In this document: positions 1 to 64,000 of the stretch, one piece after another
Numbering within the stretch: position 1 is the first letter of the stretch
Layout: each line of letters opens with the position of its first letter
Assembly (NCBI GenBank): GCA_045643185.1
Contig: JAZUKH010000280.1
Location: 1,448 to 65,447 of the forward strand
Direction of reading: 5' to 3'
DNA from: Myxococcota bacterium
GTDB lineage: Bacteria; Myxococcota_A; Bradymonadia; UBA4248
Length of the DNA: 64,000 nucleotides
The notes under the pieces: generated by a model
Seen by the model: only the letters and a program-made list of their open reading frames with translations
Database searches by the model: none
What the model was told of the DNA's origin: nothing
Translations under genes and position numbers: made by a program

Positions 1-2457
1 CGCACAAACTTTTTGCTGGAAGAAGCAGCGGCTACACAAGCGCGCGGTGGCAATATTTATGATGATTTTATTCAGCCCTTCTATTTTGGAACACTGAATG
101 TGCCCGCCAATACACGTAATGCACGTGCCAAAGCGTTTGGAAAGATCCCTTTTTTGAACGGCGGTCTGTTTCAACCGACGGTAGAAGAAATCGAAAATCC
201 TCACCGGACCGTAGATAACGCAGTGTTTTTTGGAATTTGTGAGTCGATTCTGGGTGACTGGGAATTTACGGATCACGAGACACACCACGCCGATTCGGCG
301 CTCGACCCGATGATGCTTGGACACGTGTTTGAAATGCTGATGCCACGATCTCTTCGCGCACAAACCGGATCATTCTACACACCCATGAACCTGGTGCGTG
401 ACGTGACCCATCGTGCCATGAGCAACTGGCTGGAACGCCGATGCGGACTGACGAGCGCTGCGGCAGAAGCATTGATCGACCAAGGTCTGACAACAACATT
501 GAGCGATTCAGACATCGAACAGGTGCTGTCAGCGTTGACACAGGCGCGTATCCTCGATCTATCGGCTGGCTCCGGCGCGTTTTTGCAGGAAGCAAGCACC
601 GTACTTCATCGAGCCATTTCAGCACTGCACACCCGTCTGGGCTCGTCCGTCGCCCCTGCAGAGCTCGCCCGCGATATTTTGCTCAACAATATCTTTGGCG
701 TCGACATTCTGGAACCGGCCAACCGCATTTGTGAGCTGCGATTGTGGCTGACGACGCTTCAATATTACCAGACGGGCGCAGCGATCCCGCCGCTGCCAAA
801 TCTGGACATGAACATCCGATGCGGACATGCGCTCATCGACTTAACACAGTACGCTATGACCCTGGGCATCGACGCGACACGTCTGACCAATGCTCAGAGC
901 GCAGCCTTGCGCGCCCAATACGGTCGCGCAAACGGCCGCGAAAAACAACAACTCGCCCAGTCGATCGAAACCCTTGACCACGCCGTCGAACAACACCTCG
1001 TCGAAACGCTCAAGACAACACTACAAGCCAAAATCCATGACATTCAGTCGGCATTTCCGGCCAAAAACTTGTTTGGCGAAACGAACGTGATGCCCTTCAA
1101 CACGCGTCAGGCACTACAGGCACTGCAGGCACACCTCAACGCGCTCGAAAGCAAACACCTGAACGGCACGTTTTCGTTCGACGTGCATTATGCGGAGGTC
1201 ATGCGGGAAGGCGGCTTTGACATTATTTTGGGCAATCCGCCATGGTATTCGCTCCACACACGTGATTGCGATGAACAGGCGACACTGCGTCGTCTCTACC
1301 AAACGGCGCAAAAGCCCGACCAACAGCCAAACTTCACAAATCAGTCTATGGACATCAGCGCGCTTTTTGTCGAAAAGTCGCTCCAGGTGACGCGCCCTGG
1401 CGGCGTCGTCGCCATGCTTTTGCCCAACAAACTGTTTAACGCGCCAAGTTACGAACGTTTTCGTCAATACGTGGCGGTTCACGCTGAAACGGTCGATATG
1501 AAAGACTGGTCGGCCCTTTCGCCCTTCGACGCGGCGACCTACCCGGCCGACGTCATTCTGATGAAACGACATGCGCCATATCACGCAAACACAGGCTGGT
1601 TAACCGATCACGACGCCGTTCGGAGCGTTCTTTTGGAAGATACGCCATTGATGCGGAATGTCGCTTCAGACAACACGCTTCAATCACACTTCACGCTCAA
1701 ACGAGGTCTGCGCACAAGCGCCAACGATCTGTTTTTGTGCCGCCTCACCGAATCAGACGCTCAAACAGGCATTTCACAAGTCCAAGTAGCGTCAGAAGCC
1801 GAACCGGTCTCAATCGAAACGAGCCAACTGTACCCGATCATTCGTGGCACCGACATTCGTCCATTTCACGTGACGATCCAACACCACCTGATCTTGACAC
1901 ACACGCTGACCGATTTGAGCAAGCCGATGACAGATCTGCCAGCCCTGACCCAAAAGTGGTTTCAGCGTCACCAGACTCGACTTTCGTCACGTTCGGGCAT
2001 TCGACGTGGGCCTTACACAGCAATCTTTGGCGCTAGTCAATGTTTACGACGTCCCAAAGTCGTATGGCGAGACATTGGTCGAATGCTTTCGGCCGTTTTT
2101 GAACCGCGCGAAGACGTATTTGTGCTGAACACGGCCTATTACATACCCGTAGCTGACGAGCGCATGGGATATCTTCTGAGCGGTTTTTTGAACTCAACGC
2201 CGATCCGCGAATACTGCCAAAAGCGCGCGGAATATGCGCGCGGTGGCTATCGACGCTTTTTTGCCTGGTTGATCGGCGAAATACCATGGACGTTTGACCA
2301 AGCATTTCAAAACAGTGCGCTTGGTGAACGCATCATCGCGATTTCGAAAGAAGCGCACGCGATGGCGACGAGTCTGGGCATTCCGCTGAGGCTTCAGACA
2401 CAACTGGATCACTGTGTTTTGCGCGCGATGGCGCAGCAAGGAGCAAAATATGAATGA
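1..2457 (+). CDS. N6-adenine DNA methyltransferase, gamma-class (Eco57I/TaqI/PglX-like) with C-terminal TaqI_C-like specificity region; 5' end cut by window edge
   Basis: Frame is open from nt 1 (the track starts at TTG 13). Motifs: 'FLNGGLF' helper motif, SAM motif I 'ILDLSAGSGAFL', catalytic motif IV 'GNPPWY', and downstream 'LYPIIRGTDIRPFHV' resembling a TaqI_C target-recognition domain. Confidence 0.75.
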   Translation, partial: RTNFLLEEAAATQARGGNIYDDFIQPFYFGTLNVPANTRNARAKAFGKIPFLNGGLFQPTVEEIENPHRTVDNAVFFGICESILGDWEFTDHETHHADSALDPMMLGHVFEMLMPRSLRAQTGSFYTPMNLVRDVTHRAMSNWLERRCGLTSAAAEALIDQGLTTTLSDSDIEQVLSALTQARILDLSAGSGAFLQEASTVLHRAISALHTRLGSSVAPAELARDILLNNIFGVDILEPANRICELRLWLTTLQYYQTGAAIPPLPNLDMNIRCGHALIDLTQYAMTLGIDATRLTNAQSAALRAQYGRANGREKQQLAQSIETLDHAVEQHLVETLKTTLQAKIHDIQSAFPAKNLFGETNVMPFNTRQALQALQAHLNALESKHLNGTFSFDVHYAEVMREGGFDIILGNPPWYSLHTRDCDEQATLRRLYQTAQKPDQQPNFTNQSMDISALFVEKSLQVTRPGGVVAMLLPNKLFNAPSYERFRQYVAVHAETVDMKDWSALSPFDAATYPADVILMKRHAPYHANTGWLTDHDAVRSVLLEDTPLMRNVASDNTLQSHFTLKRGLRTSANDLFLCRLTESDAQTGISQVQVASEAEPVSIETSQLYPIIRGTDIRPFHVTIQHHLILTHTLTDLSKPMTDLPALTQKWFQRHQTRLSSRSGIRRGPYTAIFGASQCLRRPKVVWRDIGRMLSAVFEPREDVFVLNTAYYIPVADERMGYLLSGFLNSTPIREYCQKRAEYARGGYRRFFAWLIGEIPWTFDQAFQNSALGERIIAISKEAHAMATSLGIPLRLQTQLDHCVLRAMAQQGAKYE

Positions 2458-4417
2458 CATGACCTGGAATGACGCGCTTCAAGCGCGCTTTGCGCCATCG
2501 ACACCAACCGAGTTTAAAGACCAACCGAGTTTGAGCGAAGCTCAAGCGACGACGCTCGGTCATGCGCTTCGTATCATTGCGGATGACCACGCTGTGTTGT
2601 TGTGCGAAGACACGGGGACAGGCAAGACGTACGTCGCAGCGGCGTTAGCGAAGAACTTGTTGTCGCGCGGCACGATCGACAGCGTCGCGGTCGTCGGACC
2701 GGCCCATCTTTGTGGTATGTGGCGCACTGTACTGGCGCGTTTTGGGGTGAACGCGAGCTATTTGTCGTACCAAAGGGCGAGTTTGGGACATGAACCACGG
2801 GTACAGGGAAAAGCGTTGGTTTTGGTGGATGAGGCGCACGCGCTCAAAAACCCGACGACCCAAAGGTATCGCACACTCGCGCCGTTTTTGAAGCGTCACG
2901 CGCTTTGCCTGATCACCGCAACGCCGATCTCACTTGGTTTTGGCGACCTGAGTGCATTGCTTCAATTGTGTGGCCTGCCTGTCTCGATCCGGTCTGACAG
3001 CGACGCCCTGCGTATGTTTGCAATGTCACTCTGTCCGCGCTTTTTTGGCGCGCCGCTACGTCTCAATGAGGTCACCCACGAAGTGGTGCATCGCGCCATA
3101 CTTTTTGAGCTACCCAACGAGACCGAAGCCTTCGTCGATCTGTGTCTCGACACCCCCTGGCCCGTGTTTCAAAACGATCAAATGACGAATTCGACGCTGA
3201 TCCCACGCATTCTGCTTCACCGATTTCGCAGTCATCCGCACGCGAGCTTACTGTCGCTCAAACGCCTGCTTCGTTATTACGCGTCATGTCTTAAAACGGG
3301 CGCAATGCGTCCGATCACGCGCCGTGAATTCACGGCATTGTTTGGCCTTGAAGGCGTTCAACTGCCGCTCCCCTTCGGCCTTCGTGACGACGTCATGCCC
3401 ACTTCAGACGTACACACCATACTTGAACGCACGACGAGTCAGCTCTCGCGCATGATCGCGCTCGTGCAGACTATGCTTTCGTCCCCCGACATGCGCGTAC
3501 GAGCCCTGTTACCCGCCATTGCGGCGTCATCAGCCCCGGTCGTGCTGTTCACTCAATATGCCGACACCGCGCAGTTTGTGGCGCGTATCCTGGCTTCACA
3601 CACGGCGACTGGCTGCATCACCGCGTCGCAAGCGACGCTCAATGGACACACGATCGACCGTGACTTATTGCAAAACATGTTCGACCCCGATTTTGAATTA
3701 CCCGACACATGGCGAGCAGCCCATTTGCCCGTTCCACACGTATTGGTTGCGACCGATACACTGAGCGCTGGACACAATCTGCAACGAGCCGCCATTTTGT
3801 TCCACCTTGACCTGCCATGGAATCCAACCACGGTTCAGCAACGAGAAGGCCGTATTTTGCGCCATCACCAGCGTGCTGCGCGCGTCGAGCTGATCCGTCT
3901 TGAACCCCGTGCGATGCCTCCACGACTCGCAGCCATCGCTCAAAGCTTGACCGCGCGTTTTGAAGCGCGTCACGCGCTTCAAAACCAGTGGCACGACCCC
4001 TCGTTGATCACGAATCCAACGACGTTCATGCTCTCGGAGTCGCGTAAAATGCCTGGACTTTGGGCCAAGTTTGATGGCACTTGGTTGCCGATCCACCCAC
4101 AATTTGCGCGTGGTGCGCACATTTCACGTCGTCTTTCACTCCACGCTGCGTTGCTCCGCAGCGCACATCCCAATGCTTCCCAACTTCGCCGCCTCGTGGC
4201 CACACTCGCCCACGACCGCTACAACCCGTCCACGACGACGCGGCTATTGGCGCTTGAACGCTACGCCGAGATCACCGCACTTTGGCCCGCGCTCAACACG
4301 CCATTGAGCGACGACCCCGAAGCTGCTTTTGCTCAGATCGACGCACTACTCAACCAGTTTGCCGATCAACTGCCCGCCAACGCGACCGTCATGCTCGCAC
4401 AACGTGCCGCATGTTAA
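2450..4417 (+). CDS. SNF2-family (SF2) ATPase/helicase
   Basis: Walker A 'DTGTGKTYVAAA', SNF2-type 'VLVDEAHALKN' (DExH..KN), helicase motif VI 'QREGRILRHHQ'. Likely start is ATG 2450, preceded by an AGGAG RBS. Start overlaps the MTase stop (ATGAATGA), implying translational coupling. Confidence 0.7.
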   Translation: MNDMTWNDALQARFAPSTPTEFKDQPSLSEAQATTLGHALRIIADDHAVLLCEDTGTGKTYVAAALAKNLLSRGTIDSVAVVGPAHLCGMWRTVLARFGVNASYLSYQRASLGHEPRVQGKALVLVDEAHALKNPTTQRYRTLAPFLKRHALCLITATPISLGFGDLSALLQLCGLPVSIRSDSDALRMFAMSLCPRFFGAPLRLNEVTHEVVHRAILFELPNETEAFVDLCLDTPWPVFQNDQMTNSTLIPRILLHRFRSHPHASLLSLKRLLRYYASCLKTGAMRPITRREFTALFGLEGVQLPLPFGLRDDVMPTSDVHTILERTTSQLSRMIALVQTMLSSPDMRVRALLPAIAASSAPVVLFTQYADTAQFVARILASHTATGCITASQATLNGHTIDRDLLQNMFDPDFELPDTWRAAHLPVPHVLVATDTLSAGHNLQRAAILFHLDLPWNPTTVQQREGRILRHHQRAARVELIRLEPRAMPPRLAAIAQSLTARFEARHALQNQWHDPSLITNPTTFMLSESRKMPGLWAKFDGTWLPIHPQFARGAHISRRLSLHAALLRSAHPNASQLRRLVATLAHDRYNPSTTTRLLALERYAEITALWPALNTPLSDDPEAAFAQIDALLNQFADQLPANATVMLAQRAAC

Positions 4418-4456
4418 AACACTAGAGACACACTTTACTTTACATAAGACAACCCC

Positions 4457-4924
4457 ATGACCCACCGAACTAAACCTTTGTCCCCAACTGGCGGGCGCGT
4501 ATCAGAAGACGCGCATCTCCACCTATCCACCATGACGCGCACTGGGCGTCATGGCCGAATCGCCGAAAACCTCGTCGTCTGGTTTCTAAAAAACCGAGGC
4601 TACCACGTCGTCGACCGCAATTTTCGCACAACCACAGGTGAGATCGACATCATTGCGTTGGAACGCCGAAGCAATTTCCTGGCGATCCACTTTGTCGAAG
4701 TCAAATCCCGTTACGGTCACAGCCGTGCCATGCCCGAATACGCAGTGACCTATACCAAACAAAAGAAAATCTTTGGCACTGCGCGTTTTTGGATACTGAC
4801 CCATCGCTATCGTCGAACGGTCTACCACTTCGACATAGCTGCCGTCCTGATCCCCGATCGACGTTTACCACACATTCGTTATCTGCCTGACGCCTACTAT
4901 CCGCGTCAGGAGTTTGGTTGGTGA
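4457..4924 (+). CDS. yraN: YraN/UPF0102-family PD-(D/E)xK endonuclease-like protein (N-terminally extended; alternative start near 4532)
   Basis: Matches the YraN consensus: 'GRHGRIAENLVVWFLKNRGYHVVDRNFR..GEIDIIA', 'FVEVKSR', 'KQKKIFGTARFWI', 'FDIAAV'. Begins 40 bp after the helicase gene. Confidence 0.7.
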   Translation: MTHRTKPLSPTGGRVSEDAHLHLSTMTRTGRHGRIAENLVVWFLKNRGYHVVDRNFRTTTGEIDIIALERRSNFLAIHFVEVKSRYGHSRAMPEYAVTYTKQKKIFGTARFWILTHRYRRTVYHFDIAAVLIPDRRLPHIRYLPDAYYPRQEFGW

Positions 4925-4930
4925 ACGACG

Positions 4931-5503
4931 CTAGTTCACCGACATGAGCACATCCCCAAACACAGGGGCGTAGCTTTTGAACCAGTTTTCGGGAGCGACC
5001 GCGAAAAAGACCACATGATTCGCCTCCGTCGGGTGAATGATCGCGGCCATCAGTTGAACGCGTTCGCCCCCCACTCGTCCCGTATACTCGATCCTGTCGA
5101 CCGTTTCACCGTTGGCCAGCGTCACAGACTGGGTCGAAGCAGGCTTAAACTCGGCAAAGAACCAGTCATTGAGCGCCTGATTGAGTTGTTCTGGTGTCTG
5201 AACCGAGTCTGAGCGATAGACTGCGCCCATCACGGCCGAATAATTGACATCGACAAAAGCGACACCGCCTTGTTTCCCGTCACGATACTGCCATTCAGCC
5301 GGGAGTTTGAGAGCGATCTTGTCTTTTGACGTCACGTCCTTTAACTCAATCTGAGCGAGTTTTTGAACGATCGCTTGAGTTTCGTCAGGCACTTTGGCCT
5401 TGGCCAAAGGGGCAGAAACCAACAGAATGAAACTGACACAAAGAATGGGAAATAGAGAGCGTTTCATGAGAAAAGCCAAGGCGGCATAAGAAGTCTGTCG
5501 CAT
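4931..5503 (-). CDS. hypothetical exported (periplasmic) protein
   Basis: N-terminal signal peptide 'MKRSLFPILCVSFILLVSAPLAKA' (true start may be the internal Met). No recognisable catalytic motif. Confidence 0.5.
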   Translation of the reverse strand: MRQTSYAALAFLMKRSLFPILCVSFILLVSAPLAKAKVPDETQAIVQKLAQIELKDVTSKDKIALKLPAEWQYRDGKQGGVAFVDVNYSAVMGAVYRSDSVQTPEQLNQALNDWFFAEFKPASTQSVTLANGETVDRIEYTGRVGGERVQLMAAIIHPTEANHVVFFAVAPENWFKSYAPVFGDVLMSVN

Positions 5504-5530
5504 GACGCAGAATCGAGGTAAATGACAAAA

Positions 5531-5560
5531 AAAGCCCCGTTTAACGGGGCTTATTTGAAG
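5531..5560 (-). terminator. rho-independent terminator for gene 5575..6849
   Basis: Hairpin AGCCCCGTTAAACGGGGCT followed by a T-run on the minus strand, immediately 3' of the stop. Confidence 0.6.
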
Positions 5561-5574
5561 ATGACTATGCAGGA

Positions 5575-6849
5575 CTAGAGTTTTTCTTCGGTCGCGATGG
5601 CGTGAAGTTTACCCACGAGACCATCGGTGGACTTATCGATATCACCGAGGATCGCCATGATCTGCATCATACGTTTGCGATAGCGTTCGAGGGCGTTGGG
5701 GCTAGCAGCATAGAGTTTTGCACGATCAAGAAGCATAATCTCATCCGCAAAGACGACCTCTTCATTCCCGTTACGATCCTGAATAACGTACATCAGACGA
5801 TTCGGGACGGTGAGCCCATCGGGCACGGGTGAGCTTTCAACGAGATGTTTCTCTTTGATTTCTTTTTCGGACGGTGCTTTGAAGTTACGGGCGTCGGTTG
5901 CCTTGCCACTTTCTTTGAGCTGAGCAAAAACGCGATCGGCCTCTTCATCGTCGGTGATAGCACGTTTGACCTGATAGATCTCGGTAGAACGCATGGCTTC
6001 GACGGTACGATCAGCTTTAGGATAGGAAACTTTCTTAGGATCCATATCAGGATCGGTATCGACAATGGACATCATCTGAACCGGATCGATTTTGAGGGCA
6101 TAAACGATGTTTTTATCGGTTGCGCTATTTTGGCCAAGGAGAGTCTGAATTTCGTCCATATCGAGTTCAGTCTGTTCGATATGGGAATCGAGGATGCGGC
6201 CGAGAGTCATGGTGCCAGCAGCATAACCACGGATATCGCTAAGCGGGTTCTGGAGGGCATTACTGGCCATCGTGATGGCTTCAGCAGGGATATCCGCGCT
6301 GACATCGACCATGAAGTTTTTCTCTTTGTAGCGTTTGATGGTCTCGTTAAAGAATTTCTCGTTATATTCGAGAACGCCAGCGCCGAGAGATTCAGAGCGC
6401 TGTTTAAAGACCTGAGCGAATTCCTGGAAGTTGTCGACGCGGGGACGAATGGTCTCATCGATCGTTTTCGCGATATCGATACGGGCATTAACATCACTGC
6501 GATCGGAAAGAACGCCCTGCCAGAGGTAACCGATGAAAGCGCCGAAGATAAGGGCGATGATCACAACGGCAACGACCATGATATCTTTGCGTTTATCTTT
6601 GGCGTATTTGGAACCGAGGGAGGCGTCGACGAGACGACCGTCGAAGTCGAACATTTTCGCGCGTTCGCGTTCCTGTTCTTCCTCAATGATGATCTCCTGT
6701 TGCTGTTTCTGGGGAACTTTAAAGCCACCGCCGAAACCGCCGAAACCGCCACCACCTTTATTTGCGCCACCAAAGCCGCCACCGAAGCCACCGGCTTTAG
6801 ACGAACCAAATCCACTTCCATTATTTCCAGACTGATTATTGGAATTCAA
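5575..6849 (-). CDS. hypothetical single-pass membrane protein, Gly-rich N-terminus (paralog 1)
   Basis: N-terminal 'GGFGGGFGG' low-complexity region, TM helix 'IMVVAVVIIALIFGAFIGYLW', and a C-terminal domain homologous to 7092..8210 ('NRLMYVIQDRNGNEEVVFADEIMLLDR' vs 'NRVMYEVTDRRGNDNQLFADEVLLVDR'). Confidence 0.65.
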   Translation of the reverse strand: MNSNNQSGNNGSGFGSSKAGGFGGGFGGANKGGGGFGGFGGGFKVPQKQQQEIIIEEEQERERAKMFDFDGRLVDASLGSKYAKDKRKDIMVVAVVIIALIFGAFIGYLWQGVLSDRSDVNARIDIAKTIDETIRPRVDNFQEFAQVFKQRSESLGAGVLEYNEKFFNETIKRYKEKNFMVDVSADIPAEAITMASNALQNPLSDIRGYAAGTMTLGRILDSHIEQTELDMDEIQTLLGQNSATDKNIVYALKIDPVQMMSIVDTDPDMDPKKVSYPKADRTVEAMRSTEIYQVKRAITDDEEADRVFAQLKESGKATDARNFKAPSEKEIKEKHLVESSPVPDGLTVPNRLMYVIQDRNGNEEVVFADEIMLLDRAKLYAASPNALERYRKRMMQIMAILGDIDKSTDGLVGKLHAIATEEKL

Positions 6850-6939
6850 CGCTTCCTCCTGATCGGTTTAGCGACTGATACACAAATCGTTTGACGACAA
6901 AGATAGGTAATCTGCGGTCTAATCATTTTTTTAAGACAG

Positions 6940-6995
6940 ACCAAAACACGGCGTATATTCTATCGTTTTTTGGCCTTTTTCGTCAAGCTTCTTTG
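6940..6995 (-). promoter_or_regulatory. candidate sigma70-type promoter (TTGACG-N18-TAGAAT) for paralog 1
   Basis: On the coding strand: GCTTGACGAAAAAGGCCAAAAAACGATAGAATATAC. The same TTGACGAAAAA core recurs upstream of paralog 2. A perfect 8-bp palindrome GTGCGCTC-GCT-GAGCGCAC lies nearby at about 7016-7036. Confidence 0.4.
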
Positions 6996-7039
6996 CAAGG
7001 GAAGGGCGCATGAACGTGTGCGCTCGCTGAGCGCACCGA

Positions 7040-7078
7040 CAAAAAAAGGCTCCCTTTTGGGGAGCCTTTTGAAGGTTT
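7040..7078 (-). terminator. rho-independent terminator for gene 7092..8210
   Basis: AAAGGCTCCCCAAAAGGGAGCCTTTTTTT on the minus strand, directly 3' of the stop. Confidence 0.6.
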
Positions 7079-7091
7079 ACTCGTTTTGAAA

Positions 7092-8210
7092 CTATTCAGC
7101 GTCTTTATCTTTAATAAAGACGGAGAGGTCACTGCTGATATTCGCACTCACCTTACGGGTATCTTCAACGAGGCGTTTGATCTGATCGGTACGCTGATTG
7201 TAACGGTCGAGGGCATTCGCAGCCTTACCGAAAAGAAGCTTACGATCGACGAGAAGAACTTCATCGGCGAAAAGCTGATTGTCATTACCACGACGGTCGG
7301 TGACTTCGTACATCACGCGGTTCGGAAGATCAAACTCGGCAAGACTCTTCGATTCAGCTTTGGTCGGAACATAGTCACGATACTGACGCTGTGCCGTCGA
7401 CCAACCTTTCTCGGATTTATAGGCCGAATACATATCGCTAAGTTCCTGATTATCTTTCACAACATTGCGATATGTAAAGATGCTGACTACACCGTTCGCA
7501 AACTGATCACGTGGTGCTGCAGAACCCAGGTAATAAATACCATCGCTGTTGATCTGCATCGCATAGGTCACTTCAGAAACACCTTTCTTTTCGATCAACA
7601 TCTGGATCTCTTCCTCGTCGATGCGAGTTTCGTTGAGGTGGATGCTCAGAAGCTGCGTCAGAAGCATCGTGTTCGCAGAATATTCGCGAAGCGCTTTCAC
7701 AGGATTGGCCAAAGGATTACCATTAAGAAGAATGACTTCCGACGAAACCTCGCTCGACATATCGAGAAGGAAATCGAACGACTGGAAGTTGCTCATAACA
7801 GAGTCAAAAAGCGACTTGTTGTAGCTCTCCGCACCGGAAAGTTTGTCGAATTCCGTTGCAAATTTGTTGAAGTTCGCAACCTTGTTATCAACGGAACGTT
7901 TGATCGTGGAAGCTATGGTCGATTTACGTTTCTCGTCGTTATTGCTTTCGCTAATGTTACCAAAGATCAAACCAATGATCGCACCCACAATGGCAACGAC
8001 AACGATGATTGCGACGACCTTGATAACCTGTTTGTTATCGCTCCCCTGGCCAGTGTAGTTGAGCTGCTTTAACTCTTCCTCGTCAATGGGGACTTCAGGC
8101 GGGACATAGTTATAGTCATCCGGCTCCGGCTCATACTCAATGACAACTTCCGGTTCCAATTTTTTAACTTCATTGCTCGAAGAATTCAACACGGCCTCCT
8201 GAGCTCGCAA
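7092..8210 (-). CDS. hypothetical single-pass membrane protein (paralog 2 of 5575..6849)
   Basis: TM helix 'VIKVVAIIVVVAIVGAIIGLIFG'. C-terminal domain aligns with paralog 1. The antisense ORF 7086..8072 is rejected. Confidence 0.65.
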   Translation of the reverse strand: MRAQEAVLNSSSNEVKKLEPEVVIEYEPEPDDYNYVPPEVPIDEEELKQLNYTGQGSDNKQVIKVVAIIVVVAIVGAIIGLIFGNISESNNDEKRKSTIASTIKRSVDNKVANFNKFATEFDKLSGAESYNKSLFDSVMSNFQSFDFLLDMSSEVSSEVILLNGNPLANPVKALREYSANTMLLTQLLSIHLNETRIDEEEIQMLIEKKGVSEVTYAMQINSDGIYYLGSAAPRDQFANGVVSIFTYRNVVKDNQELSDMYSAYKSEKGWSTAQRQYRDYVPTKAESKSLAEFDLPNRVMYEVTDRRGNDNQLFADEVLLVDRKLLFGKAANALDRYNQRTDQIKRLVEDTRKVSANISSDLSVFIKDKDAE

Positions 8211-8309
8211 ATGTTCGTTATCTCGTCCGCGTCATCTGACTTGGCTTTCAAACAGAACGGTCATCAAATTTTCAATCTTGAACACTGTACTCGAAAAAAA
8301 CAAGTACAG

Positions 8310-8362
8310 AAAAAACCGCAGCTCTTTTACCCTAAAATAGCGTTTTTCGTCAAGCGTTTGGG
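8310..8362 (-). promoter_or_regulatory. candidate sigma70-type promoter (TTGACG -35) for paralog 2
   Basis: Coding strand carries CCAAACGCTTGACGAAAAACGCTATTTTAGGGTAAAAG, with the same 'GCTTGACGAAAAA' motif as upstream of paralog 1 at a similar distance (about 130 bp) from the start codon. Confidence 0.35.
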
Positions 8363-8385
8363 CGTTCCACGCCAACACTCAAAAC

Positions 8386-9705
8386 TTAATTTTTGCACGT
8401 AGTACACGTGGTTTTGCCGTCTTTGGTCTCGAATCGATAGAGCTTCGAATTACCATCAAGAAACACGTTCATAGGCGTCTTGGATGCCTGGTCGAGCTTG
8501 CGAATAAAGTCACGCGTTTCTTTCGGCAACGCCTTGTATTTAAGGAGCGGCTTAAGGGCCGCATCGCGCGTTTCGTTCGTATCACCAAGCCACGTGGCAT
8601 CAAGTCGAACATAATAGATCAGGGTTTGCGTCTTATCGGCCGAGGTGAACGTCCACGTCTCGCAAGACGACTTATTCTGTTCGGCATGGAACCAGGGCAC
8701 GAGCGCCTCGATGAGCGGACAAGCGTCTGGTGACTGCCACGACACGGCAACCGGCGCCTGAGCCGACTCCACCAGCGCACGTACGACCGGCTGCTCAAAC
8801 GCACGCTGTGCCCCTTCAAACGACGGCGGCAACTCTGCCTCGACTTTGTCCCCTGTCAACGTGAACGCCACAGAAAAATTCGTCATCAAAGACAGCGGAA
8901 TCGTGTATCGCCCCACGAGTTTGTCACAAGCCTCATTTTGGGTCTGATTACAGCCGATCTCAAGCGACGGCGACAGTTCCGGCGCATCCGCCTTGAGTTT
9001 GCGCGAATTCACGAGCGCCGTCAGCGCCTCGTCTTTCGCCACGATCGCCGCATAGTGGGGCAAGATCGGCGCGCCCGTCGCTACGGTCTCGTCAAGCGAT
9101 GCATCCAGCGGCTTCGTCAGATCAATAAACCCGGCCTTGTTATGCGCTGTTTCCTGAACAAACGCGTTCTTTTGAGCCAACAGATCCGTGACTGCCCTGC
9201 CGATCTCTCCCGTCAGCTGCACATAGCGCTTGCCATCGATCACGACGTTGAACGGCGCCAGGTTCAAACAATTCGATGCCGTCATCACGACATATTGGCG
9301 CCCGTCCTTCTCAAAACGAATGCGGATCTGTCGCCCCTTGTTATTGCCCTTTGACACGCTTCGACAGCCATAAATCGCGTCGGCTTCGATCAGGTCCTTA
9401 TCGACCGCCGCTTTCAGCGCATCGATCTTGGCTGCATCCACAGGCTGCTTGTCGTCATCCTCGTAGTTTTCACCAAACTTTTTGAACGTATAAAACACGT
9501 TTCGTTCATTTTTTTCAGGATGATGAATGACGACACTGATGCGCGCCGCCTTATCTTCAAGGCGAGTCACTGCAGCCTGCCCTGGTTCATCCGCATGCGG
9601 CGCAGGTTCCTGGGCTCGCGGTTGACACCCCGTAAACGCGACAAGCCCGATCAACACAGCGCCCACGCGCTGCCAAACCTCTGACATGAACCACGACCTT
9701 GTCAT
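8386..9705 (-). CDS. hypothetical lipoprotein
   Basis: Signal peptide with lipobox 'LVAFTGC'. No known domain recognised. Confidence 0.5.
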   Translation of the reverse strand: MTRSWFMSEVWQRVGAVLIGLVAFTGCQPRAQEPAPHADEPGQAAVTRLEDKAARISVVIHHPEKNERNVFYTFKKFGENYEDDDKQPVDAAKIDALKAAVDKDLIEADAIYGCRSVSKGNNKGRQIRIRFEKDGRQYVVMTASNCLNLAPFNVVIDGKRYVQLTGEIGRAVTDLLAQKNAFVQETAHNKAGFIDLTKPLDASLDETVATGAPILPHYAAIVAKDEALTALVNSRKLKADAPELSPSLEIGCNQTQNEACDKLVGRYTIPLSLMTNFSVAFTLTGDKVEAELPPSFEGAQRAFEQPVVRALVESAQAPVAVSWQSPDACPLIEALVPWFHAEQNKSSCETWTFTSADKTQTLIYYVRLDATWLGDTNETRDAALKPLLKYKALPKETRDFIRKLDQASKTPMNVFLDGNSKLYRFETKDGKTTCTTCKN

Positions 9706-9763
9706 TTTACCTCACTTTGCACGCGCGAAACCCTTTATCTGGCGACAACGCGTTACAGGACGT

Positions 9764-10495
9764 CTACTTGAGCAATTGGAACATATTACGGAGCGCGTCA
9801 GCCGGTTCGGCATCGTACGTTTTATCAGCCTGAGCACACAGCGTGAACGCCAGAAGCTTGTGCGCCGAGGCATACACGAAAAGCGACGCAGTACAATCAC
9901 GATCGACCTCTTTTTCTTTGCCCACAAGGCTGGCGCTGTATTCCTCAACAAGGTTCTTGCACTTTTTGCCGGGCTTTGGATCCATGCAAAGATCGCGCTT
10001 CTGCACATTGTCCGTTGTGATTTTAGGCATGGCCAGCGTTTCACCCAGACTGTTCAAAACATTGATCGCAACATCCGATGCCTTGAGTTCAGCCGGGAAG
10101 TCAAGAATATCGACCGTGATCGTGGCAGGATTCTTGTCATCGGGTTCCACGGCGACCAGACGCTTCGCAGACGGCGTGATCTGCCAACGAAACGGAAAGG
10201 TCAACTCGCCAAACTCATCCGAGGTGTATGGCTGGTTGAGGGTGAGCGACGTCACCTTGACACCGACTTTAGGCGCAGGTGCCACTGGCGCTTCTTCCGG
10301 CGCTAGTTCAGCAACTTTTTCAGCCTGCTTCTGCTTTTCAGCCTGCTTTTGCTTTTCAGCCTGCTTCTGCTTTTCAGCATTTATGAGTAGCCCAAACTCC
10401 TCAGGCGGGACAGCAATAGCATCCGCCCAAACCAATGACGGCATCACGCAAAGGCCGACCCCAAGCCATAATCCCATCCAGATTCGTCGTTTCAT
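9764..10495 (-). CDS. hypothetical secreted protein with (AEKQKQ)n repeat
   Basis: Signal peptide 'MKRRIWMGLWLGVGLCVMPSLVWA'. An 18-bp tandem repeat (10312-10384) encodes AEKQKQAEKQKQAEKQKQ. Confidence 0.5.
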   Translation of the reverse strand: MKRRIWMGLWLGVGLCVMPSLVWADAIAVPPEEFGLLINAEKQKQAEKQKQAEKQKQAEKVAELAPEEAPVAPAPKVGVKVTSLTLNQPYTSDEFGELTFPFRWQITPSAKRLVAVEPDDKNPATITVDILDFPAELKASDVAINVLNSLGETLAMPKITTDNVQKRDLCMDPKPGKKCKNLVEEYSASLVGKEKEVDRDCTASLFVYASAHKLLAFTLCAQADKTYDAEPADALRNMFQLLK

Positions 10496-10527
10496 ATTTC
10501 TACCTTTTGATCATTTTTAGTATCGCA

Positions 10528-10656
10528 AGGGGGAAGTCTCCCCCTACGCGGCTATGGGCGGCGATCCGTTTCCATGCCGATCCGTCGCATGCGACGAATC
10601 GACATAAAAACGTCGCTACGCCCATACGCCGCTACCCCTTCGCCTGGCGGGGCCCA
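10528..10656. repeat. MITE/REP-like intergenic element, copy A
   Basis: Termini GGGGGAAGTCTCCCCCTACGCGGCTAT ... ATACGCCGCTACCCCTTCGCCTGGCGGGGCCC, shared with copies at 35337, 48441 (inverted) and 49678. Confidence 0.7.
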
Positions 10657-10683
10657 AAACGGCGGCATCATACCATAACGTGG

Positions 10684-11469
10684 TCATTCGTGGCAGGCGA
10701 CATTGTCGTAAATCGTCACTTTTTGAAGCACCGACTTGGAAGCCGTGATCTTCTTGATCAGCTCAACATCGTGGCACTGCCCAAATGTCGTGAACATACC
10801 ATGCAATTCAGGCAAATCACGGGCAAGCAGCGCGAACTGGGTCGAGGCAGCCCCGGGGTGTGGCTGGATCATGACGATCGCGCCGGCAACGGGGCCATGT
10901 TCGGCACATCGTTCGTCCTCGATCACAAAATTCGTGCCTTCCGGTCGCGCACTGACAACGGCAAACGCATTTTTGTCGCGCCGGTCAAAGGCAAGCATGT
11001 CGTAATAAGGCGAGTCATGAGAAATACCCTGTCGATCAGTCCAAGCGGGATGCCCCGTCGCCAGTGCCTTAAAGTTGAGCACGGTCAACGGGTGATCATC
11101 CATAAACAGGTCGCAGCACAATGTGCCTTCTGACGTTTCCAGCTTGGCCGAAATGTCATGGTGCCCTGCATAAATGCGATAACCAGGTTTTGGCGTCGGT
11201 ACACTTTCCTCCTCACCCGACGTTTCAGCGATCAACGGGCTTTCCTCATTCGCCACGTCAGCACTCACCCGGTTTTCGCCCCCAACCACACTGTTTTCAT
11301 CGCCATCCTTGGTCGACGAGTCAGTGACCGTCACGTCCTCAGCGATGGCACACACTGGACGCGTCATTACCGCCGCAACAAGCCACACAACGCTCGCCAT
11401 CTGTAGGCACTGAGCTGACAATCTCGATTTTTTCATGCAATCAAACACGCTTATTTCCAACCTGCTCAT
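10684..11469 (-). CDS. cyclophilin-type peptidyl-prolyl cis-trans isomerase-like protein (divergent), exported
   Basis: 'LNFKALATGHP', 'HGPVAGAIVMIQPHPGAASTQFAL' and 'LHGMFTTFGQCHDVELIKKI' align with cyclophilin 'GxLSMAN..PNTNGSQFFI' and 'LDGKHVVFGKV..GMDVVKKI'. Has an N-terminal signal-like region. Confidence 0.5.
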   Translation of the reverse strand: MSRLEISVFDCMKKSRLSAQCLQMASVVWLVAAVMTRPVCAIAEDVTVTDSSTKDGDENSVVGGENRVSADVANEESPLIAETSGEEESVPTPKPGYRIYAGHHDISAKLETSEGTLCCDLFMDDHPLTVLNFKALATGHPAWTDRQGISHDSPYYDMLAFDRRDKNAFAVVSARPEGTNFVIEDERCAEHGPVAGAIVMIQPHPGAASTQFALLARDLPELHGMFTTFGQCHDVELIKKITASKSVLQKVTIYDNVACHE

Positions 11470-11489
11470 GTCGCCATAACGCCGACCTA

Positions 11490-11600
11490 GGCAGCGTGTC
11501 AGGCCAGGTTCCCAAAACCAACGACCTCATACTATAACGGCTTTCTACATATTAGGCGACATTGTCATGAATCACCACGTTTCAAAACGTGACATCTTAA
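11490..11600 (-). pseudogene. degenerate duplicate of the cyclophilin gene 3' end plus a flanking repeat terminus
   Basis: 11520-11600 is about 70% identical to 10660-10740 (the C-terminal codons of the PPIase plus the adjacent 'CCCAAAAC' repeat end). The copy is interrupted by stop codons. Confidence 0.4.
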
Positions 11601-11828
11601 CCGAGAGCCTCGCTTCTCCACAGATCCGAAGTCGAAGCGTAACGATGTAACGTGGCACGTCTTCATGGAATGCGTCATCACGACATACAAATAAAAGGAT
11701 ATTCACACCACGTTCGCCAAAATAATTTTTTCAAAAAAATGTCACGTTTCGCCACCTAATGGGGAATTCTTTACGGTGAGAAAAAACTCACCGTAACAAA
11801 TTATCGCTTACCTCAACAGGAGGAAAAC

Positions 11829-12815
11829 ATGGGAAAAGCCGACCTTGTTGCCAGAAAATTCATGTCAGACCCCAAGAATTTTGCAGATTCCTTCAATCTA
11901 GCTTTTCAGGTGTATGGTTACAAACGAATGTCCGTAAATGCAAATACACTCAAAGCCCTCGACACCAATCATACCCAATCTATGTTTGGAAAAATACTGG
12001 AACGCTTCTCAGACGTATTCAAAGCAGGACAGCTATTCTATGACAACAAATATTGCTATATGGCACTACTGATCGAGAATCAACACTATGTTCATCCAGG
12101 CATGCCACTCAAGTTGTTGTCATACATCATGCTGGATCTCATTCAACAAGTAAAGGACTACCAAGCTTTACATCCTAACAAAAAGCGAACAAGCGACGAG
12201 TTCCTATCGAATTTTCCAATCGATTTTCAATTAAGACCAATTTTACCGTTGGTCATATATTTTGGGCCACAAGCCTGGACAGCCCCTAAAGACCTCGCTG
12301 ACATGTTTCAATATGTCCCCAGACGCCTGAGATGGTTACTTCCTCACCAAAAATATTTAGTTTTGAGCCCAACAGCAATTAACGACAAACTATTTCAAGA
12401 CAACAAATCCGAATTTTCACTTGCCCTACAAGCCATGAAACACGCTCAAACACGAAGCACGCTGTCTGGTTTCTTCAAAAACAACGATGACTATGCTAAG
12501 GTTTCAAGTAGCCTGGCTGAAATGATTGCGGCCAACGTAAACTGTAATCTCGATAACATTACACTCAAGGAGAGCAATAACATGTACGAGATTTCACATT
12601 TTTGGGATGAATCAGACGAGCGTCTACGCAATGAAGGCTTTAAGCGTGGAGACAAACACGGCTTTAAGCGTGGAGACAAGCACGGCAGAATTGGCATATT
12701 AGTCGATTTGGTCAAAGACGGCCTGTTGACGCAACAAGCAGCAGCAGAACGAGCGAATATGAGCGAAAGCGAATTTTCGAAGCTTTGCCAATCGTCAGTC
12801 AAAACCGAACGCTAA
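11829..12815 (+). CDS. Rpn/YhgA-family (Transposase_31, PD-(D/E)xK) recombination-promoting nuclease
   Basis: N-terminus 'DLVARKFMSDPKNFADSF' resembles 'HDALFKKFLxHPDxARDF'. 'LIENQHYVHPGMPLKLLSYIM' and 'ILPLVIYFGPQ' fit the YhgA core. C-terminal 'GFKRGDKHG' repeats. Gene is AT-rich relative to its neighbours. Confidence 0.55.
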   Translation: MGKADLVARKFMSDPKNFADSFNLAFQVYGYKRMSVNANTLKALDTNHTQSMFGKILERFSDVFKAGQLFYDNKYCYMALLIENQHYVHPGMPLKLLSYIMLDLIQQVKDYQALHPNKKRTSDEFLSNFPIDFQLRPILPLVIYFGPQAWTAPKDLADMFQYVPRRLRWLLPHQKYLVLSPTAINDKLFQDNKSEFSLALQAMKHAQTRSTLSGFFKNNDDYAKVSSSLAEMIAANVNCNLDNITLKESNNMYEISHFWDESDERLRNEGFKRGDKHGFKRGDKHGRIGILVDLVKDGLLTQQAAAERANMSESEFSKLCQSSVKTER

Positions 12816-12937
12816 GGACGTGCAAGCGCGCCGAGTTTGATCGCATCTTCTATGTCAGAACAGCCATGTTTATTGAGAACAGTCGAGGCGATCGACTTCT
12901 TCACGTGATGATGAGCAAATCTATTGCTCACCGCGCG

Positions 12938-12975
12938 CGTGCAAAAACCAAAAAAGCCGCTCCAAATGGAGCGGC
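12938..12975. terminator. bidirectional rho-independent terminator
   Basis: AAAAAAGCCGCTCCAAATGGAGCGGCTTTTTT lies between the convergent genes 11829..12815 and rpsI. Confidence 0.65.
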
Positions 12976-13003
12976 TTTTTTGAAGCTGAGTTCTTTGTAA
13001 CGA

Positions 13004-13399
13004 TTAACGTTTGGAGAACTGGAAGCGGGCACGAGCAGCGGCCTGGCCGTATTTTTTACGTTCTTTAGCACGGGAATCACGGGTAAGGAATCCAGCGTGT
13101 TTGAGCGTTGTACGGAGCTGAGCATCGTAGTTCACGAGTGCGCGGGCGATACCGTGACGAACGGCGCCGGCCTGACCGGATTTACCACCACCGCAAACGT
13201 TGACAATGACGTCGAATTTATCGGCGGCTTCAACGAGTTCGAGGGGCTGACGAAGGACCATGCGGAGCGTGGCGCGATCGAAGTAGTTTTCGATTTCCTG
13301 TTTGTTGACGGTAATTTTACCGGAACCGGGACGGAGATAGACGCGAGCGACGGAGCTCTTACGACGTCCCGTAGCCATATACTGAACACTAATAGCCAT
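13004..13399 (-). CDS. rpsI: 30S ribosomal protein S9
   Basis: '[22 protein letters not shown]' and C-terminal '...ARFQFSKR' are the S9 signature. Confidence 0.95.
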
Positions 13400-13419
13400 T
13401 ATGTTTTTCTCCTAACTGA

Positions 13420-13848
13420 CTAGAGGGACTTGATTTCAGGCTGCTGAGCGGCGTGCGGATGTTCGCTGCCCTTGTAGATTTTGAGTTTACCGAGCATATC
13501 ACGGCCGAGCGTGTTCTTGGGGAGCATGCCCTTGACAGCCAATTTGAAGAGTTCTTCAGGCTTGGTCGCGAGGAATTTGCCAGCGGCAACTTCTTTGACA
13601 CCACCGACAAAACCGGTGTGACGACGATAAATTTTCTTGGTAGCTTTGTTGCCGGTGAGAACGAGTTTGTCGGCATTGATAGCAATGACGAATTCGCCGG
13701 TATCGACGTGAGGCGTGTAGGTGGGGCGATGTTTACCGCGAAGGATGCTCGCGACGGCTGCCGCTGCACGACCCAGATGCTGGCCTTCAAGATCGATAAC
13801 GTACCAGCCCTGTTCAACTTCACCGGGCTTTGCGCTGTATGTTTTCAT
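13420..13848 (-). CDS. rplM: 50S ribosomal protein L13
   Basis: '[61 protein letters not shown]' is the L13 signature. Sits upstream of rpsI in the same operon. Confidence 0.95.
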
Positions 13849-14084
13849 GAATCACCTTCCAGAGTGTCCGTCTGTCGGACGCAAAAAGAAATAGCTTCCA
13901 GACAACCCTGTCCGAAAGCAGAAGACTGAGATTGAAAAAAATCTGAAGTAGCGTGATCGACTGCATCTTCACGACGCTGCAGATCCCTTCGCGCCTTGGG
14001 CTCGTTGGCGCAGTCGATGAAATTTAACCCCTTTCATCGGCGGCGAGCCTTTTAAATGAAAATCCGTTTTTAGGCAAGCACTTT

Positions 14085-14106
14085 GTGACAAAATTCATTT
14101 TGTCAC
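14085..14106. promoter_or_regulatory. perfect 10-bp-arm palindrome GTGACAAAAT-TC-ATTTTGTCAC (candidate operator)
   Basis: Seen directly in the intergenic region between rplM (minus strand) and the Cys-rich lipoprotein gene (plus strand). Confidence 0.35.
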
Positions 14107-14469
14107 CTTATTCTGATCACTTTTTAATCGGAAATGCGCACTCACAGCGCGAAACGCCACATTCACGTCATTCTAAGACACTTCGCCGAAACGAAAAATA
14201 AAAGGCGGCGCCTATTCGCGGCCATGCCGCGGATCGCGACGCCGCGCGCGCCTATGGCTTCAGCCATCGCGCGCGCCCCCCCAAAATAACACCGCGTCAA
14301 TGGCTGAAATCAACACGTTTTCACGTTCTCACGACACAGAAATGCGCTTTTCGACACTTTTTTTGCTTTTGCCCCTACAAAAGCGAGTAATAACATTATA
14401 TAGAGAAAAGGTTTGGCCCGTCGAGCGTCGATGGCGAGCGTTTATTGACCCGTTTAGGAGTTATTTTTC

Positions 14470-16641
14470 ATGCGTAAGTATCTATTTTTGGTTCTCTGTG
14501 CCCTGAGTACGACGGCTGTTCTTGGCTGTAGCGACGATAAAGACGATGCGGATTGTGATCCCAAGACTTACAAGCCGATCTGCACTACCCAAATGATGCA
14601 GCAATATTGCGATGCCGATGGCAAGTTCGTAACGTCAAAATGCGACAATGGCTGCGACAATGCAACAGGACAATGCACGGTCGTGGGTGAAAACAACTGC
14701 GCTGCAGGCAAATTCACCTGGACATGTTCAGAAGACCACAAACAATCCAACGGGTGTTCCATGAACAAGCCATACACCGAAAACTGCGTGAATGGCTGCA
14801 GTGACGCAACCGGACGCTGCATCTGTGACGCATCGAAATGCGCTTACGGCTGCAAAGACGACGGCAGCTGCAAAGACGCACCCGCCTGCGACACGACCAA
14901 ATGCCCGGATGGCTGCAACGCCGACGGCAGCTGCGTCGAAGATATCTGCGCCTATCGCTGCGACAAGGAACGCTTCATCGGTTGCCTGCACGCGACCGAC
15001 CAGGCCGAACGCATCCTGACGTGCTCGAGCCATGAGACCTGCAGCGTCGAAGCACAGGGCTGCGTCTCAAAACAAGCCTACGAATGCACCGATGGCGATA
15101 CCAAGTGCGCCTCTTACGATGATGACGCGACGCTGTTGATCGAAGATGAAGAATTATTGATGATCTGCGAAAACGGCCACTGGGTGCGCACGATCCGAAG
15201 CCTCTGCGAAATCACACAAAGCTGCGATGCCGATTCCGGCCTTTGCGTCGAAGACGACTACACCTGCAAACCGGGCTGCTTTAACAGCGTCACACTCATC
15301 ACATGCAACGAAGACGGCGAAGAAGTCAAAACGACGTGCGGTAACCGCTGCGACCCCAACAAAAATGCCTGCGCAGACGACACGTGTGACCCAGCCACAT
15401 TCAAAACGACCTGCCAGACCGTCACGAGCCAGATGGTGTGCGACACAAACGGAAAACTCAAAGGCGTCGATTGCCCTGACGACAAGCCCATGTGCGTCCT
15501 CGGCGAATGCCGCGCCGCCTCCGCTCAGCAAACGACCTGCACAACCGGCGTCACCTGTTCCGACGATGGCCGCTCGATCATCACCTGTAAAGACAACGAG
15601 ATCACGACAAAAGAATGCGACGCTGACCGCGCCTGTAAAGAATCGAGCGACGCTTCCGTCGAACCGACCTGCGAAAAAGCTGTTTGGGAGTCCGAAGGCA
15701 TCAAATATTGCGATCCCGAACTCTTCGCTTCGTTCTGCGACAAAGATGGCCGACCCAACAACTGCGTCGAAGTTTCACAGGGCGATTACGAAATCGATGA
15801 TACCGCCTGCAAAACGAATGAAAAATGCACGATGGTCGGCGGCGAAGCCAAATGCAGCAACGAATGGTACCTCAATGCCAATATCGGCGACAAATGCACA
15901 GACGCACGCAAAGGCACTTACTTCTGCAAAGACGACGTGCCGATGTGGTGCAACGACAAGGGCTATATCCACGCCGTCGAGGATGACACGCGTACGTGCG
16001 CCAGCCAGGGGATGTTCTGCGCGGTTTACAAGGACGAAGGCAAAGACTACGCCGGTTGCTTTGAACCCTGCAACAAAGCCGGCAAAATAACCACCTGCAT
16101 TCGTTACGATGCCGAAACTGCTGCCACGATCGACGCGAGTTGCGAACTCGTCGACGGCAAACTCGCCCTCGTCCTGGAAAACTACAGTAACCTGAATTAC
16201 TGCGATTTTGGCTGCGCCGAAGGCAAATGCATCGACTACACTGCTGATATCGAAAATGTCGGTGAAGCCTGCGACCCCAATGAATTCAAGGCCTATTGCA
16301 CCGAAAACGGCCCACTGCGCGCCGTCTCGTGTGACCCCGTCGACGTCGTCGTCGGCGAAGAAGCCAGCGAAACGGATCCCACCTACACCATCAACGTCGA
16401 ACTCTGCTACGCCGACGAAATTTGCCGCAAAGACGGCTACAAAGCCTCATGCCAACAGACATGTACCGAAGGCGAAATCAAATACAGCTGCGAATACTTT
16501 CTGAACAACTACATCAGCTACCCGTCAACCTGTACGCGCTTGGAAGATGGCACGCTCGGTTATGTCGAAGACAAGCTCGACTTTGACGTCTGCGACAATG
16601 GGTGCGACGACACAAACACTAAATGCAAAGCCAAGAAGTAA
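14470..16641 (+). CDS. cysteine-rich repetitive lipoprotein (about 100 Cys)
   Basis: Lipobox 'AVLGCSDD'. Recurring 'C..DG.C / CxDxxxC' modules. Acidic. Confidence 0.6.
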   Translation: MRKYLFLVLCALSTTAVLGCSDDKDDADCDPKTYKPICTTQMMQQYCDADGKFVTSKCDNGCDNATGQCTVVGENNCAAGKFTWTCSEDHKQSNGCSMNKPYTENCVNGCSDATGRCICDASKCAYGCKDDGSCKDAPACDTTKCPDGCNADGSCVEDICAYRCDKERFIGCLHATDQAERILTCSSHETCSVEAQGCVSKQAYECTDGDTKCASYDDDATLLIEDEELLMICENGHWVRTIRSLCEITQSCDADSGLCVEDDYTCKPGCFNSVTLITCNEDGEEVKTTCGNRCDPNKNACADDTCDPATFKTTCQTVTSQMVCDTNGKLKGVDCPDDKPMCVLGECRAASAQQTTCTTGVTCSDDGRSIITCKDNEITTKECDADRACKESSDASVEPTCEKAVWESEGIKYCDPELFASFCDKDGRPNNCVEVSQGDYEIDDTACKTNEKCTMVGGEAKCSNEWYLNANIGDKCTDARKGTYFCKDDVPMWCNDKGYIHAVEDDTRTCASQGMFCAVYKDEGKDYAGCFEPCNKAGKITTCIRYDAETAATIDASCELVDGKLALVLENYSNLNYCDFGCAEGKCIDYTADIENVGEACDPNEFKAYCTENGPLRAVSCDPVDVVVGEEASETDPTYTINVELCYADEICRKDGYKASCQQTCTEGEIKYSCEYFLNNYISYPSTCTRLEDGTLGYVEDKLDFDVCDNGCDDTNTKCKAKK

Positions 16642-16644
16642 CGC

Positions 16645-18144
16645 ATGCCTGAAATTTGGTCACTCAGCCTCACTGCCTCGGGCGTTGGCGCCAGCGCCAT
16701 CGCCCTCGACGCGTCCTATCGCACTCACTTCGTGCCGCTGTCACACTCGCCCTGTGCCGCGGCGGCACTCTTCGAGGCAATTGCACAAAGTTTTGAATTT
16801 TTATTCAGTTCTGGTTCAAAACCCGAAGTAATCACGATATTAAGCGAAGAAAATTCGGTTTTTGTAAACAAAGCCGGTGAAGCACGGACACCGGTGTATT
16901 TTTCTTCGCCACTGACGATCCCACGCAGCGAGATCCCTGAAGTGTTTGGTGTTGACGCAGTGCTTGGAACGATCTACCGAAACAGCGTGCTGCGCCGACT
17001 TCAGCGTCAAATGCCCCAACTTGGTCAGAGCGAACCCCTGGGCATCACGACCGCGACGGGCCTGCTCGTCCACGCTTTGTGCGGCACACAGGCTGACGCG
17101 TTGGCCCCACTTGGCACCTCGGTGCCCTACCCTTACGACGACGTGATGGCCTACCGCGCGCTCGGCACGAGCGCCGCGCTGAGCGCCAAAGTGGTGCGCC
17201 ACGGCCGCCCCGTCGCCCTCATCAACGACATCGAAAGCCTCAACGCCAAGTCGGCCCCCATCGGCCCCTGGCGCGACAAACTCCTCGGCGTGCCGCTCTT
17301 CTTGAGCGGTCACGCCTCAGCCGGCGTGGCCTACGCCAGTGCCGCCAATCCCCTTAGCTGGTCCGCCACACTCGGTTGGCAAGCCACCGCACAGTGGACA
17401 GCCAGTGCCACATCGCTCGCCAAATACGAAATTACGATCAAAGATAAAATTGGCGAACAAAATTCAGAACCACCACAAACCAACGAACAAAATTCGCTCA
17501 ATTTCGCTGAAGAACGAACGCGAGACGAATGGACTGCGACACTGGCGTCCAAACTTTCGCTCAACGAACGAGTCGGTTGTCGACGCGACGACCACGTGTT
17601 TGGCCTCCAAACGCCGCGTTACGACAGCACCATCGTGCGCGCGTCGCACGAGCTGATCCAAAAAACGCTGTTATCCCAAAGCGATGCAAACGACCTGGTG
17701 GCACACGACATCCTGTCGCAAAGCCCGATCGGCAGCGCCGGTCTGCATTTGTGGCCCCAAAACGACGTGATCAGCATGACAGGCATGACCCATGCGCACA
17801 ACCACGCGCATCTGGTGCGCGCGGTATTCGAATCCCAGGGTTATCAACTCCGTGCGTGGCGCGACCAAACCGGTTTGAATGGCCTCGGGCCGCTTCGCGT
17901 GTCGTTCGACGCGCCCTGGGACTTGTCCTGCGCCCAAAACCTGTGCGATCTGTTGGGCGAATTGATCATCGTGATCGATGAACCCGTCGCGACGCTTTCG
18001 GCTCTCGGCGGCGCTATTGCTCTGATGCGCGACCTAGACCTGGCTCAGGCAGCGCCTCACGTGCCAGCCCTGCAACTTTCACCGGGCGAAGCAGCCAGGC
18101 GCTACCAACAACACTACACGGTGCACCAGGCCGTTTCGACCTGA
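16645..18144 (+). CDS. hypothetical protein, possibly a divergent FGGY/ASKHA-family kinase-like protein
   Basis: 4-bp gap after the Cys-rich lipoprotein gene, implying an operon. N-terminus 'IWSLSLTASGVGASAIALD' and C-terminus 'LCDLLGELIIVIDEPVATLSALGGAIALM' resemble FGGY kinase termini, but the match is weak. Confidence 0.3.
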   Translation: MPEIWSLSLTASGVGASAIALDASYRTHFVPLSHSPCAAAALFEAIAQSFEFLFSSGSKPEVITILSEENSVFVNKAGEARTPVYFSSPLTIPRSEIPEVFGVDAVLGTIYRNSVLRRLQRQMPQLGQSEPLGITTATGLLVHALCGTQADALAPLGTSVPYPYDDVMAYRALGTSAALSAKVVRHGRPVALINDIESLNAKSAPIGPWRDKLLGVPLFLSGHASAGVAYASAANPLSWSATLGWQATAQWTASATSLAKYEITIKDKIGEQNSEPPQTNEQNSLNFAEERTRDEWTATLASKLSLNERVGCRRDDHVFGLQTPRYDSTIVRASHELIQKTLLSQSDANDLVAHDILSQSPIGSAGLHLWPQNDVISMTGMTHAHNHAHLVRAVFESQGYQLRAWRDQTGLNGLGPLRVSFDAPWDLSCAQNLCDLLGELIIVIDEPVATLSALGGAIALMRDLDLAQAAPHVPALQLSPGEAARRYQQHYTVHQAVST

Positions 18145-18150
18145 CGCAGT

Positions 18151-19557
18151 CTATTTGGCGAGTAGCTGTCCGCAGGCGCCACCCACGTTGACGCCACGGG
18201 CTTCTCGAAGCGTGACAAGGCATCCGGCGTCCTGCATGATCTTAATAAACGCCTGGATGCGCTCATTCGTCGGTGCCTGAAACACGAGACGCGGCGTAGG
18301 ATTGTATGGAATCACGTTGATGTTGTGCGGCAAGTCCTTGGCAAACTCGGCCAGACGCCGCGCATCGTCGTCGGAATCGTTGACATCGCGCAACAAAACG
18401 TATTCGAGCAAAACTTTTTCGTGCGAGCGATAAGGCCAGTCGACGAGCGCCTCGTGGATCTGAGCAAGCCCAAAGCGTTTGGTGATGGGCATGAGTTTGG
18501 CACGAACTTCGTCGGTCGTGGCATTGATGCTGATGGCCAGATTGGGACGCACCTTGGCGTTTTTGAGGCGCGGCAGCTCACTCAGCACGCCAGACGTCGA
18601 CAAGGTCATGCGCACCGGCGCAATGTTCAAACCGCACTCGCAAGAAAGCACCTCGATCGCGCGCAGCACGTTGTCGAGGTTCATCAACGCTTCGCCCATG
18701 CCCATGAACACGAGGTTGACCGAGTGCGAACGTTCAGGCCCGTAATTTTTGATCGCCCAAATGACCTGTTGCACGATCTCCCCCGCGGTGAGATTGCGTC
18801 GCAAACCGAGCGTCGCCGTAGCGCAAAACGCGCAGTTCATGGCGCAGCCGACCTGTGACGAGAGGCACAGCGTGACGCGCGGCGACTTGACGTCGCGCGG
18901 CATGTGAATGGTTTCAACCCGAGCGCCGTCTTTCAGCTCGTAAATGATGCGCGTCGTGCCGTCGTCGGCGCTTCGCGTCTCGGCAATGCGCATCGGCGTC
19001 GTGTCAAACGCCGTTTCAATCAGCATGGCAGGCTTGTGACCGATATCGGGCGCGTCGTCGACGTAGGTCCACGGCCTTTGCAGCGCGCGAAACAGGTGTT
19101 CGCCGCCAGCACGCGTGGGCAGTGCCTCCAGATCTTCGGGCAAAGCCGCATAGATCGAGGGATTCTGAGCCAATGCGTTTTGGACGGCTGGCAAAAACTC
19201 ACGATCAGCTTCGGTAAGGTCGAGCTTTTCGGCCTCGTCGATCGTAAACCAACCCACGGCCTGGTGTTCATTGAGCGTCATCTGGTCGGATTCGAGCCAC
19301 ACGCGGTAAAGGTGCACGCGGATCGTGCGATCGGGGTCATGCGTTTCGCGCGTCGTAACGTACTGCGTCGGATAGGCGGTAAGCCCAAGTTCCTCGTGCA
19401 GCTCACGGGCCAGCGCGTCTTCGGGACGTTCACCGGGTTCAATTTTGCCGCCGGGAAACTCCCATTGGCCGCCATGAGACTTTTGAGCACCGCGCTGGGC
19501 GGCAAAAAAACGCCCTCGTCTGAGGATGAGGGCGGCAACGACTTCTATTTCAAGCAT
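18151..19557 (-). CDS. rlmN: fusion protein: N-terminal NUDIX (MutT-like) hydrolase plus C-terminal radical-SAM rRNA/tRNA m2A methyltransferase RlmN
   Basis: NUDIX box 'GGKIEPGERPEDALARELHEELGL'. RlmN motifs 'SSQVGCAMNCAFCATATLGLRRNLTAGEIVQQV' and C-terminal 'GGACGQL'. Confidence 0.85.
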   Translation of the reverse strand: MLEIEVVAALILRRGRFFAAQRGAQKSHGGQWEFPGGKIEPGERPEDALARELHEELGLTAYPTQYVTTRETHDPDRTIRVHLYRVWLESDQMTLNEHQAVGWFTIDEAEKLDLTEADREFLPAVQNALAQNPSIYAALPEDLEALPTRAGGEHLFRALQRPWTYVDDAPDIGHKPAMLIETAFDTTPMRIAETRSADDGTTRIIYELKDGARVETIHMPRDVKSPRVTLCLSSQVGCAMNCAFCATATLGLRRNLTAGEIVQQVIWAIKNYGPERSHSVNLVFMGMGEALMNLDNVLRAIEVLSCECGLNIAPVRMTLSTSGVLSELPRLKNAKVRPNLAISINATTDEVRAKLMPITKRFGLAQIHEALVDWPYRSHEKVLLEYVLLRDVNDSDDDARRLAEFAKDLPHNINVIPYNPTPRLVFQAPTNERIQAFIKIMQDAGCLVTLREARGVNVGGACGQLLAK

Positions 19558-19587
19558 ATCAACACAGTGTTGTTCAATGGAACTGAA

Positions 19588-20202
19588 TTATCGACGCGGT
19601 TGAGGCGGCATACAACCACCATTATTCTTACGGCGCGCTTGAGCCGCAGGCGCCTGCTGATGTGTGTGTTTGGGCTGAGGCGCCCCCGCATAGCCATTGA
19701 CTTTACGCGGCACGGCGCACCCCTGGTGTGCCGCAGCGTTCTCGATGTCGGCATCGCTGACGCCGGGGCGACGACCGCGTTGCTGCACCATAACCTGACG
19801 CTGGACGGGCGCTTCGACGATTTCATCATCATTTTCGCTCACAGCGATCATCAACTGCGTGCACGAAATGATGACGCCGATCTTCACGAGAAAGAGAAAA
19901 TTGACGTCGGTCGTCGTAACCAAAAAGCACTTGGTAAGCCAGACAACGAGCTCGATGAGCGACAAGGCAATGGCGGCCATGAGCGCGTAAGGAATGCGCA
20001 TCAAAATACCGACGCCGCAAAGCACGACGAGCGCATAAAACGGCAACGTCACGATGCCATAACCTGAATTGGCGAGCGATTCGTAGCCACCAAACGCCCC
20101 CAAAAATCCCATGACGAGAACGAGGGCGCCACCGAATATGCAACCGCCCACGGCGATCATGCGTTGTCCCAGGGATGATTTTCTGTAATTTTCGTGAATC
20201 AT
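19588..20202 (-). CDS. hypothetical polytopic membrane protein
   Basis: Four or five predicted hydrophobic helices; no recognisable motifs. Confidence 0.45.
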   Translation of the reverse strand: MIHENYRKSSLGQRMIAVGGCIFGGALVLVMGFLGAFGGYESLANSGYGIVTLPFYALVVLCGVGILMRIPYALMAAIALSLIELVVWLTKCFLVTTTDVNFLFLVKIGVIISCTQLMIAVSENDDEIVEAPVQRQVMVQQRGRRPGVSDADIENAAAHQGCAVPRKVNGYAGAPQPKHTHQQAPAAQARRKNNGGCMPPQPRR

Positions 20203-20259
20203 AATAGCCTCAAACGGTTTTCACGCGTTGCCGCAACGAATTTTGCCGGGTTCACGCGC

Positions 20260-20994
20260 CTAACCGCGCTTTTCGCCGCTCGATCGCGTATCGCGCGCCA
20301 ACGCGCAAAGCTGATCGACATGTTCATTGTACTGAATCCCGACGTGCGCGCGCACTTTTTTGAGCTGCAAATTCGGAAATGTCGCCATAACCTCCTGAAT
20401 CTGCGCGATGAGTTCCTTATTGGCTTTGGCTTTCATGCCCCCCGTCAGCACACCGATCGCGTAAGCGGAGTCCGAGTAAATGATGACGGGCAGCGATTTA
20501 TTGGTAATACGCTGCATCGCGCGCAAAATCGCCGTCAATTCAAGCACATTGTTCGTCGTATGCTCGTAGAACTCCCAAATTTCAAGCTTGTGCGCGCCAA
20601 AGAGCATAAGCACGCCCAGCCCGCCCGGTCCGGGATTCGGACTACACCCGCCATCGGTATAAACGACGATCATGCCGGGCGGGATCGTCCCGTCATCACG
20701 CGGCGTTTCTGGCTTTTCGAGGCATTCTTTGCGCGGCGCGGGCGCTGACTTTTTATCGGTCTTTGGCTGCGTCTGAGCCGGCGTAAAATCGCGCGATTCC
20801 GGCATCGCACCTTCGATATACGAAAGGTTCGAACGCTTCGCACTATAAGCCGGTGCCCCATCTTCAAGCTTGTAAACAAAGCGCACAACGCCGTTTTCCT
20901 CGATCGGCGTCAGTTCGTCGTCCACGGGCACATAGACCTTATTGGCATGCTTAAAAACCATTCGAAGCCATTTCATGTCGCAACCTTCAGGCAT
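20260..20994 (-). CDS. rnhA: ribonuclease HI with an about 100-aa N-terminal extension
   Basis: 'VYTDGGCSPNPGPGGLGV', 'ELTAILRAM', 'VRAHVGIQYNEHVDQLCALA' are RNase H motifs. The N-terminal roughly 100 aa have no RNase H homology. Confidence 0.8.
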   Translation of the reverse strand: MPEGCDMKWLRMVFKHANKVYVPVDDELTPIEENGVVRFVYKLEDGAPAYSAKRSNLSYIEGAMPESRDFTPAQTQPKTDKKSAPAPRKECLEKPETPRDDGTIPPGMIVVYTDGGCSPNPGPGGLGVLMLFGAHKLEIWEFYEHTTNNVLELTAILRAMQRITNKSLPVIIYSDSAYAIGVLTGGMKAKANKELIAQIQEVMATFPNLQLKKVRAHVGIQYNEHVDQLCALARDTRSSGEKRG

Positions 20995-21100
20995 TTTTTG
21001 GGAAGGCTCGCCTATGGCCGCGTTGCGACCATACGGCTCGCTGGCGCTGCCTATTCGCGTTGCGAATACGGCGCGCCTTTTTTAGGCTTCCCAACGGAAC

Positions 21101-22894
21101 TTAGTTCTTACCAATAACAATGATGAGTACCACAGCCGCCAAAATGACGATGAGCAAACAAATGCAGGCCACAAGTGCCCCAAAGTGCCATTCGTAAAGT
21201 TCGTCAATGATCTGATTGAACTTACGCTTAAACGCGCCAGCCGCACGCCCCACGGGCGATTCAACCAGACGCGTCACAGGTTCGGACAGCATAATGCGCT
21301 CAAACCACGCCATTTCACCCAAACGCGTCGAACGCATGGAGCGACCGATCATCCTGCTCGACAGAAACTTCGTCTTCTGTTCGTGAAAAACAGGTGGCGG
21401 CTCTTCATCCTGTGTCTGAGGATGCCATTCAGCATTACGATCCATTCGACTGATCTGGTGATTCTGTAAAAACTTGGTTTTCTGCGAATGAAAAACCGGC
21501 GGCGGATCCTCGTCCTCCCCCACTCGCCTGTTCAGGCAATTCGCCGGAAGACGCGGTGCCTCGATGGTCGGTTGACGATACGACGCAGATACCTGACAAT
21601 TCTGAACCTGATGAGGATTCACGATGCCAGCATCGTTCGTCTTCATATATTCGTTCATTTCGTCTTCCGAACCAGTGCAGAACATGAGCGTATTGGCGCT
21701 GCTGATATCTTCGATGACGGGCTGATCCAGGTTGACCGTAGCATCCGCGTCATCACTGACTGGACGACGCGGATACAATTCAGGATGCGCCATCGACGGC
21801 GGTAACGGCAAATTGAGACGACTCATGTCGTCGGTCGGCGCGTTGTCATCTTCAGCAAACTCGTCGTAAACGACCGTGCCCTGACTCGACGTGGCGCCAA
21901 CTTCATCCTCCGGCGTCTTGAAGATCGCCGTGTTGAACGCACTAATGTCTTCCGAAGAATACTCGGACAGGTTAATGCTAGTCTCGTTGGTCGCAGGAAA
22001 AACTGGGACGTTCGACGACACCTTGTCGTAAACGTCAAACCACGCTTTGTAACGCGTCTCGATGTCTTTCAGGTCGTTGATCATCTCTTGCGCATTGGCA
22101 TAGCGCATCGAGACATCCTTGGCGATCGCCTTCCTGAAAACATCAAACAACGGCCCCTCACAATACGGCTTGGGGATCTCGGGAAACTCTTTGAGCTGAC
22201 GCTGAATGACATCGCTCAAATTCTTGCCTGCAAATGCCTGTTTGCCCGTCAACATCTCAAAAAAGACGAGACCGATCGCATAGATATCGCTGTGAGGACC
22301 GAGGTTTTTGCCAAAGAACTGTTCAGGCGGCATGTACTGCGGCGTCCCAAAACCGACCGAATTTTGGAAAAATTGCTTGGTCAGGTCGGGTTGCGTGCCG
22401 TCAAAGGCTTTTGCGATACCGAAGTCGAGCAATTTCACGGTGTCACAATCGTAGCCCTCGTGAATCAGCATAATGTTGGCCGGCTTCAAATCGCGGTGAA
22501 TAATTGACTGGTTGTGCGCTTCGCCAAGGGCGCTCAAAACCTGTGTAATGACCTTGACCGAGTAGCTGTATGAGAGCGGCGCATTTTGTTTAATGGCATT
22601 TTCGAGGTTGATGCCGTTGACGAACTCCATGACGAGGTAGAGCGTGCCATCGGGCAAAGCGCCGTATTCATAGACCTGAACGATGTTCGGGTGACAGAGC
22701 TTGGACGAACACGAAACCTCGCGTAAAAAGCGCTGCTGTTGGTCGGGGAGCTGATTGGTATCACCTGGGCGCGAGCATTTGATGCCGACGTCGACACCCG
22801 TGTTGATATCCCGGGCACGAAAGACATCGCCGAAGCCACCATCACCGATCTTATCCTCAATGATGTAATGAGATAACTGTTCCCCAATATTCAT
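21101..22894 (-). CDS. Ser/Thr protein kinase (Hanks-type) with C-terminal TM anchor
   Basis: 'IGDGGFGDVFRARD', 'HRDLKPANIML' and 'DFGIAKAF' are kinase motifs. C-terminal TM 'LVACICLLIVILAAVVLIIVIG'. Confidence 0.9.
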   Translation of the reverse strand: MNIGEQLSHYIIEDKIGDGGFGDVFRARDINTGVDVGIKCSRPGDTNQLPDQQQRFLREVSCSSKLCHPNIVQVYEYGALPDGTLYLVMEFVNGINLENAIKQNAPLSYSYSVKVITQVLSALGEAHNQSIIHRDLKPANIMLIHEGYDCDTVKLLDFGIAKAFDGTQPDLTKQFFQNSVGFGTPQYMPPEQFFGKNLGPHSDIYAIGLVFFEMLTGKQAFAGKNLSDVIQRQLKEFPEIPKPYCEGPLFDVFRKAIAKDVSMRYANAQEMINDLKDIETRYKAWFDVYDKVSSNVPVFPATNETSINLSEYSSEDISAFNTAIFKTPEDEVGATSSQGTVVYDEFAEDDNAPTDDMSRLNLPLPPSMAHPELYPRRPVSDDADATVNLDQPVIEDISSANTLMFCTGSEDEMNEYMKTNDAGIVNPHQVQNCQVSASYRQPTIEAPRLPANCLNRRVGEDEDPPPVFHSQKTKFLQNHQISRMDRNAEWHPQTQDEEPPPVFHEQKTKFLSSRMIGRSMRSTRLGEMAWFERIMLSEPVTRLVESPVGRAAGAFKRKFNQIIDELYEWHFGALVACICLLIVILAAVVLIIVIGKN

Positions 22895-22918
22895 GACTAC
22901 GCCAACATTCGATTCAAA

Positions 22919-23527
22919 CTAGAAATTTTCCGCACCATTCGTGGGCGGCGCATCATTTGTGGGGCTCCAGGCGCCTTCGGTATAAATGGAGACGCTATGT
23001 TGCCAGCATTGTGCAGCGATAGGTTTGGACGCGCCGACACAATCTTCGATACAGGCATCGAGCAAGTCTTCGCGTTCCGATTCCTGAGCAGATTCGGGCA
23101 ATTTATCGGCACATGGCTGCGCGCACGACTCTTCGAACGCGTTGTCTCTGGCCTCTTCGAGCGTGGGACCAATGGCTTCAGCGGTAAATTCCTGGCCTTC
23201 AAAAGCGATCTTGGCTTCACAACGCACGAGGTCGCCGATATCAGCCGGTTCATCAGGCGTCGCGTCATCCTGCTCAGCGGCGTCATTGGTATTTCCATCG
23301 GCGGCATTTTCAGCAGCGGCCGCCCCAGCCGGTGCGTCAGCGTCGGCTTGCTCGTCTGCCACTTGGTCTTCTGTGACAGCATCGCCAACAACTGCGCCGT
23401 TGTCATTCACTTCGACCGTTTGTGACGGCGCCGGCGCTGACGGTTCAGCGACCTTAGACGTCGTTCCACACGCAAACAACGTGAAGGCGAAAAGAAGCAC
23501 AAAACTATGTAAAACCAATGATCTCAT
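22919..23527 (-). CDS. hypothetical acidic lipoprotein
   Basis: Lipobox 'LFACGTT'. Asp/Ala-rich, with a Cys-rich C-terminus. Lies 24 bp upstream of the kinase gene. Confidence 0.5.
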   Translation of the reverse strand: MRSLVLHSFVLLFAFTLFACGTTSKVAEPSAPAPSQTVEVNDNGAVVGDAVTEDQVADEQADADAPAGAAAAENAADGNTNDAAEQDDATPDEPADIGDLVRCEAKIAFEGQEFTAEAIGPTLEEARDNAFEESCAQPCADKLPESAQESEREDLLDACIEDCVGASKPIAAQCWQHSVSIYTEGAWSPTNDAPPTNGAENF

Positions 23528-23640
23528 TCAATTATCCCATCACAAACCGATGCGGCTAATCCGCATCGGCGTTTTATAAGCCGAATCCGGCATTCGAGCA
23601 ACAATCATCCACCAAGCGATCAACGGGGGCGTCGACCTCT

Positions 23641-26532
23641 CTATTTCAGTTTTTCGAAATCAATGAGGTCCTCGATATCCGGTCCCTTTTTGTCATCAGC
23701 CTGACCGGCGTTGTCCTGCGCCTTTTTGAGTTCCGCCTCTTTTTGGGCTTCTTCAAAGTTTTTCTGAGCCACCGCGGCGTGCATATCGAAATCTTCCTCA
23801 ACTTCTTCGCGCTGAGCGGTATTATCATGGATCATATCGAGCTCAGTATAGGCAAACCCTTTGATGACGAGATCATCGGGTGCCGTTTTTTCGACCACTT
23901 CATCGGGATCAGTCGGCTCATCGAGCGTGAGTTTGAGTTCTTCGACGACGGGCTTTTTAGGCGCCTGATTTTTGAGTTCTTCGAGCTCGCGCAACGCCTC
24001 TTCGCGCTCTTTGATAGCCTGTTCACGGGCAGCAGCCTGTTTTTCAGCAATGAGTCTGGCCATTCGTTCGGCATAGGATTCCGGCATAGCCTTTGGCTCG
24101 TCATCATCATCGAGTTCAAGTTTGAGGGCATTGGCCGCTTTGGCGCGTTCAGCTTCTTCAATTTTTCGCTGCTGTTCGGCTTCGAGTTCTCGGATCTGTT
24201 CGCTGCGAGCGTCGCCAACCGACACCGTTTTGACCTGCACGTCTTTGAGCGCCTCAACAGGGTGAGCATCGAGACGAGCGAAGTCAGGCGCCTCATCTTC
24301 GTTAAGCACGAGGTGTTGATTTTCGAAAGCAGCCTCGCGTTGAGCCATCTGAGCCTCTTCGAGTTCACGAATCTGGGCTTCGCGCTCGGCGAGTGCAGCG
24401 CGTTCGGCGTTTGAAAGCACTTTGGGCTTTTTGACCTCGGTCTGAGCGTTCGAAGCCGCACCAGCAGCCGGTTTTTCGTCATCGAGCGTCATCTTGAGAT
24501 CATAGTGCGTTGCAGGCGCATCGTCATCGAAGAGACGCGTGAAGTCTTTGGCCTGAACGTCGCCAAACTCAGCCTCGGTGGAGCTTGTCGCACGGGCTTC
24601 GCGCGCCTGCTCGTACACCGATTTGACCGGCTCGACAGGCTTGACTTCGACGGGCTTCACGGGTTCCGGTTCTTCGTCGAGCGTCATTTTGAGATCATAG
24701 CTGGTCTTATGCTCGGTCGTAAAGAAATCGCCCGAGAAACTACGTGCCTTATCTTCAATGGCTTTTTGTTCTTCCGAACCGTCGTCGAATTTTGGGATCT
24801 CGTTTTCCTGGAGATTATCAAAAAACGCGTTGAAATCCTTACCCGTGTTGACAGCTTCAGCGGGCATGACCGATTCTTTTTCGACCTGGTCACGAATGGA
24901 CGAGTCATCGGCATCAGCCTGTTCAAAGAAGCTTGAAAAGTCTTTTTTGGGCTTCTCAGCTTCGTTTTCGGCATTTTCGGCTTTAAAATTCTCTTCGTCA
25001 GCGGCACGTCGATCATCGTCAGCGCTAAAGAAGCTGGAAAAGTCTTTGTGTTCGACCTCATCGGCATCCTCGTCATTGAGGTGATGCTCTTCGACATCGT
25101 TGAAGAACCCTGTGAAATCCTTAGCTTCTTTCTGCGCGTCAGCATCCTGAGTGGCATTTTCCTCGTTGGCGCGGCGAGCGGCCTCGTCATCGGCATCAGC
25201 GGCGTCAAAGTATCGTGCACTGGCTTCGACCGTCCCTTCGTCATCGGTCATTTTGAGCTGTTCGTGTACGTATTTTTCTGGTTCCGCGTTGAGCAACTCA
25301 GCTTCGCGTTCCGCGGCTTCAACAGCGAGTTTTGCGCGAACGGCTTCCTGTGCCTGACGCTGTCGTTCTTCAAAAAGCTTGGCTGCTTTCGCCTCGCTTT
25401 CTTCTTTGGCATCGTGGAAGCTGTTATCGACGTAGCCATTTTGGAGCTGGTCGGGATCCACGCCGGCATCCTGTAAGATCTTACGAGCTTCTTCGTCGAG
25501 TCCGGGCACTTCGATGCGGCGTTCGGGCATTTCCATGAGTCCCTTAATGAAGCAACGATATTCAGCGATGGCACCGGTTTCAGGCAGCTCGACGGTTTTT
25601 CCACGCAACGCGGCGAGTGCAATGATCGTAAGGATGGACGTGTCGTAATACTTGGGCACGGGGTAATGCTGCGGCGACAAGTAAGCGTCACCAGCTTTTT
25701 TTGCACAATCCTCGGCAAACCATTCGGCGACGGGCGCGAGCACTTCGCCGACCATGTCAAACTGCCCGTTGAGCACGCAGGCGATGGCGGTGTTAAGGCA
25801 GTCGTAGCGTCGAATCTTATTAAGAATGGACGCGGGCGGGTTACCGCGCAGGCTGTCGCGAGCCTTCATATACATATTCAGCGCCACGACGGCTTCGTCA
25901 TCAAACCCACGGCCGATCGAAGCCAGCACACCGGCATAAATGACGGCGCTCAAACCAGCGAGTTCGTAGAAGTCGGCACAAAAGTCACGGCGGAAGAAGG
26001 AAGTCATGAGGTTTGCTTCTTCCATGACGTCGTCAGACGCCGTTTTGCCGATGACCATCATCAGTGGAATGCCATACGTCGCGGCGAATTCCATGGTGAG
26101 CATGGGCATGCCGCTCATGATGCCAACTTCGACGGGCATGATACGGCGCGTCATGAACATTTCGGGCGGCTTGAGTTCGAGGTGCATGGAAGCGCGGTCG
26201 TGCAGACAGCGTGCGGCCATGAACATATCGTCGATGACTTCGAACACGTCGTCACCGGCGGCAAACCTGAGTTGAGAACGCTGCAGATACCAGTCAAGAT
26301 TACGGTAATCGGTCTCATCGCAGTGTTTGCTGAAGAAATCGGTACACTCGTCGAGCCTGGCATCGATGGCTGCAAGATCGATATTTTTGATACGTGCGTC
26401 ACCGCGTGGCGCGGTTTCAAACTCGTTGACCACGGTCGGTTCAAAAGATTCGGGGTTCAAATTTTGTTTTGTATTCGTCGAATCCGTATCGCTCATGCGT
26501 TTTCTCCTCAGCAAAATAAGTTTGGTCTGCAT
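23641..26532 (-). CDS. large hypothetical protein: N-terminal globular region plus long acidic disordered C-terminal half with repeated short linear motifs
   Basis: 963 aa. C-terminal half contains 'KDF[ST]xFF' (five or more occurrences) and 'LK[ML]TLD[DE]E' (about five occurrences), with Glu/Asp/Ala-rich coiled-coil-like stretches. Confidence 0.6.
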   Translation of the reverse strand: MQTKLILLRRKRMSDTDSTNTKQNLNPESFEPTVVNEFETAPRGDARIKNIDLAAIDARLDECTDFFSKHCDETDYRNLDWYLQRSQLRFAAGDDVFEVIDDMFMAARCLHDRASMHLELKPPEMFMTRRIMPVEVGIMSGMPMLTMEFAATYGIPLMMVIGKTASDDVMEEANLMTSFFRRDFCADFYELAGLSAVIYAGVLASIGRGFDDEAVVALNMYMKARDSLRGNPPASILNKIRRYDCLNTAIACVLNGQFDMVGEVLAPVAEWFAEDCAKKAGDAYLSPQHYPVPKYYDTSILTIIALAALRGKTVELPETGAIAEYRCFIKGLMEMPERRIEVPGLDEEARKILQDAGVDPDQLQNGYVDNSFHDAKEESEAKAAKLFEERQRQAQEAVRAKLAVEAAEREAELLNAEPEKYVHEQLKMTDDEGTVEASARYFDAADADDEAARRANEENATQDADAQKEAKDFTGFFNDVEEHHLNDEDADEVEHKDFSSFFSADDDRRAADEENFKAENAENEAEKPKKDFSSFFEQADADDSSIRDQVEKESVMPAEAVNTGKDFNAFFDNLQENEIPKFDDGSEEQKAIEDKARSFSGDFFTTEHKTSYDLKMTLDEEPEPVKPVEVKPVEPVKSVYEQAREARATSSTEAEFGDVQAKDFTRLFDDDAPATHYDLKMTLDDEKPAAGAASNAQTEVKKPKVLSNAERAALAEREAQIRELEEAQMAQREAAFENQHLVLNEDEAPDFARLDAHPVEALKDVQVKTVSVGDARSEQIRELEAEQQRKIEEAERAKAANALKLELDDDDEPKAMPESYAERMARLIAEKQAAAREQAIKEREEALRELEELKNQAPKKPVVEELKLTLDEPTDPDEVVEKTAPDDLVIKGFAYTELDMIHDNTAQREEVEEDFDMHAAVAQKNFEEAQKEAELKKAQDNAGQADDKKGPDIEDLIDFEKLK

Positions 26533-26725
26533 TCATGCGGCGTATTCGCGCACGCGAATAGCCGCATGGCGTCGGGCGTATTCGCAAAGCGAATAGCCCG
26601 CGCTCCCCAAAATATCCCAAATAATCGTCATTTCAGCGTTGCAACGTGTTTTCCGTAGCAACGACGCGAGCCTTAGGCGTTTTCATTCAGCGCAGCTCGC
26701 ATTTCAAACATCCCAAGCACGCGGA

Positions 26726-28624
<1,899 letters not shown>

Positions 28625-28761
28625 AATATGCCCCGTAATCAGAGCTGCACGACGCAGCGGTAAAAAAAATGCGCGTGCATTTTAACTGTACGGCCTATTT
28701 AACGCAAGAAAGGACGCGCAAATTTGGACATTATTTGCGCGTCAGGATCTGTTTGCCGAAC

Positions 28762-29925
28762 TCAGTGGATCGCCGAGAACATTCGGTTTGCACGCAAGCC
28801 GTGTGTGCCGCTGCTCCACCAGATGATCTGTGCGCGTCCTTTGATATTGTCGACGGGCACCTGTCCCCAACATCGCGAGTCGAGCGAGTTGTCGCGGTTA
28901 TCGCCCATCGCGAAAAAGTGACCTGGCTTAACGACGATCGGCCCAAAGTGACTATCGGTCTCGGGCAGTTGATGCGTCATCGTGGTGAATTCCGCGTCAC
29001 CGTGCCGCACGTGGTTCCAATAACCTTCACGTCGGTCAGAAATACCGAATTTATTGATGACCGTGTGCTGATAATACGGCGTCGAATTTATCGGTTCGCC
29101 ATTGACGAGCACGACCTGGTTGATGACCTCGATACGGTCACCTTCCACCCCGATAACGCGCTTAATGTAGTCTTTCTCGCCCACGAGTGCTTCGGGGCGC
29201 ATACACAACGAGTTAGTGCGGGCGAGGTGTTCCGCGGCTTCCTGCTGTGGGAAGGCAAACACGACGACGTCACCGCGTTTCACGTCACTGAAATGTGCGA
29301 CATACTTGTTAAGGATCGGCAAACGGATGCCGTAACTCAACTTGGTAACGAAAAGCTGGTCGCCTTCAAGCAACGTAGGCACCATAGAACGCGTCGGGAT
29401 CTTAAACGGCTCGATGAAGAACGTACGAAGGATGAGCGCAAACACCAAGGCAAACATCAAGCTTTCGAAAACTTCACGCGTGGCGCTTTTTTCAAAGGGT
29501 TTGAGCGCGGTCGAAGCGATCTTTTTGACCGTGGCGAGTGCCGCCAGGTCAACGCCTTGCGCACTGTCGAGCGATTCTTTAAGTTTTTGAGACGCCGCAA
29601 CGAAATTCTGTTCTGCGTCTTTATCAATTTTGCCCTTACCCGCTTTGTAGAGCTTCATGGCGTCTTTGAGCGCGACTTTGGCGTCTTTGCGCATCTTGGG
29701 TGATGCGTCAAAAGCAACTTTGTTCGCAGCATCAGCCTTGTTCTCAGCGGATTCGCCATCGGACTCGTGATCAGACGGGGTGTCATTGGGCGTGTCAGCT
29801 TGGTTTTCAGCCTCAGACGGGGTGTCGTTGGGCATATCAGCCGACGTGACTTGGTTTTCAGCCTCAGACGGGGTGTTCTCAGGCGTCATAGGATTTGGTG
29901 TATCGTTTTCAGGCATACTAATCAC
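28762..29925 (-). CDS. lepB: signal peptidase I with an about 150-aa acidic repetitive N-terminal extension
   Basis: 'RSMVPTLLEGDQLFV', 'GDVVVFAFP', 'KDYIKRVIGVEGDRIEV', 'FFAMGDNRDNSLDSRCWG' are LepB motifs. N-terminal repeats 'DTPSEAENQ'. Confidence 0.9.
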   Translation of the reverse strand: MISMPENDTPNPMTPENTPSEAENQVTSADMPNDTPSEAENQADTPNDTPSDHESDGESAENKADAANKVAFDASPKMRKDAKVALKDAMKLYKAGKGKIDKDAEQNFVAASQKLKESLDSAQGVDLAALATVKKIASTALKPFEKSATREVFESLMFALVFALILRTFFIEPFKIPTRSMVPTLLEGDQLFVTKLSYGIRLPILNKYVAHFSDVKRGDVVVFAFPQQEAAEHLARTNSLCMRPEALVGEKDYIKRVIGVEGDRIEVINQVVLVNGEPINSTPYYQHTVINKFGISDRREGYWNHVRHGDAEFTTMTHQLPETDSHFGPIVVKPGHFFAMGDNRDNSLDSRCWGQVPVDNIKGRAQIIWWSSGTHGLRANRMFSAIH

Positions 29926-29974
29926 AAAAAATCCCCCTTGTCCACGAGGTCAAGGGGGAATCTAATACGGGGGA

Positions 29975-30955
29975 TTAAGCGATATCGGGTGACTCGACGC
30001 GGAAGAGCTGTTGTCCAAGGAAGATGAGGTCGCCGTGATAGAGGCTGCAACGGCCATTTATTTTCATCCAAGTTCCGTTAGAGGAATTCATGTCGAGGAG
30101 GTAATAATTTCCGTCTTCGCGCGGGAAGATCTGAGCATGTCTTCCGCTCATGAAGCGGTCTTTATTGAAGATGATATCGCCCTGTTCACGTCCGAAGTTA
30201 GCGCCTTCGGGTGAGAGGCAATAAACATTCTGAGTAATATTGCCGATACCGATCTGTACGAGTTTGAAATCGCCGTTTGTCGGGGGTGATCCCATATATC
30301 GGGTACCATCGGAGGAACGAGCTTTTGAAGAAACGACCTGTTCGAAGCGTTCGAAGCGGAGCAACTGTCGTCCAGCCAAAAAGACATCACCGGGGTGCAA
30401 CATGACCTCACCGCGCACGCGGATGTATGAGCCATTGAGGCTATCGAGGTCTTCGATATAAAGGCTTCGGTCTTTAACGATGAGTCTTGCCTGACGGGGC
30501 GAGAGGTAGGCATCGGTCGGGAAGCGGGAGTCGCCGGAGCGGCCAATGATGGTCTCGTTGTATTTCAGGGGGATACGCGCGCCATCGGTAGAATCTTCGT
30601 TGATCTGAATGAGGGAGATATCGAGATCGATCGGCTGAACGTCGATCTCCTCGAATTCGTGTTTATCGCCAGCATTACCGAGGTAAGCGGCGCAATAACC
30701 GCAATACTTATTGGAGCGGGGGCAAACGGCACCACAGCTTCGACAATGGACTTCATTTTCGCCGACGGGGGCGGAATAAAAGATGTCGGAGAGGGAAGAA
30801 TCGCCGTAGGCATCGTGACCAACGCTCGAAGAGTTTTTACGACGTTTTGCGGAACCGCCACTGGAAGCTTTGTCGTCTTCTTTCGCAAGGACTTTGAGCA
30901 GGACCTCGGTAAGACGCTCATCGATGTGGCCGGCATTAGAACCATTAACAGTCAT
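29975..30955 (-). CDS. zinc-ribbon plus tandem FHA-domain protein
   Basis: 'HCRSCGAVCPRSNKYCGYCAAYL' zinc ribbon. Two FHA cores ('IIGRSGDSRF...LDSLNGSYIRV' and 'FGREQGDIIF...MNSSNGTWMKI'). Confidence 0.8.
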   Translation of the reverse strand: MTVNGSNAGHIDERLTEVLLKVLAKEDDKASSGGSAKRRKNSSSVGHDAYGDSSLSDIFYSAPVGENEVHCRSCGAVCPRSNKYCGYCAAYLGNAGDKHEFEEIDVQPIDLDISLIQINEDSTDGARIPLKYNETIIGRSGDSRFPTDAYLSPRQARLIVKDRSLYIEDLDSLNGSYIRVRGEVMLHPGDVFLAGRQLLRFERFEQVVSSKARSSDGTRYMGSPPTNGDFKLVQIGIGNITQNVYCLSPEGANFGREQGDIIFNKDRFMSGRHAQIFPREDGNYYLLDMNSSNGTWMKINGRCSLYHGDLIFLGQQLFRVESPDIA

Positions 30956-31246
30956 TGAGAACCCCTGTATGAAACAGCGTCTGAAGGACGTGTTGTAAGG
31001 CGTAAGGACATAACATGGTATGAAAAAAGGCCCGCGATGCCGTAAGCCATCACGTTAAACGACCCTGCAAAGCAGGTGGGCCTCGGTATAGAGTCGGAAA
31101 GTATCCTGGACTAGCAGGCGCGCTCGCCGGATCTCTAGGGGATGAGTCCCAATGATTAACGCACAAGGGGTTTAGCATAAATCGGCGTTTCGCGAACACC
31201 GCAGGCTTTACGCGTTTATAACACGAACGAGCTCAATGGGGATAAA

Positions 31247-31280
31247 AAAAAAGCCTTCTGTGACCAGAAGGCTTTTATTT
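31247..31280. terminator. rho-independent terminator 3' of rplS
   Basis: AAAAAAAAAGCCTTCTGGTCACAGAAGGCTTTTATTTTT hairpin directly after the L19 stop. Confidence 0.6.
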
Positions 31281-31308
31281 TTCGCAAAGCTTTTAAGCAG
31301 CCGGACGA

Positions 31309-31698
31309 TTAATCCTGAACTTCACCGGTCGTGGGGACCATGGCTTTACGCGTGCGGACGGATTTGATACGGGCAGCTTTACCACGGAGGTCACGGAGGT
31401 AATAAAGTTTCGCGCGACGAACGTTACCGAGGATGGAAACTTCGATCTTAGCGATTTTCGGTGAGTGGATGGGGAACGTACGTTCAACACCGCAGCCGTA
31501 GGAAATTTTACGGACGGTGAAGGTTTCGCGGCAGCTGGAACCGGAGCGACGGATCACGACGCCTTCGAAGATCTGGATACGTTCTTTATCACCATCCTTG
31601 ATGGAGCAGTGAACGCGAACCGTGTCGCCGGGGCGGAAATCAGGAATGTCGTTACGGAGCTGTTTTTTCTCGATAGCAGCGATAATTGGGCAAGTCAT
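31309..31698 (-). CDS. rplS: 50S ribosomal protein L19
   Basis: '[10 protein letters not shown]...[11 protein letters not shown]...[22 protein letters not shown]...[19 protein letters not shown]'. The true start is the internal Met ([12 protein letters not shown]). The longer track ORF 31309..31971 is an N-terminal over-extension. Confidence 0.9.
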
Positions 31699-31795
31699 GT
31701 TTTTAAATCTCCTAAATTTGGAATCATGCGTTAATGACACGCGGCGCGATAGTATGCCCGAGCCGATGTCAAAAGTCAAACCATTTGCGGCCCCA

Positions 31796-32596
31796 TCACA
31801 GCGATTTTGAGGGGTCATCATCCGCCTGCCCAGCGGATGATTTACGTCGGCGTCGTTTCGGCTTCGGCTGGGCGAGTCCGACAAGAATCTTGTCTTCTTC
31901 GGAGAGCGAGTCAGATAGACGCTCGTAGATCTCGGGACGGCGTTCTTTCGTTCTAAGAATGGACGCTGCACGACGCCATTTCGCTATAGCTTCGTGGTTA
32001 CCTCCCAAAAGAATATCGGGAACACAAGCGCCTCTAAAGTCAGTGGGGCGCGTATATTGAGGATATTCAAGCCAGCCATCGGAGAAGCTTTCCTCAACAG
32101 AAGAATCATCATTTCCGAGAACACCAGGCCATAATCTGGCGATGGCATCTGCCATGACCGAAGCGGCTAGCTCACCTCCGGTCAGAACGTAGTCACCAAT
32201 AGAAAGTTCCTCGTCGACGTAGGCGCGAACGCGCTCATCAACACCTTCATAATGACCACACACGAAAGCAACAGACTGATGCTCCGAACTGATCCGCCGC
32301 GCGACTTTCTGATCAAACGGCTTTCCCTGCGGGCTCGTAAGCACGACATGAATGCCGGGATGATCTTTGCGAACTTGTTCGATCGCATCGACAATGGGAC
32401 CGGGTTGCATCACAAGACCGGCGCCACCACCATACGGCGCATCATCAACGCGATGGTGCTTGTCTGTACTAAAATCGCGAATCTGGGTAAACGAATAACT
32501 GAGCGTGCCAGCGGCTACCGCTCGACCAAGGATCGAGCTGCTCATCGCCGTCTCAAAGTACGCCGGAAAGAGCGATACAAAACAAAGATGACTCAT
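31796..32596 (-). CDS. trmD: tRNA (guanine37-N1)-methyltransferase
   Basis: 'ILGRAV..G......[26 protein letters not shown]' is the TrmD signature. Operon position between rimM and rplS. Confidence 0.9.
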
Positions 32597-32599
32597 GAT

Positions 32600-33133
32600 C
32601 TACGCCTCGTCGTCATTATAGACAGCGTCGATCTGGGCCATCCATTCTCCATCGACTTCGATCGTACCTTTCTCGGTATCGACATTACCCACATATTGAG
32701 CGACGAAGGGAACCATGCCACTGCCTTTGCCGGACGTGCGCGAATAGCATAGCAATTCGTGGGCACCACTCGGCATCACGCTTTTCACTTTTCCCCAATC
32801 ATGACCAGACGAATCCACCAAGTTAAGACCGATCAAATCGCAGACGTAAAACTCGTCTTTCAGCGGTTTGAGAGCTGAACGGTCGATATAAACTTCCAGA
32901 CCAGTCAGGCCAAAAGCTTTGTCGCGGTCATCAATGCCTTCCAGCGTCAGCGCATAGAAATGCGTGCATTTCTGGCAACGGAGCACCTTATATGGCTTCT
33001 GTTCGGAACCAAGGTAGACCGTTTTCACGTGCGCAAGCGTCGTGCTATCCTCATCTTTCGGAAATACACGAACTGCTCCGAGAATGCCATGTGCGCGGCC
33101 GGCTTCGCCGACCAGTATTCGCGATTCAGACAT
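32600..33133 (-). CDS. rimM: 16S rRNA processing protein RimM
   Basis: 'ILVGEAGRAHGILGAVRVFP' is the RimM N-terminal signature; conserved operon position. Confidence 0.85.
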   Translation of the reverse strand: MSESRILVGEAGRAHGILGAVRVFPKDEDSTTLAHVKTVYLGSEQKPYKVLRCQKCTHFYALTLEGIDDRDKAFGLTGLEVYIDRSALKPLKDEFYVCDLIGLNLVDSSGHDWGKVKSVMPSGAHELLCYSRTSGKGSGMVPFVAQYVGNVDTEKGTIEVDGEWMAQIDAVYNDDEA

Positions 33134-33205
33134 CGTCGTCTCTCAAAAAAAAGCACCATGATCATACGAAACATGGTGCAAATATACGATATAAAACTCG
33201 GGCGC

Positions 33206-33442
33206 TTATTCGACAACATCAAGCGTTACACGATATGGCAACGCCTGTTTTCTCGCCGCCGCATTCAAAATCGTACGAATCGATTCCGCCGTGCGGCCCT
33301 GTTTGCCGATAATCTTACCCATGTCGCCAGCAGAAACACGAAGCTCCAGAACGAGCGTATCGCCCTTCATCACCTCGGTCACATTCACGCCATCGGGGTC
33401 ATCAACAAGGGTCTTAGCTATACATTCAACGAGTTCTTTCAT
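33206..33442 (-). CDS. KH-domain RNA-binding protein (YlqC/UPF0109 family)
   Basis: '[22 protein letters not shown]' is a KH GxxG loop. Canonical position between rpsP and rimM. Start taken at [10 protein letters not shown] (the track ORF is extended to 33544). Confidence 0.75.
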
Positions 33443-33471
33443 GTCCTTACTCCACGACCAGTTCAAATCGA

Positions 33472-33717
33472 TTACTTGGCTGCTTTCGCCTGGGCGATAA
33501 GCGTGCGAACCGTGTCGGAAATCGAAGCACCCTGGGCGATCCACGCATCAACACGTTCCATGTTGAAGTTGATCTTGTGGGGGTTGCTCACGGAATCATA
33601 CGTTCCGAGCTGTTCAATGTAGCGGCCGTCACGAACATTGCGGCTGTCCGTGGCAACGAGTTTGTAAAACGGATGGTGCGTCGCACCGTGTCTCTGAAGT
33701 CGAAGACTTACTGCCAT
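33472..33717 (-). CDS. rpsP: 30S ribosomal protein S16
   Basis: '[41 protein letters not shown]' is the S16 signature. Confidence 0.95.
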
Positions 33718-34059
33718 CTTTCCTCCAATATACCTTATTGAGTATCTGCTTTGCAGCTTTGACTAAAAACGCTGTTCTTCCATACCTCCGGAAGTCCAGA
33801 CAAAAACGCACGCGCTTTTACGCTCCACCACGCCCATTGTCAACCCATTTTTGCCAATCAACAACTTGTAACACTATTACATTAAATATGTGCGTCTGTG
33901 TTTGACAAATCCAATCAAGACGAATAATTTTAATGGCCTTTTTTCGATATGCCTACATGTCGGAAAGTCGGGCTTCAAAACCATACTCAATCTTTTCATC
34001 CCGCAAATCGGAACAACCCAATGATACCGATTCGCATAAAATAAAGGATCGTTCGCTTC

Positions 34060-35304
34060 ATGACTTCCAAAGTAATTCGCTGCTCATTCTGTGGCAAAGA
34101 AAAAAAAGATGTTCAGAAATTGATCTATCGCAAAGACTCCCCTGATCAGGGCGTCTGCATCTGCGACGCATGCATCACACTCTGCCGGGAAATTATGGCC
34201 GAAGAACCCCGCCCCGCAGGTGATACCGCCATGCCAACCTCCGCAGATATGCTCCCAACCAAAATCAAAGCCTACCTCGACGAAAATATCGTCGGACAGG
34301 ACCGCGCAAAGATCGCCATGAGCGTCGCGATCTACAACCACTACAAACGTATCGAGAACAAGTCTGACGAAAAAGACGACGTCACACTCTCAAAAGGCAA
34401 TATCCTGATGATCGGACCGACCGGGTGCGGAAAAACTCTCATCGCGCAGACCATCGCAAAACTCCTCAATGTCCCCTTCGCCGTCGCAGATGCTACGACA
34501 CTCACCGAAGCCGGTTACGTCGGCGAAGACGTCGAAAATATCATCAAAAATCTCTGGCTCGCCGCAAACAAAAATATCGAACAAACCGAACGCGGTATCG
34601 TCTGCATCGACGAAATCGATAAGATCGCTACGCGCGGCGCCGGCGGACGCGATGTCGGCGGCGAAGGCGTACAACAGGCCCTCCTCAAAATGATCGAAGC
34701 CGGAACGGTCACCTTCTCACCCGACGCTTCCAAAAATCGACCTGGCATGCAGGATCTCATCCGCGTCAACACCACAAACATCCTCTTCATCTTCACCGGC
34801 GCCTTCACAAAACTCGCCAATATCATCGAAAAACGCGTCGGCGATACCTCCATGGGCTTCACCGCCGTCGCAACAAAAAAAGAATTACAAAACGAGTCCA
34901 AACTCCTCGAACAGGCAACCACACAGGATGTCATCAAATACGGACTCATCCCCGAATTCATGGGCCGTATCCCCATCATCGTCACCCTCGATGAACTCAC
35001 CGAAGACATGCTCCTCGACATCGTCTCAAAACCAAAAAATAGCATCCTTCGTCAGTATGTGCGACTCTTCCAGTTCGAACACGTCCGACTCAACGTCACC
35101 CATGAAGGACAACTCGCCATCGTCCGCGAAGCCATCCGCCGAAAAAGCGGCGCCCGCGGCCTCCGATCCATCTTCGAAGAAGTTATGCTCGACATCATGT
35201 ACGAAATTCCGTCCATGAAAAATCTCGCCGAAGTCATCATCGACGAAGACGTCGTCCTCAAAAAGAAAGAGCCCATCCTCCGCTTCACCGAAGAAGCTTC
35301 CTAG
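34060..35304 (+). CDS. clpX: ATP-dependent Clp protease ATP-binding subunit ClpX
   Basis: N-terminal zinc finger 'CSFCGK...CICDAC', Walker A 'GPTGCGKTLIAQ', 'EAGYVGEDVENII'. Confidence 0.95.
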   Translation: MTSKVIRCSFCGKEKKDVQKLIYRKDSPDQGVCICDACITLCREIMAEEPRPAGDTAMPTSADMLPTKIKAYLDENIVGQDRAKIAMSVAIYNHYKRIENKSDEKDDVTLSKGNILMIGPTGCGKTLIAQTIAKLLNVPFAVADATTLTEAGYVGEDVENIIKNLWLAANKNIEQTERGIVCIDEIDKIATRGAGGRDVGGEGVQQALLKMIEAGTVTFSPDASKNRPGMQDLIRVNTTNILFIFTGAFTKLANIIEKRVGDTSMGFTAVATKKELQNESKLLEQATTQDVIKYGLIPEFMGRIPIIVTLDELTEDMLLDIVSKPKNSILRQYVRLFQFEHVRLNVTHEGQLAIVREAIRRKSGARGLRSIFEEVMLDIMYEIPSMKNLAEVIIDEDVVLKKKEPILRFTEEAS

Positions 35305-35336
35305 TCTTCCATCAGCCTTTTTTTGGGATATGGCAG

Positions 35337-35443
35337 GGGAAAGCCTTCCCCTACGCGGCTATTTTTCACACAAAGGTGCGCAGCTCGCTACGCACCTTTG
35401 TGAAAAAATACGCCGCTACCCCTTCTCGCCTGCGGCGCGCCCC
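35337..35443. repeat. MITE/REP-like intergenic element, copy B
   Basis: GGGGAAAGCCTTCCCCTACGCGGCTAT ... internal palindrome TTTTCACACAAAGGTGCGCAGC/GCTACGCACCTTTGTGAAAAA ... ATACGCCGCTACCCCTTCTCGCCTGCGGCGCGCCC. Confidence 0.65.
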
Positions 35444-35502
35444 CAGCTTGTACGCTTTTCACCACGCCACCCATCACAGATTTATTTGGAGATCTCCAAT
35501 CT

Positions 35503-36429
35503 ATGTCCGACAAAGTTTTTCACTCCGGATTTATTGCGCTCGTGGGTCGCACGAATGCCGGTAAATCCACGCTCGTCAACGCATTGACGGGCGAGCGCGT
35601 CAGCATCACAAGTTCAAAAGCTCAGACGACGCGAAATAAGATCCGTGGCATCGTCAACCGTGACGACGCCCAATTCGTTTTTATCGACACACCAGGTCTG
35701 CACGACTGGCTCAAACGCACACTCAACCAGGTCATGATCCAACAGGCTCTGTCCAGCCTCGGCGACGCCGACACCGTGTTGATGCTCATCGACGCTAACC
35801 ACGCTCTGCAAAAAAATGGCGAGATCGAAGAAATCGAAGCCGGGCTCATTGACGCCCTCAAAAAAGTCAATAAACCCGCTGTCCTCGCCATCAACAAGCT
35901 CGACATGCTCTCTGACCCGGCTAAAGTGCTTCCCATCATCGCCAAATATAGCCAGGCCTATCCGTTCACCGATATCGTCGCTGTCAGTGCCAAAAAACAT
36001 CGTGAACTCGAAACCCTGCTCGACTGCGTCGTCAAAAATCTGCCCGAACAAGAAGCCCTCTATCCAGAAGAACTCTATACCGACCAGTCAGAACGCTTTT
36101 TGGCCGCCGAAACGATTCGAGAAGTCATCTACTATCAGATGAGTAAAGAGCTTCCCTACTCCGCCGTCGTTGAGATCGACGACTTCAAATCGATGCGTGA
36201 TCGCAACCGCATTGAGATCAAAGCTACCATCTACGTCGAACGCGAAAGCCAAAAAGCCATTTTCGTCGGTAAAGCAGGCGCCCAGATCAAATCGCTCGGT
36301 ATCGCTGCTCGCGAAAAACTCGCCAAAGTCCTCGACGCCAACATTCAGCTCGAACTCGTCGTCAAAGTCAAAGCTGAGTGGAGCGAAAACATGAAAGACC
36401 TCCGCGAATTCGGTCTGGCAGACAAGTAA
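35503..36429 (+). CDS. era: GTPase Era
   Basis: 'GFIALVGRTNAGKSTLVNAL' G1 motif, 'DTPG' G3 motif, C-terminal KH region. Confidence 0.9.
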   Translation: MSDKVFHSGFIALVGRTNAGKSTLVNALTGERVSITSSKAQTTRNKIRGIVNRDDAQFVFIDTPGLHDWLKRTLNQVMIQQALSSLGDADTVLMLIDANHALQKNGEIEEIEAGLIDALKKVNKPAVLAINKLDMLSDPAKVLPIIAKYSQAYPFTDIVAVSAKKHRELETLLDCVVKNLPEQEALYPEELYTDQSERFLAAETIREVIYYQMSKELPYSAVVEIDDFKSMRDRNRIEIKATIYVERESQKAIFVGKAGAQIKSLGIAAREKLAKVLDANIQLELVVKVKAEWSENMKDLREFGLADK

Positions 36430-36441
36430 GGAGAGACACCT

Positions 36442-38208
36442 ATGTCAAAACGTCAACGCCTTCCCATCGTCGCACTCGTCGGCCGACCAAATGTCGGCAA
36501 ATCGAGACTGTTCAACCGCTTCGTGGGTTCGCGCAAAGCCCTCGTCGAAAACACGCCAGGTGTCACGCGCGACCGAAACTACGGCACGGCCAAATGGGAT
36601 CACCACCAGTTCACCGTCATCGATACTGGCGGTTTTGAACCCGATTCCAACGACATTTTGCTCGAACAGATGCGCGTACAAGCCCAGTTGGCCGTCGAAG
36701 AAGCGGATGTCATCGTCTTCGTCGTCGACTCACGCGCCGGACTGCTGCCCGCTGACTGGCAGATCGCCGATATTCTCCGAAAATCCAGCAAACGCGTCAT
36801 TCTCGCCGTCAACAAGATCGATCAGCCAAAACTCATCGACCTCTCATACGAATTTTACGAACTCGCTTTTGAAGAACTCATCGCGATCTCCGCGGAACAC
36901 GGTCTCGGCTTCAGCGAACTCGCCGACGCCGTCACGCGCGATTTCCCGACCGTCGACGATGACAGCAACAAACATCATAGATTCGAACTCGATAACGACT
37001 TCGGCGAATTCACCGAAGAATACGTCGAACAGTTCGGCGAATATCCCAAAGGCTATGAACCGTCTGAAGACGACGAATTCGAAGACGATTACGAAATGGT
37101 CGATGGCGAACGCGTCCAGTTCATTCCGGCAGAAGACGGCGATGAAAGCGAATTCAACGAGGCTGACGAAGAAAGTGACGTTGACGCTGACAACGAAAAT
37201 GACGTTGACGCTGACGACGAAATGACCTTCGTCCAGACCGAAGAAGATTACGAAGACTTCACAGAAGATGAGGAAGAAGACCTCAATCGCGCTCACACGT
37301 TTGAAAGCGAAGACGACGCTGAACTCTACGAAGTGCCCGCAACAGCACGCGACGAAAACTCACTCGAAGAACGTGTGCTGAACGAAACGATCTCGGTCGC
37401 CGTACTTGGCAAGCCCAATACCGGCAAATCCACGCTGATCAACCGCTTGCTCGGCTACAAACGCCTTTTGACGGCCGACATTGCCGGCACCACGCGTGAC
37501 ACGATAGACACCGAGCTCGAAGGCAAAGACGGTCAGCAGTTCCTGCTCATCGACACGGCCGGTATTCGACGCAAATGCACGATCAGCCAGCGTATCGAAA
37601 AATTCTCGATCGTCAAAGCACTCGACGCGGTCGAACGTGCCGATATTGTGCTCATCGTCATCGATGCACGCGTAGGCGCCACGGATCAGGACCTCAAAAT
37701 TGCGCAGATCGCCATCGAAAAAGGCTGTGCCATCGCCGTTTTGCTCAACAAGTGGGACCTCATCGAAGGTAAGACCGATCAGACGGCAACCGAATACATC
37801 AAAGACGCTAAAGAAAAGTTCTCGTTCATCGAACATGTGCCCGTCTTCACGATCAGTGCCCTAACCGGAACGCGTACGCACAAGATCCTCGACATCGCCA
37901 AGAAGCTCTACATTCAGGCAAGCGTCCGCGTGCCGACGGGTGAATTGAACCGTGTCTTCCGACGTATCTTGGCCGATCACAACCCACCGACGGTCGGCAG
38001 CCGCACGCTCAAGTTCTACTTCGCGCAACAGGTCGCCATCCGTCCACCGACGTTCGTGATCCAGTCAAACGCGCCTGAGATCATTCCAAGCGACTACAAG
38101 CGCTACATCATCAACCAGATCCGTCGCTACTACGGCTTTGCCGGGACGCCTATCCGCATCCTGTTCAAAAAACCAGCTGGTCGCCGCAAATGGACGGATA
38201 AAAAGTAA
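36442..38208 (+). CDS. der: GTPase Der (EngA) with an about 150-aa acidic insertion between the two GTPase domains
   Basis: Two G-domains ('VGRPNVGKSRLFN', 'LGKPNTGKSTLIN'). Inter-domain linker rich in D/E ('DDEFEDDYEMVDGERVQFIPAEDGDESEF...'). Confidence 0.9.
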   Translation: MSKRQRLPIVALVGRPNVGKSRLFNRFVGSRKALVENTPGVTRDRNYGTAKWDHHQFTVIDTGGFEPDSNDILLEQMRVQAQLAVEEADVIVFVVDSRAGLLPADWQIADILRKSSKRVILAVNKIDQPKLIDLSYEFYELAFEELIAISAEHGLGFSELADAVTRDFPTVDDDSNKHHRFELDNDFGEFTEEYVEQFGEYPKGYEPSEDDEFEDDYEMVDGERVQFIPAEDGDESEFNEADEESDVDADNENDVDADDEMTFVQTEEDYEDFTEDEEEDLNRAHTFESEDDAELYEVPATARDENSLEERVLNETISVAVLGKPNTGKSTLINRLLGYKRLLTADIAGTTRDTIDTELEGKDGQQFLLIDTAGIRRKCTISQRIEKFSIVKALDAVERADIVLIVIDARVGATDQDLKIAQIAIEKGCAIAVLLNKWDLIEGKTDQTATEYIKDAKEKFSFIEHVPVFTISALTGTRTHKILDIAKKLYIQASVRVPTGELNRVFRRILADHNPPTVGSRTLKFYFAQQVAIRPPTFVIQSNAPEIIPSDYKRYIINQIRRYYGFAGTPIRILFKKPAGRRKWTDKK

Positions 38209-38299
38209 AACCGCTCATAACGGTGTTGGTCTTCACGCCTAGCTGAACTTCGCCATTTGACAAAAACTGAGCTGAAGACAAACACCAAAAACCAAAAAA

Positions 38300-38332
38300 G
38301 ACGCGTCGATCGACGCGGCTTTTTGAGTTTTT
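38300..38332. terminator. bidirectional terminator between der and dfx
   Basis: AAAAAAGACGCGTCGATCGACGCGGCTTTTTGAGTTTTT. Confidence 0.6.
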
Positions 38333-38346
38333 AGAGCATTACGCGG

Positions 38347-38736
38347 TTAAAGCGCAGTCTTCCAAAGGCCATGCAGGTTGCAATAGGCATACACGGCGAT
38401 GGGCATTTCACCATCGGTCATGCAGAAACGCGCTTCAGGCTTGTCACCAGGTTTGAGCGCGATGCGATGACCACCCTTGGACGTTTCGACGAAGATCCAC
38501 TGAATGTAGTGGGCATCGACCATCGGGTGTTCAGCACTGCCAACATTGACAATGAGGCGCATACCGCGTTCATCAGCCTCGACCGTCACCACAGGAAGGT
38601 GCTTTTCAACGCTGGCTTCGACCGTGTTGGCAACAAGTTCAACCATTTTATCGCCGCAACAAACCGGGTTCACGCCAGAATCATTGACCATTCCAATGAG
38701 ATTACCGCAATGTTTACAAACATAAAAACGAGGCAT
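38347..38736 (-). CDS. dfx: desulfoferrodoxin (2Fe superoxide reductase)
   Basis: N-terminal desulforedoxin motif 'CKHCGN...CCGDKM' plus neelaredoxin part 'KHLPVV...HPMVDAHYIQWI...YCNLHGLWK'. Start is at MPRFYV, with a GGGAG RBS 8 nt upstream. Confidence 0.85.
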   Translation of the reverse strand: MPRFYVCKHCGNLIGMVNDSGVNPVCCGDKMVELVANTVEASVEKHLPVVTVEADERGMRLIVNVGSAEHPMVDAHYIQWIFVETSKGGHRIALKPGDKPEARFCMTDGEMPIAVYAYCNLHGLWKTAL

Positions 38737-38806
38737 AAGACAATCTCCCAAGGCTGAGTACGCAACGATCCGCCGACCAGGACGGACGGTTGCGCACGTA
38801 AAAGTA

Positions 38807-41800
38807 CTAACTCAACGACTTAGCAGCTTTTTTCATCTTCTTGTCGCAGAGTTTCAGCACATCGAACATGGAGTTAACGGACTCGACTGCGCTTGGATCA
38901 AGCCCCTGAGCCGCGTTGACGATCTTAACGACCTGATCGGCGTATTGAATGACCGCGTCAAAACGTGTTGACCAAGTCTTGACGAAGTCTTCTGACGCCG
39001 AAGTGCCAGACGAGACGGCAGGATTGTTTTGCGCACTGGCGAGTAAGGAACGGAGAGATTCGATCTGAATCGAGTTCGAACTAAGCGAGGCGTTGGCTTC
39101 GTCACGTTCGGCACGAAGTTGCGCCGATTCGGCTTCGAGAGCCGCCACGCGTTCTTTCGCTTCATCGGCAGCGGCGCGAAGCGCTTCGATATCACCGGCC
39201 GCATTCTGCATTTCAGCAATCTCAGCGCGCAATGCAGAAATTTGGTTACCGGCATCAACCGCTTCGGCACGAAGCTGTTCGAGTTCCGCACCCGTGATCT
39301 CGTTGGCTGACTGAGCCATGTTCAACGAGCTTTGAACTAAGTTAAACTCCTCTTTCGTGGAATCAAGTTCCTCTTTCAAATTTTCAATTTGCGTTTCGAG
39401 GTAAACGTTCTCTTCACGCGCTTTTTCAAGTTCCTGCTTGAGTTCCGCCACTTCGGCACCAGAGTTGGTCGAGCTTTCACTGGCTTCGTTGAGCTTGGAA
39501 CGCAGATCTTGAATTTCGCCAAAGTGACGCGTTTTTTCATCGTTGGATGCTTCGAGTTCGTCGCGCAACGCAACAAGTTCCTGCTGAAGTTTGAGGTTTT
39601 CTGCACAAACTTCACCGAGCTTGTCGTTGAGCGCCATGATCTGGCCATCGAAATCACCTTTAGCTTCGTTCGAGGCATCAAGTTGAGCACGCAACTGAAC
39701 GATCTCTTCCTCATTCGCGTTGGACTCAGCACGCAATTCGTCGAGTTCCGCGTTTTGACGGCTCACACAAGCCTGATATTCATCGACTTGGTCTTGAAGA
39801 GCCTTCGCCTGGTTTTGACTTTCAACGAGTTGTTGCTGCAAGGCTTCGGCATTGGCAGCATTCGCAGCAATGACGTTTTGAGCTTCACCAAGTTGCTGCG
39901 TCAGACTGGCAACAGCCTCGTCCTGACCAGCGACCGAGTTTTGAGCCTGAGCACATTGAGCCTGAACGGTTTCGATGTCCAACTTGAGTTCGGATACCTG
40001 ATCACGCAGCTTTTCGAGTTCTTCATTGGCGGCACCAAGCTCCGATTCGGCTTTGACGCGCGCCACTTCAGCATTATCACATTGTTGAAGTGCAGATGCA
40101 GCCTGTTCGAGTGCCTCGGCGCGCTCAGCTTCAGCCTCAGCCTGAGCTTTTTGGGCACGTTCCAACAGGGCGCTCATTTCTTCCGCCGCACGTTCGGCCA
40201 TGGCCTGAGCTTTTTCGGCCTCCAAGCAATTCTTTTCGACATCGGCCATTTGTTCGCGCAGATCCGACATTTCAGCTTCAGCTGACATGCGCGCATCATC
40301 TGACTCGGTGATGCCGTCATGTACAGCGCGCAACTCATTTTCTGCAGCGACACGAGCTTCCTTGGCCACCGACAGACTTTCTTTCAACGTAGCGACTTCG
40401 TTTTCGAGAACGCCAACTTTTTCAAGAACGTCGTCGCGTTCAGCCATCGTCTTTTCTAGGCACACACCAAGTTTTTCAGCTTCGTGTTCGGCGGCTTTCA
40501 AACGAGTCCTAAGTTGCGTCACCTCAATTTCGAGAGCCGCCGGGTCAGGCACAGCGCCAAGATCAGGCGCACTCATTGTGTAATTGTTTTTCTGAGCATA
40601 GACGAATTGAGGTTCAGACTCTTCCTGAATGCAACTGATCTCGGAACGCGGATCATCGATACAAGTCAGATTGCTAACGGACTGAACGACAGCGGGGATT
40701 TCAACCGATTCACCATTAACTTCTGGATCGTACGCATCACGCGCATCGGCTTCGTTCAGCGCCATCGAGAGCTTATCGACCTGAACGATCTCAGATTCTG
40801 CAGGCACAGCAACGTCGGCAAGGAATTCACCAGGTTGGTCGAGCGCATCCTCAATGGGGCTGATGTCTTCGTCCAACTCATTTTCATCCATATCGTCGTC
40901 GTAGCTGCCAACCGACACGTCATTGAAAGCATCGAAGTCACCGTTCTGATCGTTAACCTCGTCAGACAATGCGGACTCATCAGCATCGTCAATGGCTTCG
41001 ACGATAACGGACTCTCCAACGCGATTGGCCAAGGCATCGCGGTCGTCATCAACAACACTTCGGGCATCGGTCACCGGCAAAGGTGTATCGTAACCAGCGT
41101 CCTGACCCTCGTCTGCCATCGGAACCGCGTCGTCTGCCATCGGAACCGCGTCATCTGCCATCGGAACCGCGTCGTCTGCCATCGGAACCGCGTCGTCTGC
41201 CATCGGAACTGCGTCGTCTGCCATCGGAACTGCGTCGTCTGCCATCGGAACTGCGTCGTCTTCCATCGGAACTGCGTCGTCGTAGTCATGATTTTGGTCA
41301 TACGAAGCTTCCGCCACGTCATTTTGAGGCGCATTCATCGGAGCGTAAGCATCGACGAACTCTTGTTCCTCGCGATAAGCCGGATTTTCGCTACCATGAT
41401 AGCTATTTTCAACGTGGTTATCGGCATAAAGCACATTTTCGGGCATGACCGAATTGCCATAAGCCTCCTCGTTGGCCAAATTAGCGCTGCTATCGTATTC
41501 ATGTGGCACAAAACCGCGTTGCGGATGAGGCACCATGCGACCGCCGCGATCACGCTGATTTCGGCGTGGTGCGGGCGGTACCATATTGTTCACGGGGTTG
41601 CCTCCAGCGGCATTAACGGCCGGCATCTGAGATGACGAAGGCGCCGACACACCACTTGCTTCCCCAGCACGACCGATTGGAACGCTACGCGTCACACGTC
41701 GCGCCGTCGGCGCGATCTGAGCCGACGGCCCAACAGAACTATCTCGTCCAAAGCGGGCACCACGAGCCCTGGCGCCATAACGATCACCAAGCGGCGCAGG

Positions 41801-43201
41801 CGCGATCGGCATTTCTTCATGATCGACCATCTCTTCGACCGGGCCATTGTTCACCGGTTCGTCAGCCTGAATCTGCCCTGACACAGGTTCAGACACCGGT
41901 GCAGACGCATCGACCGGTTCTTCCTGAAATTCTTCGTCGCCTTCCATGGGCGGCATGCTCGCCCCCTCGTTTGAGGCCACTGATTCATAAGGCCCCTCGT
42001 CATTCGTCGCCGCGTCGATCTCATCGAGGCTAAACGCCTGGGTCGGATTAGGCGACGATCCAAACGATTCCTCGCCTCTGTCGTCAAAGCGACGCTCTTC
42101 CAGATCCTGATCTTCAACAGGAGCCGGTTCATTCGCGGCTTCAAAGTTGGCCGGTGCCCCAAGCTCTTCCTGCGGCTCGAACGCCGGCATCGGCGCCTGT
42201 GCAGGCGCAGCCTGCGCCACACGTTCCATTTCCTGATCAAAAGAAGGCTGGTTGATCATCGTCGGACGGAACGTACCGTTACTGTTCGGAATGGGACGCA
42301 TGCCCACATTATTAGGTAACGACGGACTTGGAATTGACGGTTGTTGTGCGCCAATACCACTCATCGGGATCTTGGGCGCACCTGGCATAGACGCAAAACC
42401 AGCAGGTTTGTTCTGAGGCATGCCAACCATCGGCGAACCAGGCATACCAGGCATAGGACTATTCGGCATTGGCCCACGACCACTCGCCAGCGAGCCGCCT
42501 GGCATCTGACCAGGCATGCCAACCATCGGGCCACCAGGCATCTGACCCCCCATCGGGCCACCAGGCATCTGACCACCCATCGGACCACCAGGCATACCAC
42601 TCATCGGACCGCCAGGCATCTGACCGGGCATGCCAACCATCGGACCTTTGGGCGGCATCTGACCAGGCATGCCAACCATCGGACCGCCAGGCATCTGACC
42701 GGGCATACCAACCATCGGCTTGTTCTGAGGCATCTGACCAGGCATCTGACCGGGCATACCAACCATCGGCTTGTTCTGAGGCATCTGACCAGGCATGCCC
42801 ATCGGAGCGCCGGGCATCGGACGTATCATGCCCGGTTGAGGCGCGGCACCAGGTAGTTCAGAAAACTCCAAATTCGATTCACCACAACGCAATACGTCAC
42901 CAGGACGAATCTCAAAAGGTTCCATCGGCTTGATGCGCATATTGTTCACATAACAACCGTTCGAGCTGTTATTGTCGATAAAATAATACCGACCGTTCTG
43001 GAAAACGACTTTAGCGTGAAATCGTGAAACAGCCTTCGTCATGATCCTCAGCATGTTACCTTCGTTGCGACCTATGGTCACTTCCGGCTGCTGCGCATTG
43101 ACATCGGCATAAAAAGACTGAAAATTCTGATCCCTATAGACAATTCGCGCCACGATGCATCTCCTTAAACGGATTTTTAGGCCCTCCCTTAGGGCATACA
43201 T
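38807..43201 (-). CDS. giant FHA-domain protein with Pro/Gly/Met-rich repeats, (DDAVPMA)8 repeat and about 650-aa coiled-coil C-terminus
   Basis: N-terminal FHA ('TIGRNEGNMLRIM...FIDNNSSNGCYVNN'). 'MPGQMPGGPMVGMPGQ' repeats. Eight copies of 'DDAVPMA'. Heptad-rich SMC/myosin-like tail. Confidence 0.75.
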   Translation of the reverse strand: MYALREGLKIRLRRCIVARIVYRDQNFQSFYADVNAQQPEVTIGRNEGNMLRIMTKAVSRFHAKVVFQNGRYYFIDNNSSNGCYVNNMRIKPMEPFEIRPGDVLRCGESNLEFSELPGAAPQPGMIRPMPGAPMGMPGQMPQNKPMVGMPGQMPGQMPQNKPMVGMPGQMPGGPMVGMPGQMPPKGPMVGMPGQMPGGPMSGMPGGPMGGQMPGGPMGGQMPGGPMVGMPGQMPGGSLASGRGPMPNSPMPGMPGSPMVGMPQNKPAGFASMPGAPKIPMSGIGAQQPSIPSPSLPNNVGMRPIPNSNGTFRPTMINQPSFDQEMERVAQAAPAQAPMPAFEPQEELGAPANFEAANEPAPVEDQDLEERRFDDRGEESFGSSPNPTQAFSLDEIDAATNDEGPYESVASNEGASMPPMEGDEEFQEEPVDASAPVSEPVSGQIQADEPVNNGPVEEMVDHEEMPIAPAPLGDRYGARARGARFGRDSSVGPSAQIAPTARRVTRSVPIGRAGEASGVSAPSSSQMPAVNAAGGNPVNNMVPPAPRRNQRDRGGRMVPHPQRGFVPHEYDSSANLANEEAYGNSVMPENVLYADNHVENSYHGSENPAYREEQEFVDAYAPMNAPQNDVAEASYDQNHDYDDAVPMEDDAVPMADDAVPMADDAVPMADDAVPMADDAVPMADDAVPMADDAVPMADEGQDAGYDTPLPVTDARSVVDDDRDALANRVGESVIVEAIDDADESALSDEVNDQNGDFDAFNDVSVGSYDDDMDENELDEDISPIEDALDQPGEFLADVAVPAESEIVQVDKLSMALNEADARDAYDPEVNGESVEIPAVVQSVSNLTCIDDPRSEISCIQEESEPQFVYAQKNNYTMSAPDLGAVPDPAALEIEVTQLRTRLKAAEHEAEKLGVCLEKTMAERDDVLEKVGVLENEVATLKESLSVAKEARVAAENELRAVHDGITESDDARMSAEAEMSDLREQMADVEKNCLEAEKAQAMAERAAEEMSALLERAQKAQAEAEAERAEALEQAASALQQCDNAEVARVKAESELGAANEELEKLRDQVSELKLDIETVQAQCAQAQNSVAGQDEAVASLTQQLGEAQNVIAANAANAEALQQQLVESQNQAKALQDQVDEYQACVSRQNAELDELRAESNANEEEIVQLRAQLDASNEAKGDFDGQIMALNDKLGEVCAENLKLQQELVALRDELEASNDEKTRHFGEIQDLRSKLNEASESSTNSGAEVAELKQELEKAREENVYLETQIENLKEELDSTKEEFNLVQSSLNMAQSANEITGAELEQLRAEAVDAGNQISALRAEIAEMQNAAGDIEALRAAADEAKERVAALEAESAQLRAERDEANASLSSNSIQIESLRSLLASAQNNPAVSSGTSASEDFVKTWSTRFDAVIQYADQVVKIVNAAQGLDPSAVESVNSMFDVLKLCDKKMKKAAKSLS
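41108..41282. repeat. 21-bp tandem repeat (about 8.5 copies) encoding (DDAVPMA)n
   Basis: GTCTGCCATCGGAACCGCGTC units with minor variants (C/T, G/A) seen directly in the sequence. Confidence 0.85.
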
Positions 43202-43647
43202 CTATTAAATTTATCACAATGCGCCTCGACTTACTAGCAGGCGTTCATCAATTCGTCATACCTTGGCTGCTCCCGCCTCGAAGAAGAAAGGAATAAGGCG
43301 GAGATGAAACCAATTCGATACGCGACGGGTCGATTTTTCAGCAGAGACCATTGCTGTCAGCGTCAATAGCACACGTCTGAACATAACATGCCTGACCATC
43401 CATGGGCATGAGGTTGCACACAGGCACGTTGACGCCTTCAGCTACCTGAAACAAGCTTACACTCAAAGTTACTGCTAATTTTGACGCAAATTTGAGCTGT
43501 CCCCAGCAATGTTCGAGCAATCTTGTGCACATGCTGCTTTGTCATCACAACCAAATTATTTGCGTCACCATCAGCACAAGCGAGGATGGCAAAAAACGTT
43601 GCCAGAAAATAAGCAGAACAAAAAAATGATTAATTTCTTTATACGAA

Positions 43648-43695
43648 CACCACAGTGACAATTTGTATAAAAGCAGCGTTATCACTGTGGTGTGA
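43648..43695 (-). terminator. hairpin 3' of the Cys-rich lipoprotein gene
   Basis: CACCACAGTGA ... TCACTGTGGTG inverted repeat (11-bp arms) right after the stop codon at 43710. Confidence 0.4.
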
Positions 43696-43709
43696 ACTAC
43701 AAATACTAA

Positions 43710-44642
43710 TTATTCTTCATCTTGGCTTTCTTCATTGTCAGAAGAACCAATACATGTTTCTAAACTGTTGAGAAGTGAGGCACAAGCGACTTCGGAGTCA
43801 CTCTCATGATCCCATTCACAAATATAAAATGAGCGCATAGCGTCTTTGCAGTCATCTGTTTGTTCGCTGATGATACTGTTTACCTCCGCGATACAATCTG
43901 AAATAGGCTCGTCATTATCGGGGTTATCATCATTGATGTGTTTTTCATATTCTCTAACGCAAAATTCATTCGCTTTAATACCATAATACAAATCGAGGTA
44001 TTTTGTAGCGAGACAAAGATTTTTGTCATCAGAAGCTGACTTGCATGCTGTATCACGTTCTGATGCAGATTTATCTTTGTTTTCATAATTACATTTAACG
44101 GAGGCTTCGAGTTTGTCTTTGCAATCCGCAGCTTTTTGAATAAGATTTTGAGTATCATTAATGCACGAAGCCTGAGTTGCAGTATCATTATTGATCGCTT
44201 TGCAATAATCCGTTGTCATATCTTCAACGGACTTTTCAGCAGGTTTATCCGCGCATTTATTATCTGCGCCGCAATACGTGCTCTTGCATTCATCGCCATT
44301 GGCGCAATCGGCACCGTTGTCATTTTTGCTGTCGGCTGCTGGTTTATCCGCGCATTTTTTATTATCACCGCAATACGCGCTCTTGCATTCATCGCCATTG
44401 GCGCAATCAGCACCATTATCTTTTTTGCTGTCGGCTGCTGGTTTATCCGCGCATTTATTATCTGCGCCGCAGTATTCGCTTAAGCATTCATCGGCATTTA
44501 CGCAATCAGCACCGTTGCTCTTTCTGTCATCGTCACTATCGCTATCACACGCCGTGAAACCGAGGGATAATAAACTTACAAAACCCACCATTGTCACTAA
44601 TTTACGCATCAATTCTCTCCTATAAAAATCATATAAAAACAC
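43710..44642 (-). CDS. Cys-rich repeat lipoprotein (AT-rich, likely acquired)
   Basis: Lipobox 'LGFTACDSD'. Three copies of 'NGADCANGDECKSxYCGxxNKCADKPAADSK'. Lower GC than the flanks. Confidence 0.6.
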   Translation of the reverse strand: MFLYDFYRRELMRKLVTMVGFVSLLSLGFTACDSDSDDDRKSNGADCVNADECLSEYCGADNKCADKPAADSKKDNGADCANGDECKSAYCGDNKKCADKPAADSKNDNGADCANGDECKSTYCGADNKCADKPAEKSVEDMTTDYCKAINNDTATQASCINDTQNLIQKAADCKDKLEASVKCNYENKDKSASERDTACKSASDDKNLCLATKYLDLYYGIKANEFCVREYEKHINDDNPDNDEPISDCIAEVNSIISEQTDDCKDAMRSFYICEWDHESDSEVACASLLNSLETCIGSSDNEESQDEE

Positions 44643-44757
44643 GACACTGTTCGGATCATTCCAAACAGCCGTGACGAGTTGATAACAGCATTTTTAATGC
44701 CATCCTTAACAAAATTAAAGTTAATACGCAAATCGCAGCTCAGCCAATTCACTAGCG

Positions 44758-45945
44758 TTACTGATAATCGACCTCGGCGCCAAACCAGTTTGTAAATCGC
44801 ACAACCTGAGTGCCTTCTATGTTTTTCATGCGTTCGGGTGCCAGATCGACTTTGCCCATACCATCGGGCAGGTCGACAACAAAATGAGGAATAGCAAGCC
44901 CCGAAAGGCGACCACGCAAATGGGTCATGATGTTCAGCCCAGTCTGAACGGGCGTGCGAAAATGACTCGTGCCCTGCGCGACATCGCACAAAAAGAGGTA
45001 ATACGGTCGACAGCCGTGACGAACCAACCAGCGATTCAAGGCTTCATGCGCTTCGGGCGCTTCATTGACGCCACGCAGCAGCACACTTTGGTTGCCGAGA
45101 ATACACCCGGCGGCGCGCAAACGCCGAAACGCCAATTCCGACTCAAGGCTGGCCTCGTTGGGATGATTAAACTGTGTGTTGACGTAAAGCGGCGCGTAAC
45201 GTTCAAACACGCGCAAAAGCGCGTCATCATTGAGACGCTGCGGCAAAGTGCACGGCATGCGCGTGCCGATACGGATCACATCAATGTGTTCGCACGCGCG
45301 TAAACGCGCCACAACTTTTTCGATAAACGGCGTGGGCAGCGCCAACACATCGCCGCCCGAAAGCAGCACGTCGCGGATCTGTGTATTCGCACAGACAGCA
45401 TCGATGGATGCCATGATCAGGTCTTCGGTCGGCGTCTGCATCTGACCGACTTTGCAGCGACGCGTGCAGTGGCGACAACGCATCGCACACTCATGTGTCG
45501 TGTAGATCAGTACTCTGTCGGGATAGCGCCGCGTCGCGCAGCCAAAATACGTATGTCGCGCTTCCCCCAGCGGGTCGTCCATCAACGCGTCAGCAACCTG
45601 CGTCTCGGCCATCGACGGCACCCCCTGACGACGGATCGGACCGGCAACGTCGTTTTCAGCTACCATCAAAGCCAAGTAATGCGGGCTGAGACACAGTGAA
45701 AAGGTCGAAGCAAATGCACGAATACCTGCGCGCTCGTCCTCGGTCAGCGTCAGGATCTCATCGAGTGCCGTCTCGGTCATCACGCGATGCGCCCACTGCC
45801 ACTCAAAAGATGCCCAATCCGCTTCACTCACGCCTCGCCAAATCTCAGGACGCACGGCAAATGACGACCTCACCTCGCCGATCACAGCGGGATCGCGGTT
45901 CAACGCTTTTTGTTCCGTTTCCGAAATGCTTTTAGACCCAATCAT
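44758..45945 (-). CDS. lysine 2,3-aminomutase family radical-SAM enzyme (KamA/EpmB-like)
   Basis: 'YTTHECAMRCRHCTRR' is the KamA-type CxxxCxxC cluster. The N-terminal 'WASFEWQWAHRV' region is typical of KamA. Confidence 0.7.
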   Translation of the reverse strand: MIGSKSISETEQKALNRDPAVIGEVRSSFAVRPEIWRGVSEADWASFEWQWAHRVMTETALDEILTLTEDERAGIRAFASTFSLCLSPHYLALMVAENDVAGPIRRQGVPSMAETQVADALMDDPLGEARHTYFGCATRRYPDRVLIYTTHECAMRCRHCTRRCKVGQMQTPTEDLIMASIDAVCANTQIRDVLLSGGDVLALPTPFIEKVVARLRACEHIDVIRIGTRMPCTLPQRLNDDALLRVFERYAPLYVNTQFNHPNEASLESELAFRRLRAAGCILGNQSVLLRGVNEAPEAHEALNRWLVRHGCRPYYLFLCDVAQGTSHFRTPVQTGLNIMTHLRGRLSGLAIPHFVVDLPDGMGKVDLAPERMKNIEGTQVVRFTNWFGAEVDYQ

Positions 45946-45975
45946 GCGCTCAAATTCCCGTCACACCATACGCCC

Positions 45976-46857
45976 TTACTTGCGACCGCCTTGAAAATCA
46001 ACGTATTTGCCCAACAACAGCTCGTATTTGTCTTTAAACTCAGGTCCAATGTACGCCGGGTTGGTCGTGATAGACGTCGCGAGCAGGGACGAAACGGGGT
46101 TCTGAGCCTCCGTCCCGAGCGGGATCATGGGGATCAATCGTTTGATAACGCGGTGAACGTTCGCAACATTATTATTCATGTGTCCCACGACTTCTTCGAC
46201 CGTCACGACGGATTCGTGCCAGCTGTCATAGTCAGTCATCTGAGCGATAGTGGCATAGGCCATCTCGGCTTCAGCGGCAAGCTTGGCTTCGGGATTGGCC
46301 GTCATGCCAACGATGTCGGCGCCCAACGTGCGATACATGAGGCTCTCAGCCCGGGTCGAAAAAGCTGGACCTTCCATACACAGGTAAGTGCCCTTGTCAT
46401 GGGTCGTGATGCCTTCAGCGCGACAAGCGGCGATCAGCACCTGACGAAGCTGTTCGTTAAACGGGTAGCCGTTGGCAATGTGTACGACCAAGTCATCATA
46501 AAAAGTATTTACGCGGCGCGTCGTGCGGTCAATGATCTGGTCGGGCACACAAAAATGTTCGGGCTCATACTCAAGTCGAAGGCTTCCCACAGCCGAAAAC
46601 GTGACGATCCAGAACACACCGATGCTTTTGAGCGCCCAAATGTTGGCGCGGTAAGGCACGTTAGACGGATTGATGCGGTGACCGCGTCCGTGACGCGGCA
46701 AAAAAGCCACGCGGCGGCCTTCGATCTCGGCAATAACGATCTTATCGCTCGGTTTTCCAAACGGTGTGTCGATATCCAGCTCTTCAATGACGCGCAGTCC
46801 TTCGATACTGGTCAATCCGCTGCCACCGATCATGGCGATTTGCGCTTTGACTTCCAT
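45976..46857 (-). CDS. mtnP: S-methyl-5'-thioadenosine phosphorylase / purine nucleoside phosphorylase
   Basis: 'IAMIGGSGL', 'FLPRHGRGHRINPSNVPYRANIWAL', 'GTYLCMEGPAFSTRAES' match the MTAP/PNP family. Confidence 0.8.
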   Translation of the reverse strand: MEVKAQIAMIGGSGLTSIEGLRVIEELDIDTPFGKPSDKIVIAEIEGRRVAFLPRHGRGHRINPSNVPYRANIWALKSIGVFWIVTFSAVGSLRLEYEPEHFCVPDQIIDRTTRRVNTFYDDLVVHIANGYPFNEQLRQVLIAACRAEGITTHDKGTYLCMEGPAFSTRAESLMYRTLGADIVGMTANPEAKLAAEAEMAYATIAQMTDYDSWHESVVTVEEVVGHMNNNVANVHRVIKRLIPMIPLGTEAQNPVSSLLATSITTNPAYIGPEFKDKYELLLGKYVDFQGGRK

Positions 46858-46861
46858 GAGA

Positions 46862-47605
46862 TTACTCCTTCAAAAAACAGACTTTTTCAGCCCCAACAAG
46901 TTGTTTGTGATTAGCGCCCTGGCGCACGGCGAGCAGCACCTGTCGGGCATCACGAATCCGGGAACCACAGACGGCATCGATACCAGCGTCCCACAAGCAG
47001 GGTGAGAGCGGCACACTTGGCCCGACGATGACTTTGTAGGCATCTGGACGAGCCCAGGCGATGAGGTCTTCCGTGGCATGCGTGACGAGCGTCGATGACG
47101 TCATGACGACGATATCGGCAGTTTTGAGGCGCTCAGGCGCCAGCGAGACGGGAATATCCCCCGGTTCGCAACGATGGTCGAGTTCATAAGTCTCGACTTG
47201 CAGTCCGAGCGCTTTAAAGTCCTCGCCAAAGTGAAAGTGCCCGATGAGCGCGATTGATGCGTTCGAAGCCTGTGCCCGTTGAGCGATCAGGTCTTGAGCG
47301 CGCGAGGCGAGTCCGGGCGAGTGGAATGACGGGCAAGCGGCGTTCAGCGAAGCCACGGCGAGTGCACGAGCTGTGAGGGATGGCGCCTGGTAAAGCGAGG
47401 CAAGATCGTGAACGCGTTGTCCGATGAGCGACCCAGCCATGGGCAAAATGGCCCCTGGCGGATCATCACACCAGCGATGAGCCGTGGCGCATAGACCACA
47501 CCCGTACTGCGTTTGCACACAGGTCCAAAAGATGCCCACGCTGACGTCGCAGATCACGGCGTCACGTGGCACACTCGATAAAACCGACTCAAAAATGCGC
47601 GTCAT
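46862..47605 (-). CDS. DUF4213/DUF364-family Rossmann-like protein
   Basis: 'DVSVGIFWTCVQTQYGCGLCAT' N-terminus and 'IVVMTSSTLVTHATEDLI...KVIVGPSVP' C-terminus match the DUF364 pattern. Confidence 0.5.
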   Translation of the reverse strand: MTRIFESVLSSVPRDAVICDVSVGIFWTCVQTQYGCGLCATAHRWCDDPPGAILPMAGSLIGQRVHDLASLYQAPSLTARALAVASLNAACPSFHSPGLASRAQDLIAQRAQASNASIALIGHFHFGEDFKALGLQVETYELDHRCEPGDIPVSLAPERLKTADIVVMTSSTLVTHATEDLIAWARPDAYKVIVGPSVPLSPCLWDAGIDAVCGSRIRDARQVLLAVRQGANHKQLVGAEKVCFLKE

Positions 47606-47641
47606 TCGTTCGTTTTGAGCCGCGCGTTGCGCGGCAAAACC

Positions 47642-48265
47642 TTAATCAACAACGAAGGCGCCGCTACCCGATGCGACATCCTGAACGACAGAACCGGTAT
47701 CGGTGGCTTCGATGGCATCCGAACTGGCAGCATCATCCGCCGGCGCCTCGACCGCGTTGTCTTCGACCTCAGTCGTCACGGACGCACACTGTTCGCGGAT
47801 CGAACCATAGCGTTCAAGCCAAGCGTCGTTGTCGAGCGATTCGTCATTGTGAACCGCCTGGCAGCCATACTGCTGGAATGCGAGCTGCGCGAAGCAATCG
47901 CAATAGTCTTTCGCCCAATTCTGGTCGACGGGACCAAGAACGTTGCCATTTTCATCCACATCGTTGAGCAAAAGGCCGTTTTCGTCAAACACGGTGACAT
48001 CAAAACAGGTCTTGGCAAAGCTCTTCATGTAAGCATCGCAGTCGGTCGTCGCAGCATCACCGTCCGCGTCACCGGCGGCGTCACTTTCGTCAGCGTCAGC
48101 CTGCTGGCTTTCTTCGGTCGCATTCGATGCAAACGAGTTATTGCTGTTGAATGTCACAGAACCACAAGCGGTCACACAGGCGAGGAAAGCCCCAGCCATT
48201 ATCAGCATCATCCAATTTTTCATGATTGTCTCCTTAAAATCGATCCAAGCGCCAAAGCATGGCAA
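47642..48265 (-). CDS. hypothetical acidic lipoprotein
   Basis: Lipobox 'LACVTACGS'. Asp-rich, with several Cys. Confidence 0.5.
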   Translation of the reverse strand: MPCFGAWIDFKETIMKNWMMLIMAGAFLACVTACGSVTFNSNNSFASNATEESQQADADESDAAGDADGDAATTDCDAYMKSFAKTCFDVTVFDENGLLLNDVDENGNVLGPVDQNWAKDYCDCFAQLAFQQYGCQAVHNDESLDNDAWLERYGSIREQCASVTTEVEDNAVEAPADDAASSDAIEATDTGSVVQDVASGSGAFVVD

Positions 48266-48440
48266 AAAACATTATGAATTAAGCACATTTAGCGCGGATA
48301 ATCAAAACTTCTATGGAACCCAACGGCGATTTTTTTCAAAACCGACCCTTTAAGCGTGGTAACGTTAAACGAATGCGGATCATTCCGCGATCTTGGCCAT
48401 CGCGATCCAGTTTTCGACCGTCATGGCACCTGGTCATGCC

Positions 48441-48500
48441 GAGGGGGTAGCGGCGTATTTCGCAACGCGAAATAGCCGCGTAGGGGGAGACTTCCCCCTC
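48441..48500. repeat. MITE/REP-like element, short copy C (inverted orientation)
   Basis: Reverse complement is GAGGGGGAAGTCTCCCCCTACGCGGCTAT-TTCGCGTTGCGAA-ATACGCCGCTACCCCCTC, the same termini as copies A, B and D with a minimal palindromic core. Confidence 0.65.
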
Positions 48501-48572
48501 CCAAAGAAAATGTATAATTTTTATTGACAATGAATGTTTATGCGCGTAAAAGTTGCGCCCGTTCGAACGGAC

Positions 48573-48646
48573 CGGAGCATAGCGCAGCCTGGTAGCGCGC
48601 TTGCATGGGGTGCAAGAGGTCGCAGGTTCAAATCCTGTTGCTCCGA
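48573..48646 (+). tRNA. tRNA-Pro (anticodon GGG)
   Basis: Cloverleaf folds: acceptor CGGAGCA/TGCTCCG, D-arm GCGC-AGCCTGGTA-GCGC, anticodon arm CTTGC-ATGGGGT-GCAAG (G37), T-arm GCAGG-TTCAAAT-CCTGT, discriminator A. Confidence 0.85.
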
Positions 48647-48668
48647 TTTCCAACGAACGCACCGTCAC

Positions 48669-48742
48669 CGGAGCATAGCGCAGCCTGGTAGCGCGCTTGC
48701 ATGGGGTGCAAGAGGTCGCAGGTTCAAATCCTGTTGCTCCGA
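48669..48742 (+). tRNA. tRNA-Pro (anticodon GGG), identical tandem copy
   Basis: Exact duplicate of the first tRNA, 22 bp downstream. Followed by the terminator GCCCATCGCAAGATGGGCTTTTTTTT at 48779-48806. Confidence 0.85.
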
Positions 48743-48778
48743 TTTGTTTCATAAACGTCAGCCCAGCTGGTGTTGGAA

Positions 48779-48806
48779 GCCCATCGCAAGATGGGCTTTT
48801 TTTTTG
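48779..48806 (+). terminator. rho-independent terminator after tRNA-Pro pair
   Basis: GCCCATC-GCAA-GATGGGC followed by T8. Confidence 0.7.
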
Positions 48807-48910
48807 CCGTGTGATCGCACCGAAAAAGGGCGAGTTTTAAGCCTCAAATGATTGCCTTCGGTCGCTGCTTGGCGTTATAATGGCGCGCCCGTTTTGTTTG
48901 GAGAGGCAGC

Positions 48911-49645
48911 ATGAAAATCGGTATTTTTTCGGACATTCACAGCAACTTAAACGCCCTAAAGGTCGTTCTGGACTTCTACCGCGACAATCCATGCGATGAA
49001 TATCTCTGCCTGGGTGACGTGGTCGGCTATGGGCCTCAACCCGATGAATGCTGTGACCTCGTCAAGAATTTTGCACGCCTCACCATTCTCGGCAATCACG
49101 ACGCCGCCGTCTGCGGACGCATGAACTACGAGTATTACTACGATGCCGCTCGCAACGTTCTCGATTACCATGCCCGCATCATCTCGCCCGATAACATGAC
49201 CTGGCTCTCCAATCTGCCCTACAAATTCGATCATGAGGCCGGATTTACGATCTGCCACGGTTCCCCCATCAATCCCGAAGAATTCAACTACGTTTTTTAC
49301 CTCGAACAGGCCATCCAGCTCCTTCCCTTTTACAATGAGCTCGCGCCGGTCACCTTTATCGGTCATTCCCATCTGACCAAATCCTTTGCCCTCACCCCCA
49401 CCGAGGCAACCGATATCACCGGAAACACGCTGCATTTCGAGGATGATAAAAAATACTTCGTCACCGTCGGCTCCGTCGGCCAGCCGCGCGACTATGACAA
49501 CCGCGCCTGTTGCACCATTTATGACACGGAAACCAAGACGCTGACGTATTATCGTCTTAACTACGATATCGAAGACACCGTCAAAAAACTCTTCGCAACC
49601 GAGATCACCTATAACTTCGGAAAACGCCTGTATCTCGGCATATAA
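48911..49645 (+). CDS. metallophosphoesterase (calcineurin-like, YfcE-type)
   Basis: 'IGIFSDIHSNLNAL', 'LCLGDVVGYGP', 'ILGNHD' are MPP motifs I-III. Confidence 0.8.
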   Translation: MKIGIFSDIHSNLNALKVVLDFYRDNPCDEYLCLGDVVGYGPQPDECCDLVKNFARLTILGNHDAAVCGRMNYEYYYDAARNVLDYHARIISPDNMTWLSNLPYKFDHEAGFTICHGSPINPEEFNYVFYLEQAIQLLPFYNELAPVTFIGHSHLTKSFALTPTEATDITGNTLHFEDDKKYFVTVGSVGQPRDYDNRACCTIYDTETKTLTYYRLNYDIEDTVKKLFATEITYNFGKRLYLGI

Positions 49646-49677
49646 GTCGGTTTTTCGATACAAGCTCGTGGGATCGT

Positions 49678-49849
49678 GAGGGGGAAGTCTCCCCCTACGC
49701 GGCTATTTGGAATTTCTGTAGTAGACCACGCGTCAGAGACGTGTAGACCACGCGTCAGAGACGTGTAGACCACGCGTCAGAGACGTGTAGACCACGCGTC
49801 TCTACAGAAATACCAAATACGCCGCTACCCCTTCGCCTGGCAGGGGCCC
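49678..49849. repeat. MITE/REP-like element, copy D, carrying an internal 22-bp tandem array
   Basis: Same termini as A, B and C. Core is TTGGAATTTCTGTAG + (TAGACCACGCGTCAGAGACGTG)x3 + TAGACCACGCGTCTCTACAGAAATACCAA. Confidence 0.7.
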
Positions 49850-49854
49850 AGGAT

Positions 49855-49925
49855 GTTTTGTCTGGTCAGAAACTCAAAATCTCAGCCGTAGCGACGACGA
49901 AAACAAACAGGCTGAGATAATAACC
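49855..49925. ncRNA. conserved hairpin element (copy 1 of 2); candidate small RNA or regulatory stem-loop
   Basis: TTTGTCTGGTCAGAAACTCAAAATCTCAGCC-[22 nt]-GGCTGAGAT is about 80% identical to 52375-52445. The 9-bp stem is conserved. Confidence 0.3.
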
Positions 49926-50038
49926 TGTACTCTTAATGGTTGCCGTGCAAGCTTGCATGAAGGCGCGAAATGTGAGAAACTGGCGCGCCTAAGGATGGTT
50001 GAATCCAGCTAATATTGTTGCATGGATTTGGAGGAAAG

Positions 50039-51061
50039 ATGTTTTCGAGGAGATCAATAACTTCATTTCTGTTGAGCACCACACTGCTGATGGGACTCAG
50101 CGCCACAGCCCACGCCCAGGACATGGAAGACTTCAAGGCGCGCATGGCTCAAGCTTCAGAAATGACAAAGAGCAACATGAGTGAAGCCCTTCGTCTGTAC
50201 CTGGAGACGCGCATTCAATATGCCGGTCCCGAGATCGACTATTCGTTAGGCCGCACCTATCAGCGCTTGTACCAGTGCAGCCAAGCGCAACAATATTATA
50301 TTCAGGTCATGGTAAACTACGACCTTGGCCCCGATAACCCGATCTATTCGCGCGCCGTATCGGACTACGACACGATCGCTGACTGCGAAAGCTGGCAGCA
50401 GGTGACGATCAGCTGCACCAAAGCCTCCGATGATATCCTGTCGATCGACGACCAAAAAATGACCGAATGTTGGGATCGCCCGTATTCGCTGCCAGATGGC
50501 GAACATGAGATCAAACTGATCAGCGCAAAAGGTCCCGAAAAATCACTCAAATTCACCGCCAAAGCAGGTTCGGCACCTCAACACCTCGAAATTGCCTTCC
50601 CGCTCGCGGATGAGGAAGAGAAAACGCCTACCCTCGAACAGTGCGCAGCCATCATTCCACGCACCAAGATCGTCGAATACAAAGAGCGTTTCAACCCCTA
50701 TCTTTACTGGGGTCTGATCGCAGGCGGACTTGCCTTTGTTGCCGGCGGCGCGGGTTTTGGCGCCTGGGCGAATTCGGCACTCGTCGATGTTCAAAAATAT
50801 GACGACATGTACATCATCACCAACGATCTGAAAGCCAAATCCAAAGCCGATGATGCGCGTGACACCGTCAAAGTCGCCAACGCCCTCATGTATTCCGCCA
50901 TCGGCATCGGTGGTGCCGCAGCCATTACGGGCGCAACACTCGCCATTCTTAGCGCGATCAGCCCCAAAGTTGCTGTCGAAACCTATCAGCAAAACGACGT
51001 CAGCGCCTTCGTTGCCCCATCCAACGAAGGACTTATGCTCGGTCTGGGCATGACCTTCTAA
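50039..51061 (+). CDS. exported protein with PEGA-like domain and C-terminal TM helices
   Basis: GGAGGA RBS then ATG at 50039. Signal peptide '...LMGLSATAHA'. 'ILSIDDQKMTEC...PDGEHEIKL' is PEGA-like. Gly/Ala-rich hydrophobic C-terminal helices. Confidence 0.55.
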   Translation: MFSRRSITSFLLSTTLLMGLSATAHAQDMEDFKARMAQASEMTKSNMSEALRLYLETRIQYAGPEIDYSLGRTYQRLYQCSQAQQYYIQVMVNYDLGPDNPIYSRAVSDYDTIADCESWQQVTISCTKASDDILSIDDQKMTECWDRPYSLPDGEHEIKLISAKGPEKSLKFTAKAGSAPQHLEIAFPLADEEEKTPTLEQCAAIIPRTKIVEYKERFNPYLYWGLIAGGLAFVAGGAGFGAWANSALVDVQKYDDMYIITNDLKAKSKADDARDTVKVANALMYSAIGIGGAAAITGATLAILSAISPKVAVETYQQNDVSAFVAPSNEGLMLGLGMTF

Positions 51062-51333
51062 ACGCACTGGGGTCAAAATACCTCATTTTGCCCCGGCAAT
51101 CATGGCGGATGTTGCACTTGTCCCCATGACCAACTTGTCTCATTCATCAAGACAATGCCACAGACAAGTGAGCGCTCAGTGACAAACTCCCCATCCCATC
51201 AAATGGTCAGGAAAAATCGACGGACGTTGCTAAAAGCGATATACGCGGAACAAAATTTGCATTAAAACTTACAGTTTAGCGTGATTGTGTAACGATTACT
51301 TTACTGAATCAACACCACTAGAGAGGTAACAAC

Positions 51334-52191
51334 ATGCCAGAATGGAATCAGTTTTTCAAAAACATTGGTGACGTTTACCAGGGTCGTACGGCTGAAACCC
51401 GTCTTCAGGGCTGCATGATTGCCCGCGTTGTGGATAACGTCGACCCCTTTGATCAGCACCGCGTCCGCATCTCCTACCCGTCGTTGGCCGACCAATATAC
51501 CAAAGATACATCGTCCAACGGTGAAGATGCCAAGATCCAAAGCCCGTGGGTCCGTATCGCAAATTTGATGGCAGGCGATGATTTCGGTAGCCTCTGGCTC
51601 CCTGAAATCGATGACGAAGTCCTCGTCGCTTTCGAAGATGGTGATATGGCTCACCCCTACATCGTCGGAAGCCTCTGGAACGGTGGCGATAGACTCGTCC
51701 CCAAAACCATGACCTATACCCCCGACCAGATCGAAGTCGAACTCTCCAATAACGCTCAGGGCGGTAAAAATGATTATCGACTCATCCGATCCCGTATGGG
51801 CCACCACATCGCCTTCATCGATAAAGAAGGAAAAGGTGGTATCTCCCTCCGCTCCAAAAAATCCGCTGAACTCTACATCGATGACGAAGATGGTAAAGAA
51901 CGTATTCGCCTCTACGATAAAGACCAAAAACAATGGCTCGAAATCGATACCGTGAATAAGAAAATTACCCTCGAAACCGATACCGGCGATATCCTCATTA
52001 AGGCCGCTGAAAAAATTCGTCTCGAATGCAAAAACCTCGAAGTCGATGCCAGCGACTCCATCACCGTCGATGCCGGCACATCCATCAAAACGACCTGCCA
52101 GACCCTCAATGCCAAAGCAAGCTCCAGCATGGATGTTAACGGCGGTACCAAGATCAAGATGAGCGCTACGCGCATCGATCTTAACCCGTAA
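51334..52191 (+). CDS. phage baseplate assembly protein V / gp5-VgrG-like spike (Phage_base_V OB-fold plus beta-helix tail)
   Basis: 'RVVDNVDPFDQHRVRISYPSL...SPWVRIANLMAGDDFGSLWLPEIDDEVLVAFEDGDMAHPYIVGSLWNG' matches the gpV/gp5 N-domain. C-terminal 'KKITLETDTGDILIKAAEKIRLECKNLEVDA...' repetitive beta-strand region. Confidence 0.7.
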   Translation: MPEWNQFFKNIGDVYQGRTAETRLQGCMIARVVDNVDPFDQHRVRISYPSLADQYTKDTSSNGEDAKIQSPWVRIANLMAGDDFGSLWLPEIDDEVLVAFEDGDMAHPYIVGSLWNGGDRLVPKTMTYTPDQIEVELSNNAQGGKNDYRLIRSRMGHHIAFIDKEGKGGISLRSKKSAELYIDDEDGKERIRLYDKDQKQWLEIDTVNKKITLETDTGDILIKAAEKIRLECKNLEVDASDSITVDAGTSIKTTCQTLNAKASSSMDVNGGTKIKMSATRIDLNP

Positions 52192-52210
52192 TTCAATCCC
52201 AAACCTTCAA

Positions 52211-52240
52211 AAAGCCGCTCCCAAGAGCGGCTTTTTTTGT
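52211..52240 (+). terminator. rho-independent terminator of gpV-like gene
   Basis: AAAGCCGCTC-CCAAGA-GCGGCTTTTTTTGT. Confidence 0.7.
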
Positions 52241-52374
52241 GCTTAACGACACCGTTGAACGATCCAGACACGTTCCCGGCAAAAGATCTGACGACACTGC
52301 GCGACAACTATACGCATTCGTCAACGTTTTGCTACACGACTCGTTCAAAACAAGTTACGACTCACCCAAGAATG

Positions 52375-52445
52375 CTTTGTCTGGTCGAAAAAAATCTCAG
52401 CCGTAGCGAAGCCGAAGGCAAGCAGGCCGAGATTGGGGCGAGTGG
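52375..52445. ncRNA. conserved hairpin element (copy 2 of 2)
   Basis: CTTTGTCTGGTCGAAAAAAATCTCAGCC-[22 nt]-GGCCGAGAT. See copy 1 at 49855. Confidence 0.3.
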
Positions 52446-52508
52446 AGACGTGAGGGGCGAGCGTCTCCACGGGTTCGAAGCCGAAGACAAGTTCGCAAGC
52501 ACCCAAAA

Positions 52509-52584
52509 ACAACAAAGGCCGCTCTCGAAGAGCGGCCTTTGTTGTTCATGCCTCTATGATCTCGGGGCGCTAAGCCCCGGGATC
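52509..52584 (-). terminator. two stacked hairpins 3' of the giant gene
   Basis: AACAAAGGCCGCTCTCGAAGAGCGGCCTTTGTT and GATCTCGGGGCGCTAAGCCCCGGGATC. The second recurs 3' of the paralog (at about 63536-63565). Confidence 0.55.
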
Positions 52585-52595
52585 AGAATGACCGG

Positions 52596-55500
52596 TTAGT
52601 ACACGTTGAACTGACAGGATTCGTTGCAACTACTCACCTTGGGATCGCGGAAGTCGCAGGCTTCGTCGCCGTTCTTGATGCCATCGCCGCAGTAGGCCGC
52701 GCGCGTACAGTTGGTATTGCAACCGCCGTAAGCGCCCGTGTTGCCGTCCGTACCATTGTCACATTCTTCGCCAGCGTCGACATGACCGTCGCCGCAGAAG
52801 GCATTGAGCTTACACTTGGTCGAGCAACCGCCATAAGCGTCGTCATTGTTATTCGCGCCGTTATCGCAGGCTTCTTCGGAATCAAGCACACCGTCACCGC
52901 AGAAGTGTTCTAAGCCAGAACACGTAGCGTTACAACCGTTATAGCGGCCTGAGCCGTTGGCATCGCCATCGTCACAGACTTCTTTCGGACCATCGACCGT
53001 CGAATCGTCGTACTGAACGATGCCATCGCCGCAACGCGGACCAAGCGTACAGTCTGTACGGCAACCATTGTAAAGGGCGTTGCTGTTGTTTTCGCCATTA
53101 TCGCAGATCTCGGGATGATCAGCGTCACCGTTGAGTATGCCGTCACCGCAATAGGCGTTGAGCGTACAGCTTGTGGAGCAGCCGCCATAGAGGTTATCTT
53201 CGTTGGCTGCGCCCTTATCACAATATTCCGGATGATCTTCATCACCGTTGACACGACCGTCACCGCAGTAAGCCGCGAGTCGGCAGTTCTTCTTGCAGCC
53301 GCCATAAGCGTCGCTGAAGTTGCCCGTGCCGGGGTCGCAGGTCTCACCAGCTTCAGTGTCGATGTTTTTATCACCGCAGTAAGGTGCGCGCGTGCAGTCG
53401 GCGTTACAGGAGCCATAGACACCCGTATTGCCTTCCGTGCCGTAGTCGCATTCTTCCGGATGATCCGCATCACCGTTCTTCATGCCATCACCGCAGTAGG
53501 GGCCGAGCTGGCAAGTCGAACGACAGCCGTTGTAGGCACCCGTGTTGCCGTTAGGATCGTCGCAGACTTCATTGTCAGTATCGACAACGCCGTCGCCGCA
53601 GTAGGCCGCGAGTTGGCAATCCTTCGTGCAACCACCGTATTCGTTGTTGTTGTCATCGCCATAGTCGCAAGCTTCGGGGTGATCTGCGTCGCCATTCTTT
53701 ATGCCGTCACCGCAGAAGGCCGCGAGCGTGCAGTTGGCTTTACAACCGCCGTAGGCGCCCGTGTTACCAGCAGGATCGTCGCATTCTTCGTCGCCGTTCT
53801 TGATGCCGTCGCCGCAGAACTGGACGTAGCCGGAGCAATCGGCGTTGCAACCGTCGTAGACGTCGGCGCCATTGTGTTCGCCATCGTCACAGACTTCGTC
53901 GCCGTTCTTGATGCCGTCACCGCAGTAGGCCGCGCGCGTACAGTTGGCTTTGCAGCCGCCGTAGGCGCCCGTGTTACCAGCAGGATCGTCGCATTCTTCG
54001 TTCACCGGGTCGAGAACGCCATCACCACAGACATTGGCTTTCGTACAGTCGGACTTGCAGCCGTTGTACGAATTATCATTGAATTCAACGCCGAAGTCAC
54101 AGGCTTCGTCGCCATTCTTGATGCCATCGCCGCAGTAAGCCGCGAGCGTACAATTGGCTTTACAACCACCATAAGCGCCCGTGTTGCCAGCAGGATCGTC
54201 GCATTCTTCGTCGCCGTTCTTGATGCCGTCGCCGCAGAACTGGACGTAACCCGAGCAATCCGAGTTACAACCGTTGTAAATGTCCTGACCATTCGTCGCG
54301 CCGTCATCACAGACTTCGGAGCCATTACGAATGCCGTCACCGCAGTAAGCCGCGAGCGTACAGTTGGCTTTGCAACCACCGTAGGCACCCGTGTTGCCTG
54401 CCGTGCCGTCATCACAAGCTTCGTCGCCGTTCTTGATGCCGTCGCCGCAGAACTGAACGTAACCCGAGCAATCCGAGTTACAACCATTATAGATATTCGA
54501 ACCGTTCGAAGCGCCATCATCACAGACTTCGGAACCATTACGGATGCCGTCGCCGCAGCGAGGTCCGAGCACGCAAGCTTTGGTGCAGCCATTGTACGCG
54601 GTGTTGCTGTTCTCAGCGCCGTTATCGCAGTCTTCGTCGCCATTCTTGGTGCCATCGCCGCAATAAGGACCGAGCTTACAAGTCGCATCGCAACCATCGT
54701 ATTCGCCCTTATTGTTTGCCGTGCCGTCGTCACACTGTTCGGAGCCGTTCTTGATGCCGTCGCCGCAGTAGGCGTTCAACATACAGAGCGTGGAGCAACC
54801 GCCATAGACGCCGTCAACGTTCGAGGAACCAAGGTCGCACTCTTCGTCGCCGTTCTTGTCGCCATCACCGCAGTACGGGCCAAGCTGGCAAGTAGACGTA
54901 CAACCATCGTAAGCACCCGTGTTGTTTGCCGTGCCGTTATCGCAGACTTCGTGACCTTCATCGACGATACCATCACCGCAATACGAAGCGAGCGTACAAT
55001 CTTGGTTGCAACCGTTGTATTCGCCCTTATTGTTTGACGTGCCGTTATCACACTGTTCGTTGCCGTTCTTGGTGCCGTCACCGCAGAAGGCGTTGAGTTT
55101 GCACTTGGTCGAGCAACCACCGTAGACACCGTCTTCGTTGGCTTTGCCATAGTCGCAGTCTTCGCCAGCGTCTTTGACGCCGTCGCCGCAACGCGGTGCG
55201 AACGTACAGTCAGCATTACAACCGTTATACGAACCGTCGTTGACGCCATCGTCACACTGTTCCTTGCCGTTCACCTTGCCGTCGCCGCAATACAACGCTT
55301 TGCCCGAGCAATCGGCATTACAGCTGTTGTCGCCATAAGCATCGTTGCTGTTACGAGCGCCGTTATCGCAGACTTCGTGGCCAGCATCGATGTTGCCATC
55401 GCCGCAACGCGGAGCCTTGCGACAAGTCGTCAAGCAACCGTCAGAGCCATAAGCTGAGTCGCTGTTCGACGCGCCGTTATCGCATTGTTCTTTGCCATTG

Positions 55501-58500
55501 ACCTTGCCGTCGCCGCAACGCGGAGCCAACTTACAAGCGTCGGTACAAGCACCTTCGCCATAAGCGGACGCCTTGTTATCCGCGCCGTTATCGCACTGCT
55601 CGCCGTTAAGCGAATCGATCTCGCCATCACCGCAGAACGGAGCGAGTTCACACTTGTCGTTACAAAGACCTTTACCGTAGTTATCGGCTTTGTTCTGGTC
55701 TTTACCATCGTCGCAAGCTTCACCCTTGCTTTCCGCAACTTCGCCATCACCGCAAACCGCGTACTGGCAATTGGACGTACAGCTATCGCCGTTGGCCGCA
55801 CCATCATCGCATTGTTCACCCATCGCCGTGTCGACGACGCCGTCGCCACAGACCATGTATTTACAAGTCGTCTGGTTGCAGTTAACCGGCCAGGAACCGT
55901 CTGCATTCTTATCGCACTGTTCGCCAGCATCAACGCTACCGTTGCCGCACAACGTGCCGCCACCTGTACAGGTCGATTTGCCCGTCTTGAGGAAGCCGTC
56001 CAACGTCAACTTATACATTGAACCCTGGTCACAACGTTCCGTCTGGAAGAAGTGAAGTTCATAGATACCGTCTTCATAGATGTCATATCTCGGATCGCAG
56101 ACCATATCGTCGAACGTTTCACCATCGAGCGTACAACGCTGATTCGAAAGCGTGTTATCAGCCTGATCACCACCGCGCAAACCACCAAGGTCGACGAACT
56201 GCTTACGGTTAATGAACGCCCAAACGTCGTCATCACCCGTGAAATCGAGTTTTTCGCCACCCTTGTACTGGAAGAACGTATGGAGTTCTGACGAGAAGTT
56301 ACCGAACGTACGAACAGAACCTCTACCTTCTTTGCCATCATCATAACCAACTTTTTGAAGCGGATAGAAGTGCGCCTGAATATAGTCATGATCTTCTACG
56401 ATGGCCATATCCGAACCGTCGTAATTCTTGGCACAGACTCTCGTTCCATTGATCGTCTTACACGGATTGGCAGCATCGAACACGTATTTCGCACCCGAAT
56501 CGCCCTCTCTGAACAAGCGGAGCGTCGTGTCGAATTTCTTGTTCAAGCCTGAAAGCTCGCGATACCAATAGTAGAACGTACCCGGACAGGTAACCTGGTC
56601 GGTAATATAGTATTGGCCGTTATCCTTCGCACCGCATGCTTTCGAACCCCAGTTCGAAACGAGAACCGGTTTGCCATCGGCATCAAGTTCGTTCTCGACC
56701 ATACCGGTACAACCTTTGTTGACGGTCCAGTCGATGTTGCCATTGTGTGTTGCAGGCTTGTTACGCTGATAGTACGGACCACAACCAAAATCGGGGAAGC
56801 CGTAACCAACGTACCAATCGTTGTACGACATATCGATGGCGTTCGAATACGTGTAGGGGATCTCGTCGGAATACGTGAAATTCACTGTTCTTATATAAGT
56901 ATTCGATGAGTAACACGTAGTCCCCTTTGTATTGCAACATTGAGCACCATTCGAAGTCTTAAAGTTCTGATAATTTGTTTTTCTACACTCATAACACTGA
57001 TCATTATATTCATTACCAGTGCTGCATGTACGCTTTGAATAGCACTTACCGCCATTCTCGTACCCGCTACATGACCTGTTCGAATAGCACGTACCATCAA
57101 TGTAATAGCCACTACAGGTCAACAAGTTCGTACAAGCATTACTGACGGAATAGAACTCACCCAACAAGGCAGTGGTCATCCAACCATCGCCAGTACCGTG
57201 ACTCTGAGTTGCGCGGAAGTCGTAGTACGAAATGTCGATATCGACGTATGGATCGGACTTCATGCTTGCGAAGTCGGTGCAATCGAAGCCGGGTTCGACT
57301 TCACACTGGCTTGAGCAACCGTCACCCGAGACCATGTTACCATCGTCGCACGCTTCGGCCGGAACGAATTTGCCATTGGGGCATTCTTCTTTCGTCGCAG
57401 CGGTCGTGCCGCCTTCACACATGACGAGGCCGTTGTTATCACGTTTCGGGATCATCCACAGCGTGATGCCATCGCCACATTTCGGCGTATACGTCGCTTT
57501 GCCCGTGTCATCGTCGATGTATTCATCGAACATGACTTCGCGTTTGCAACTGGGCGAACAACCGTCGTTAGGATAGTGGTTACCGTCATCGCATTCTTCA
57601 CCGATGTCGAGGATACCGTCACGGCATTTACCTTTAACGGCATGACCGTCTTCATCGACGTGATAATTGCTTTCGAGTTTACACGCATCGCAGCCGTCGT
57701 TGGCAGCATCGTTACCATCGTCGCATTCCTCGGCGAGTTGGTATTTGACGCCATCCAATTCAACGACTTTGTCGATAACGCCGTTACCGCAGTAGACGGA
57801 GCTGTCGATTTCAGCAGCAGGTGAACATTCACCGCCGTTTTCAGGACAAGCGTAGTGTGTTTCGATCTCGCAATTTTCGTTGCAGCCATCGCCACTCGTC
57901 GTATTGCCATCGTCACAGGCTTCGCCGTACTGAACGATGCCGTCACCGCAGTAACCCTTGGTGGCACTGCACACGGTTTTTTCGTTCATTGTATAGGTAC
58001 AAGCGTAACCCTCTTCACGCTGGCAACGAGCCGAACAGCCATCGCCGTCGTTGTTGTTACCATCGTCACAGGCTTCACCCCAAGCGCGGATACCGTCGCC
58101 GCAGGCCGCCGCAACGCAGTGTTCGCCTTCATTCGGGCAGATGTAACCCGGTTCGATCTGGCCTTCGTAACAGCCATCGCCTTTATCCGTGTTGTGATCA
58201 TCGCATTTTTCGAAGTCATGCTGAACGATGCCATCGCCGTAGAGGTCGGAGATCGGACGACACCAAACGTTTTCAGCGTCATCGCGAGAGTCAGCCGTAC
58301 AAGCCTGACCGTTCGTCGGAATCGTGCCGGATGCGCAGCAGTATTCGACGGGGCAGCGTTTTGTGCTGGCGGAATAACCCTGGCACATATAGCCGGAGAC
58401 AGGCTGACAAGCGTTGGTGCACATCGTCGTTCCGTCGACCGTAGGATCGCAAACTTCGCTTGCATCACGCTGGTTGTTACCGCAAGCATCTCGGTAACAT

Positions 58501-61500
58501 CCCGAGTCATCACACATGTACTTGGGCTGAATGATGCAGTTCTTGCAGCCATCGATATCGGCGCCAAAGTCGCATTCTTCATCGCCATTGATGACGCCAT
58601 CGCCGCAACGATCCGCGAGCGTACAATCCGATTTACAACCGCCGTAGGCGCCCGTGTTGTAAGCTTCGCCATCGTCACAAACTTCGGGATGCGACGCATC
58701 ACCGTTCACGATGCCATCGCCGCAGTAAGCATTCTTGATGCACTTGCTGGAGCAGCCATCATAGACGCCATCCGCATTGGCAGAACCGTTATCACATTCT
58801 TCGCCTTCCGTCGTGTCGACGTTGCCGTCGCCGCAGTAGGACGCAAGCGTACAATCCGATTTACAACCGCCATAAAGGCCGTCATTGTAACCATCATCAC
58901 ACGCTTCCTTGCCCTCTTCGACGATGCCATCGCCGCAGAAGCGGTCGATCTTACAAGCGCTGTTGCACTTGTTGTAGCCGCCGACGTTCTGGTCAGCGTC
59001 ATCGCATTGTTCGCCGGCATTGGTATCGGTATGACCATCGCCGCAACGGGGTCCAAGCTGACAACTGGTCGTACAGCCGCCATAGACGGTGTCATTGTTA
59101 TTGACGCCGTTATCACAGACTTCAGAACCGTTGACTTTGCCATCACCGCAATAGGTGTTGGGACCGGAGCATTTAGCATTACAAGAATCGGCGCCATAAC
59201 CAGTGCCGTTCGACGCGCCGTTATCACAGACTTCGTCGCCATTCTTAATGCCGTCACCGCACCACGGGCCCCACTTGCATTCGCTGGTGCAGCTCGAGTG
59301 TTCGGCGAGTTTGTAAAGACCGGTGTTCTTGGCCGAACCAAAGTCGCAATCTTCGCCCGGGTCGACGTTGCCGTCACCGCACGAAGCGTTCACACCGGAG
59401 CAGTTGGCGTTACAGGAATCAGCGCCGTAACCGGTGCCGTTCGACGCGCCGTTATCGCAGACTTCGCTGCCGTTCTTGACGCCATCGCCGCAATACGGAC
59501 CGATTTCGCACTTCGTCGTGCAGGAACCTTCGCCGTAAGCTGCGTCGCTGTTAGCCGAGCCGTTATCACAGGCTTCGCTGCCATTTTTAACGCCGTCGCC
59601 GCAACGCGGACCAAGTTCGCAACTGGTCGTGCAGCCGTTGTAGGCGCTGTCATTGTTGGCCGAGCCGTTATCACAGGCTTCATCGCCATTCTGAGTGCCG
59701 TCACCGCACCAGCTGTTAGCCCCAGAACACGTCGCGTTACACGAATCCAGACCGTAGCCGGAACCGTTACGCGCGCCGTTATCACATTTTTCGCTGGCAT
59801 CCACGACGCCGTCGCCGCACTTGTGAGCAACGCCCGAACAACTCGCGTTACAGCTGTCGTCGCCGTAAGCATCGTCGCTGTTAGCCGCGCCGTTATCGCA
59901 AACTTCACCAGCCGACGCGTCGACGTTACCGTCGCCGCAGTAGCGAGCTACGCCCGAACAATCCGCTTTGCAGCTGTCGAGACCGTAGGCCGTGTCGCTG
60001 TTCAAACGCACGCCGTTATCGCAGACTTCGCCCTGATCGGCCTGAACCACGCCGTCACCGCAATAGAACGCCAAACCTGAACACGTCGAGTTACAGCTAT
60101 CCTCGCCATAGGCGGTGTCGCTGTTTTTCGCACCGTTATCACATTTTTCTTTGCCTGCATCGGCTTTGTCATCACCGCAGTGCGGACCGAGCTGACACTT
60201 GGTCGTGCAGCCATTGTAAGCCGTATCGCTGTTCGATTTACCGTTATCACAGACTTCCGGATGATCGGCATCGCCATTCACTTCACCGTCGCCGCAATAC
60301 GCAGCCTTCGTGCAGTCCGCATTGCAGCCGCCATAGGCACCCGTGTTCTTGTCTTTGCCAAGGTCGCATTCTTCGCGGCCATTGACGATGCCGTCACCGC
60401 AATACGCCGAGACGGTGCAATCCGAATTACAACCGGTGCCGTCCGCAACGTATTTGCCGTTATTACCACGCGTGCCAAGGTCGCACGCTTCATTGGCGTC
60501 GACCACGCCGTCACCGCAATACGAGGCGAGCTGACATTCGACCGTGCAACCGCCATAGGCGCCCGTGTTGAGCGAAGCACCAGAAGCGTCGACGCCAAGG
60601 TCGCATTTTTCGTAAGGCGCCGTGACGACGCCATCACCGCAGTACGCAACGCGTTGACAATGCGTGTCGCAACCGTCGATGCCATAAGCGCGGTCGTTGT
60701 TGCCCGGACCGTTATCACAGGCTTCGTTGTACGCCGCGTCGACCACGCCGTCGCCGCATTTGGGCGTCGCCGTACAGTCGGGATTACACGTGCCATACGC
60801 GCCCGTGTTGCCTGCATCGCCAAGGTCGCATTCTTCACCCGAACCCGGATCGACATAACCGTTACCGCAACGACCAGGCAGCGTACATGCCGGCGTACAC
60901 GTGCCATATTCACCCGTGTTGCCGTCTTCGCCGAGGTCGCATTCTTCTTTCTGATCGGCATCGACTTTGCCGTCGCCGCAACGTGAAGACAACGTACAGT
61001 CGGTGTTACACGTGCCATCAGTGCCCGAGTTGTTTTCTTTGCCAAGGTCGCATTCTTCGGCGCCGTTCTGTTCACCGTCGCCGCAGTAAGGCGCGACCGT
61101 ACAGTCGGCGTTACAACCCGTACCATCGGCCACATACGCGCCGTTGTTCTTGGCTGAACCGTTATCGCAGAGTTCGTCGCCATTGACCTCACCGTCGCCG
61201 CAGTAAAATTCTGCGCCAGAGCAGTCATCTTTACAACCGGCATCAGAACCGTCACCGACCTTGCTGTAACCGCCCACGTTGAGCGAAGCAAGCGTTGACT
61301 TATCAACGCCAAGGTCGCACTTTTCATTGCCGTTCAAAATACCGTCACCGCAGTATTCAGCGAGCGATCGGCAGTCGGCATTACAATGCCCGTACGTGCC
61401 CGGACCACCCGTCAATTCGCCAGTTCCCGGGTTAAGGTAACCTTCGTCGCAGACTTCAGCGCCCGGCGTCACAACACCGTCACCGCAGAACGGCATTTTC

Positions 61501-62894
61501 GTGGTGCAATCATTGGAACAGCCGCCGTATTCGCCGTTGTTGATTCCGTCGTCGCAGGCTTCCTTGAGCACGGCCCCCGTGTCAGGGTCAATTCCGATCT
61601 CGTCGATCTTGCCGTTACCGCAATACGCATCAGCGTGTTTACAGTTGGCCGAGCAGTGACCATAACCGCCTTCGCCGCCCGACGGGATCTTGTTACCCGC
61701 TTCATCGGTCGTCCAAAGCATCGGCTTACCATCGGCGTCCAACTTGCCATCGTCGCATTCTTCGCCCGGATCCGGGTTACCGTCACCGCAAAAGCCCGTC
61801 CACTGGCAGCTGTAGCAGTTCGCGGCGCCGCGGCTGACATCCCAGCCGTAGTCAGGCTGATCCGTATTTTTCGAAATGGGACCATAGTCGCAGTCTTCGC
61901 CACCTGCAGCATCGACGACTTCATCGCCGCAGCCTTTCGGCAAACACGACGTGTAGCCGCTCGACGTCGTCGAACACGTCCACCCTTCTTCGAGCGTACA
62001 CGTGTCAGAGCACCCGTCACCGGCCGAGGTATTACCGTCGTCGCATTCTTCCTTACCCGCCACAATGCGGTCACCGCAACGCGTCACGCAACCATCTTTC
62101 GTGCATTTCCAGCCTTTTTCGACCTTGCACTCGACCGAGCAGCCGTCGCCGTTGATCCCGTTGCCATCATCGCACTGTTCGTCCGACGTCAACAGGCCGT
62201 TACCGCAGATCTTTTCGTAAGCCGTGTCGCAGAGTTCGCCGGGGATCGGGCAAACATAGCCTTCTTCCAGCTGACATTCAGAGGAACAGCCATCGCCGCT
62301 ATCCACGTTACCATCGTCGCACTGCTCAGAGCCGACGATGATACCGTCGCTACAAATCTCTTTGCAGCCGTCGTCGCCGCATTTCCAGCCATTTTCGATC
62401 GTGCAACGCGCCGAACAGCCGTCGCCGTCCAAGGTATTACCGTCGTCGCAGCGCTCGTTGTCAGCTTTCACGCCGTCACCACACGTGTTTTTCGCAACGT
62501 GTTTAGAACAGGCACCACCGTTTTTCGGACAATCATACCCGTCTTCGATGGCCTTACAGTTAGCAAGGCAACCGTCGCCGGAATTTGTATTGCCGTCGTC
62601 ACAGGCTTCGCCATCCTCGATCGTGCCGTTGCCGCAGGTCTCCGCGCTCTCTTCCATCGAGCAAACCGTGCCATCGCACTTCCACCCCGCTTCGAGCTGG
62701 CACGCCGACGAACAACCATCGTTGCTCGCCGTGTTCCCGTCGTCGCAGGACTCGCCGACGTTAAGAACGCCATCACCACACACGCCGCCTTCCACAGGTT
62801 CATTCCCGTGTTTGCCACCGTTGTCGTGACTGCAACCTAACAGGCCGCATGCACCACAAAGACACATCGCCCATATCCAGGTTTGGGTTCTCAT
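52596..62894 (-). CDS. giant (3432 aa) secreted cysteine-rich repeat lipoprotein: about 60 TIGR02232-type 'Myxococcus cysteine-rich repeats' flanking a central fibro-slime/PA14-like region
   Basis: Start ATG complement of 62892-62894 after an AGGAGGA RBS. Lipobox 'LLGCSHD'. Repeats 'CGDG..NG.EECDDGN...GDGCS..C'. Central about 450 aa lack repeats and contain 'FTGDDDVWAFINRKQFVDLGGL' (fibro-slime/PA14-like motif). Antisense ORFs are rejected. Confidence 0.85.
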   Translation of the reverse strand: MRTQTWIWAMCLCGACGLLGCSHDNGGKHGNEPVEGGVCGDGVLNVGESCDDGNTASNDGCSSACQLEAGWKCDGTVCSMEESAETCGNGTIEDGEACDDGNTNSGDGCLANCKAIEDGYDCPKNGGACSKHVAKNTCGDGVKADNERCDDGNTLDGDGCSARCTIENGWKCGDDGCKEICSDGIIVGSEQCDDGNVDSGDGCSSECQLEEGYVCPIPGELCDTAYEKICGNGLLTSDEQCDDGNGINGDGCSVECKVEKGWKCTKDGCVTRCGDRIVAGKEECDDGNTSAGDGCSDTCTLEEGWTCSTTSSGYTSCLPKGCGDEVVDAAGGEDCDYGPISKNTDQPDYGWDVSRGAANCYSCQWTGFCGDGNPDPGEECDDGKLDADGKPMLWTTDEAGNKIPSGGEGGYGHCSANCKHADAYCGNGKIDEIGIDPDTGAVLKEACDDGINNGEYGGCSNDCTTKMPFCGDGVVTPGAEVCDEGYLNPGTGELTGGPGTYGHCNADCRSLAEYCGDGILNGNEKCDLGVDKSTLASLNVGGYSKVGDGSDAGCKDDCSGAEFYCGDGEVNGDELCDNGSAKNNGAYVADGTGCNADCTVAPYCGDGEQNGAEECDLGKENNSGTDGTCNTDCTLSSRCGDGKVDADQKEECDLGEDGNTGEYGTCTPACTLPGRCGNGYVDPGSGEECDLGDAGNTGAYGTCNPDCTATPKCGDGVVDAAYNEACDNGPGNNDRAYGIDGCDTHCQRVAYCGDGVVTAPYEKCDLGVDASGASLNTGAYGGCTVECQLASYCGDGVVDANEACDLGTRGNNGKYVADGTGCNSDCTVSAYCGDGIVNGREECDLGKDKNTGAYGGCNADCTKAAYCGDGEVNGDADHPEVCDNGKSNSDTAYNGCTTKCQLGPHCGDDKADAGKEKCDNGAKNSDTAYGEDSCNSTCSGLAFYCGDGVVQADQGEVCDNGVRLNSDTAYGLDSCKADCSGVARYCGDGNVDASAGEVCDNGAANSDDAYGDDSCNASCSGVAHKCGDGVVDASEKCDNGARNGSGYGLDSCNATCSGANSWCGDGTQNGDEACDNGSANNDSAYNGCTTSCELGPRCGDGVKNGSEACDNGSANSDAAYGEGSCTTKCEIGPYCGDGVKNGSEVCDNGASNGTGYGADSCNANCSGVNASCGDGNVDPGEDCDFGSAKNTGLYKLAEHSSCTSECKWGPWCGDGIKNGDEVCDNGASNGTGYGADSCNAKCSGPNTYCGDGKVNGSEVCDNGVNNNDTVYGGCTTSCQLGPRCGDGHTDTNAGEQCDDADQNVGGYNKCNSACKIDRFCGDGIVEEGKEACDDGYNDGLYGGCKSDCTLASYCGDGNVDTTEGEECDNGSANADGVYDGCSSKCIKNAYCGDGIVNGDASHPEVCDDGEAYNTGAYGGCKSDCTLADRCGDGVINGDEECDFGADIDGCKNCIIQPKYMCDDSGCYRDACGNNQRDASEVCDPTVDGTTMCTNACQPVSGYMCQGYSASTKRCPVEYCCASGTIPTNGQACTADSRDDAENVWCRPISDLYGDGIVQHDFEKCDDHNTDKGDGCYEGQIEPGYICPNEGEHCVAAACGDGIRAWGEACDDGNNNDGDGCSARCQREEGYACTYTMNEKTVCSATKGYCGDGIVQYGEACDDGNTTSGDGCNENCEIETHYACPENGGECSPAAEIDSSVYCGNGVIDKVVELDGVKYQLAEECDDGNDAANDGCDACKLESNYHVDEDGHAVKGKCRDGILDIGEECDDGNHYPNDGCSPSCKREVMFDEYIDDDTGKATYTPKCGDGITLWMIPKRDNNGLVMCEGGTTAATKEECPNGKFVPAEACDDGNMVSGDGCSSQCEVEPGFDCTDFASMKSDPYVDIDISYYDFRATQSHGTGDGWMTTALLGEFYSVSNACTNLLTCSGYYIDGTCYSNRSCSGYENGGKCYSKRTCSTGNEYNDQCYECRKTNYQNFKTSNGAQCCNTKGTTCYSSNTYIRTVNFTYSDEIPYTYSNAIDMSYNDWYVGYGFPDFGCGPYYQRNKPATHNGNIDWTVNKGCTGMVENELDADGKPVLVSNWGSKACGAKDNGQYYITDQVTCPGTFYYWYRELSGLNKKFDTTLRLFREGDSGAKYVFDAANPCKTINGTRVCAKNYDGSDMAIVEDHDYIQAHFYPLQKVGYDDGKEGRGSVRTFGNFSSELHTFFQYKGGEKLDFTGDDDVWAFINRKQFVDLGGLRGGDQADNTLSNQRCTLDGETFDDMVCDPRYDIYEDGIYELHFFQTERCDQGSMYKLTLDGFLKTGKSTCTGGGTLCGNGSVDAGEQCDKNADGSWPVNCNQTTCKYMVCGDGVVDTAMGEQCDDGAANGDSCTSNCQYAVCGDGEVAESKGEACDDGKDQNKADNYGKGLCNDKCELAPFCGDGEIDSLNGEQCDNGADNKASAYGEGACTDACKLAPRCGDGKVNGKEQCDNGASNSDSAYGSDGCLTTCRKAPRCGDGNIDAGHEVCDNGARNSNDAYGDNSCNADCSGKALYCGDGKVNGKEQCDDGVNDGSYNGCNADCTFAPRCGDGVKDAGEDCDYGKANEDGVYGGCSTKCKLNAFCGDGTKNGNEQCDNGTSNNKGEYNGCNQDCTLASYCGDGIVDEGHEVCDNGTANNTGAYDGCTSTCQLGPYCGDGDKNGDEECDLGSSNVDGVYGGCSTLCMLNAYCGDGIKNGSEQCDDGTANNKGEYDGCDATCKLGPYCGDGTKNGDEDCDNGAENSNTAYNGCTKACVLGPRCGDGIRNGSEVCDDGASNGSNIYNGCNSDCSGYVQFCGDGIKNGDEACDDGTAGNTGAYGGCKANCTLAAYCGDGIRNGSEVCDDGATNGQDIYNGCNSDCSGYVQFCGDGIKNGDEECDDPAGNTGAYGGCKANCTLAAYCGDGIKNGDEACDFGVEFNDNSYNGCKSDCTKANVCGDGVLDPVNEECDDPAGNTGAYGGCKANCTRAAYCGDGIKNGDEVCDDGEHNGADVYDGCNADCSGYVQFCGDGIKNGDEECDDPAGNTGAYGGCKANCTLAAFCGDGIKNGDADHPEACDYGDDNNNEYGGCTKDCQLAAYCGDGVVDTDNEVCDDPNGNTGAYNGCRSTCQLGPYCGDGMKNGDADHPEECDYGTEGNTGVYGSCNADCTRAPYCGDKNIDTEAGETCDPGTGNFSDAYGGCKKNCRLAAYCGDGRVNGDEDHPEYCDKGAANEDNLYGGCSTSCTLNAYCGDGILNGDADHPEICDNGENNSNALYNGCRTDCTLGPRCGDGIVQYDDSTVDGPKEVCDDGDANGSGRYNGCNATCSGLEHFCGDGVLDSEEACDNGANNNDDAYGGCSTKCKLNAFCGDGHVDAGEECDNGTDGNTGAYGGCNTNCTRAAYCGDGIKNGDEACDFRDPKVSSCNESCQFNVY

Positions 62895-63123
62895 ATTTCC
62901 TCCTATCACAAACAAAATTGTTTGTGCTCGTTTCGGATCCGCGCCCCCTATGGGCGCTATATACACAAATACACTATATTATATGCAATGCACGCTTCAA
63001 CTTCAACGACTAAGCACGCATTTTGACCATGGTTAGCCCAATTGCCTATTATTTTAGGCGCGGCTATTTCATACGCCGCGCCCGCGTCGCTTCTCCCTCG
63101 CTTGAGCCGCCCGTACCGGACGG

Positions 63124-63270
63124 CTCTACGCTCGGTCAATACGCGACGCGTTTTTTATTTACTCTACGCTCGGTCAATACGCGACGCGTTTTTTATTTAC
63201 TCTACGCTCGGTCAATACGCGACGCGTTTTTTATTTACTCTACGCTCGGTCAATACGTGACGCGTTGTCA
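63124..63270. repeat. 38-bp direct tandem repeat x4 (CTCTACGCTCGGTCAATACGCGACGCGTTTTTTATTTA)
   Basis: Seen directly in the intergenic region upstream of the giant gene. Confidence 0.85.
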
Positions 63271-63276
63271 TTTGAA

Positions 63277-63440
63277 AGCGAAGGCGTATCGGCAAAGCCG
63301 ATAGCCGAAGCCGCGCGCCGTATTTGCGTAAGCAAATAGGCGCACGAAAAAAAATAATAAAGCGAAGGCGTATCGGCAAAGCCGATAGCCGAAGCTGCGC
63401 GCCGTATTTGCGTGAGCAAATAGGCGCACGAAAAAATATT
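63277..63440. repeat. about 84-bp direct repeat x2 containing REP-like palindromes (TATCGGCAAAGCCGATA; CGCCGTATTTGCG-AAGC-AAATAGGCG)
   Basis: AAAGCGAAGGCGTATCGGCAAAGCCGATAGCCGAAGC[C/T]GCGCGCCGTATTTGCGT[A/G]AGCAAATAGGCGCACGAAAAAA occurs twice. Confidence 0.8.
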
Positions 63441-63574
63441 AATAAATAATAATTTTTATCAAAGCATGACAATATGTTTATTTTTCAATGACATACACAG
63501 AGTACAAAAAAAGGCCGCACGGATTAGGTGCGGCCTTGAGGCTCGGAGCTAAGCCCCGAGATCAGAATGAACGG

Positions 63575-64000
63575 TTAGTACACGTTGAACTGACAGGATT
63601 CGCTGCAACCACTCGCCTTTGGATCGCGGAAGTCGCAGGCTTCGTCGCCGTTCTTGATGCCATCGCCGCAGTAGGCAGCGCGCGTGCAGTTGGTATTGCA
63701 ACCGCCGTAAGCGCCCGTGTTTGCCGCCGCGCCATCGTCGCATTCCTCGCCGTTGTCCGTGTCGATACGACCGTCACCGCAGTAGGAAGCGAGCGTGCAG
63801 TTGACATTACAGCCGCCGTAACCACCGACGTTGTTGTCAGCGCCGAGGTCGCAGGCTTCTTCCGGATCGAGCGTACCGTCGCCGCAACGACGACCGAGCT
63901 GACAATTTGCCGTACAGCCGTTGTAGGCATCCGTGCCGTTGGCTGAGCCCTTGTCACAGACTTCGCCTTCGTCGGCCTGAATGACCCCGTCACCGCAGCG
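63575..64000 (-). CDS. C-terminal part of a second cysteine-rich repeat protein (tandem paralog of the giant gene; continues beyond window)
   Basis: The last about 150 nt (63575-63730) are nearly identical to 52596-52750, including C-terminal '...CNESCQFNVY*' and the downstream hairpin. The track ORF 63562..63993 is in the wrong frame. Confidence 0.75.
   Translation of the reverse strand, partial: RCGDGVIQADEGEVCDKGSANGTDAYNGCTANCQLGRRCGDGTLDPEEACDLGADNNVGGYGGCNVNCTLASYCGDGRIDTDNGEECDDGAAANTGAYGGCNTNCTRAAYCGDGIKNGDEACDFRDPKASGCSESCQFNVY

Follow-up and report, generated by a model that had tools for sequence, protein, structure and literature searches.

The beginning of the 64-kb stretch of DNA analysed here (the window) carries three tightly packed ORFs, all on the + strand, for an adenine methyltransferase (MTase), a Swi2/Snf2-family ATPase and a YraN-type nuclease. 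This arrangement raises the question of whether the three products act together and, if so, whether they constitute a defence system, as proposed in an earlier note that regarded the locus as a candidate Type ISP-like or DISARM-like system. The ORFs lie at the coordinates given there, and ORFs, motifs and Pfam matches agree with its description of three co-directional, coupled genes encoding an MTase with its TRD, a Snf2 motor and a PD-(D/E)xK nuclease.

Gene organization and domain content

The features of the operon are given below. YraN was assigned by Pfam, NCBIfam and exact motif location, and the motifs FLNGGLF, I, IV, Walker A, DEAH, VI, GEIDII and VEVK were placed by exact motif location.

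1 to 2457, + strand: 3' part of the MTase gene (residues 199-1016 of 1016 aa; the rest lies upstream of the window)
151 to 171, + strand: FLNGGLF motif of the MTase
550 to 585, + strand: motif I of the MTase, ILDLSAGSGAFL
1234 to 1245, + strand: motif IV of the MTase, NPPW
about 1834 to 2286, + strand: TaqI_C-type TRD of the MTase
2450 to 2457, + strand: 8-nt start/stop overlap ATGAATGA, with the helicase ATG and the MTase TGA
2450 to 4417, + strand: Swi2/Snf2-family ATPase (dsDNA translocase), 655 aa
2615 to 2629, + strand: Walker A, GTGKT, of the helicase
2828 to 2839, + strand: DEAH of the helicase
2915 to 2926, + strand: TATP of the helicase
3839 to 3862, + strand: motif VI, QREGRILR, of the helicase
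4457 to 4924, + strand: divergent YraN/UPF0102 PD-(D/E)xK endonuclease, 155 aa
4637 to 4654, + strand: GEIDII of YraN, with the catalytic D64
4694 to 4705, + strand: VEVK of YraN (E81-V-K83)
4910 to 4921, + strand: EFGW, end of the C-terminal tail of YraN
4920 to 4940, no strand: 7-bp hairpin GGTGAAC-N7-GTTCACC, covering both stop codons, that of yraN and that of the convergent gene at 4931-5503

The window edge cuts the MTase, as noted earlier, since frame 1 is already open at the first base. The full-length protein from the same contig (P0121, 1016 aa) is 100% identical over the 818 residues encoded in the window, so 198 residues are encoded upstream. The MTase matches the Pfam families Eco57I (6e-21, 75.7 bits), TaqI_C (2.5e-7, 31.4 bits) and MmeI_Mtase (6e-7, 29.3 bits), all above the gathering cut-offs, and the Pfam matches of all three proteins are far beyond chance. 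Motifs I and IV (DxSxGSG and NPPW) are invariant across 43 homologues. Foldseek matches of the AF2 model (pLDDT 85.9) include CamA, M.BseCI, PglX/BrxX, MmeI and DrdV, with E-values of 1e-17 to 6e-18 to MmeI and PglX/BrxX and a TMq of 0.53 to MmeI. The protein is a gamma-class N6-adenine MTase of the MmeI/PglX/Eco57I architecture, with a helical connector and an MTase domain followed by a TaqI_C-type TRD, an order that is Type IIG/IIL-like. So far, it has been annotated only as 'Eco57I domain protein'.

The helicase ATG (2450-2452) and the MTase TGA (2455-2457) share ATGAATGA, the overlap claimed earlier, and a GGAG lies 7 nt upstream, which suggests, as far as the sequence can tell, that the two genes are translationally coupled. 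In relatives, the two genes either overlap by 4 nt at this junction or lie 29-41 nt apart. After the helicase stop codon (4415-4417), 39 nt precede the YraN ATG at 4457, close to the 40 bp reported before. Across loci this second spacer is mostly 100-290 nt long, and in one locus (L007) helicase and yraN overlap by 8 nt. The end of the operon is marked by the hairpin at 4920-4940, which has no T-run and at which the terminator scan made no call. Over positions 1-5600, the scans returned 1 promoter-like site (2.8 expected in shuffled sequence) and 12 terminator-like sites (7.5 expected), counts that are at or near the shuffled level and uninformative.

The helicase shows two RecA lobes, Snf2-specific motifs and helical insertions, has a family-specific insertion, and matches SNF2-rel_dom (1.4e-9) and Helicase_C (8e-9) in Pfam. 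The motor core starts right at the N-terminus of the protein, and the C-terminal part (about residues 480-655) has no Pfam match and, over these 175 aa, no nuclease match. Snf2 enzymes are dsDNA translocases, unlike ComM-like hexameric branch-migration helicases. The existing annotation of this protein reads only 'DEAD/DEAH box helicase'.

The third protein, identical to the database protein P0241, matches UPF0102 (PF02021) with 6.9e-23 and 81.3 bits against a cut-off of 23.6, and its catalytic D...E-x-K motif is intact, with D64, E81 and K83 invariant in alignment A3. Equivalog-level NCBIfam matches to YraN are not reached (NF009154, 86.6 bits against 109; TIGR00252, 53.4 against 69.05). The domain spans residues 36-130 of 155, and relatives of the same clade are 139-220 aa long (mostly 140-187), compared to 117-125 aa for most canonical YraN, in agreement with the N-terminal extension noted before. 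Like the clade, the operon YraN has a basic N-terminal extension (residues 1-about 32 of the operon protein), a 5-7 residue insertion after beta-2, and a conserved C-terminal tail ending in EFGW, the termini being absent from canonical YraN. Judged by its sequence, the operon YraN is a member of a divergent subfamily with extra termini. The EFGW tail and the 5-7 residue insertion went unmentioned in the earlier note.

Comparison with known restriction and defence systems

One explanation would be a canonical defence system (DISARM class 1, BREX, Hma/BR or Type IIG/IIL) cut by the window edge. Partial PADLOC similarities to DrmD (3.5e-28), DrmMI (60 bits, 2e-17), PglX (1e-10), HmaA (1.4e-15) and Type IIG (1.5e-34) point in this direction. 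Nevertheless, while the Pfam searches proposed earlier confirmed the domains, every NCBIfam threshold was missed by a wide margin, with 111.6 bits against a cut-off of 610 for DISARM_DrmD and 47.6 against 500 for BREX_1_MTaseX (PglX).

Partner genes are absent as well. The contig comprises 65,724 bp and has room for at most about 1.1 kb 5' of the MTase start, and the upstream context was taken from relatives. The DISARM core genes drmA (helicase + DUF1998), drmB (DUF1998) and drmC (PLD) are all missing from the 10 kb flanking the loci L001, L004-L016, L086, L168 and L169 on both sides, and from the downstream part of the window, which, together with the DrmD score, excludes DISARM. Upstream and downstream, about 15 relatives contain no DISARM, BREX or Hma partner gene (DrmA/B/C, PglZ, BrxC, DUF499 ATPase) within 10 kb, and no locus has the PglZ and BrxC/PglY of BREX.

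MmeI (Type IIL) carries an N-terminal nuclease (D70...ExK). In P0121, neither Pfam nor PADLOC matches the first 143 residues, residues 1-135 contain no conserved D/E/K column among 43-55 homologues, and the alignment to the PADLOC Type IIG model does not start before position 212 of its 1110; a nuclease sought in this N-terminus by Pfam, PADLOC, conservation and AF2 secondary structure was not found. Since no nuclease could be detected at the N-terminus of the complete MTase, no PD-(D/E)xK domain being fused to the MTase-TRD, the protein does not qualify as a canonical Type IIG enzyme, and the possibility raised earlier of a Type IIG system with its nuclease upstream finds no recognisable domain. 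The operon MTase shares the helical connector, gamma-MTase and TaqI_C-like TRD with MmeI and with PglX/BrxX (BREX), but lacks the N-terminal nuclease of the former and, in place of the PglZ, BrxC and BrxL partners of the latter, is accompanied by a Snf2 motor. The sub-threshold scores, the missing partner genes and the N-terminus without a nuclease match effectively refute a truncated canonical system, which we consider highly improbable.

With Type ISP enzymes (LlaGI, LlaBIII), the operon has in common a PD-(D/E)xK nuclease, an SF2 dsDNA translocase and a gamma-class N6-adenine MTase with a C-terminal TRD, which in Type ISP reads an asymmetric site. Type ISP enzymes, however, join an Mrr-type nuclease, the motor, the MTase and the TRD, in this order, in a single polypeptide, whereas here three ORFs encode, in a different order, MTase/TRD, motor and a YraN-type (UPF0102) nuclease, without an Mrr domain. 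Unlike in Type ISP, the core pair of the operon is nuclease-free in other phyla, vertically inherited, and equipped with a conserved TRD. The proposed Type ISP-like membership is therefore not retained.

A Snf2 helicase, a PD-(D/E)xK nuclease and an N6-adenine MTase are also combined in Hma (Type 1 'BREX-related') systems. These comprise HmaA, a Snf2 helicase with a C-terminal PD-(D/E)xK nickase, the MTase HmaB and the DUF499 ATPase HmaC, and the combination is a working antiphage logic; 21% of them have a helicase without fused nuclease, with other nucleases nearby or in the locus (PMC11232893; bioRxiv 10.1101/2025.10.09.681413). The operon differs in having no DUF499/BrxC-like ATPase, an MTase of the MmeI/Eco57I type with TaqI_C and not of the DUF1156 type, a helicase without N-terminal Tudor or fused REase (the HmaA model matches partially, with 54 bits), and a housekeeping context instead of a defence hotspot. 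We found no published description of the MTase, Snf2 and YraN trio, which agrees with the earlier view that a three-gene split version with a YraN-like nuclease is undescribed, and literature searches on Gemmatimonadaceae with Eco57I, or on YraN with methyltransferase, helicase or restriction, returned nothing.

The reading we tentatively prefer is that of an operon resident in the chromosome and passed on vertically, whose products would form a methylation-coupled DNA translocase-nuclease, split and similar to Type ISP, Type III and Hma systems while being a member of none. It is consistent with the domain identities, the intact catalytic motifs and the MTase-helicase start/stop overlap, with the comparable antiphage logic of Hma, and with the nearest PADLOC models (Type IIG MTase, DrmD, DpdE and HmaA), which are all parts of RM-like systems.

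Inheritance of the MTase-Snf2 pair and of YraN

In 78 of 86 sequences (the window and 85 loci, a few duplicate records included) from Myxococcota, Gemmatimonadaceae and Thermoanaerobaculia, the MTase and Snf2 genes lie side by side in the same direction, and the pairwise identities of the two proteins are correlated (r = 0.87-0.95), again in favour of the preferred reading. In about 64 Gemmatimonadaceae species and at 2 Thermoanaerobaculia loci, no nuclease adjoins the pair, a core that thus does not need one. The Gemmatimonadaceae pair occupies a fixed housekeeping locus, with NUDIX and rhodanese genes upstream in 34-35 of 37 loci, and the pair co-diverges with neighbour genes (r = 0.62-0.90). 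The TRD is conserved to the same degree as the MTase catalytic domain and is not diversified. Among plasmids and phages, tblastn with the helicase found no full-length relative and gave partial generic Snf2 matches (coverage <=45%, ~32% identity). By these comparisons, the pair is an old, vertically inherited two-gene module. The operon follows the inheritance pattern of core chromosomal genes and hence is no defence island of the DISARM, BREX or Type ISP kind.

What stands of the defence assignment is the MTase/TRD, motor and nuclease logic; vertical inheritance, fixed housekeeping loci, the conserved TRD, the lack of full-length plasmid or phage relatives, the nuclease-free pair in two other phyla and the role of YraN with ComM count against it. 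The nuclease-free core and the features atypical for restriction systems (undiversified TRD, vertical inheritance, no plasmid or phage relatives) also weigh on the reading we prefer. Together with the fixed locus and the co-divergence of the neighbours, they favour a different explanation, possible but rather doubtful in our view, in which the MTase-Snf2 pair is self-sufficient and yraN, the ordinary housekeeping nuclease that partners ComM in transformation, stays beside it only through a shared transcription unit and the synteny of the clade. The pair could then methylate adenine with the help of the motor or under ATP gating, in an epigenetic role or for chromosome maintenance, or it could be an exclusion system that, like BREX, works without nucleolysis. 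Eukaryotic Snf2-coupled methylation (DNMT5, with its fused Snf2 domain, and DDM1/HELLS) offers an analogy for this nuclease-free function, not a homology of systems, as it shares only the generic Snf2 core and concerns cytosine methylation on chromatin.

Synteny is indeed high in the Myxococcota clade in general, since opposite-strand flank genes (clusters c32 and c37) keep their place in 9-10 of the Myxococcota loci, where they co-diverge (r about 0.8). The helicase-yraN spacers of 100-290 nt are long for a tight operon, and a separate promoter could fit. Moreover, YraN is widely conserved, being nearly universal outside Bacillota, and often lies in mixed operons (bioRxiv 10.1101/2024.02.06.579203), so the operon copy may be the plain housekeeping one.

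YraN follows the motor in one Myxococcota clade only (gut/rumen), yet in every locus examined there. Wherever the context suffices, clade-type YraN is directly 3' of the helicase, at about 14 trio loci and 2 further distinct loci without MTase, and this arrangement is seen in about five flank contexts (window-type, L001, L015, L086/L169 and L168). A metagenome scan with the clade-YraN alignment returned, among the matches listed, canonical YraN loci plus one known locus, and none of the 79 canonical loci among these matches, which served as a negative control, is near this helicase or this MTase. The helicase-YraN adjacency, whose loss in relatives, combined with the lack of another yraN in the genome, had been named in advance as grounds for abandoning the proposal, is kept. 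This constant position and the clade-specific N- and C-terminal additions of YraN support the preferred reading, and the persistence of the trio through about five independent changes of both flanks, the distinctive conserved termini, and the 8-nt overlap in L007 and 39-nt gap in the window argue against a nuclease retained by synteny.

Three loci (L004, L005 and L008) retain intact helicase and YraN genes under purifying selection (dN/dS 0.12-0.15) without an adjacent MTase, so at least there the two proteins work without cis-encoded methylation. This is difficult to reconcile with a nuclease that is only carried along, and it also counts against the reading we prefer. It favours a pair devoted to recombination, an explanation we judge unlikely, in which the Snf2 protein would replace or supplement ComM on D-loops and recombination or transformation intermediates, the MTase being accessory or separate. 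Eukaryotic Rad54 with Mus81 is the analogue invoked for such a pair. In natural transformation, YraN acts as an ssDNA endonuclease together with the ComM helicase, this helicase/nuclease pairing is its sole documented function, and 34% of genomes have comM and yraN at one location (bioRxiv 10.1101/2024.02.06.579203). The presence of yraN beside another motor in every clade locus examined, and the vertically inherited housekeeping context, would fit a similar pairing. The operon shares with ComM-YraN a nuclease of the same family (PF02021) encoded beside a DNA motor (bioRxiv 10.1101/2024.02.06.579203), but here YraN is longer, with clade-specific termini and sub-equivalog scores, and an MTase heads the operon. 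In addition, the MTase, not YraN, is the ancestral and far commoner partner of the helicase, which is a Snf2 dsDNA translocase and not a ComM-like hexamer, and neither ComM nor competence genes are found within the 64-kb window.

A model for the operon

In the preferred reading of a methylation-coupled translocase-nuclease, the MTase/TRD would recognise a fixed asymmetric site and methylate adenine on resident DNA. It might also double as the DNA-recognition and loading subunit of the Snf2 motor, given the MTase-then-helicase order and coupling in three phyla and their co-divergence (r about 0.9). On unmethylated or incoming DNA, the motor would translocate and distort or open the duplex, and YraN, a low-specificity ssDNA endonuclease in other bacteria, would nick the exposed strand, consistent with its being a proven ssDNA endonuclease that works with a helicase (bioRxiv 10.1101/2024.02.06.579203). 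MTase and Snf2 would form the ancient core, with YraN recruited as a dedicated nuclease by a single clade of gut/rumen Myxococcota, in which its new termini (basic N-extension and EFGW tail) plausibly dock it to the motor. The operon might serve to control or process DNA that enters the cell, either by restriction or by acting on transformation intermediates, and would do so as a core genome function instead of a mobile defence island.

If the three proteins act together, they represent a new split MTase/translocase/nuclease logic, comparable to Type I, III and ISP R-M and to Hma, which would use the YraN family, whose sole known role is natural transformation with ComM, and would be passed on as part of the core chromosome and not on a mobile island. 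There is also a small chance that the MTase-Snf2 pair is an unrecognised, vertically inherited form of motor-coupled adenine methylation (core in Gemmatimonadaceae, present in Thermoanaerobaculia and some Myxococcota) and that the motor of the gut clade captured YraN. Such a capture would add a third helicase/nuclease pair for incoming or recombining DNA to the known ComM-YraN and RadA-CoiA, and would tie the fate of transforming DNA to methylation state. If yraN simply hitch-hikes, the finding is an uncharacterised, widespread two-gene MTase-Snf2 module. The operon thus raises the questions of what purpose a nuclease-free MmeI-like MTase permanently coupled to a Snf2 motor serves across a whole bacterial family, and of whether YraN can change helicase partners; either answer would broaden the view of how methylation, ATP-driven translocation and strand cleavage are coupled outside classical defence.

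The neighbours of the operon in relatives encode a small-molecule methyltransferase, phosphatidylserine decarboxylase, HtrA, ExbBD-TonB and a P-type ATPase. In L004 and L005, a Ser/Thr kinase gene takes the place of the MTase gene. Its product, a tail-anchored membrane kinase whose N-terminus is disordered, shares no N-terminal domain with the MTase and probably is a neighbour unrelated to the operon.

Gene layout and predicted proteins

ORF calling places three co-directional genes at window 1-4924 on the + strand, which we refer to as the trio.

1-2457, + strand: ORF 1, N6-adenine methyltransferase (MTase), open from base 1, TGA at 2455-2457, 818 residues in the window
2450-4417, + strand: ORF 2, Snf2 helicase, 655 aa, ATG within ATGAATGA
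4457-4924, + strand: ORF 3, YraN/UPF0102 nuclease, 155 aa, 39 nt after ORF 2, identical to the database protein P0241

The 1016-aa database protein P0121, encoded on a 65,724-bp NCBI contig, shows 100% identity across all 818 residues of ORF 1, and the window therefore begins at residue 199 of P0121. A GGAG precedes the start of ORF 2, which shares 8 nt with the end of ORF 1. The same start Met is found in P0001, a protein from another sample with 99% identity to ORF 2. Pfam searches returned Eco57I (6e-21), MmeI_Mtase, and TaqI_C for ORF 1, SNF2-rel_dom, Helicase_C, and ResIII for ORF 2, and UPF0102/YraN (6.9e-23) for ORF 3. An earlier note, made from the sequence, had described this three-gene layout, and every motif that it quoted was located; its domain logic for the three proteins was also right. 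At the end of the trio, a 7-bp hairpin without a T-run (GGTGAAC-N7-GTTCACC, window 4920-4940) spans the stops of yraN and of the convergent gene at 4931-5503.

The AlphaFold2 model of P0121 (pLDDT 85.9) matches, in Foldseek, the orphan MTase CamA, M.BseCI, BREX PglX/BrxX, the Type IIL enzyme MmeI, and DrdV, with MmeI giving the best coverage (TMq 0.53). Motif I (D384, G388-S389-G390, F392) and motif IV (N610-P611-P612-W613) are invariant among 43 homologues, so the MTase is presumably active. The N-terminus of MmeI is a nuclease, and the earlier note had considered a canonical Type IIG system whose nuclease domain lies upstream. In P0121, the best PADLOC Type IIG model covered only residues 144-720, its alignment beginning at model position 212; taken by themselves, residues 1-198 had no match in PADLOC or Pfam, and alignments of 55 and 43 MTase family members contain no conserved acidic/lysine column before residue ~139. 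A Type IIG enzyme of the canonical kind is thus unsupported, since no nuclease domain is recognisable in the MTase; formally, its N-terminus may hold a very divergent one.

Walker A, DEAH, TATP, and motif VI of the helicase are invariant across the family. About 250 residues, namely an inter-lobe insertion and residues 480-655, are family-specific and without a Pfam match, and a Pfam search that included these regions found no nuclease domain in the helicase. Its likeness to DrmD, DpdE, HmaA, and BrxH in NCBIfam and PADLOC is partial and far under the trusted cut-offs.

YraN retains its catalytic residues, D64 (GEIDII) and E81-V-K83, which do not vary in the YraN alignment. The window YraN and its closest relatives measure 139-220 aa (mostly 140-187), whereas canonical YraN proteins are mostly 117-125 aa. 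Common to the former are a basic N-terminal extension, often with an R-K-S-P-like motif, an insertion of 5-7 residues, and a conserved C-terminal tail whose last residues are EFGW. Within the window extension (4457-4555) the motif reads KPLSPTG; such a motif might serve in phosphorylation or DNA binding. The (E/P)FGW tail (window 4910-4921) ends most YraN proteins of the clade. The window YraN scores under every NCBIfam YraN equivalog cut-off and is therefore a member of a divergent subfamily.

The MTase-helicase pair across phyla

We compared the loci through a scan of the helicase family with one genome per GTDB species, our own ORF and HMM annotation, and contig look-ups. In 78 of the 86 sequences (85 loci and the window, a few of them duplicate records), the helicase is directly preceded by a co-directional gene for an MTase of ~1000-1100 aa. 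The hosts are uncultured gut and rumen Myxococcota, two Thermoanaerobaculia, and ~64 species of Gemmatimonadaceae. The two genes overlap by 4-8 nt in the window, L168, and L169, and are separated by 29-41 nt in L001 and L086.

L018-L082, for example L045 6681-12106: Gemmatimonadaceae pair, ~1060-aa Eco57I/MmeI-type MTase and ~740-aa Snf2 helicase

The position of this Gemmatimonadaceae pair is fixed: 34-35 of the 37 loci that have enough upstream sequence share the same NUDIX and rhodanese genes on that side, MntH lies beyond these, and an aldo-keto reductase follows the pair downstream. Pairwise identities correlate with those of the neighbours (r = 0.73-0.90 for the MTase, 0.62-0.84 for the helicase) and between MTase and helicase (r = 0.87-0.95); these loci are GC-rich and the simple ORF caller over-extends ORF starts, which lowers the helicase identities and leaves the correlations unaffected. 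The MTase evolves at about the rate of the NUDIX and rhodanese genes, and its target-recognition domain (TRD) is as conserved as its catalytic domain in both clades. Such a pattern marks vertically inherited genes whose specificity is stable, and it is at odds with a mobile, diversifying restriction system.

Neither YraN nor any other nuclease gene adjoins the Gemmatimonadaceae pair. In the Thermoanaerobaculia, an NtrC-type sigma-54 response regulator (L017 11625-13100, L024 13573-14940) is found downstream of the pair, immediately after it and overlapping the end of the helicase gene in L017, and with one gene between in L024.

YraN as a neighbour of the helicase in Myxococcota

A YraN gene after the helicase is confined to the Myxococcota clade, where it is present in all loci with enough sequence. 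Conservation of this adjacency in relatives, which the earlier note had proposed to check, thus holds. About 14 distinct MTase-helicase-YraN loci (the window, L001, L006, L007, L009-L015, L086, L168, and L169) span roughly five flank configurations; L001, for example, has ExbBD-TonB on its downstream side, L086/L169 have a P-type ATPase with ArsR, and L168/L169 have LamB/T2SS pseudopilin on the upstream side. In a control, neither the trio helicase nor the MTase was found near canonical YraN at the 79 metagenome loci among the matches listed. At one trio locus (L014 5064-8126), the MTase orthologue is divided into two ORFs (442 and 575 aa), either a pseudogene or an assembly error, and the helicase and YraN are intact.

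In two further lineages (L004/L008 and L005), a Ser/Thr kinase stands where the MTase would be, followed by a helicase and a YraN that are again intact. Their dN/dS values of 0.12-0.15, approximate because dS between L004 and L005 is saturated, indicate purifying selection. The kinase (L004 8407-9990, L005 2241-3779, and L008) lies 10-57 nt upstream of the helicase; it is an unrelated, tail-anchored protein with a disordered N-terminus and a C-terminal TM helix. The loci without an MTase gene suggest that Snf2 and YraN may form a recombination helicase/nuclease pair independent of the MTase, a rival reading which we consider unlikely but serious.

The spacer between helicase and yraN is 100-290 nt in most loci, and such lengths leave room for an independent yraN promoter. 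In a second serious rival reading, which we find somewhat unlikely, the MTase-Snf2 module works without a nuclease, perhaps in motor-assisted methylation or BREX-like exclusion, and yraN is only a hitch-hiker in its operon. What remains from these comparisons is a conserved operon, in which the MTase-Snf2 core is ancient and vertically inherited and YraN is a lineage-specific addition.

Known systems and possible function

Relatives of the trio are flanked upstream by a class I SAM methyltransferase, phosphatidylserine decarboxylase, and unknowns, and downstream by secreted unknowns and HtrA, while the remainder of the window encodes ClpX, Der, signal peptidase, kinases, and giant repeat proteins. 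No DrmA/B/C, PglZ, BrxC, DUF499 ATPase, integrase, or transposase was seen in these flanks or in the window, and plasmid and phage collections contained no full-length relatives.

The Hma antiphage system combines a Snf2 helicase-PD-(D/E)xK nickase fusion with an MTase and a DUF499 ATPase (PMC11232893). A 2025 preprint classifies Hma-type systems as 'BREX-related' and reports that 21% of type-1 'BREX-related' helicases have no fused nuclease, other nucleases being nearby or within the locus (10.1101/2025.10.09.681413). DISARM, one of the two labels suggested by the earlier note, is excluded together with BREX and Hma because their defining partners are missing and the model scores fall below threshold. 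The other label, Type ISP, does not apply as a family either, because the trio consists of separate proteins in a different order and with a different nuclease. The reading as a canonical known defence system is essentially refuted, and the case against a classical defence role is substantial. The trio is a real, conserved, and undescribed arrangement on the MTase/translocase/nuclease theme, outside DISARM, BREX, Hma, Type ISP, and Type IIG. Both the YraN-Snf2 association and the family-wide, vertically inherited MTase-Snf2 module are new here; we found no literature linking YraN to an MTase, a Snf2 helicase, or restriction.

YraN cleaves ssDNA endonucleolytically, with little regard for sequence or structure, and is needed for natural transformation; it interacts and synergises with the ComM helicase, and in 34% of genomes yraN lies close to comM (bioRxiv 10.1101/2024.02.06.579203). 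We tentatively propose, as a real possibility, that MTase, Snf2, and YraN cooperate as a methylation-coupled translocase-nuclease. The MTase/TRD subunit would recognise and mark a fixed site and load the motor, the motor would translocate along unmodified or incoming DNA, and YraN would nick the exposed strand. Of this model, the protein identities, intact motifs, gene coupling, and conservation are observed, whereas we infer that the proteins form a complex, that the motor is loaded in this way, what the substrate is, and which role the system has in the cell. Given the vertical inheritance, the conserved TRD, the housekeeping context, and the nuclease-free versions in two phyla, we regard the trio as resident machinery for dealing with incoming DNA and not as a defence island.

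Some other genes of the window were also noted. Two tandem paralogues of 424 and 372 aa (5575-6849 and 7092-8210, - strand) begin with a Gly-rich or acidic region, contain a single TM segment, and are unmatched in Pfam, and a tandem pair of this type occurs downstream of yraN in ~9 related loci, along with the 190-aa gene found at window 4931-5503. Further along the - strand are a 468-aa fusion of an N-terminal NUDIX and a radical-SAM domain (18151-19557), a 1464-aa protein with an FHA domain at its N-terminus and, C-terminally, a long coiled coil with Fez1/Filament-like matches (38807-43201), and a giant ORF of 3456 aa with at least 8 DUF4215 repeats (52596-62966).

Follow-up and report, generated by a model that had tools for sequence, protein, structure and literature searches.

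The window, by which we mean the whole 64-kb stretch of DNA that was analysed, carries on its minus strand two neighbouring genes, B and A, and a third gene, C, that follows A in the direction of transcription. The genes and the sites from which A and B are expected to be translated are:

7092-8189, minus strand: gene B, 365 aa, TTG start; acidic N-terminal tail, membrane helix and C-terminal domain homologous to that of A.
5575-6849, minus strand: gene A, 424 aa, TTG start; Gly-rich (GGFGG) tail, membrane helix and C-terminal domain homologous to that of B.
4931-5503, minus strand: gene C, 190 aa, signal peptide, secreted; directly downstream of A.
8182-8202, minus strand: translation initiation region of B, TCAGGAGG-N5-TTGAATTC; direct repeat D5, 86% identical to the copy at A.
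6842-6862, minus strand: translation initiation region of A, TCAGGAGG-N5-TTGAATTC.

The first-pass annotation had described A and B as minus-strand genes of 424 and 372 aa. Both open reading frames were recovered, but the length of B had to be revised, since its longest open reading frame (7092-8210) does encode 372 aa and yet the start common to all orthologues is the TTG at 8189, 21 nt further downstream, which yields a protein of 365 aa. The NCBI orthologue/self match of B (P0052) has this same length of 365 aa. The TTG start of B is preceded by AGGAGG-N5, the combination AGGAGG-N5-TTG is kept in all loci, and the pattern GGAGG-N3-7-TTGAAYTY was found solely at the starts of A and B, both in the window and in the first 16 related loci. 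Translation of both genes would begin at a conserved weak TTG start placed behind a strong Shine-Dalgarno sequence. That the two genes are tandem paralogues with a common architecture was borne out by BLASTP (28% identity over about 317 aligned aa, E = 2e-39), each protein consisting of a tail, one hydrophobic helix and the C-terminal domain.

The segments of the two proteins that could be placed on the DNA are:

6514-6582, minus strand: membrane helix of A (residues 90-112), hydrophobic segment IMVVAVVIIALIFGAFIGYLWQG, lying within the AlphaFold2 helix 86-154.
7956-8024, minus strand: membrane helix of B (residues 56-78 in the 365-aa numbering), hydrophobic segment IKVVAIIVVVAIVGAIIGLIFGN, aligning with the membrane helix of A.
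5695-6132, minus strand: predicted SH3-like barrel of A (residues 240-385), inserted between bundle helices 3 and 4.

The tail of A is 25% Gly with a net charge of +2 and that of B is acidic with a net charge of about -10; this difference is systematic, as the mean tail charge over 54 sequences was +2.0 (sd 1.7) for A versus -10.9 (sd 2.4) for B. Three motifs are conserved in the tails: an N-terminal MNSS..[DN]L.ELKA[RK][LM], an IIEE patch and, beside the membrane, [FY]D[FY]..VD. The tails (55-200 aa) lack a signal peptide and a KDKRKD patch precedes the membrane helix of A, which points to an N-in, C-out topology with cytoplasmic tails and a periplasmic C-terminal domain. The positive-inside argument has little force for B and likewise for the distant relatives described below, in the latter because of a conserved Arg just after their membrane helix.

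In the full-length AlphaFold2 model of A (pLDDT 76.8), residues 1-66 mostly had pLDDT values below 50 and were treated as disordered, followed by a helix at 86-154 that includes the membrane segment, an alpha/beta insert at 248-379 and C-terminal helices at 386-419. For the C-terminal domain of about 300 aa the prediction is a bundle of four helices, with an SH3-like beta-barrel that interrupts it between helices 3 and 4 and is modelled at its membrane-distal end. The motif PNRLMY...FADEI.L.DR falls within the barrel region of A. Two residues, H223 and R393, do not vary anywhere in the family, and at least 90% of members keep T227, R389 and Y390; judging from the order of the helices, these residues would also be located at the membrane-distal end. 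AlphaFold modelling of this domain had been proposed in the first-pass annotation as a way of identifying it; searches with the predicted structure gave generic matches only and the best four-helix-bundle matches were de novo designed bundles.

The putative expression signals of the two genes are:

8343-8355, minus strand: 13-mer GCTTGACGAAAAA, copy upstream of B, exact match.
8324-8353, minus strand: predicted sigma-70-type promoter of B (TTGACG 8348-8353, 18-nt spacer, TAAAAG 8324-8329).
8285-8309, minus strand: hairpin CTGTACT-N11-AGTACAG inside the predicted leader of B, near its 5' end.
7044-7070, minus strand: intrinsic terminator of B, 11-bp stem (core GGCTCCC/GGGAGCC) followed by a T7 run.
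7018-7036, minus strand: perfect 8-bp palindrome GTGCGCTC-AGC-GAGCGCAC, directly after the terminator of B and before the promoter of A.
6976-6988, minus strand: 13-mer GCTTGACGAAAAA, copy upstream of A, exact match.
6957-6986, minus strand: predicted sigma-70-type promoter of A (TTGACG 6981-6986, 18-nt spacer, TAGAAT 6957-6962).
5532-5552, minus strand: intrinsic terminator of A (terminator scan), 9-bp stem followed by a T-run, RNA fold z = -4.0.

The 13-mer GCTTGACGAAAAA occurs exactly twice in the window, both times on the minus strand, where the chance expectation for a given 13-mer is about 0.002. A shared motif had been claimed at about -130 before both genes; the motif is indeed shared but its position is not, the -35 hexamer of A standing 137 nt and that of B 164 nt upstream of the conserved TTG. 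The promoter of A gave 10/12 matches in the promoter scan and is the sole TTGACG-N17-19-TANNNT site in the window. Expression would then be driven by sigma-70-type promoters close to consensus, and the transcripts would carry leaders of about 100-130 nt (predicted at about 128 nt for B and about 100 nt for A).

Comparison with the related loci supported the promoter of B, in that cTTGACG-N18-TAnAnT was present 119-164 nt upstream of B in 13 of the 14 loci by regular expression and in L006 by eye, and the TTGACG -35 box before B was kept in all loci. The part of the 13-mer conserved across loci is the hexamer with its flanking C only. By this phylogenetic footprinting the proposed sigma-70-type promoter holds for B throughout, but for A it holds only in the sub-clade of the window (the window, L003, L005 and L006). 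The same restriction applies to the claim that each gene has its own terminator: in the window a hairpin and a T-run follow both genes, and the terminator of B is found in that same sub-clade only. A 91-nt stretch including the B terminator and the adjacent 7018-7036 hairpin had an RNA fold z of -4.68, with 0/200 shuffles as stable, and terminator hairpins after B were also seen by eye in L003 and L006. In the other clade the spacer between B and A, about 380 nt in L013, is mostly short and without a TTGACG box, and B and A therefore look co-transcribed there.

Both palindromes noted earlier were located in the window, the one at 7018-7036 as a separate hairpin in the RNA fold and CTGTACT-N11-AGTACAG as a hairpin in the minimum-energy fold of the B leader, but their sequences are not conserved across loci and they were rejected as conserved operators since they are not kept in L003, L005 and L006. 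At the same place near the 5' end of the leader a seemingly different hairpin was observed by eye in other loci. The idea of an RNA structure or shared regulatory RNA element at the initiation region was likewise abandoned: RNAalifold gave no consensus structure for 28 sequences (single-sequence z between -1.0 and +1.5), the leaders as wholes were not unusually stable (z = -0.68 for B and -0.16 for the other leader) and Rfam returned only noise at E up to 1. A local hairpin in which the Shine-Dalgarno sequence GGAGGGA pairs with UUCUUCC recurs in many A orthologues, without statistical support.

B followed by A, adjacent and on one strand, was found in all 14 distinct related loci, all of them in gut or rumen Myxococcota genomes, with orthologue identities of 42-70% and with A and B forming separate clades in a tree. 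A and B are real genes under selection. The search for the family in relatives that had been suggested earlier was carried out as a profile search and returned 95 relatives in 1.84 billion representative proteins, of which about 65 are distant. These distant relatives begin with an N-terminal DLxDLKxRLGL motif, followed by a Pro/Ala/Gly linker, the membrane helix and the domain; they are single-copy in the six loci read, indicating that pairing is not intrinsic to the family. The few with a named organism belong to Myxococcota metagenome-assembled genomes and to cultured Bradymonadales, including Lujinxingia sediminis (WP_127779328.1), and all members seen were annotated as hypothetical. A literature search found no paper mentioning the motif DLKARLG, nor anything on these genes in the literature on gut Myxococcota genomes. 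The family in Myxococcota and Bradymonadales is real, conserved and previously undescribed. The first-pass suggestion of tandem membrane proteins from an uncharacterised envelope or signalling family is supported.

The domain had gone unrecognised in the first-pass annotation and it did so again here: Pfam, NCBIfam and PADLOC gave no family match for A or B or among 74 family members (Pfam cut-offs of E up to 1 for A and B and up to 0.01 for the 74 members), and a PDB sequence profile search gave no match.

The gene content around the pair was examined for hints of a function. C lies directly downstream of A in eight further distinct loci (tblastn), nine with the window, and its alignment shows a signal peptide and the invariant residues W71, W174 and Y178. 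C is likely to be co-transcribed with A by read-through, given that only about 28 nt separate the terminator of A from the ATG of C. No family match was found for C in Pfam or NCBIfam. It is confined to the gut clade, and a possible occurrence in distant relatives was rejected because the 210-aa gene downstream in L017 is unrelated. The pair is neighboured in the window by C and by genes for a 439-aa lipoprotein, a secreted 243-aa protein and UPF0102, the last lying between this gene array and a methylase and a helicase that match DrmMI and DrmD (PADLOC). Similar genes adjoin the pair in L003, not in L001/L002. A role in anti-phage defence, prompted by these DISARM-like neighbours, was rejected, as PADLOC gave no match for A and B and only noise for C. 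In the distant loci L019/L020, L022, L023 and L024 (Lujinxingia), the family gene is adjoined by a divergent gene for a PKD/CARDB protein of about 1300 aa and by a metallophosphoesterase gene, and in L019/L020 and L024 the same cluster includes PilZ and CDP-alcohol phosphatidyltransferase genes. Near the pair, no gene for a conserved cytoplasmic partner was found.

Four other explanations of the pair were weighed. The proteins could be ligand sensors: a small anionic ligand would bind to the periplasmic bundle, much as happens in Tar or NarX, and the signal would reach the cytoplasm when the tail motifs sequester or release a regulator, or through regulated proteolysis, in the manner of anti-sigma factors. 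The invariant His and Arg and the near-invariant Thr, Arg and Tyr are candidates for an anion-binding site, and the short conserved tail motifs would suit such an output, but no output domain (HAMP, kinase, methyl-accepting or anti-sigma) was detected by Pfam and NCBIfam in the 74 members, and no anti-sigma domain of the zinc-binding, RskA, RsgI or RseA type was detected by these databases in A, B and 72 relatives. Pfam scans of the window neighbours and the annotated Pfam domains in related loci revealed no adjacent sigma-factor gene and no regulator domain, with the exception of PilZ in L019/L020 and L024, at a distance of a few genes. There was also no Pfam match to 4HB_MCP, TarH or HBM in A, B and the 74 members. 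Unlike chemoreceptors, where the bundle lies between two membrane helices and connects to a transmitter in the cytoplasm, and unlike bundles of the Tar, NarX and Adeh_2942 type in general, A and B lack a second membrane helix and a cytoplasmic signalling domain and have the predicted barrel inserted between helices 3 and 4. The structural resemblance to such bundles is generic, de novo designed bundles scoring higher, and we regard a ligand sensor as unlikely.

A less probable explanation is that A and B are an alignment or stator part of a trans-envelope machine (PilN/PilO-, GspL/GspM- or DotF-like) encoded away from the rest of that machine. PilN/PilO and GspL/GspM are likewise adjacent paralogous single-pass proteins, presumed heteromers, in which a short N-terminal motif in the cytoplasm is conserved and the periplasmic region combines helices with an alpha/beta part, and B gave a weak NCBIfam match to IcmG/DotF (15.4 bits, E = 0.011). 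This score is, however, far below the cut-off of 200 bits, no Pfam match to PilN, PilO or GspM was obtained, A and B are twice as long as PilN or PilO with another predicted fold, and in the loci read the pair has no pilus, secretion or motor genes next to it, nor any pilus or secretion genes over a distance of 10 kb. A match to FliL (16 bits, NCBIfam cut-off 140-187 bits) covered the membrane-helix region only.

It is still less plausible that invariant His residues from two subunits ligate haem or a metal, with Arg-Tyr-x-x-Arg holding the propionates, the protein then serving in redox reactions or haem handling in the periplasm. Throughout the family, adjacent bundle helices bear the invariant His and Arg and a near-invariant Arg and Tyr, but this is pure pattern reasoning; a CXXCH motif and a second conserved axial ligand are absent, and no redox gene is conserved nearby. 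Finally, a paralogous cage or regulator of a membrane protease like HflK/HflC was rejected as largely refuted and has the slightest probability of the four: HflK and HflC, SPFH family regulators of FtsH, are also tandem paralogous N-in single-pass inner-membrane proteins of similar size (about 420 and 335-365 aa) in which one partner has a Gly/Asn/Ser-rich N-terminal tail, and the first 30 residues of A resemble E. coli HflK (NQxGNNG...GSSKxGG, 18/32 identical, pairwise E = 2e-4), but this likeness is confined to a low-complexity stretch not kept in most A orthologues, the SPFH/Band 7 domain (PF01145) gave no Pfam match, profile-to-sequence hhalign against HflK gave a probability of 0.8%, the predicted fold starts with a long helix and has no SPFH alpha/beta domain, the gene order is reversed with the acidic partner first in B-A, and no ftsH or hflX gene lies nearby.

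Two further groups of envelope proteins differ from the pair. Unlike the single-pass proteins of the FtsN, DamX and RodZ type that connect the cytoplasm with the cell wall, and unlike bacterial SH3-like domains that bind the stem peptide or cross-bridge of peptidoglycan, A and B have no Pfam match to SPOR, LysM, helix-turn-helix or SH3_3, SH3_4 and SH3_5 domains, and FtsN and DamX have nothing that corresponds to the helical stalk of A and B. The DUF3829 proteins of Bacteroides (PDB 4yjw and 3rh3) are lipoproteins without an inserted barrel, whereas A and B are anchored by a membrane helix and have no PF12889 match.

The explanation that we favour, with somewhat less than even confidence, is that A and B, as paralogous subunits, together make up an envelope protein of the inner membrane that belongs to an undescribed family and acts in coupling or scaffolding across the membrane; we infer that the pair is a two-subunit scaffold or sensor spanning the inner membrane. 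The bundle would be a stalk holding the barrel, and the cluster of His/Thr and Arg-Tyr-x-x-Arg at its base, away from the membrane. This head might bind an envelope ligand or partner, with peptidoglycan, a peptide ligand or the secreted C as candidates, and the tail motifs may recruit a cytoplasmic partner. That C, with its signal peptide, follows A would fit an envelope context for the pair. The conserved pairing and the complementary tails, one slightly basic and Gly-rich and the other strongly acidic, are what suggest that A and B hetero-oligomerise, and if they do so the role of the pair would be one of coupling or scaffolding across the inner membrane and not of catalysis.

A broader and more doubtful proposal concerns the family as a whole, which would be an inner-membrane-spanning module consisting of an N-terminal docking helix (DLxDLKxRLGL), a long disordered linker, a membrane helix, a periplasmic four-helix stalk and an SH3-like head with the invariant His/Arg site. 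Such a module might link a partner in the cytoplasm physically with a structure of the envelope or surface, for which the PKD/CARDB protein of about 1300 aa is a candidate. In gut-adapted Myxococcota the gene may have been duplicated, giving two subunits, one with an acidic and one with a Gly-rich tail, that form an obligate heteromer, with the secreted partner C being gained.

The family is new in having no Pfam, NCBIfam or PADLOC model and no relative of solved structure by sequence. The finding is useful rather than startling, as its modules are familiar. The invariant His and Arg, the N-terminal motif, the promoter layout and the non-ATG start are conserved from cultured Bradymonadales to uncultured rumen and colon Myxococcota, a pattern that fits a housekeeping envelope component in a group noted for complex envelopes, gliding and predation. 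Defining the family would provide a new database entry and, Lujinxingia being cultured, a tractable candidate for myxobacterial cell biologists, and the gut clade offers a natural experiment in how one gene can divide into two subunits with different tails.

Genes A and B were found to form a conserved, expressed-looking pair. Each encodes a membrane protein with a single transmembrane pass, conserved motifs in the tail and a domain predicted to consist of a bundle plus a barrel. The ORF list gave the following features for the pair, and C is the secreted-protein gene 3' of A.

5575-6849, minus strand: gene A, ORF of 424 aa
7092-8210, minus strand: gene B, longest ORF, 372 aa
6842-6862 and 8182-8202: start regions of A and B, with TTG behind AGGAGG
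4931-5503, minus strand: gene C, 190 aa, 3' of A
5845-6894 and 7086-8072, plus strand: long ORFs overlapping A and B

The two adjacent minus-strand genes encode proteins that are 28% identical across about 317 residues (BLASTP, E = 2e-39) and are therefore paralogues, in agreement with the first-pass annotation, which had described a tandem pair. The single membrane helix and the tails it had reported were also recovered, with one hydrophobic helix in each protein and a tail that is Gly-rich with GGFGG in A and acidic with many Glu-Pro in B. The overlapping plus-strand ORFs are most likely antisense shadows, given that homologues, Shine-Dalgarno sequences and terminators all lie on the minus strand.

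In every related locus A and B start with TTG AAT TC(N), with AGGAGG 4-5 nt before, and a TTG start after AGGAGG-N5 was present in 28/28 A and B genes of the gut clade (gut and rumen Myxococcota loci with the pair, L001-L016). Within the window and the first 16 related loci (4-21 kb each), the pattern GGAGG-N3-7-TTGAAYTY had no match other than the starts of A and B, and the start of B was therefore placed at 8189. Thus B stands as an adjacent minus-strand gene but is 365 aa long rather than the 372 aa first given; the protein-database copy of B (P0052) is likewise 365 aa. The start regions of the two genes are nearly identical (GCTYAGGAGG..TTGAATTCTTC) and the first residues, MNSS(S/N)NN, are common to both paralogues, although identity over the remaining sequence is just 28%. 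Among more distant relatives the start, again behind a Shine-Dalgarno sequence, was TTG in L017 and L019 and GTG in L022 and L023, so that a non-ATG start is used throughout the loci examined. For the start region, RNAalifold returned no consensus structure, z-scores of single-sequence folds were not significant and Rfam gave no match.

Word-indexed searches returned 50 relatives of A and 36 of B, none with a Pfam domain and all named only 'hypothetical protein' except for one apparently spurious ATP-synthase label (P0084, a B orthologue called 'F0F1-type ATP synthase membrane subunit c' by JGI, which looks like a database error). A scan of one genome per GTDB species gave 12 loci, titled as Myxococcota, Myxococcales or 'Proteobacteria' MAGs and sampled from cattle colon, goat and roe-deer omasum, buffalo rectum and similar sources. 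One Myxococcota-type pair, in L016 (CAVGZQ010000018.1), was binned as 'Bacteroidaceae bacterium' and is probably mis-binned. The search of relatives showed that B immediately precedes A, in the same orientation, in 14/14 distinct loci. The window and 8 further distinct loci have gene C next to A, also on its strand, and then a convergent UPF0102 gene; gene C encodes a signal peptide and then a mature N-terminus (P)D/E-S/T-H-x-I-I-Q-K-L-A, and had no match in family databases. Given that the B-A order is constant, C is frequent and the outer neighbours differ from locus to locus, the conserved unit is B-A and usually B-A-C.

Several other genes of the window were recorded. At 13-4417 (plus strand) an Eco57I/MmeI-type N6-adenine methylase (814 aa) overlaps an SNF2 helicase (667 aa); the best PADLOC matches were type IIG restriction-methylase and DrmMI for the methylase and DrmD for the helicase, and the two together resemble a defence pair, either DISARM-like or type IIG. 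In L003 this gene pair adjoins the B-A-C array. Two further envelope proteins without a family match, a 439-aa putative lipoprotein with an AFTGC lipobox (8386-9705, minus) and a secreted protein of 243 aa that has AEKQKQ repeats (9764-10495, minus), adjoin B in the window and also, but in reversed orientation, in L005 and L006. Elsewhere are a 468-aa ORF with a NUDIX hydrolase domain fused to a radical SAM domain (18151-19557, minus), a Ser/Thr protein kinase (21101-22894), a protein of 1464 aa that has an FHA domain at its N-terminus and a long coiled coil at its C-terminus (38807-43201, minus), tandem tRNA-Pro(GGG) genes with equal scores, 22 nt apart (48573-48646 and 48669-48742, plus), and a 3456-aa ORF whose sole Pfam match was DUF4215 (8 repeat stretches, E = 3e-104; 52596-62966, minus).

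The 13-mer GCTTGACGAAAAA, proposed as a common promoter motif, has exactly two copies in the window, one upstream of each gene, but only its cTTGACG is conserved and the rest is specific to the window's genome. The layout cTTGACG-N18-TAnAnT was found by regular expression 119-164 nt 5' of the TTG start of B in 13/14 loci, and was seen by eye in the 14th, L006, with TAAGAC as -10 box. The stricter CTTGACG-N16-20-GTARRNT had no other match in the loci where it is present, and TTGACG also lies about 105-130 nt 5' of the start in the distant L022 and L023. This conservation supports the predicted promoter and long leader. Upstream of A the layout is restricted to the window's sub-clade (window, L003, L005, L006), with TAGAAT or TACAAT as -10 box, and the A promoter is the sole match to TTGACG-N17-19-TANNNT in the window. 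Loci of the other clade have no TTGACG box in the B-A spacer, whose length is mostly about 90-130 nt (about 380 nt in L013), an arrangement suggestive of co-transcription; the claim of a promoter for each gene thus applies to the sub-clade but not beyond it.

Separate terminators for A and B were borne out in the window by RNA folding (z = -4.0 for A; z = -4.68 for B together with the neighbouring perfect palindrome at 7018-7036, as two separate hairpins), and B has its own terminator also in L003 and L006, as judged by eye. Both palindromes noted nearby are present in the window, but neither sequence is kept in the closest loci. Many B leaders seem, on reading by eye, to carry some 5'-end hairpin. 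Leaders of the sub-clade (window 8311-8320 and 6934-6946; L005, L006) open with a GCGGTTTTTT-like sequence that, in the B leader fold, pairs with the Shine-Dalgarno region via G-U wobbles; the stability of the overall fold did not exceed that of shuffled sequence (z = -0.68). A 6S RNA gene lies at 31025-31210 (minus; Rfam, 51.8 bits), and GCTTTGCGAAAAA, with 2 mismatches to the 13-mer, is found at 31278-31290, about 70 nt upstream of it.

A HMMER profile of A and B orthologues was searched against 1.84 billion representative proteins (E <= 1e-3) and gave 95 matches, of which about 65 were distant proteins, 270-510 aa long. Their parts follow the order seen in A and B: an N-terminal motif, e.g. 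MATRRRGGADLDDLKARLGL or (K)PDLSDLKARLGL, a Pro/Ala/Gly-rich linker, a juxtamembrane [FY]D..DP..K.P, the membrane helix and the domain. The gut clade keeps the N-terminal motif in degraded form (NLDELKARM in most A, NLNGLKAKL in some B orthologues). Among 74 sequences H223 and R393 (A numbering) are invariant and T227, R389 and Y390 at least 90% conserved, and 0/74 had a consistent Pfam or NCBIfam match. Where a member carried a source name, this was a Myxococcota MAG or one of the cultured Bradymonadales, among them Lujinxingia sediminis (WP_127779328.1). The loci read each have a single copy of the distant gene, and in a crude neighbour-joining tree A and B formed separate clades with a single-copy intermediate group next to A. 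In the following distant clusters the family gene is divergent beside a PKD/CARDB protein of 1265-1379 aa, with a metallophosphoesterase gene beyond it.

L019/L020, about 660-9614: cluster continuing with three hypothetical genes, a PilZ protein and a CDP-alcohol phosphatidyltransferase
L022, 1078-7803: PKD/CARDB cluster
L023, 2654-7701: PKD/CARDB cluster
L024 (Lujinxingia), 715-9624: cluster continuing as in L019/L020

This synteny is lost in the gut clade. It is conceivable, if rather doubtful, that in Myxococcota and Bradymonadales the family serves as a trans-envelope coupling module and is tied to the giant PKD/CARDB surface protein encoded next to it.

The C-terminal domain was examined in an AlphaFold2 model of A (54-sequence alignment, mean pLDDT 76.8), which predicted a bundle with an inserted alpha/beta region.

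Residues 1-66: mostly pLDDT <50, treated as disordered
Residues 86-154: helix containing the membrane segment 90-112
Up to residue 238: further helices
Residues 248-379: alpha/beta region
Residues 386-419: C-terminal helices

By helix order, A would be a four-helix bundle whose helices 3 and 4 are separated by an inserted domain at the membrane-distal end. The lack of a signal peptide, the tails of 55-200 residues and the KDKRKD patch before the membrane helix of A suggest an N-in, C-out topology. Tail charge differs systematically, +2.0 (sd 1.7) in A vs -10.9 (sd 2.4) in B.

We tentatively favour, at somewhat less than even chances, a heteromeric complex of A and B in the inner membrane, in which a ligand or partner in the envelope, possibly C, would meet a putative SH3-like head and the His/Arg cluster presented by the periplasmic stalk, and the cytoplasmic tail motifs would dock a partner; from such an arrangement a scaffold, coupler or sensor, not an enzyme, would follow. 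The predicted stalk is akin to four-helix-bundle sensors and the putative SH3-like head to SH3-bearing cell-wall binders. A ligand sensor signalling via sequestration of a regulator is unlikely, given that the pair has neither an output domain nor an adjacent regulator. The layout is also akin to PilN/PilO and HflK/HflC, but a PilN/PilO-like or DotF-like machine component is improbable, as neither machine genes in the neighbourhood nor a sequence match were found. A bundle that binds haem or a metal, a reading drawn from the residue pattern, is very improbable. Least probable is an HflK/HflC-like cage, since the SPFH domain was tested for and is absent; residues 5-33 of A (NQSGNNGSGFGSSKAGG...) resemble the N-terminus of E. 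coli HflK (NQPGNNGQDRDPWGSSKPGG...), with identity at 18/32 positions, in a low-complexity stretch that most A orthologues do not conserve. Membership tests by sequence placed the pair in none of the known families compared, and A and B are best described as an undescribed family assembled from familiar modules. It is a genuine family, conserved across Myxococcota and Bradymonadales, and testing is feasible in one cultured carrier.

What the first reader, a model, noticed from the sequence alone, without database searches (positions are those of the whole stretch)
10528..10656. New MITE/REP-like intergenic element family with conserved termini (copies at 10528, 35337, 48441, 49678)
Four intergenic loci share the 5' end GGGGGAAGTCTCCCCCTACGCGGCTAT and the 3' end ATACGCCGCTACCCCTTCGCCTGGCGGGGCCC, in both orientations, around variable palindromic cores. 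The cores range from 13 bp (TTCGCGTTGCGAA) to more than 110 bp, including a 22-bp tandem array in copy D. This is the structure expected of a non-autonomous mobile element or REP-like family. I do not recognise the sequence.
Basis: seen in the sequence. Interest (0 to 1): 0.6.

Follow-up and report, generated by a model that had tools for sequence, protein, structure and literature searches.

The report
REP-like hairpin repeat family, gut Myxococcota
The four loci are real copies of a dispersed, hairpin-forming intergenic repeat of the REP/BIME kind, found in an uncultured gut lineage of Myxococcota and probably handled by a small single-strand DNA transposase; it is an undescribed family of a well-known kind of bacterial repeat.

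Summary
Four copies (10529-10655 +, 35336-35444 +, 48441-48498 -, 49680-49849 +) share the layout: 16-nt hairpin H1, CTAC, GCGGC-TAT, palindromic core, ATA-C-GCCGC, TACCCC. Cores are 13, 45, 68 and 110 nt. Copy D holds a 22-nt x3.6 array.

The family is large. The copies belong to a wider lineage-specific hairpin class: GC stem, TAT, palindromic apex, ATA, bulged C, stem. The window has 9 of these against 0.1 expected.

Features fit REP/BIME elements:
- GTA(G) lies before both hairpins on the reverse strand.
- There is an invariant one-base bulge.
- Stems pair almost only by Watson-Crick pairs, with compensatory changes.
- There is no orientation bias, no target-site duplication, no terminal inverted repeats and no Rfam match.
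- Content at orthologous sites turns over between species.

Two Y1 (IS200/RAYT-type) transposase genes in related genomes are each followed by hairpins of this class. The RAYT flanks share no 16-mer with the dispersed copies, and no filled/empty site pair was found. Mobilisation is therefore inferred, not shown. Verdict: new member of a known kind; modest interest.

The parts
10529..10655 (+). Copy A. H1 10529-10544, TAC 10545-10547, P2 left GCGGC-TAT 10548-10555, core 10556-10623 (68 nt), ATA-C-GCCGC 10624-10632, TACCCC 10633-10638, tail TTCGCCTGGCGGGGCCC 10639-10655. It lies between a 243-aa gene with no Pfam match (9764-10495, -) and a cyclophilin-type gene (10684-11469, -).
35336..35444 (+). 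Copy B. Variant H1 GGGGAAAGCCTTCCCC 35336-35351, P2 35355-35416 with a 45-nt core, TACCCC 35417-35422, divergent tail. It lies between clpX (34060-35304) and era (35503-36429).
48441..48498 (-). Copy C. H1 48498-48483, P2 48479-48450 with a 13-nt core, TACCCC 48449-48444. Its H1 end lies 26 nt upstream of the TTGACA -35 box that I read upstream of the tandem tRNA-Pro(GGG) genes.
49680..49849 (+). Copy D. H1 49680-49695, P2 49699-49825 with a 110-nt core, tail to 49849. It lies just after the metallophosphoesterase gene (48911-49645) and a weak terminator-like site at 49635-49650.
49721..49800 (+). Tandem array inside the core of copy D: 22-nt unit GTAGACCACGCGTCAGAGACGT x3.6, on the left arm of the hairpin only.
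26537..26600 (-). Two tandem hairpins of the same class without H1 (GCGGC-G-TAT-core-ATA-GCCGC and CGGGC-G-TAT-core-ATA-GCCCG as read on the + strand), followed by a C/A-rich tail.
63040..63446 (.). BIME-like cluster upstream of the 3456-aa gene. It holds one forward P2 hairpin (63060-63079), a 38-nt x3.8 array (63124-63266) whose units end in ATACGCGACGC plus a T-run, and an 84-nt x2 array (63275-63446). Each unit of the 84-nt array carries two reverse P2 hairpins, including 63315-63343 and 63399-63427.

Best explanation
The four loci are members of a lineage-specific family of REP/BIME-like composite repeats.

Each copy is a head-to-tail pair of hairpins. Read on the reverse strand it is GTA-G[P2 hairpin] followed by GTA-G[H1 hairpin]. 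P2 has a fixed base (GCGGC / one-base bulge / TAT:ATA) and a free, self-complementary apex.

The likely mechanism is the one established for REPs. The hairpins form in single-stranded DNA. A Y1 HUH transposase (RAYT/TnpA-REP or an IS200-like TnpA) recognises the hairpin base, its bulge and the adjacent GTAG/CTAC. It cuts and rejoins the strand, so units are copied into intergenic DNA without target duplication. Insertion seems to favour T-rich tracts such as terminator tails. The apex is not recognised, so it drifts by slippage (one-armed tandem arrays) while remaining a near-perfect Watson-Crick palindrome.

Shown:
- the anatomy;
- the copy number and the lineage restriction;
- pairing and compensatory changes;
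- the absence of target-site duplications and of orientation bias;
- turnover of content at orthologous sites;
- Y1 transposase genes flanked by hairpins of the same class.

Inferred:
- that one of these enzymes acts on this family;
- the choice of insertion site;
- how the apex diversifies.

Any effect on neighbouring transcripts is secondary and untested.
For: Family size and range:
36 are true copies, 35 with a matching 3' half close by and one (L038) cut by the end of its locus. They fall in 26 contigs of MAG RGIG464, 6 of CAMCLY01, and one each of CAMKRB01, JAZRWH01, JAZRWV01 and RGIG7731.
- The same 18-mer had 0 hits in viral contigs, and copy A had no blastn match in plasmids.

Wider hairpin class (GC stem-TAT-apex-ATA-C-stem'):
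- 9 in the window against 0.1 in shuffles.
- 68 in 330 kb of loci from this lineage, against 0 in 337 kb of unrelated RAYT loci.

Conservation and pairing in a trimmed alignment of 45 copies:
- The TAC after H1, the TAC after P2, the TAT/ATA junction and the bulged C are invariant or at least 90% conserved.
- H1 is 96% paired, and 2 of its 6 pairs change on both sides.
- The pairs next to the core carry many double changes.
- The P2 stem occurs as GCGGC/GCCGC, GGCGC/GCGCC, GGTGC/GCACC and GCCGC/GCGGC.

DNA-level palindromes: stems are almost all Watson-Crick, for example 29 WC pairs and 0 GU, and neither strand is consistently favoured.

Placement:
- No orientation bias relative to genes: 13 forward, 10 reverse, 7 convergent, 5 divergent.
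- No target-site duplication: the longest direct repeat between flanks averages 5.04 nt against 4.99 +/- 0.13 in the control.
- The 5' flank is T-rich at -12..-5 and GGG at -4..-2. A run of 5 or more T lies upstream in 21 of 46 copies and downstream in 4 of 46.

Y1 enzymes:
- L008 1120-1635 matches Pfam Y1_Tnp (36 bits, cutoff 23) and NCBIfam REP_Tyr_transpos (67 bits, cutoff 80).
- It sits at one conserved locus in several strains.
- Three hairpins of the form stem-G-TAT-apex-ATA-stem lie within 140 nt of its stop codon.
- A second, IS200-like Y1 gene fragment (L154 1-207) is followed by two such hairpins.

Turnover upstream of the tRNA-Pro genes:
- A composite is present in the window, in L026 and in L040-45, with three different cores.
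- L067 has only two H1-less hairpins there.
- L062 has none.

Published REP definitions fit: a palindrome preceded by GTAG; a stem bulge that the E. coli enzyme needs for activity; clusters, tandem reiteration and nesting within longer palindromes (PMC8266576; PMC3733652).
Against: - No 16-mer from either flank of the RAYT gene recurs in 180 kb of the same MAG, whereas 16-mers of the composite recur 19-26 times. The usual REPtron signature of identical repeats flanking the RAYT is therefore absent. The link rests on shared hairpin architecture only.
- The RAYT scores below NCBIfam's equivalog cutoff (67 against 80) and is only 22% identical to E. coli RayT over 86 aa.
- There is no Y1 gene in the 64-kb window. 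The rest of that genome could not be reached.
- No filled/empty pair between close strains was found for this element. The strains available were 99.99% identical or belonged to different species.
- GTAG is not conserved next to the H1-less hairpins, and it is not enriched inside cores (14 of 46 against 10.1 +/- 2.7).
- Copies with 80-140-nt cores exceed the usual REP size of 20-50 nt.
- The two tagged hairpins are head-to-tail, an arrangement reported as rare among REP dimers (PMC3733652).
- The complementarity of the P2 outer stem in my catalogue was imposed by the search pattern, so it is not independent evidence.
Confidence: 0.6

Rival explanations
1. The composite is a non-autonomous deletion derivative (PATE-like) of the multi-copy IS200-like element 'ISx' seen in RGIG464. 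It would be moved by that element's TnpA rather than by the single-copy RAYT.
For: - The right end of ISx (about 254 nt after the Y1 stop codon) occurs in L013, L019, L023 and L034. It is inserted in the strains that carry RAYT variant P0242 (L149, L151; traces at the ends of L150, L152 and L153) where RGIG464 is empty, so the element is active.
- In L034 a composite is joined directly to the distal 156 nt of the ISx right end, at a CTAC|GGGC junction.
- The ISx right end carries a C5/G5 hairpin followed by CTAC, and the L154 homologue is followed by two hairpins of the P2 class.
Against: - The left end of ISx was never recovered, so no shared terminus has been shown.
- None of the true 18-mer hits led into a transposase gene. 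35 have the 3' half within about 150 nt, and the 36th (L038) is cut by the end of its locus.
- The ISx right end is absent from the window and from the loci of other species that nevertheless carry composites.
- Only one fusion (L034) was seen.
Confidence: 0.15
2. The repeats are host-kept DNA or RNA signals: binding sites for a nucleoid or regulatory protein, or mRNA-stabilising or terminating hairpins. They would spread by recombination or arise locally, and no dedicated transposase would be involved.
For: - The scaffold is identical between genomes whose coding DNA is only about 70% identical.
- A composite sits 26-36 nt upstream of the -35 box I read at the tRNA-Pro promoter in three species.
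- Several H1-less hairpins are followed by T-runs and look like intrinsic terminators.
- REPs in other bacteria are reported to have roles in transcription termination, mRNA stabilisation and IHF recruitment (PMC3733652, PMC3479197, PMC8266576).
Against: - The tRNA-Pro site lacks the composite in two other species.
- The intergenic region upstream of yraN is 39 nt in the window and 297 nt with an element in RGIG464.
- Both orientations occur relative to transcription.
- None of the four main hairpins has a T-tail.
- This reading does not explain how dozens of near-identical copies arise at unrelated loci.
Confidence: 0.15
3. A family of structured small RNAs or cis-regulatory RNAs, with a conserved scaffold and a variable stem.
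For: - All copies fold into very stable structures, -35 to -92 kcal/mol.
- There is covariation in H1 and in P2.
- Copy A folds better on the strand of its flanking genes, using G-U pairs.
Against: - No Rfam family matches, either at gathering thresholds or at E<=1; only generic hairpin hits to miRNA models appear.
- Stems are almost purely Watson-Crick, and neither strand is consistently favoured.
- The orientation relative to genes looks random.
- Core sequence and length are not conserved, even at the same locus.
- No promoter or terminator frames the copies.
Confidence: 0.05
4. A classical MITE derived from a DDE-transposase insertion sequence.
For: Small size, intergenic location, multiple copies, and internal inverted symmetry.
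Against: - There is no target-site duplication.
- The two ends are not inverted repeats of each other. The inverted symmetry is internal (P2), and H1 occurs at one end only.
- The flanks are asymmetric.
- No longer element with the same ends appeared among the 36 true hits.
Confidence: 0.05

Closest known systems
GTAG-tagged REP elements and their clusters (BIMEs), associated with RAYT/TnpA-REP (E. coli, Pseudomonas, Stenotrophomonas; PMC8266576, PMC3733652, PMC3116915)
   Same: - Abundant intergenic hairpins.
- GTA(G) directly 5' of the stem, on the reverse strand here.
- A conserved bulge in the stem, as in the group 2 REPs.
- Subfamilies that differ by complementary stem changes.
- Clusters and tandem reiteration.
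- No target-site duplication.
- Lineage-specific sequence.
- A single-copy Y1 transposase gene at a fixed locus, flanked by hairpins.
   Different: - The unit is an obligatory head-to-tail pair (H1 + P2). Head-to-tail dimers are reported as rare (PMC3733652).
- The P2 apex is hypervariable and reaches 142 nt.
- The RAYT flanks share the architecture but no 16-mer with the dispersed copies.
- The RAYT is distant from E. coli RayT and scores below NCBIfam's cutoff.
GTAG-14 REPs of Bradyrhizobium, and REPs nested in longer palindromes in Anabaena, Thermomicrobium and Halothiobacillus (PMC3733652)
   Same: - Loops bounded by fixed GC-rich termini, with a self-complementary inner region of variable length (up to 27 bp reported).
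- REP units sitting inside a larger conserved palindrome.
   Different: - Here the junction is TAT/ATA plus a bulged C.
- The inner region is much longer and often carries one-armed tandem arrays.
- There is no sequence similarity to those families.
BOX elements of Streptococcus pneumoniae (my own knowledge; not checked in the paper library)
   Same: Modular: conserved end modules that pair with each other, around a variable number of tandem middle units.
   Different: - BOX middle units are one fixed 45-nt sequence, not unrelated palindromes.
- No GTAG tag.
- No known Y1 transposase link.
IS200/IS605 family insertion sequences and their transposase-less derivatives (PATEs) (IS200/IS605 mechanism: PMC8266576 introduction, PMC6006769; PATEs from my own knowledge)
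   Same: - Hairpin ends recognised as single-stranded DNA by a Y1 HUH enzyme.
- Strand-specific, with no duplication of the target.
- Insertion next to a short target sequence.
- A composite is fused to the right end of an IS200-like element in L034.
   Different: - No parent IS with the composite's ends was found.
- Copies are far shorter and far more numerous than the IS.

Membership tests
REP / BIME (RAYT-associated) | Palindromic unit preceded by a conserved tetranucleotide, usually GTAG (PMC8266576, PMC3733652) | tested here: met
   On the reverse strand both hairpins of the composite are preceded by GTA, with the G as the first stem base. The TAC after H1 and the TAC after P2 are 90-100% conserved in 45 copies. 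This is not conserved beside the H1-less hairpins of the wider class.
REP / BIME (RAYT-associated) | High copy number, mostly intergenic | tested here: met
Four composites plus at least 5 further hairpins in 64 kb. Placement is intergenic by crude ORF calls.
REP / BIME (RAYT-associated) | Imperfect palindrome with a conserved irregularity or bulge in the stem (group 2 REPs; needed for E. coli TnpA-REP activity, PMC8266576) | tested here: met
   The single bulged C between ATA and GCCGC is invariant in 45 of 45 copies. My pattern required one base at that position but not which base.
REP / BIME (RAYT-associated) | Unit size of 20-50 nt | tested here: inconclusive
   H1 plus its tag is 19 nt. 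P2 is 26-37 nt with short cores, but 60-160 nt in most copies.
REP / BIME (RAYT-associated) | A RAYT gene in the same genome, single-copy, at a fixed locus | tested here: inconclusive
   Met for RGIG464 and its strains: L008 1120-1635, Y1_Tnp 36 bits, REP_Tyr_transpos 67 bits against a cutoff of 80, same neighbours in all contigs. There is none in the window. The window's genome is not in the contig index.
REP / BIME (RAYT-associated) | RAYT flanked by the same repeats that are dispersed in the genome (REPtron; abundant flanking 16-mers, PMC5581495) | tested here: not met
   No flanking 16-mer recurs in 180 kb of RGIG464, while composite 16-mers recur 19-26 times. The 3' flank does carry three hairpins with the same G-TAT...ATA architecture.
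REPIN (REP doublet forming a hairpin) | [quoted passage not shown] | tested here: not met
   The two tagged hairpins are head-to-tail and both CTAC motifs are on the same strand. P2 alone is a long hairpin, but its arms are not two REP units.
MITE (DDE-transposon derived) | Terminal inverted repeats at the two ends, and a target-site duplication | tested here: not met
   The ends differ: H1 is at one end only. The longest direct repeat between flanks averages 5.04 nt against 4.99 +/- 0.13 in the control.
IS200/IS605-derived non-autonomous element | Shares both subterminal hairpin ends with a resident Y1-transposase IS | tested here: inconclusive
   A composite is fused to the right end of ISx in L034, and the ISx right end has a hairpin followed by CTAC. 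The ISx left end was not recovered because contigs break inside the element.
Intrinsic terminator | GC-rich hairpin followed directly by a T-run on the transcribed strand | tested here: not met
   The scan reports no terminator-like site at H1 or P2 of the four copies. The T-run lies 5' of H1. Some H1-less hairpins elsewhere do have T-tails.
Any Rfam RNA family | Match to a curated covariance model | tested here: not met
   Nothing falls on the element at gathering thresholds. At E<=1 only generic hairpin matches to miRNA models appear, far below their gathering scores.

The most novel reading that the evidence does not exclude
The invariant scaffold (H1-CTAC-GCGGC-TAT | ATA-C-GCCGC-TAC) might be a docking site. 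A Y1 HUH enzyme would cut within or beside the TAT/ATA junction and swap self-complementary 'cassettes' in and out of the hairpin apex.

This would account for three observations:
- The orthologous tRNA-Pro site carries three unrelated cores in three species.
- Related palindromes of the GGGACGT/GAGACGT type occur in scaffolds with different outer stems and also outside scaffolds.
- The junction is the most conserved feature of the whole hairpin class.

It would be a hairpin-apex exchange system, loosely comparable to integron attC recombination but without genes.
Probability: 0.08. Interest if true: 0.6.

Novelty: new member of a known kind. Interest (0 to 1): 0.3.

Why it matters
REP/RAYT systems are documented mainly in Proteobacteria, with scattered cases in other phyla (PMC3733652, PMC5581495). 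This adds a well-defined, abundant family from an uncultured gut lineage of Myxococcota that is related to Bradymonadales.

Three practical points follow:
- The scaffold is conserved while the apex varies, which makes it a clean substrate for testing what a non-enterobacterial RAYT recognises.
- The repeats coincide with contig breaks and local rearrangements. The tRNA-Pro/metallophosphoesterase block is arranged differently in several species. They are therefore useful markers for, and hazards in, MAG assembly of this lineage.
- The strict head-to-tail pair and the long one-armed arrays are uncommon among described REPs.

None of this changes the general picture of REP biology.

Tried and rejected
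1. A closing helix P0 between the 5' flank (GGGGT) and the 3' ACCCC, giving a three-way junction. Only 50% of cells pair and there is no covariation. Rejected.

2. Cores as GTAG-tagged REPs nested in P2. GTAG/CTAC occurs in 14 of 46 cores against 10.1 +/- 2.7 expected. Not supported, although several arrays have units that start with GTAG.

3. Selection at the RNA level on the transcribed strand, judged from G-U asymmetry. Only copy A shows it. Across about 47 copies there are almost no G-U pairs and no strand trend.

4. Terminator function for the four copies. Rejected.

5. Exact look-ups of window proteins, to find the source genome or sister strains. All failed.

6. The search for an empty site.
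   - Strains carrying the RAYT are 99.99% identical.
   - The length difference in L065 is an AT-rich scaffold insert containing Ns.
   - The length differences among L040-45 and L062-64 match one or two tRNA-Pro copies.
   - Species-level comparisons are too diverged to give exact boundaries.

7. A metagenome scan for close RAYT relatives returned proteins of at most about 43% identity over full-length matches, from other lineages. These loci served only as a negative control for the hairpin class.

8. The repeats in the RAYT 5' flank (the hairpin GGGCGGGTCTGAGACCCGCCC and 20-nt arrays) as the dispersed cognate REP. They occur only at that locus in the sample.

9. Integron attC, retron msd, invertible promoter and CRISPR readings. 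I considered these from the anatomy and dropped them. The copies lie singly between housekeeping genes; the window ORFs I scanned include no integrase or reverse transcriptase; and a palindromic core is unchanged by inversion.

10. Strain SNPs. In six strains 8 variable columns fall in the roughly 150-nt element and 4 in about 190 nt of flank. The sample is too small to claim elevated mutation.

Full report
**1. Observation**

The four loci are as described. CTACGCGGCTAT occurs exactly four times and ATACGCCGCTACCCC four times, against 0.09 expected for the latter.

Each copy has the same layout:
- a 16-nt hairpin H1 (GGGGGA-AGTC-TCCCCC);
- TAC;
- a long hairpin P2 whose base is GCGGC-TAT on the left and ATA-C-GCCGC on the right, the C being a one-base bulge;
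- a self-complementary core;
- TACCCC.

Cores are 68, 45, 13 and 110 nt. Copy D contains a perfect 22-nt x3.6 tandem array on one arm. All copies fold into stable hairpins on either strand.

Copy B carries a variant H1 (GGGGAAAGCCTTCCCC) that still folds as a hairpin. The 32-nt '3' end' is shared only by A and D; the common part stops at TACCCC.

The neighbours are ordinary genes:
- A lies between a 243-aa gene with no Pfam match and a cyclophilin-type gene.
- B lies between clpX and era.
- C lies upstream of two tRNA-Pro(GGG) genes.
- D lies after a metallophosphoesterase gene.

**2. Size and range of the family**

36 are true copies; 35 have the matching 3' half nearby and one (L038) is cut by the end of its locus. 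They fall in 26 contigs of the cattle-colon MAG RGIG464, six contigs of an 'uncultured Myxococcales' MAG, and single contigs of four further MAGs labelled Myxococcota, Myxococcales or Proteobacteria. Three hits in unrelated organisms lack the 3' half and are chance matches.

There was no hit to the 18-mer in viral contigs and none to copy A in plasmids.

Homologues of the window's metallophosphoesterase place the lineage near Bradymonadales: 72% identity to a 'Bradymonadales bacterium' MAG protein and 59% to Lujinxingia. They also show a species-rich gut clade from cattle, pig and human samples.

**3. A wider hairpin class**

The P2 base defines a more general motif: GC-rich stem, TAT, palindromic apex, ATA, bulged C, complementary stem.
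- The window has 9 exact instances against 0.1 in shuffled sequence. They include two at 26537-26600 and a BIME-like cluster at 63040-63446 with 38-nt and 84-nt tandem arrays.
- Loci of this lineage hold 68 instances in 330 kb. 337 kb of unrelated RAYT loci hold none.
- Outer stems differ between instances and keep their complementarity. The TAT/ATA-C junction is the constant part.

**4. Structure and constraint**

I aligned 45 copies with the core trimmed to 5+5 nt.
- H1 is 96% paired and two of its six pairs change on both sides.
- Core-proximal pairs show many double changes.
- The two TAC motifs, TAT/ATA and the bulged C are invariant or nearly so.

The complementarity of the P2 outer stem was imposed by my search pattern, so it is not independent evidence. 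The variants found (GGCGC/GCGCC, GGTGC/GCACC, GCCGC/GCGGC) are nevertheless genuine alternatives.

Stems are almost entirely Watson-Crick and neither strand is favoured. Related cores in RGIG464 differ by symmetric changes in both arms. This pattern points to a DNA-level palindrome rather than an RNA stem evolving through G-U intermediates.

A proposed closing helix between the flanks was not supported.

**5. Context**

- Orientation relative to neighbouring genes is unbiased: 13 forward, 10 reverse, 7 convergent, 5 divergent by crude ORF calls.
- The 5' flank is T-rich followed by GGG. In some copies that T-run is the tail of a real upstream terminator.
- There is no target-site duplication.
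- There are no terminal inverted repeats.
- No terminator-like site coincides with H1 or P2 of the four copies.
- No Rfam family matches.

**6. Orthologous sites**

Upstream of the tRNA-Pro genes, a composite lies in the same orientation 26-36 nt from the -35 box I read there, in three places:
- the window (13-nt core);
- RGIG464 (40-nt core plus a 3' hairpin H3);
- a third species (47-nt core plus an extended H3).

A fourth species has only two H1-less hairpins there, and a fifth has none.

The yraN-upstream spacer is 39 nt in the window. In RGIG464 it is 297 nt and contains a composite.

The region downstream of the metallophosphoesterase gene is a repeat hot-spot whose content differs in every species.

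Repeat-bearing sites therefore persist while their content turns over. I found no exact filled/empty pair between close strains.

**7. Candidate enzymes**

RGIG464 encodes a 171-aa Y1 transposase (L008 1120-1635).
- It matches Pfam Y1_Tnp at 36 bits. Its best NCBIfam match is REP_Tyr_transpos at 67 bits, below the 80-bit cutoff. One source names it RayT.
- It sits at one conserved chromosomal position in all strains recovered, including human-gut ones.
- Within 140 nt of its stop codon are three hairpins of the form stem-G-TAT-apex-ATA-stem. That is the P2 class in reverse orientation, followed by a C/A-rich tail like that after reverse-orientation copies.
- Its 5' flank carries one-armed arrays of a 20-nt unit that end in a GTAG-tagged hairpin. 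These arrays vary between nearly identical strains.

Against a simple REPtron: none of the flanking 16-mers recurs in 180 kb of the same MAG.

A second Y1 gene fragment, of IS200-like type (C-terminus ...FAWQEGFGAFSY...YIENQEEHHRK...DERYIF), is followed in L154 by two further P2-class hairpins. In RGIG464 its roughly 254-nt right end is multi-copy. It is inserted in one strain group where RGIG464 is empty, and in L034 it is fused to a composite at a CTAC junction.

The window itself has no Y1 gene. Its only transposase-like ORF is a YhgA/Rpn-type protein at 11829-12815.

**8. Interpretation**

The anatomy, abundance, lineage restriction, lack of duplications and proximity of the hairpin class to Y1 genes match published descriptions of REP/BIME elements.
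- REPs are palindromes preceded by GTAG, and the E. coli enzyme needs a stem bulge (PMC8266576).
- REP families show complementary stem variants, self-complementary variable loops, tandem reiteration and nesting inside longer palindromes (PMC3733652).
- Persistence alongside a single-copy RAYT is described in PMC5581495 and PMC3116915.

I therefore read the finding as a new REP-like family, probably processed as single-stranded hairpins by a Y1 HUH enzyme. That step is inferred.

The unusual points are the fixed head-to-tail pair, the very long and variable apex with one-armed arrays, and the lack of sequence identity between the RAYT flanks and the dispersed copies.

The rivals remain possible at lower weight: an ISx-derived element, host-kept binding or RNA signals, an sRNA family, and a DDE-type MITE.

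**9. Verdict**

The REP-like interpretation is supported and the MITE interpretation is not. This is a new member of a known kind, of modest interest.

Noticed in passing
window 63040-63446: A dense repeat cluster lies directly upstream of a 3456-aa ORF (52596-62966, -). It has a 38-nt x3.8 array whose units end in ATACGCGACGC plus a T-run (terminator-like), and an 84-nt x2 array that carries pairs of TAT/ATA hairpins followed by A-runs.
   Followed up: partly
window 11829-12815 (+): A 328-aa ORF with Pfam Transposase_31 (YhgA-like/Rpn nuclease family, 38.7 bits) lies 1.2 kb from copy A. I found no link to the repeats.
   Followed up: partly
window 48573-48646 and 48669-48742; L040 vs L041; L062 vs L064: tRNA-Pro(GGG) is tandemly duplicated in the window as a 96-nt unit with 100% matches. 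In one related species (L040 vs L041) strains with identical neighbouring proteins carry one or two copies. In another (L062 vs L064) the spacer differs by the same 95 nt, but I did not inspect that sequence.
   Followed up: partly
L013 1-143, L019 138-425, L023 6361-6613, L034 1626-1781, L149 12671-12807 (empty site at L059 ~3790): This is the multi-copy right end of an IS200-like element ('ISx'). It begins after a Y1 transposase stop codon and ends ...GAGAATCCAGG. It is present in one strain group and absent at the same site in RGIG464. Contigs break inside it, so no full copy was recovered.
   Followed up: partly
L058 1793-2582, L059 543-1119, L149 9477-10000: The 5' flank of the RAYT gene is filled with one-armed tandem arrays of 20-nt units (GAGCTRTAGGGCGGGTCTGA, TATGGCTGGGCTTAGAGC) that end in the hairpin GGGCGGGTC-TGA-GACCCGCCC. 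Unit number differs between strains that are 99.99% identical elsewhere. Some of this may be an assembly artefact, because Ns are present.
   Followed up: partly
window 48441-49850 compared with L040, L062, L067: The block made of the tRNA-Pro genes and the metallophosphoesterase gene is inverted or reordered between species, while the outer genes keep their order. In the window the block is bracketed by copies C and D in inverted orientation.
   Followed up: partly
L040 3375-3430: Three perfect DnaA-box sequences (TTATCCACA twice, TGTGGATAA once) lie within about 50 nt upstream of the metallophosphoesterase gene in one related species.
   Followed up: no
window 31025-31210 (-): 6S RNA gene (Rfam RF00013, 51.8 bits).
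   Followed up: no
window 41109-41281, 42519-42796, 44242-44517, 53683-54662: In-frame tandem repeats (21-nt x8.2; 27-75-nt units; 99-nt x2.8; 105-213-nt units) lie inside large ORFs, including the 1464-aa and 3456-aa proteins.
   Followed up: no
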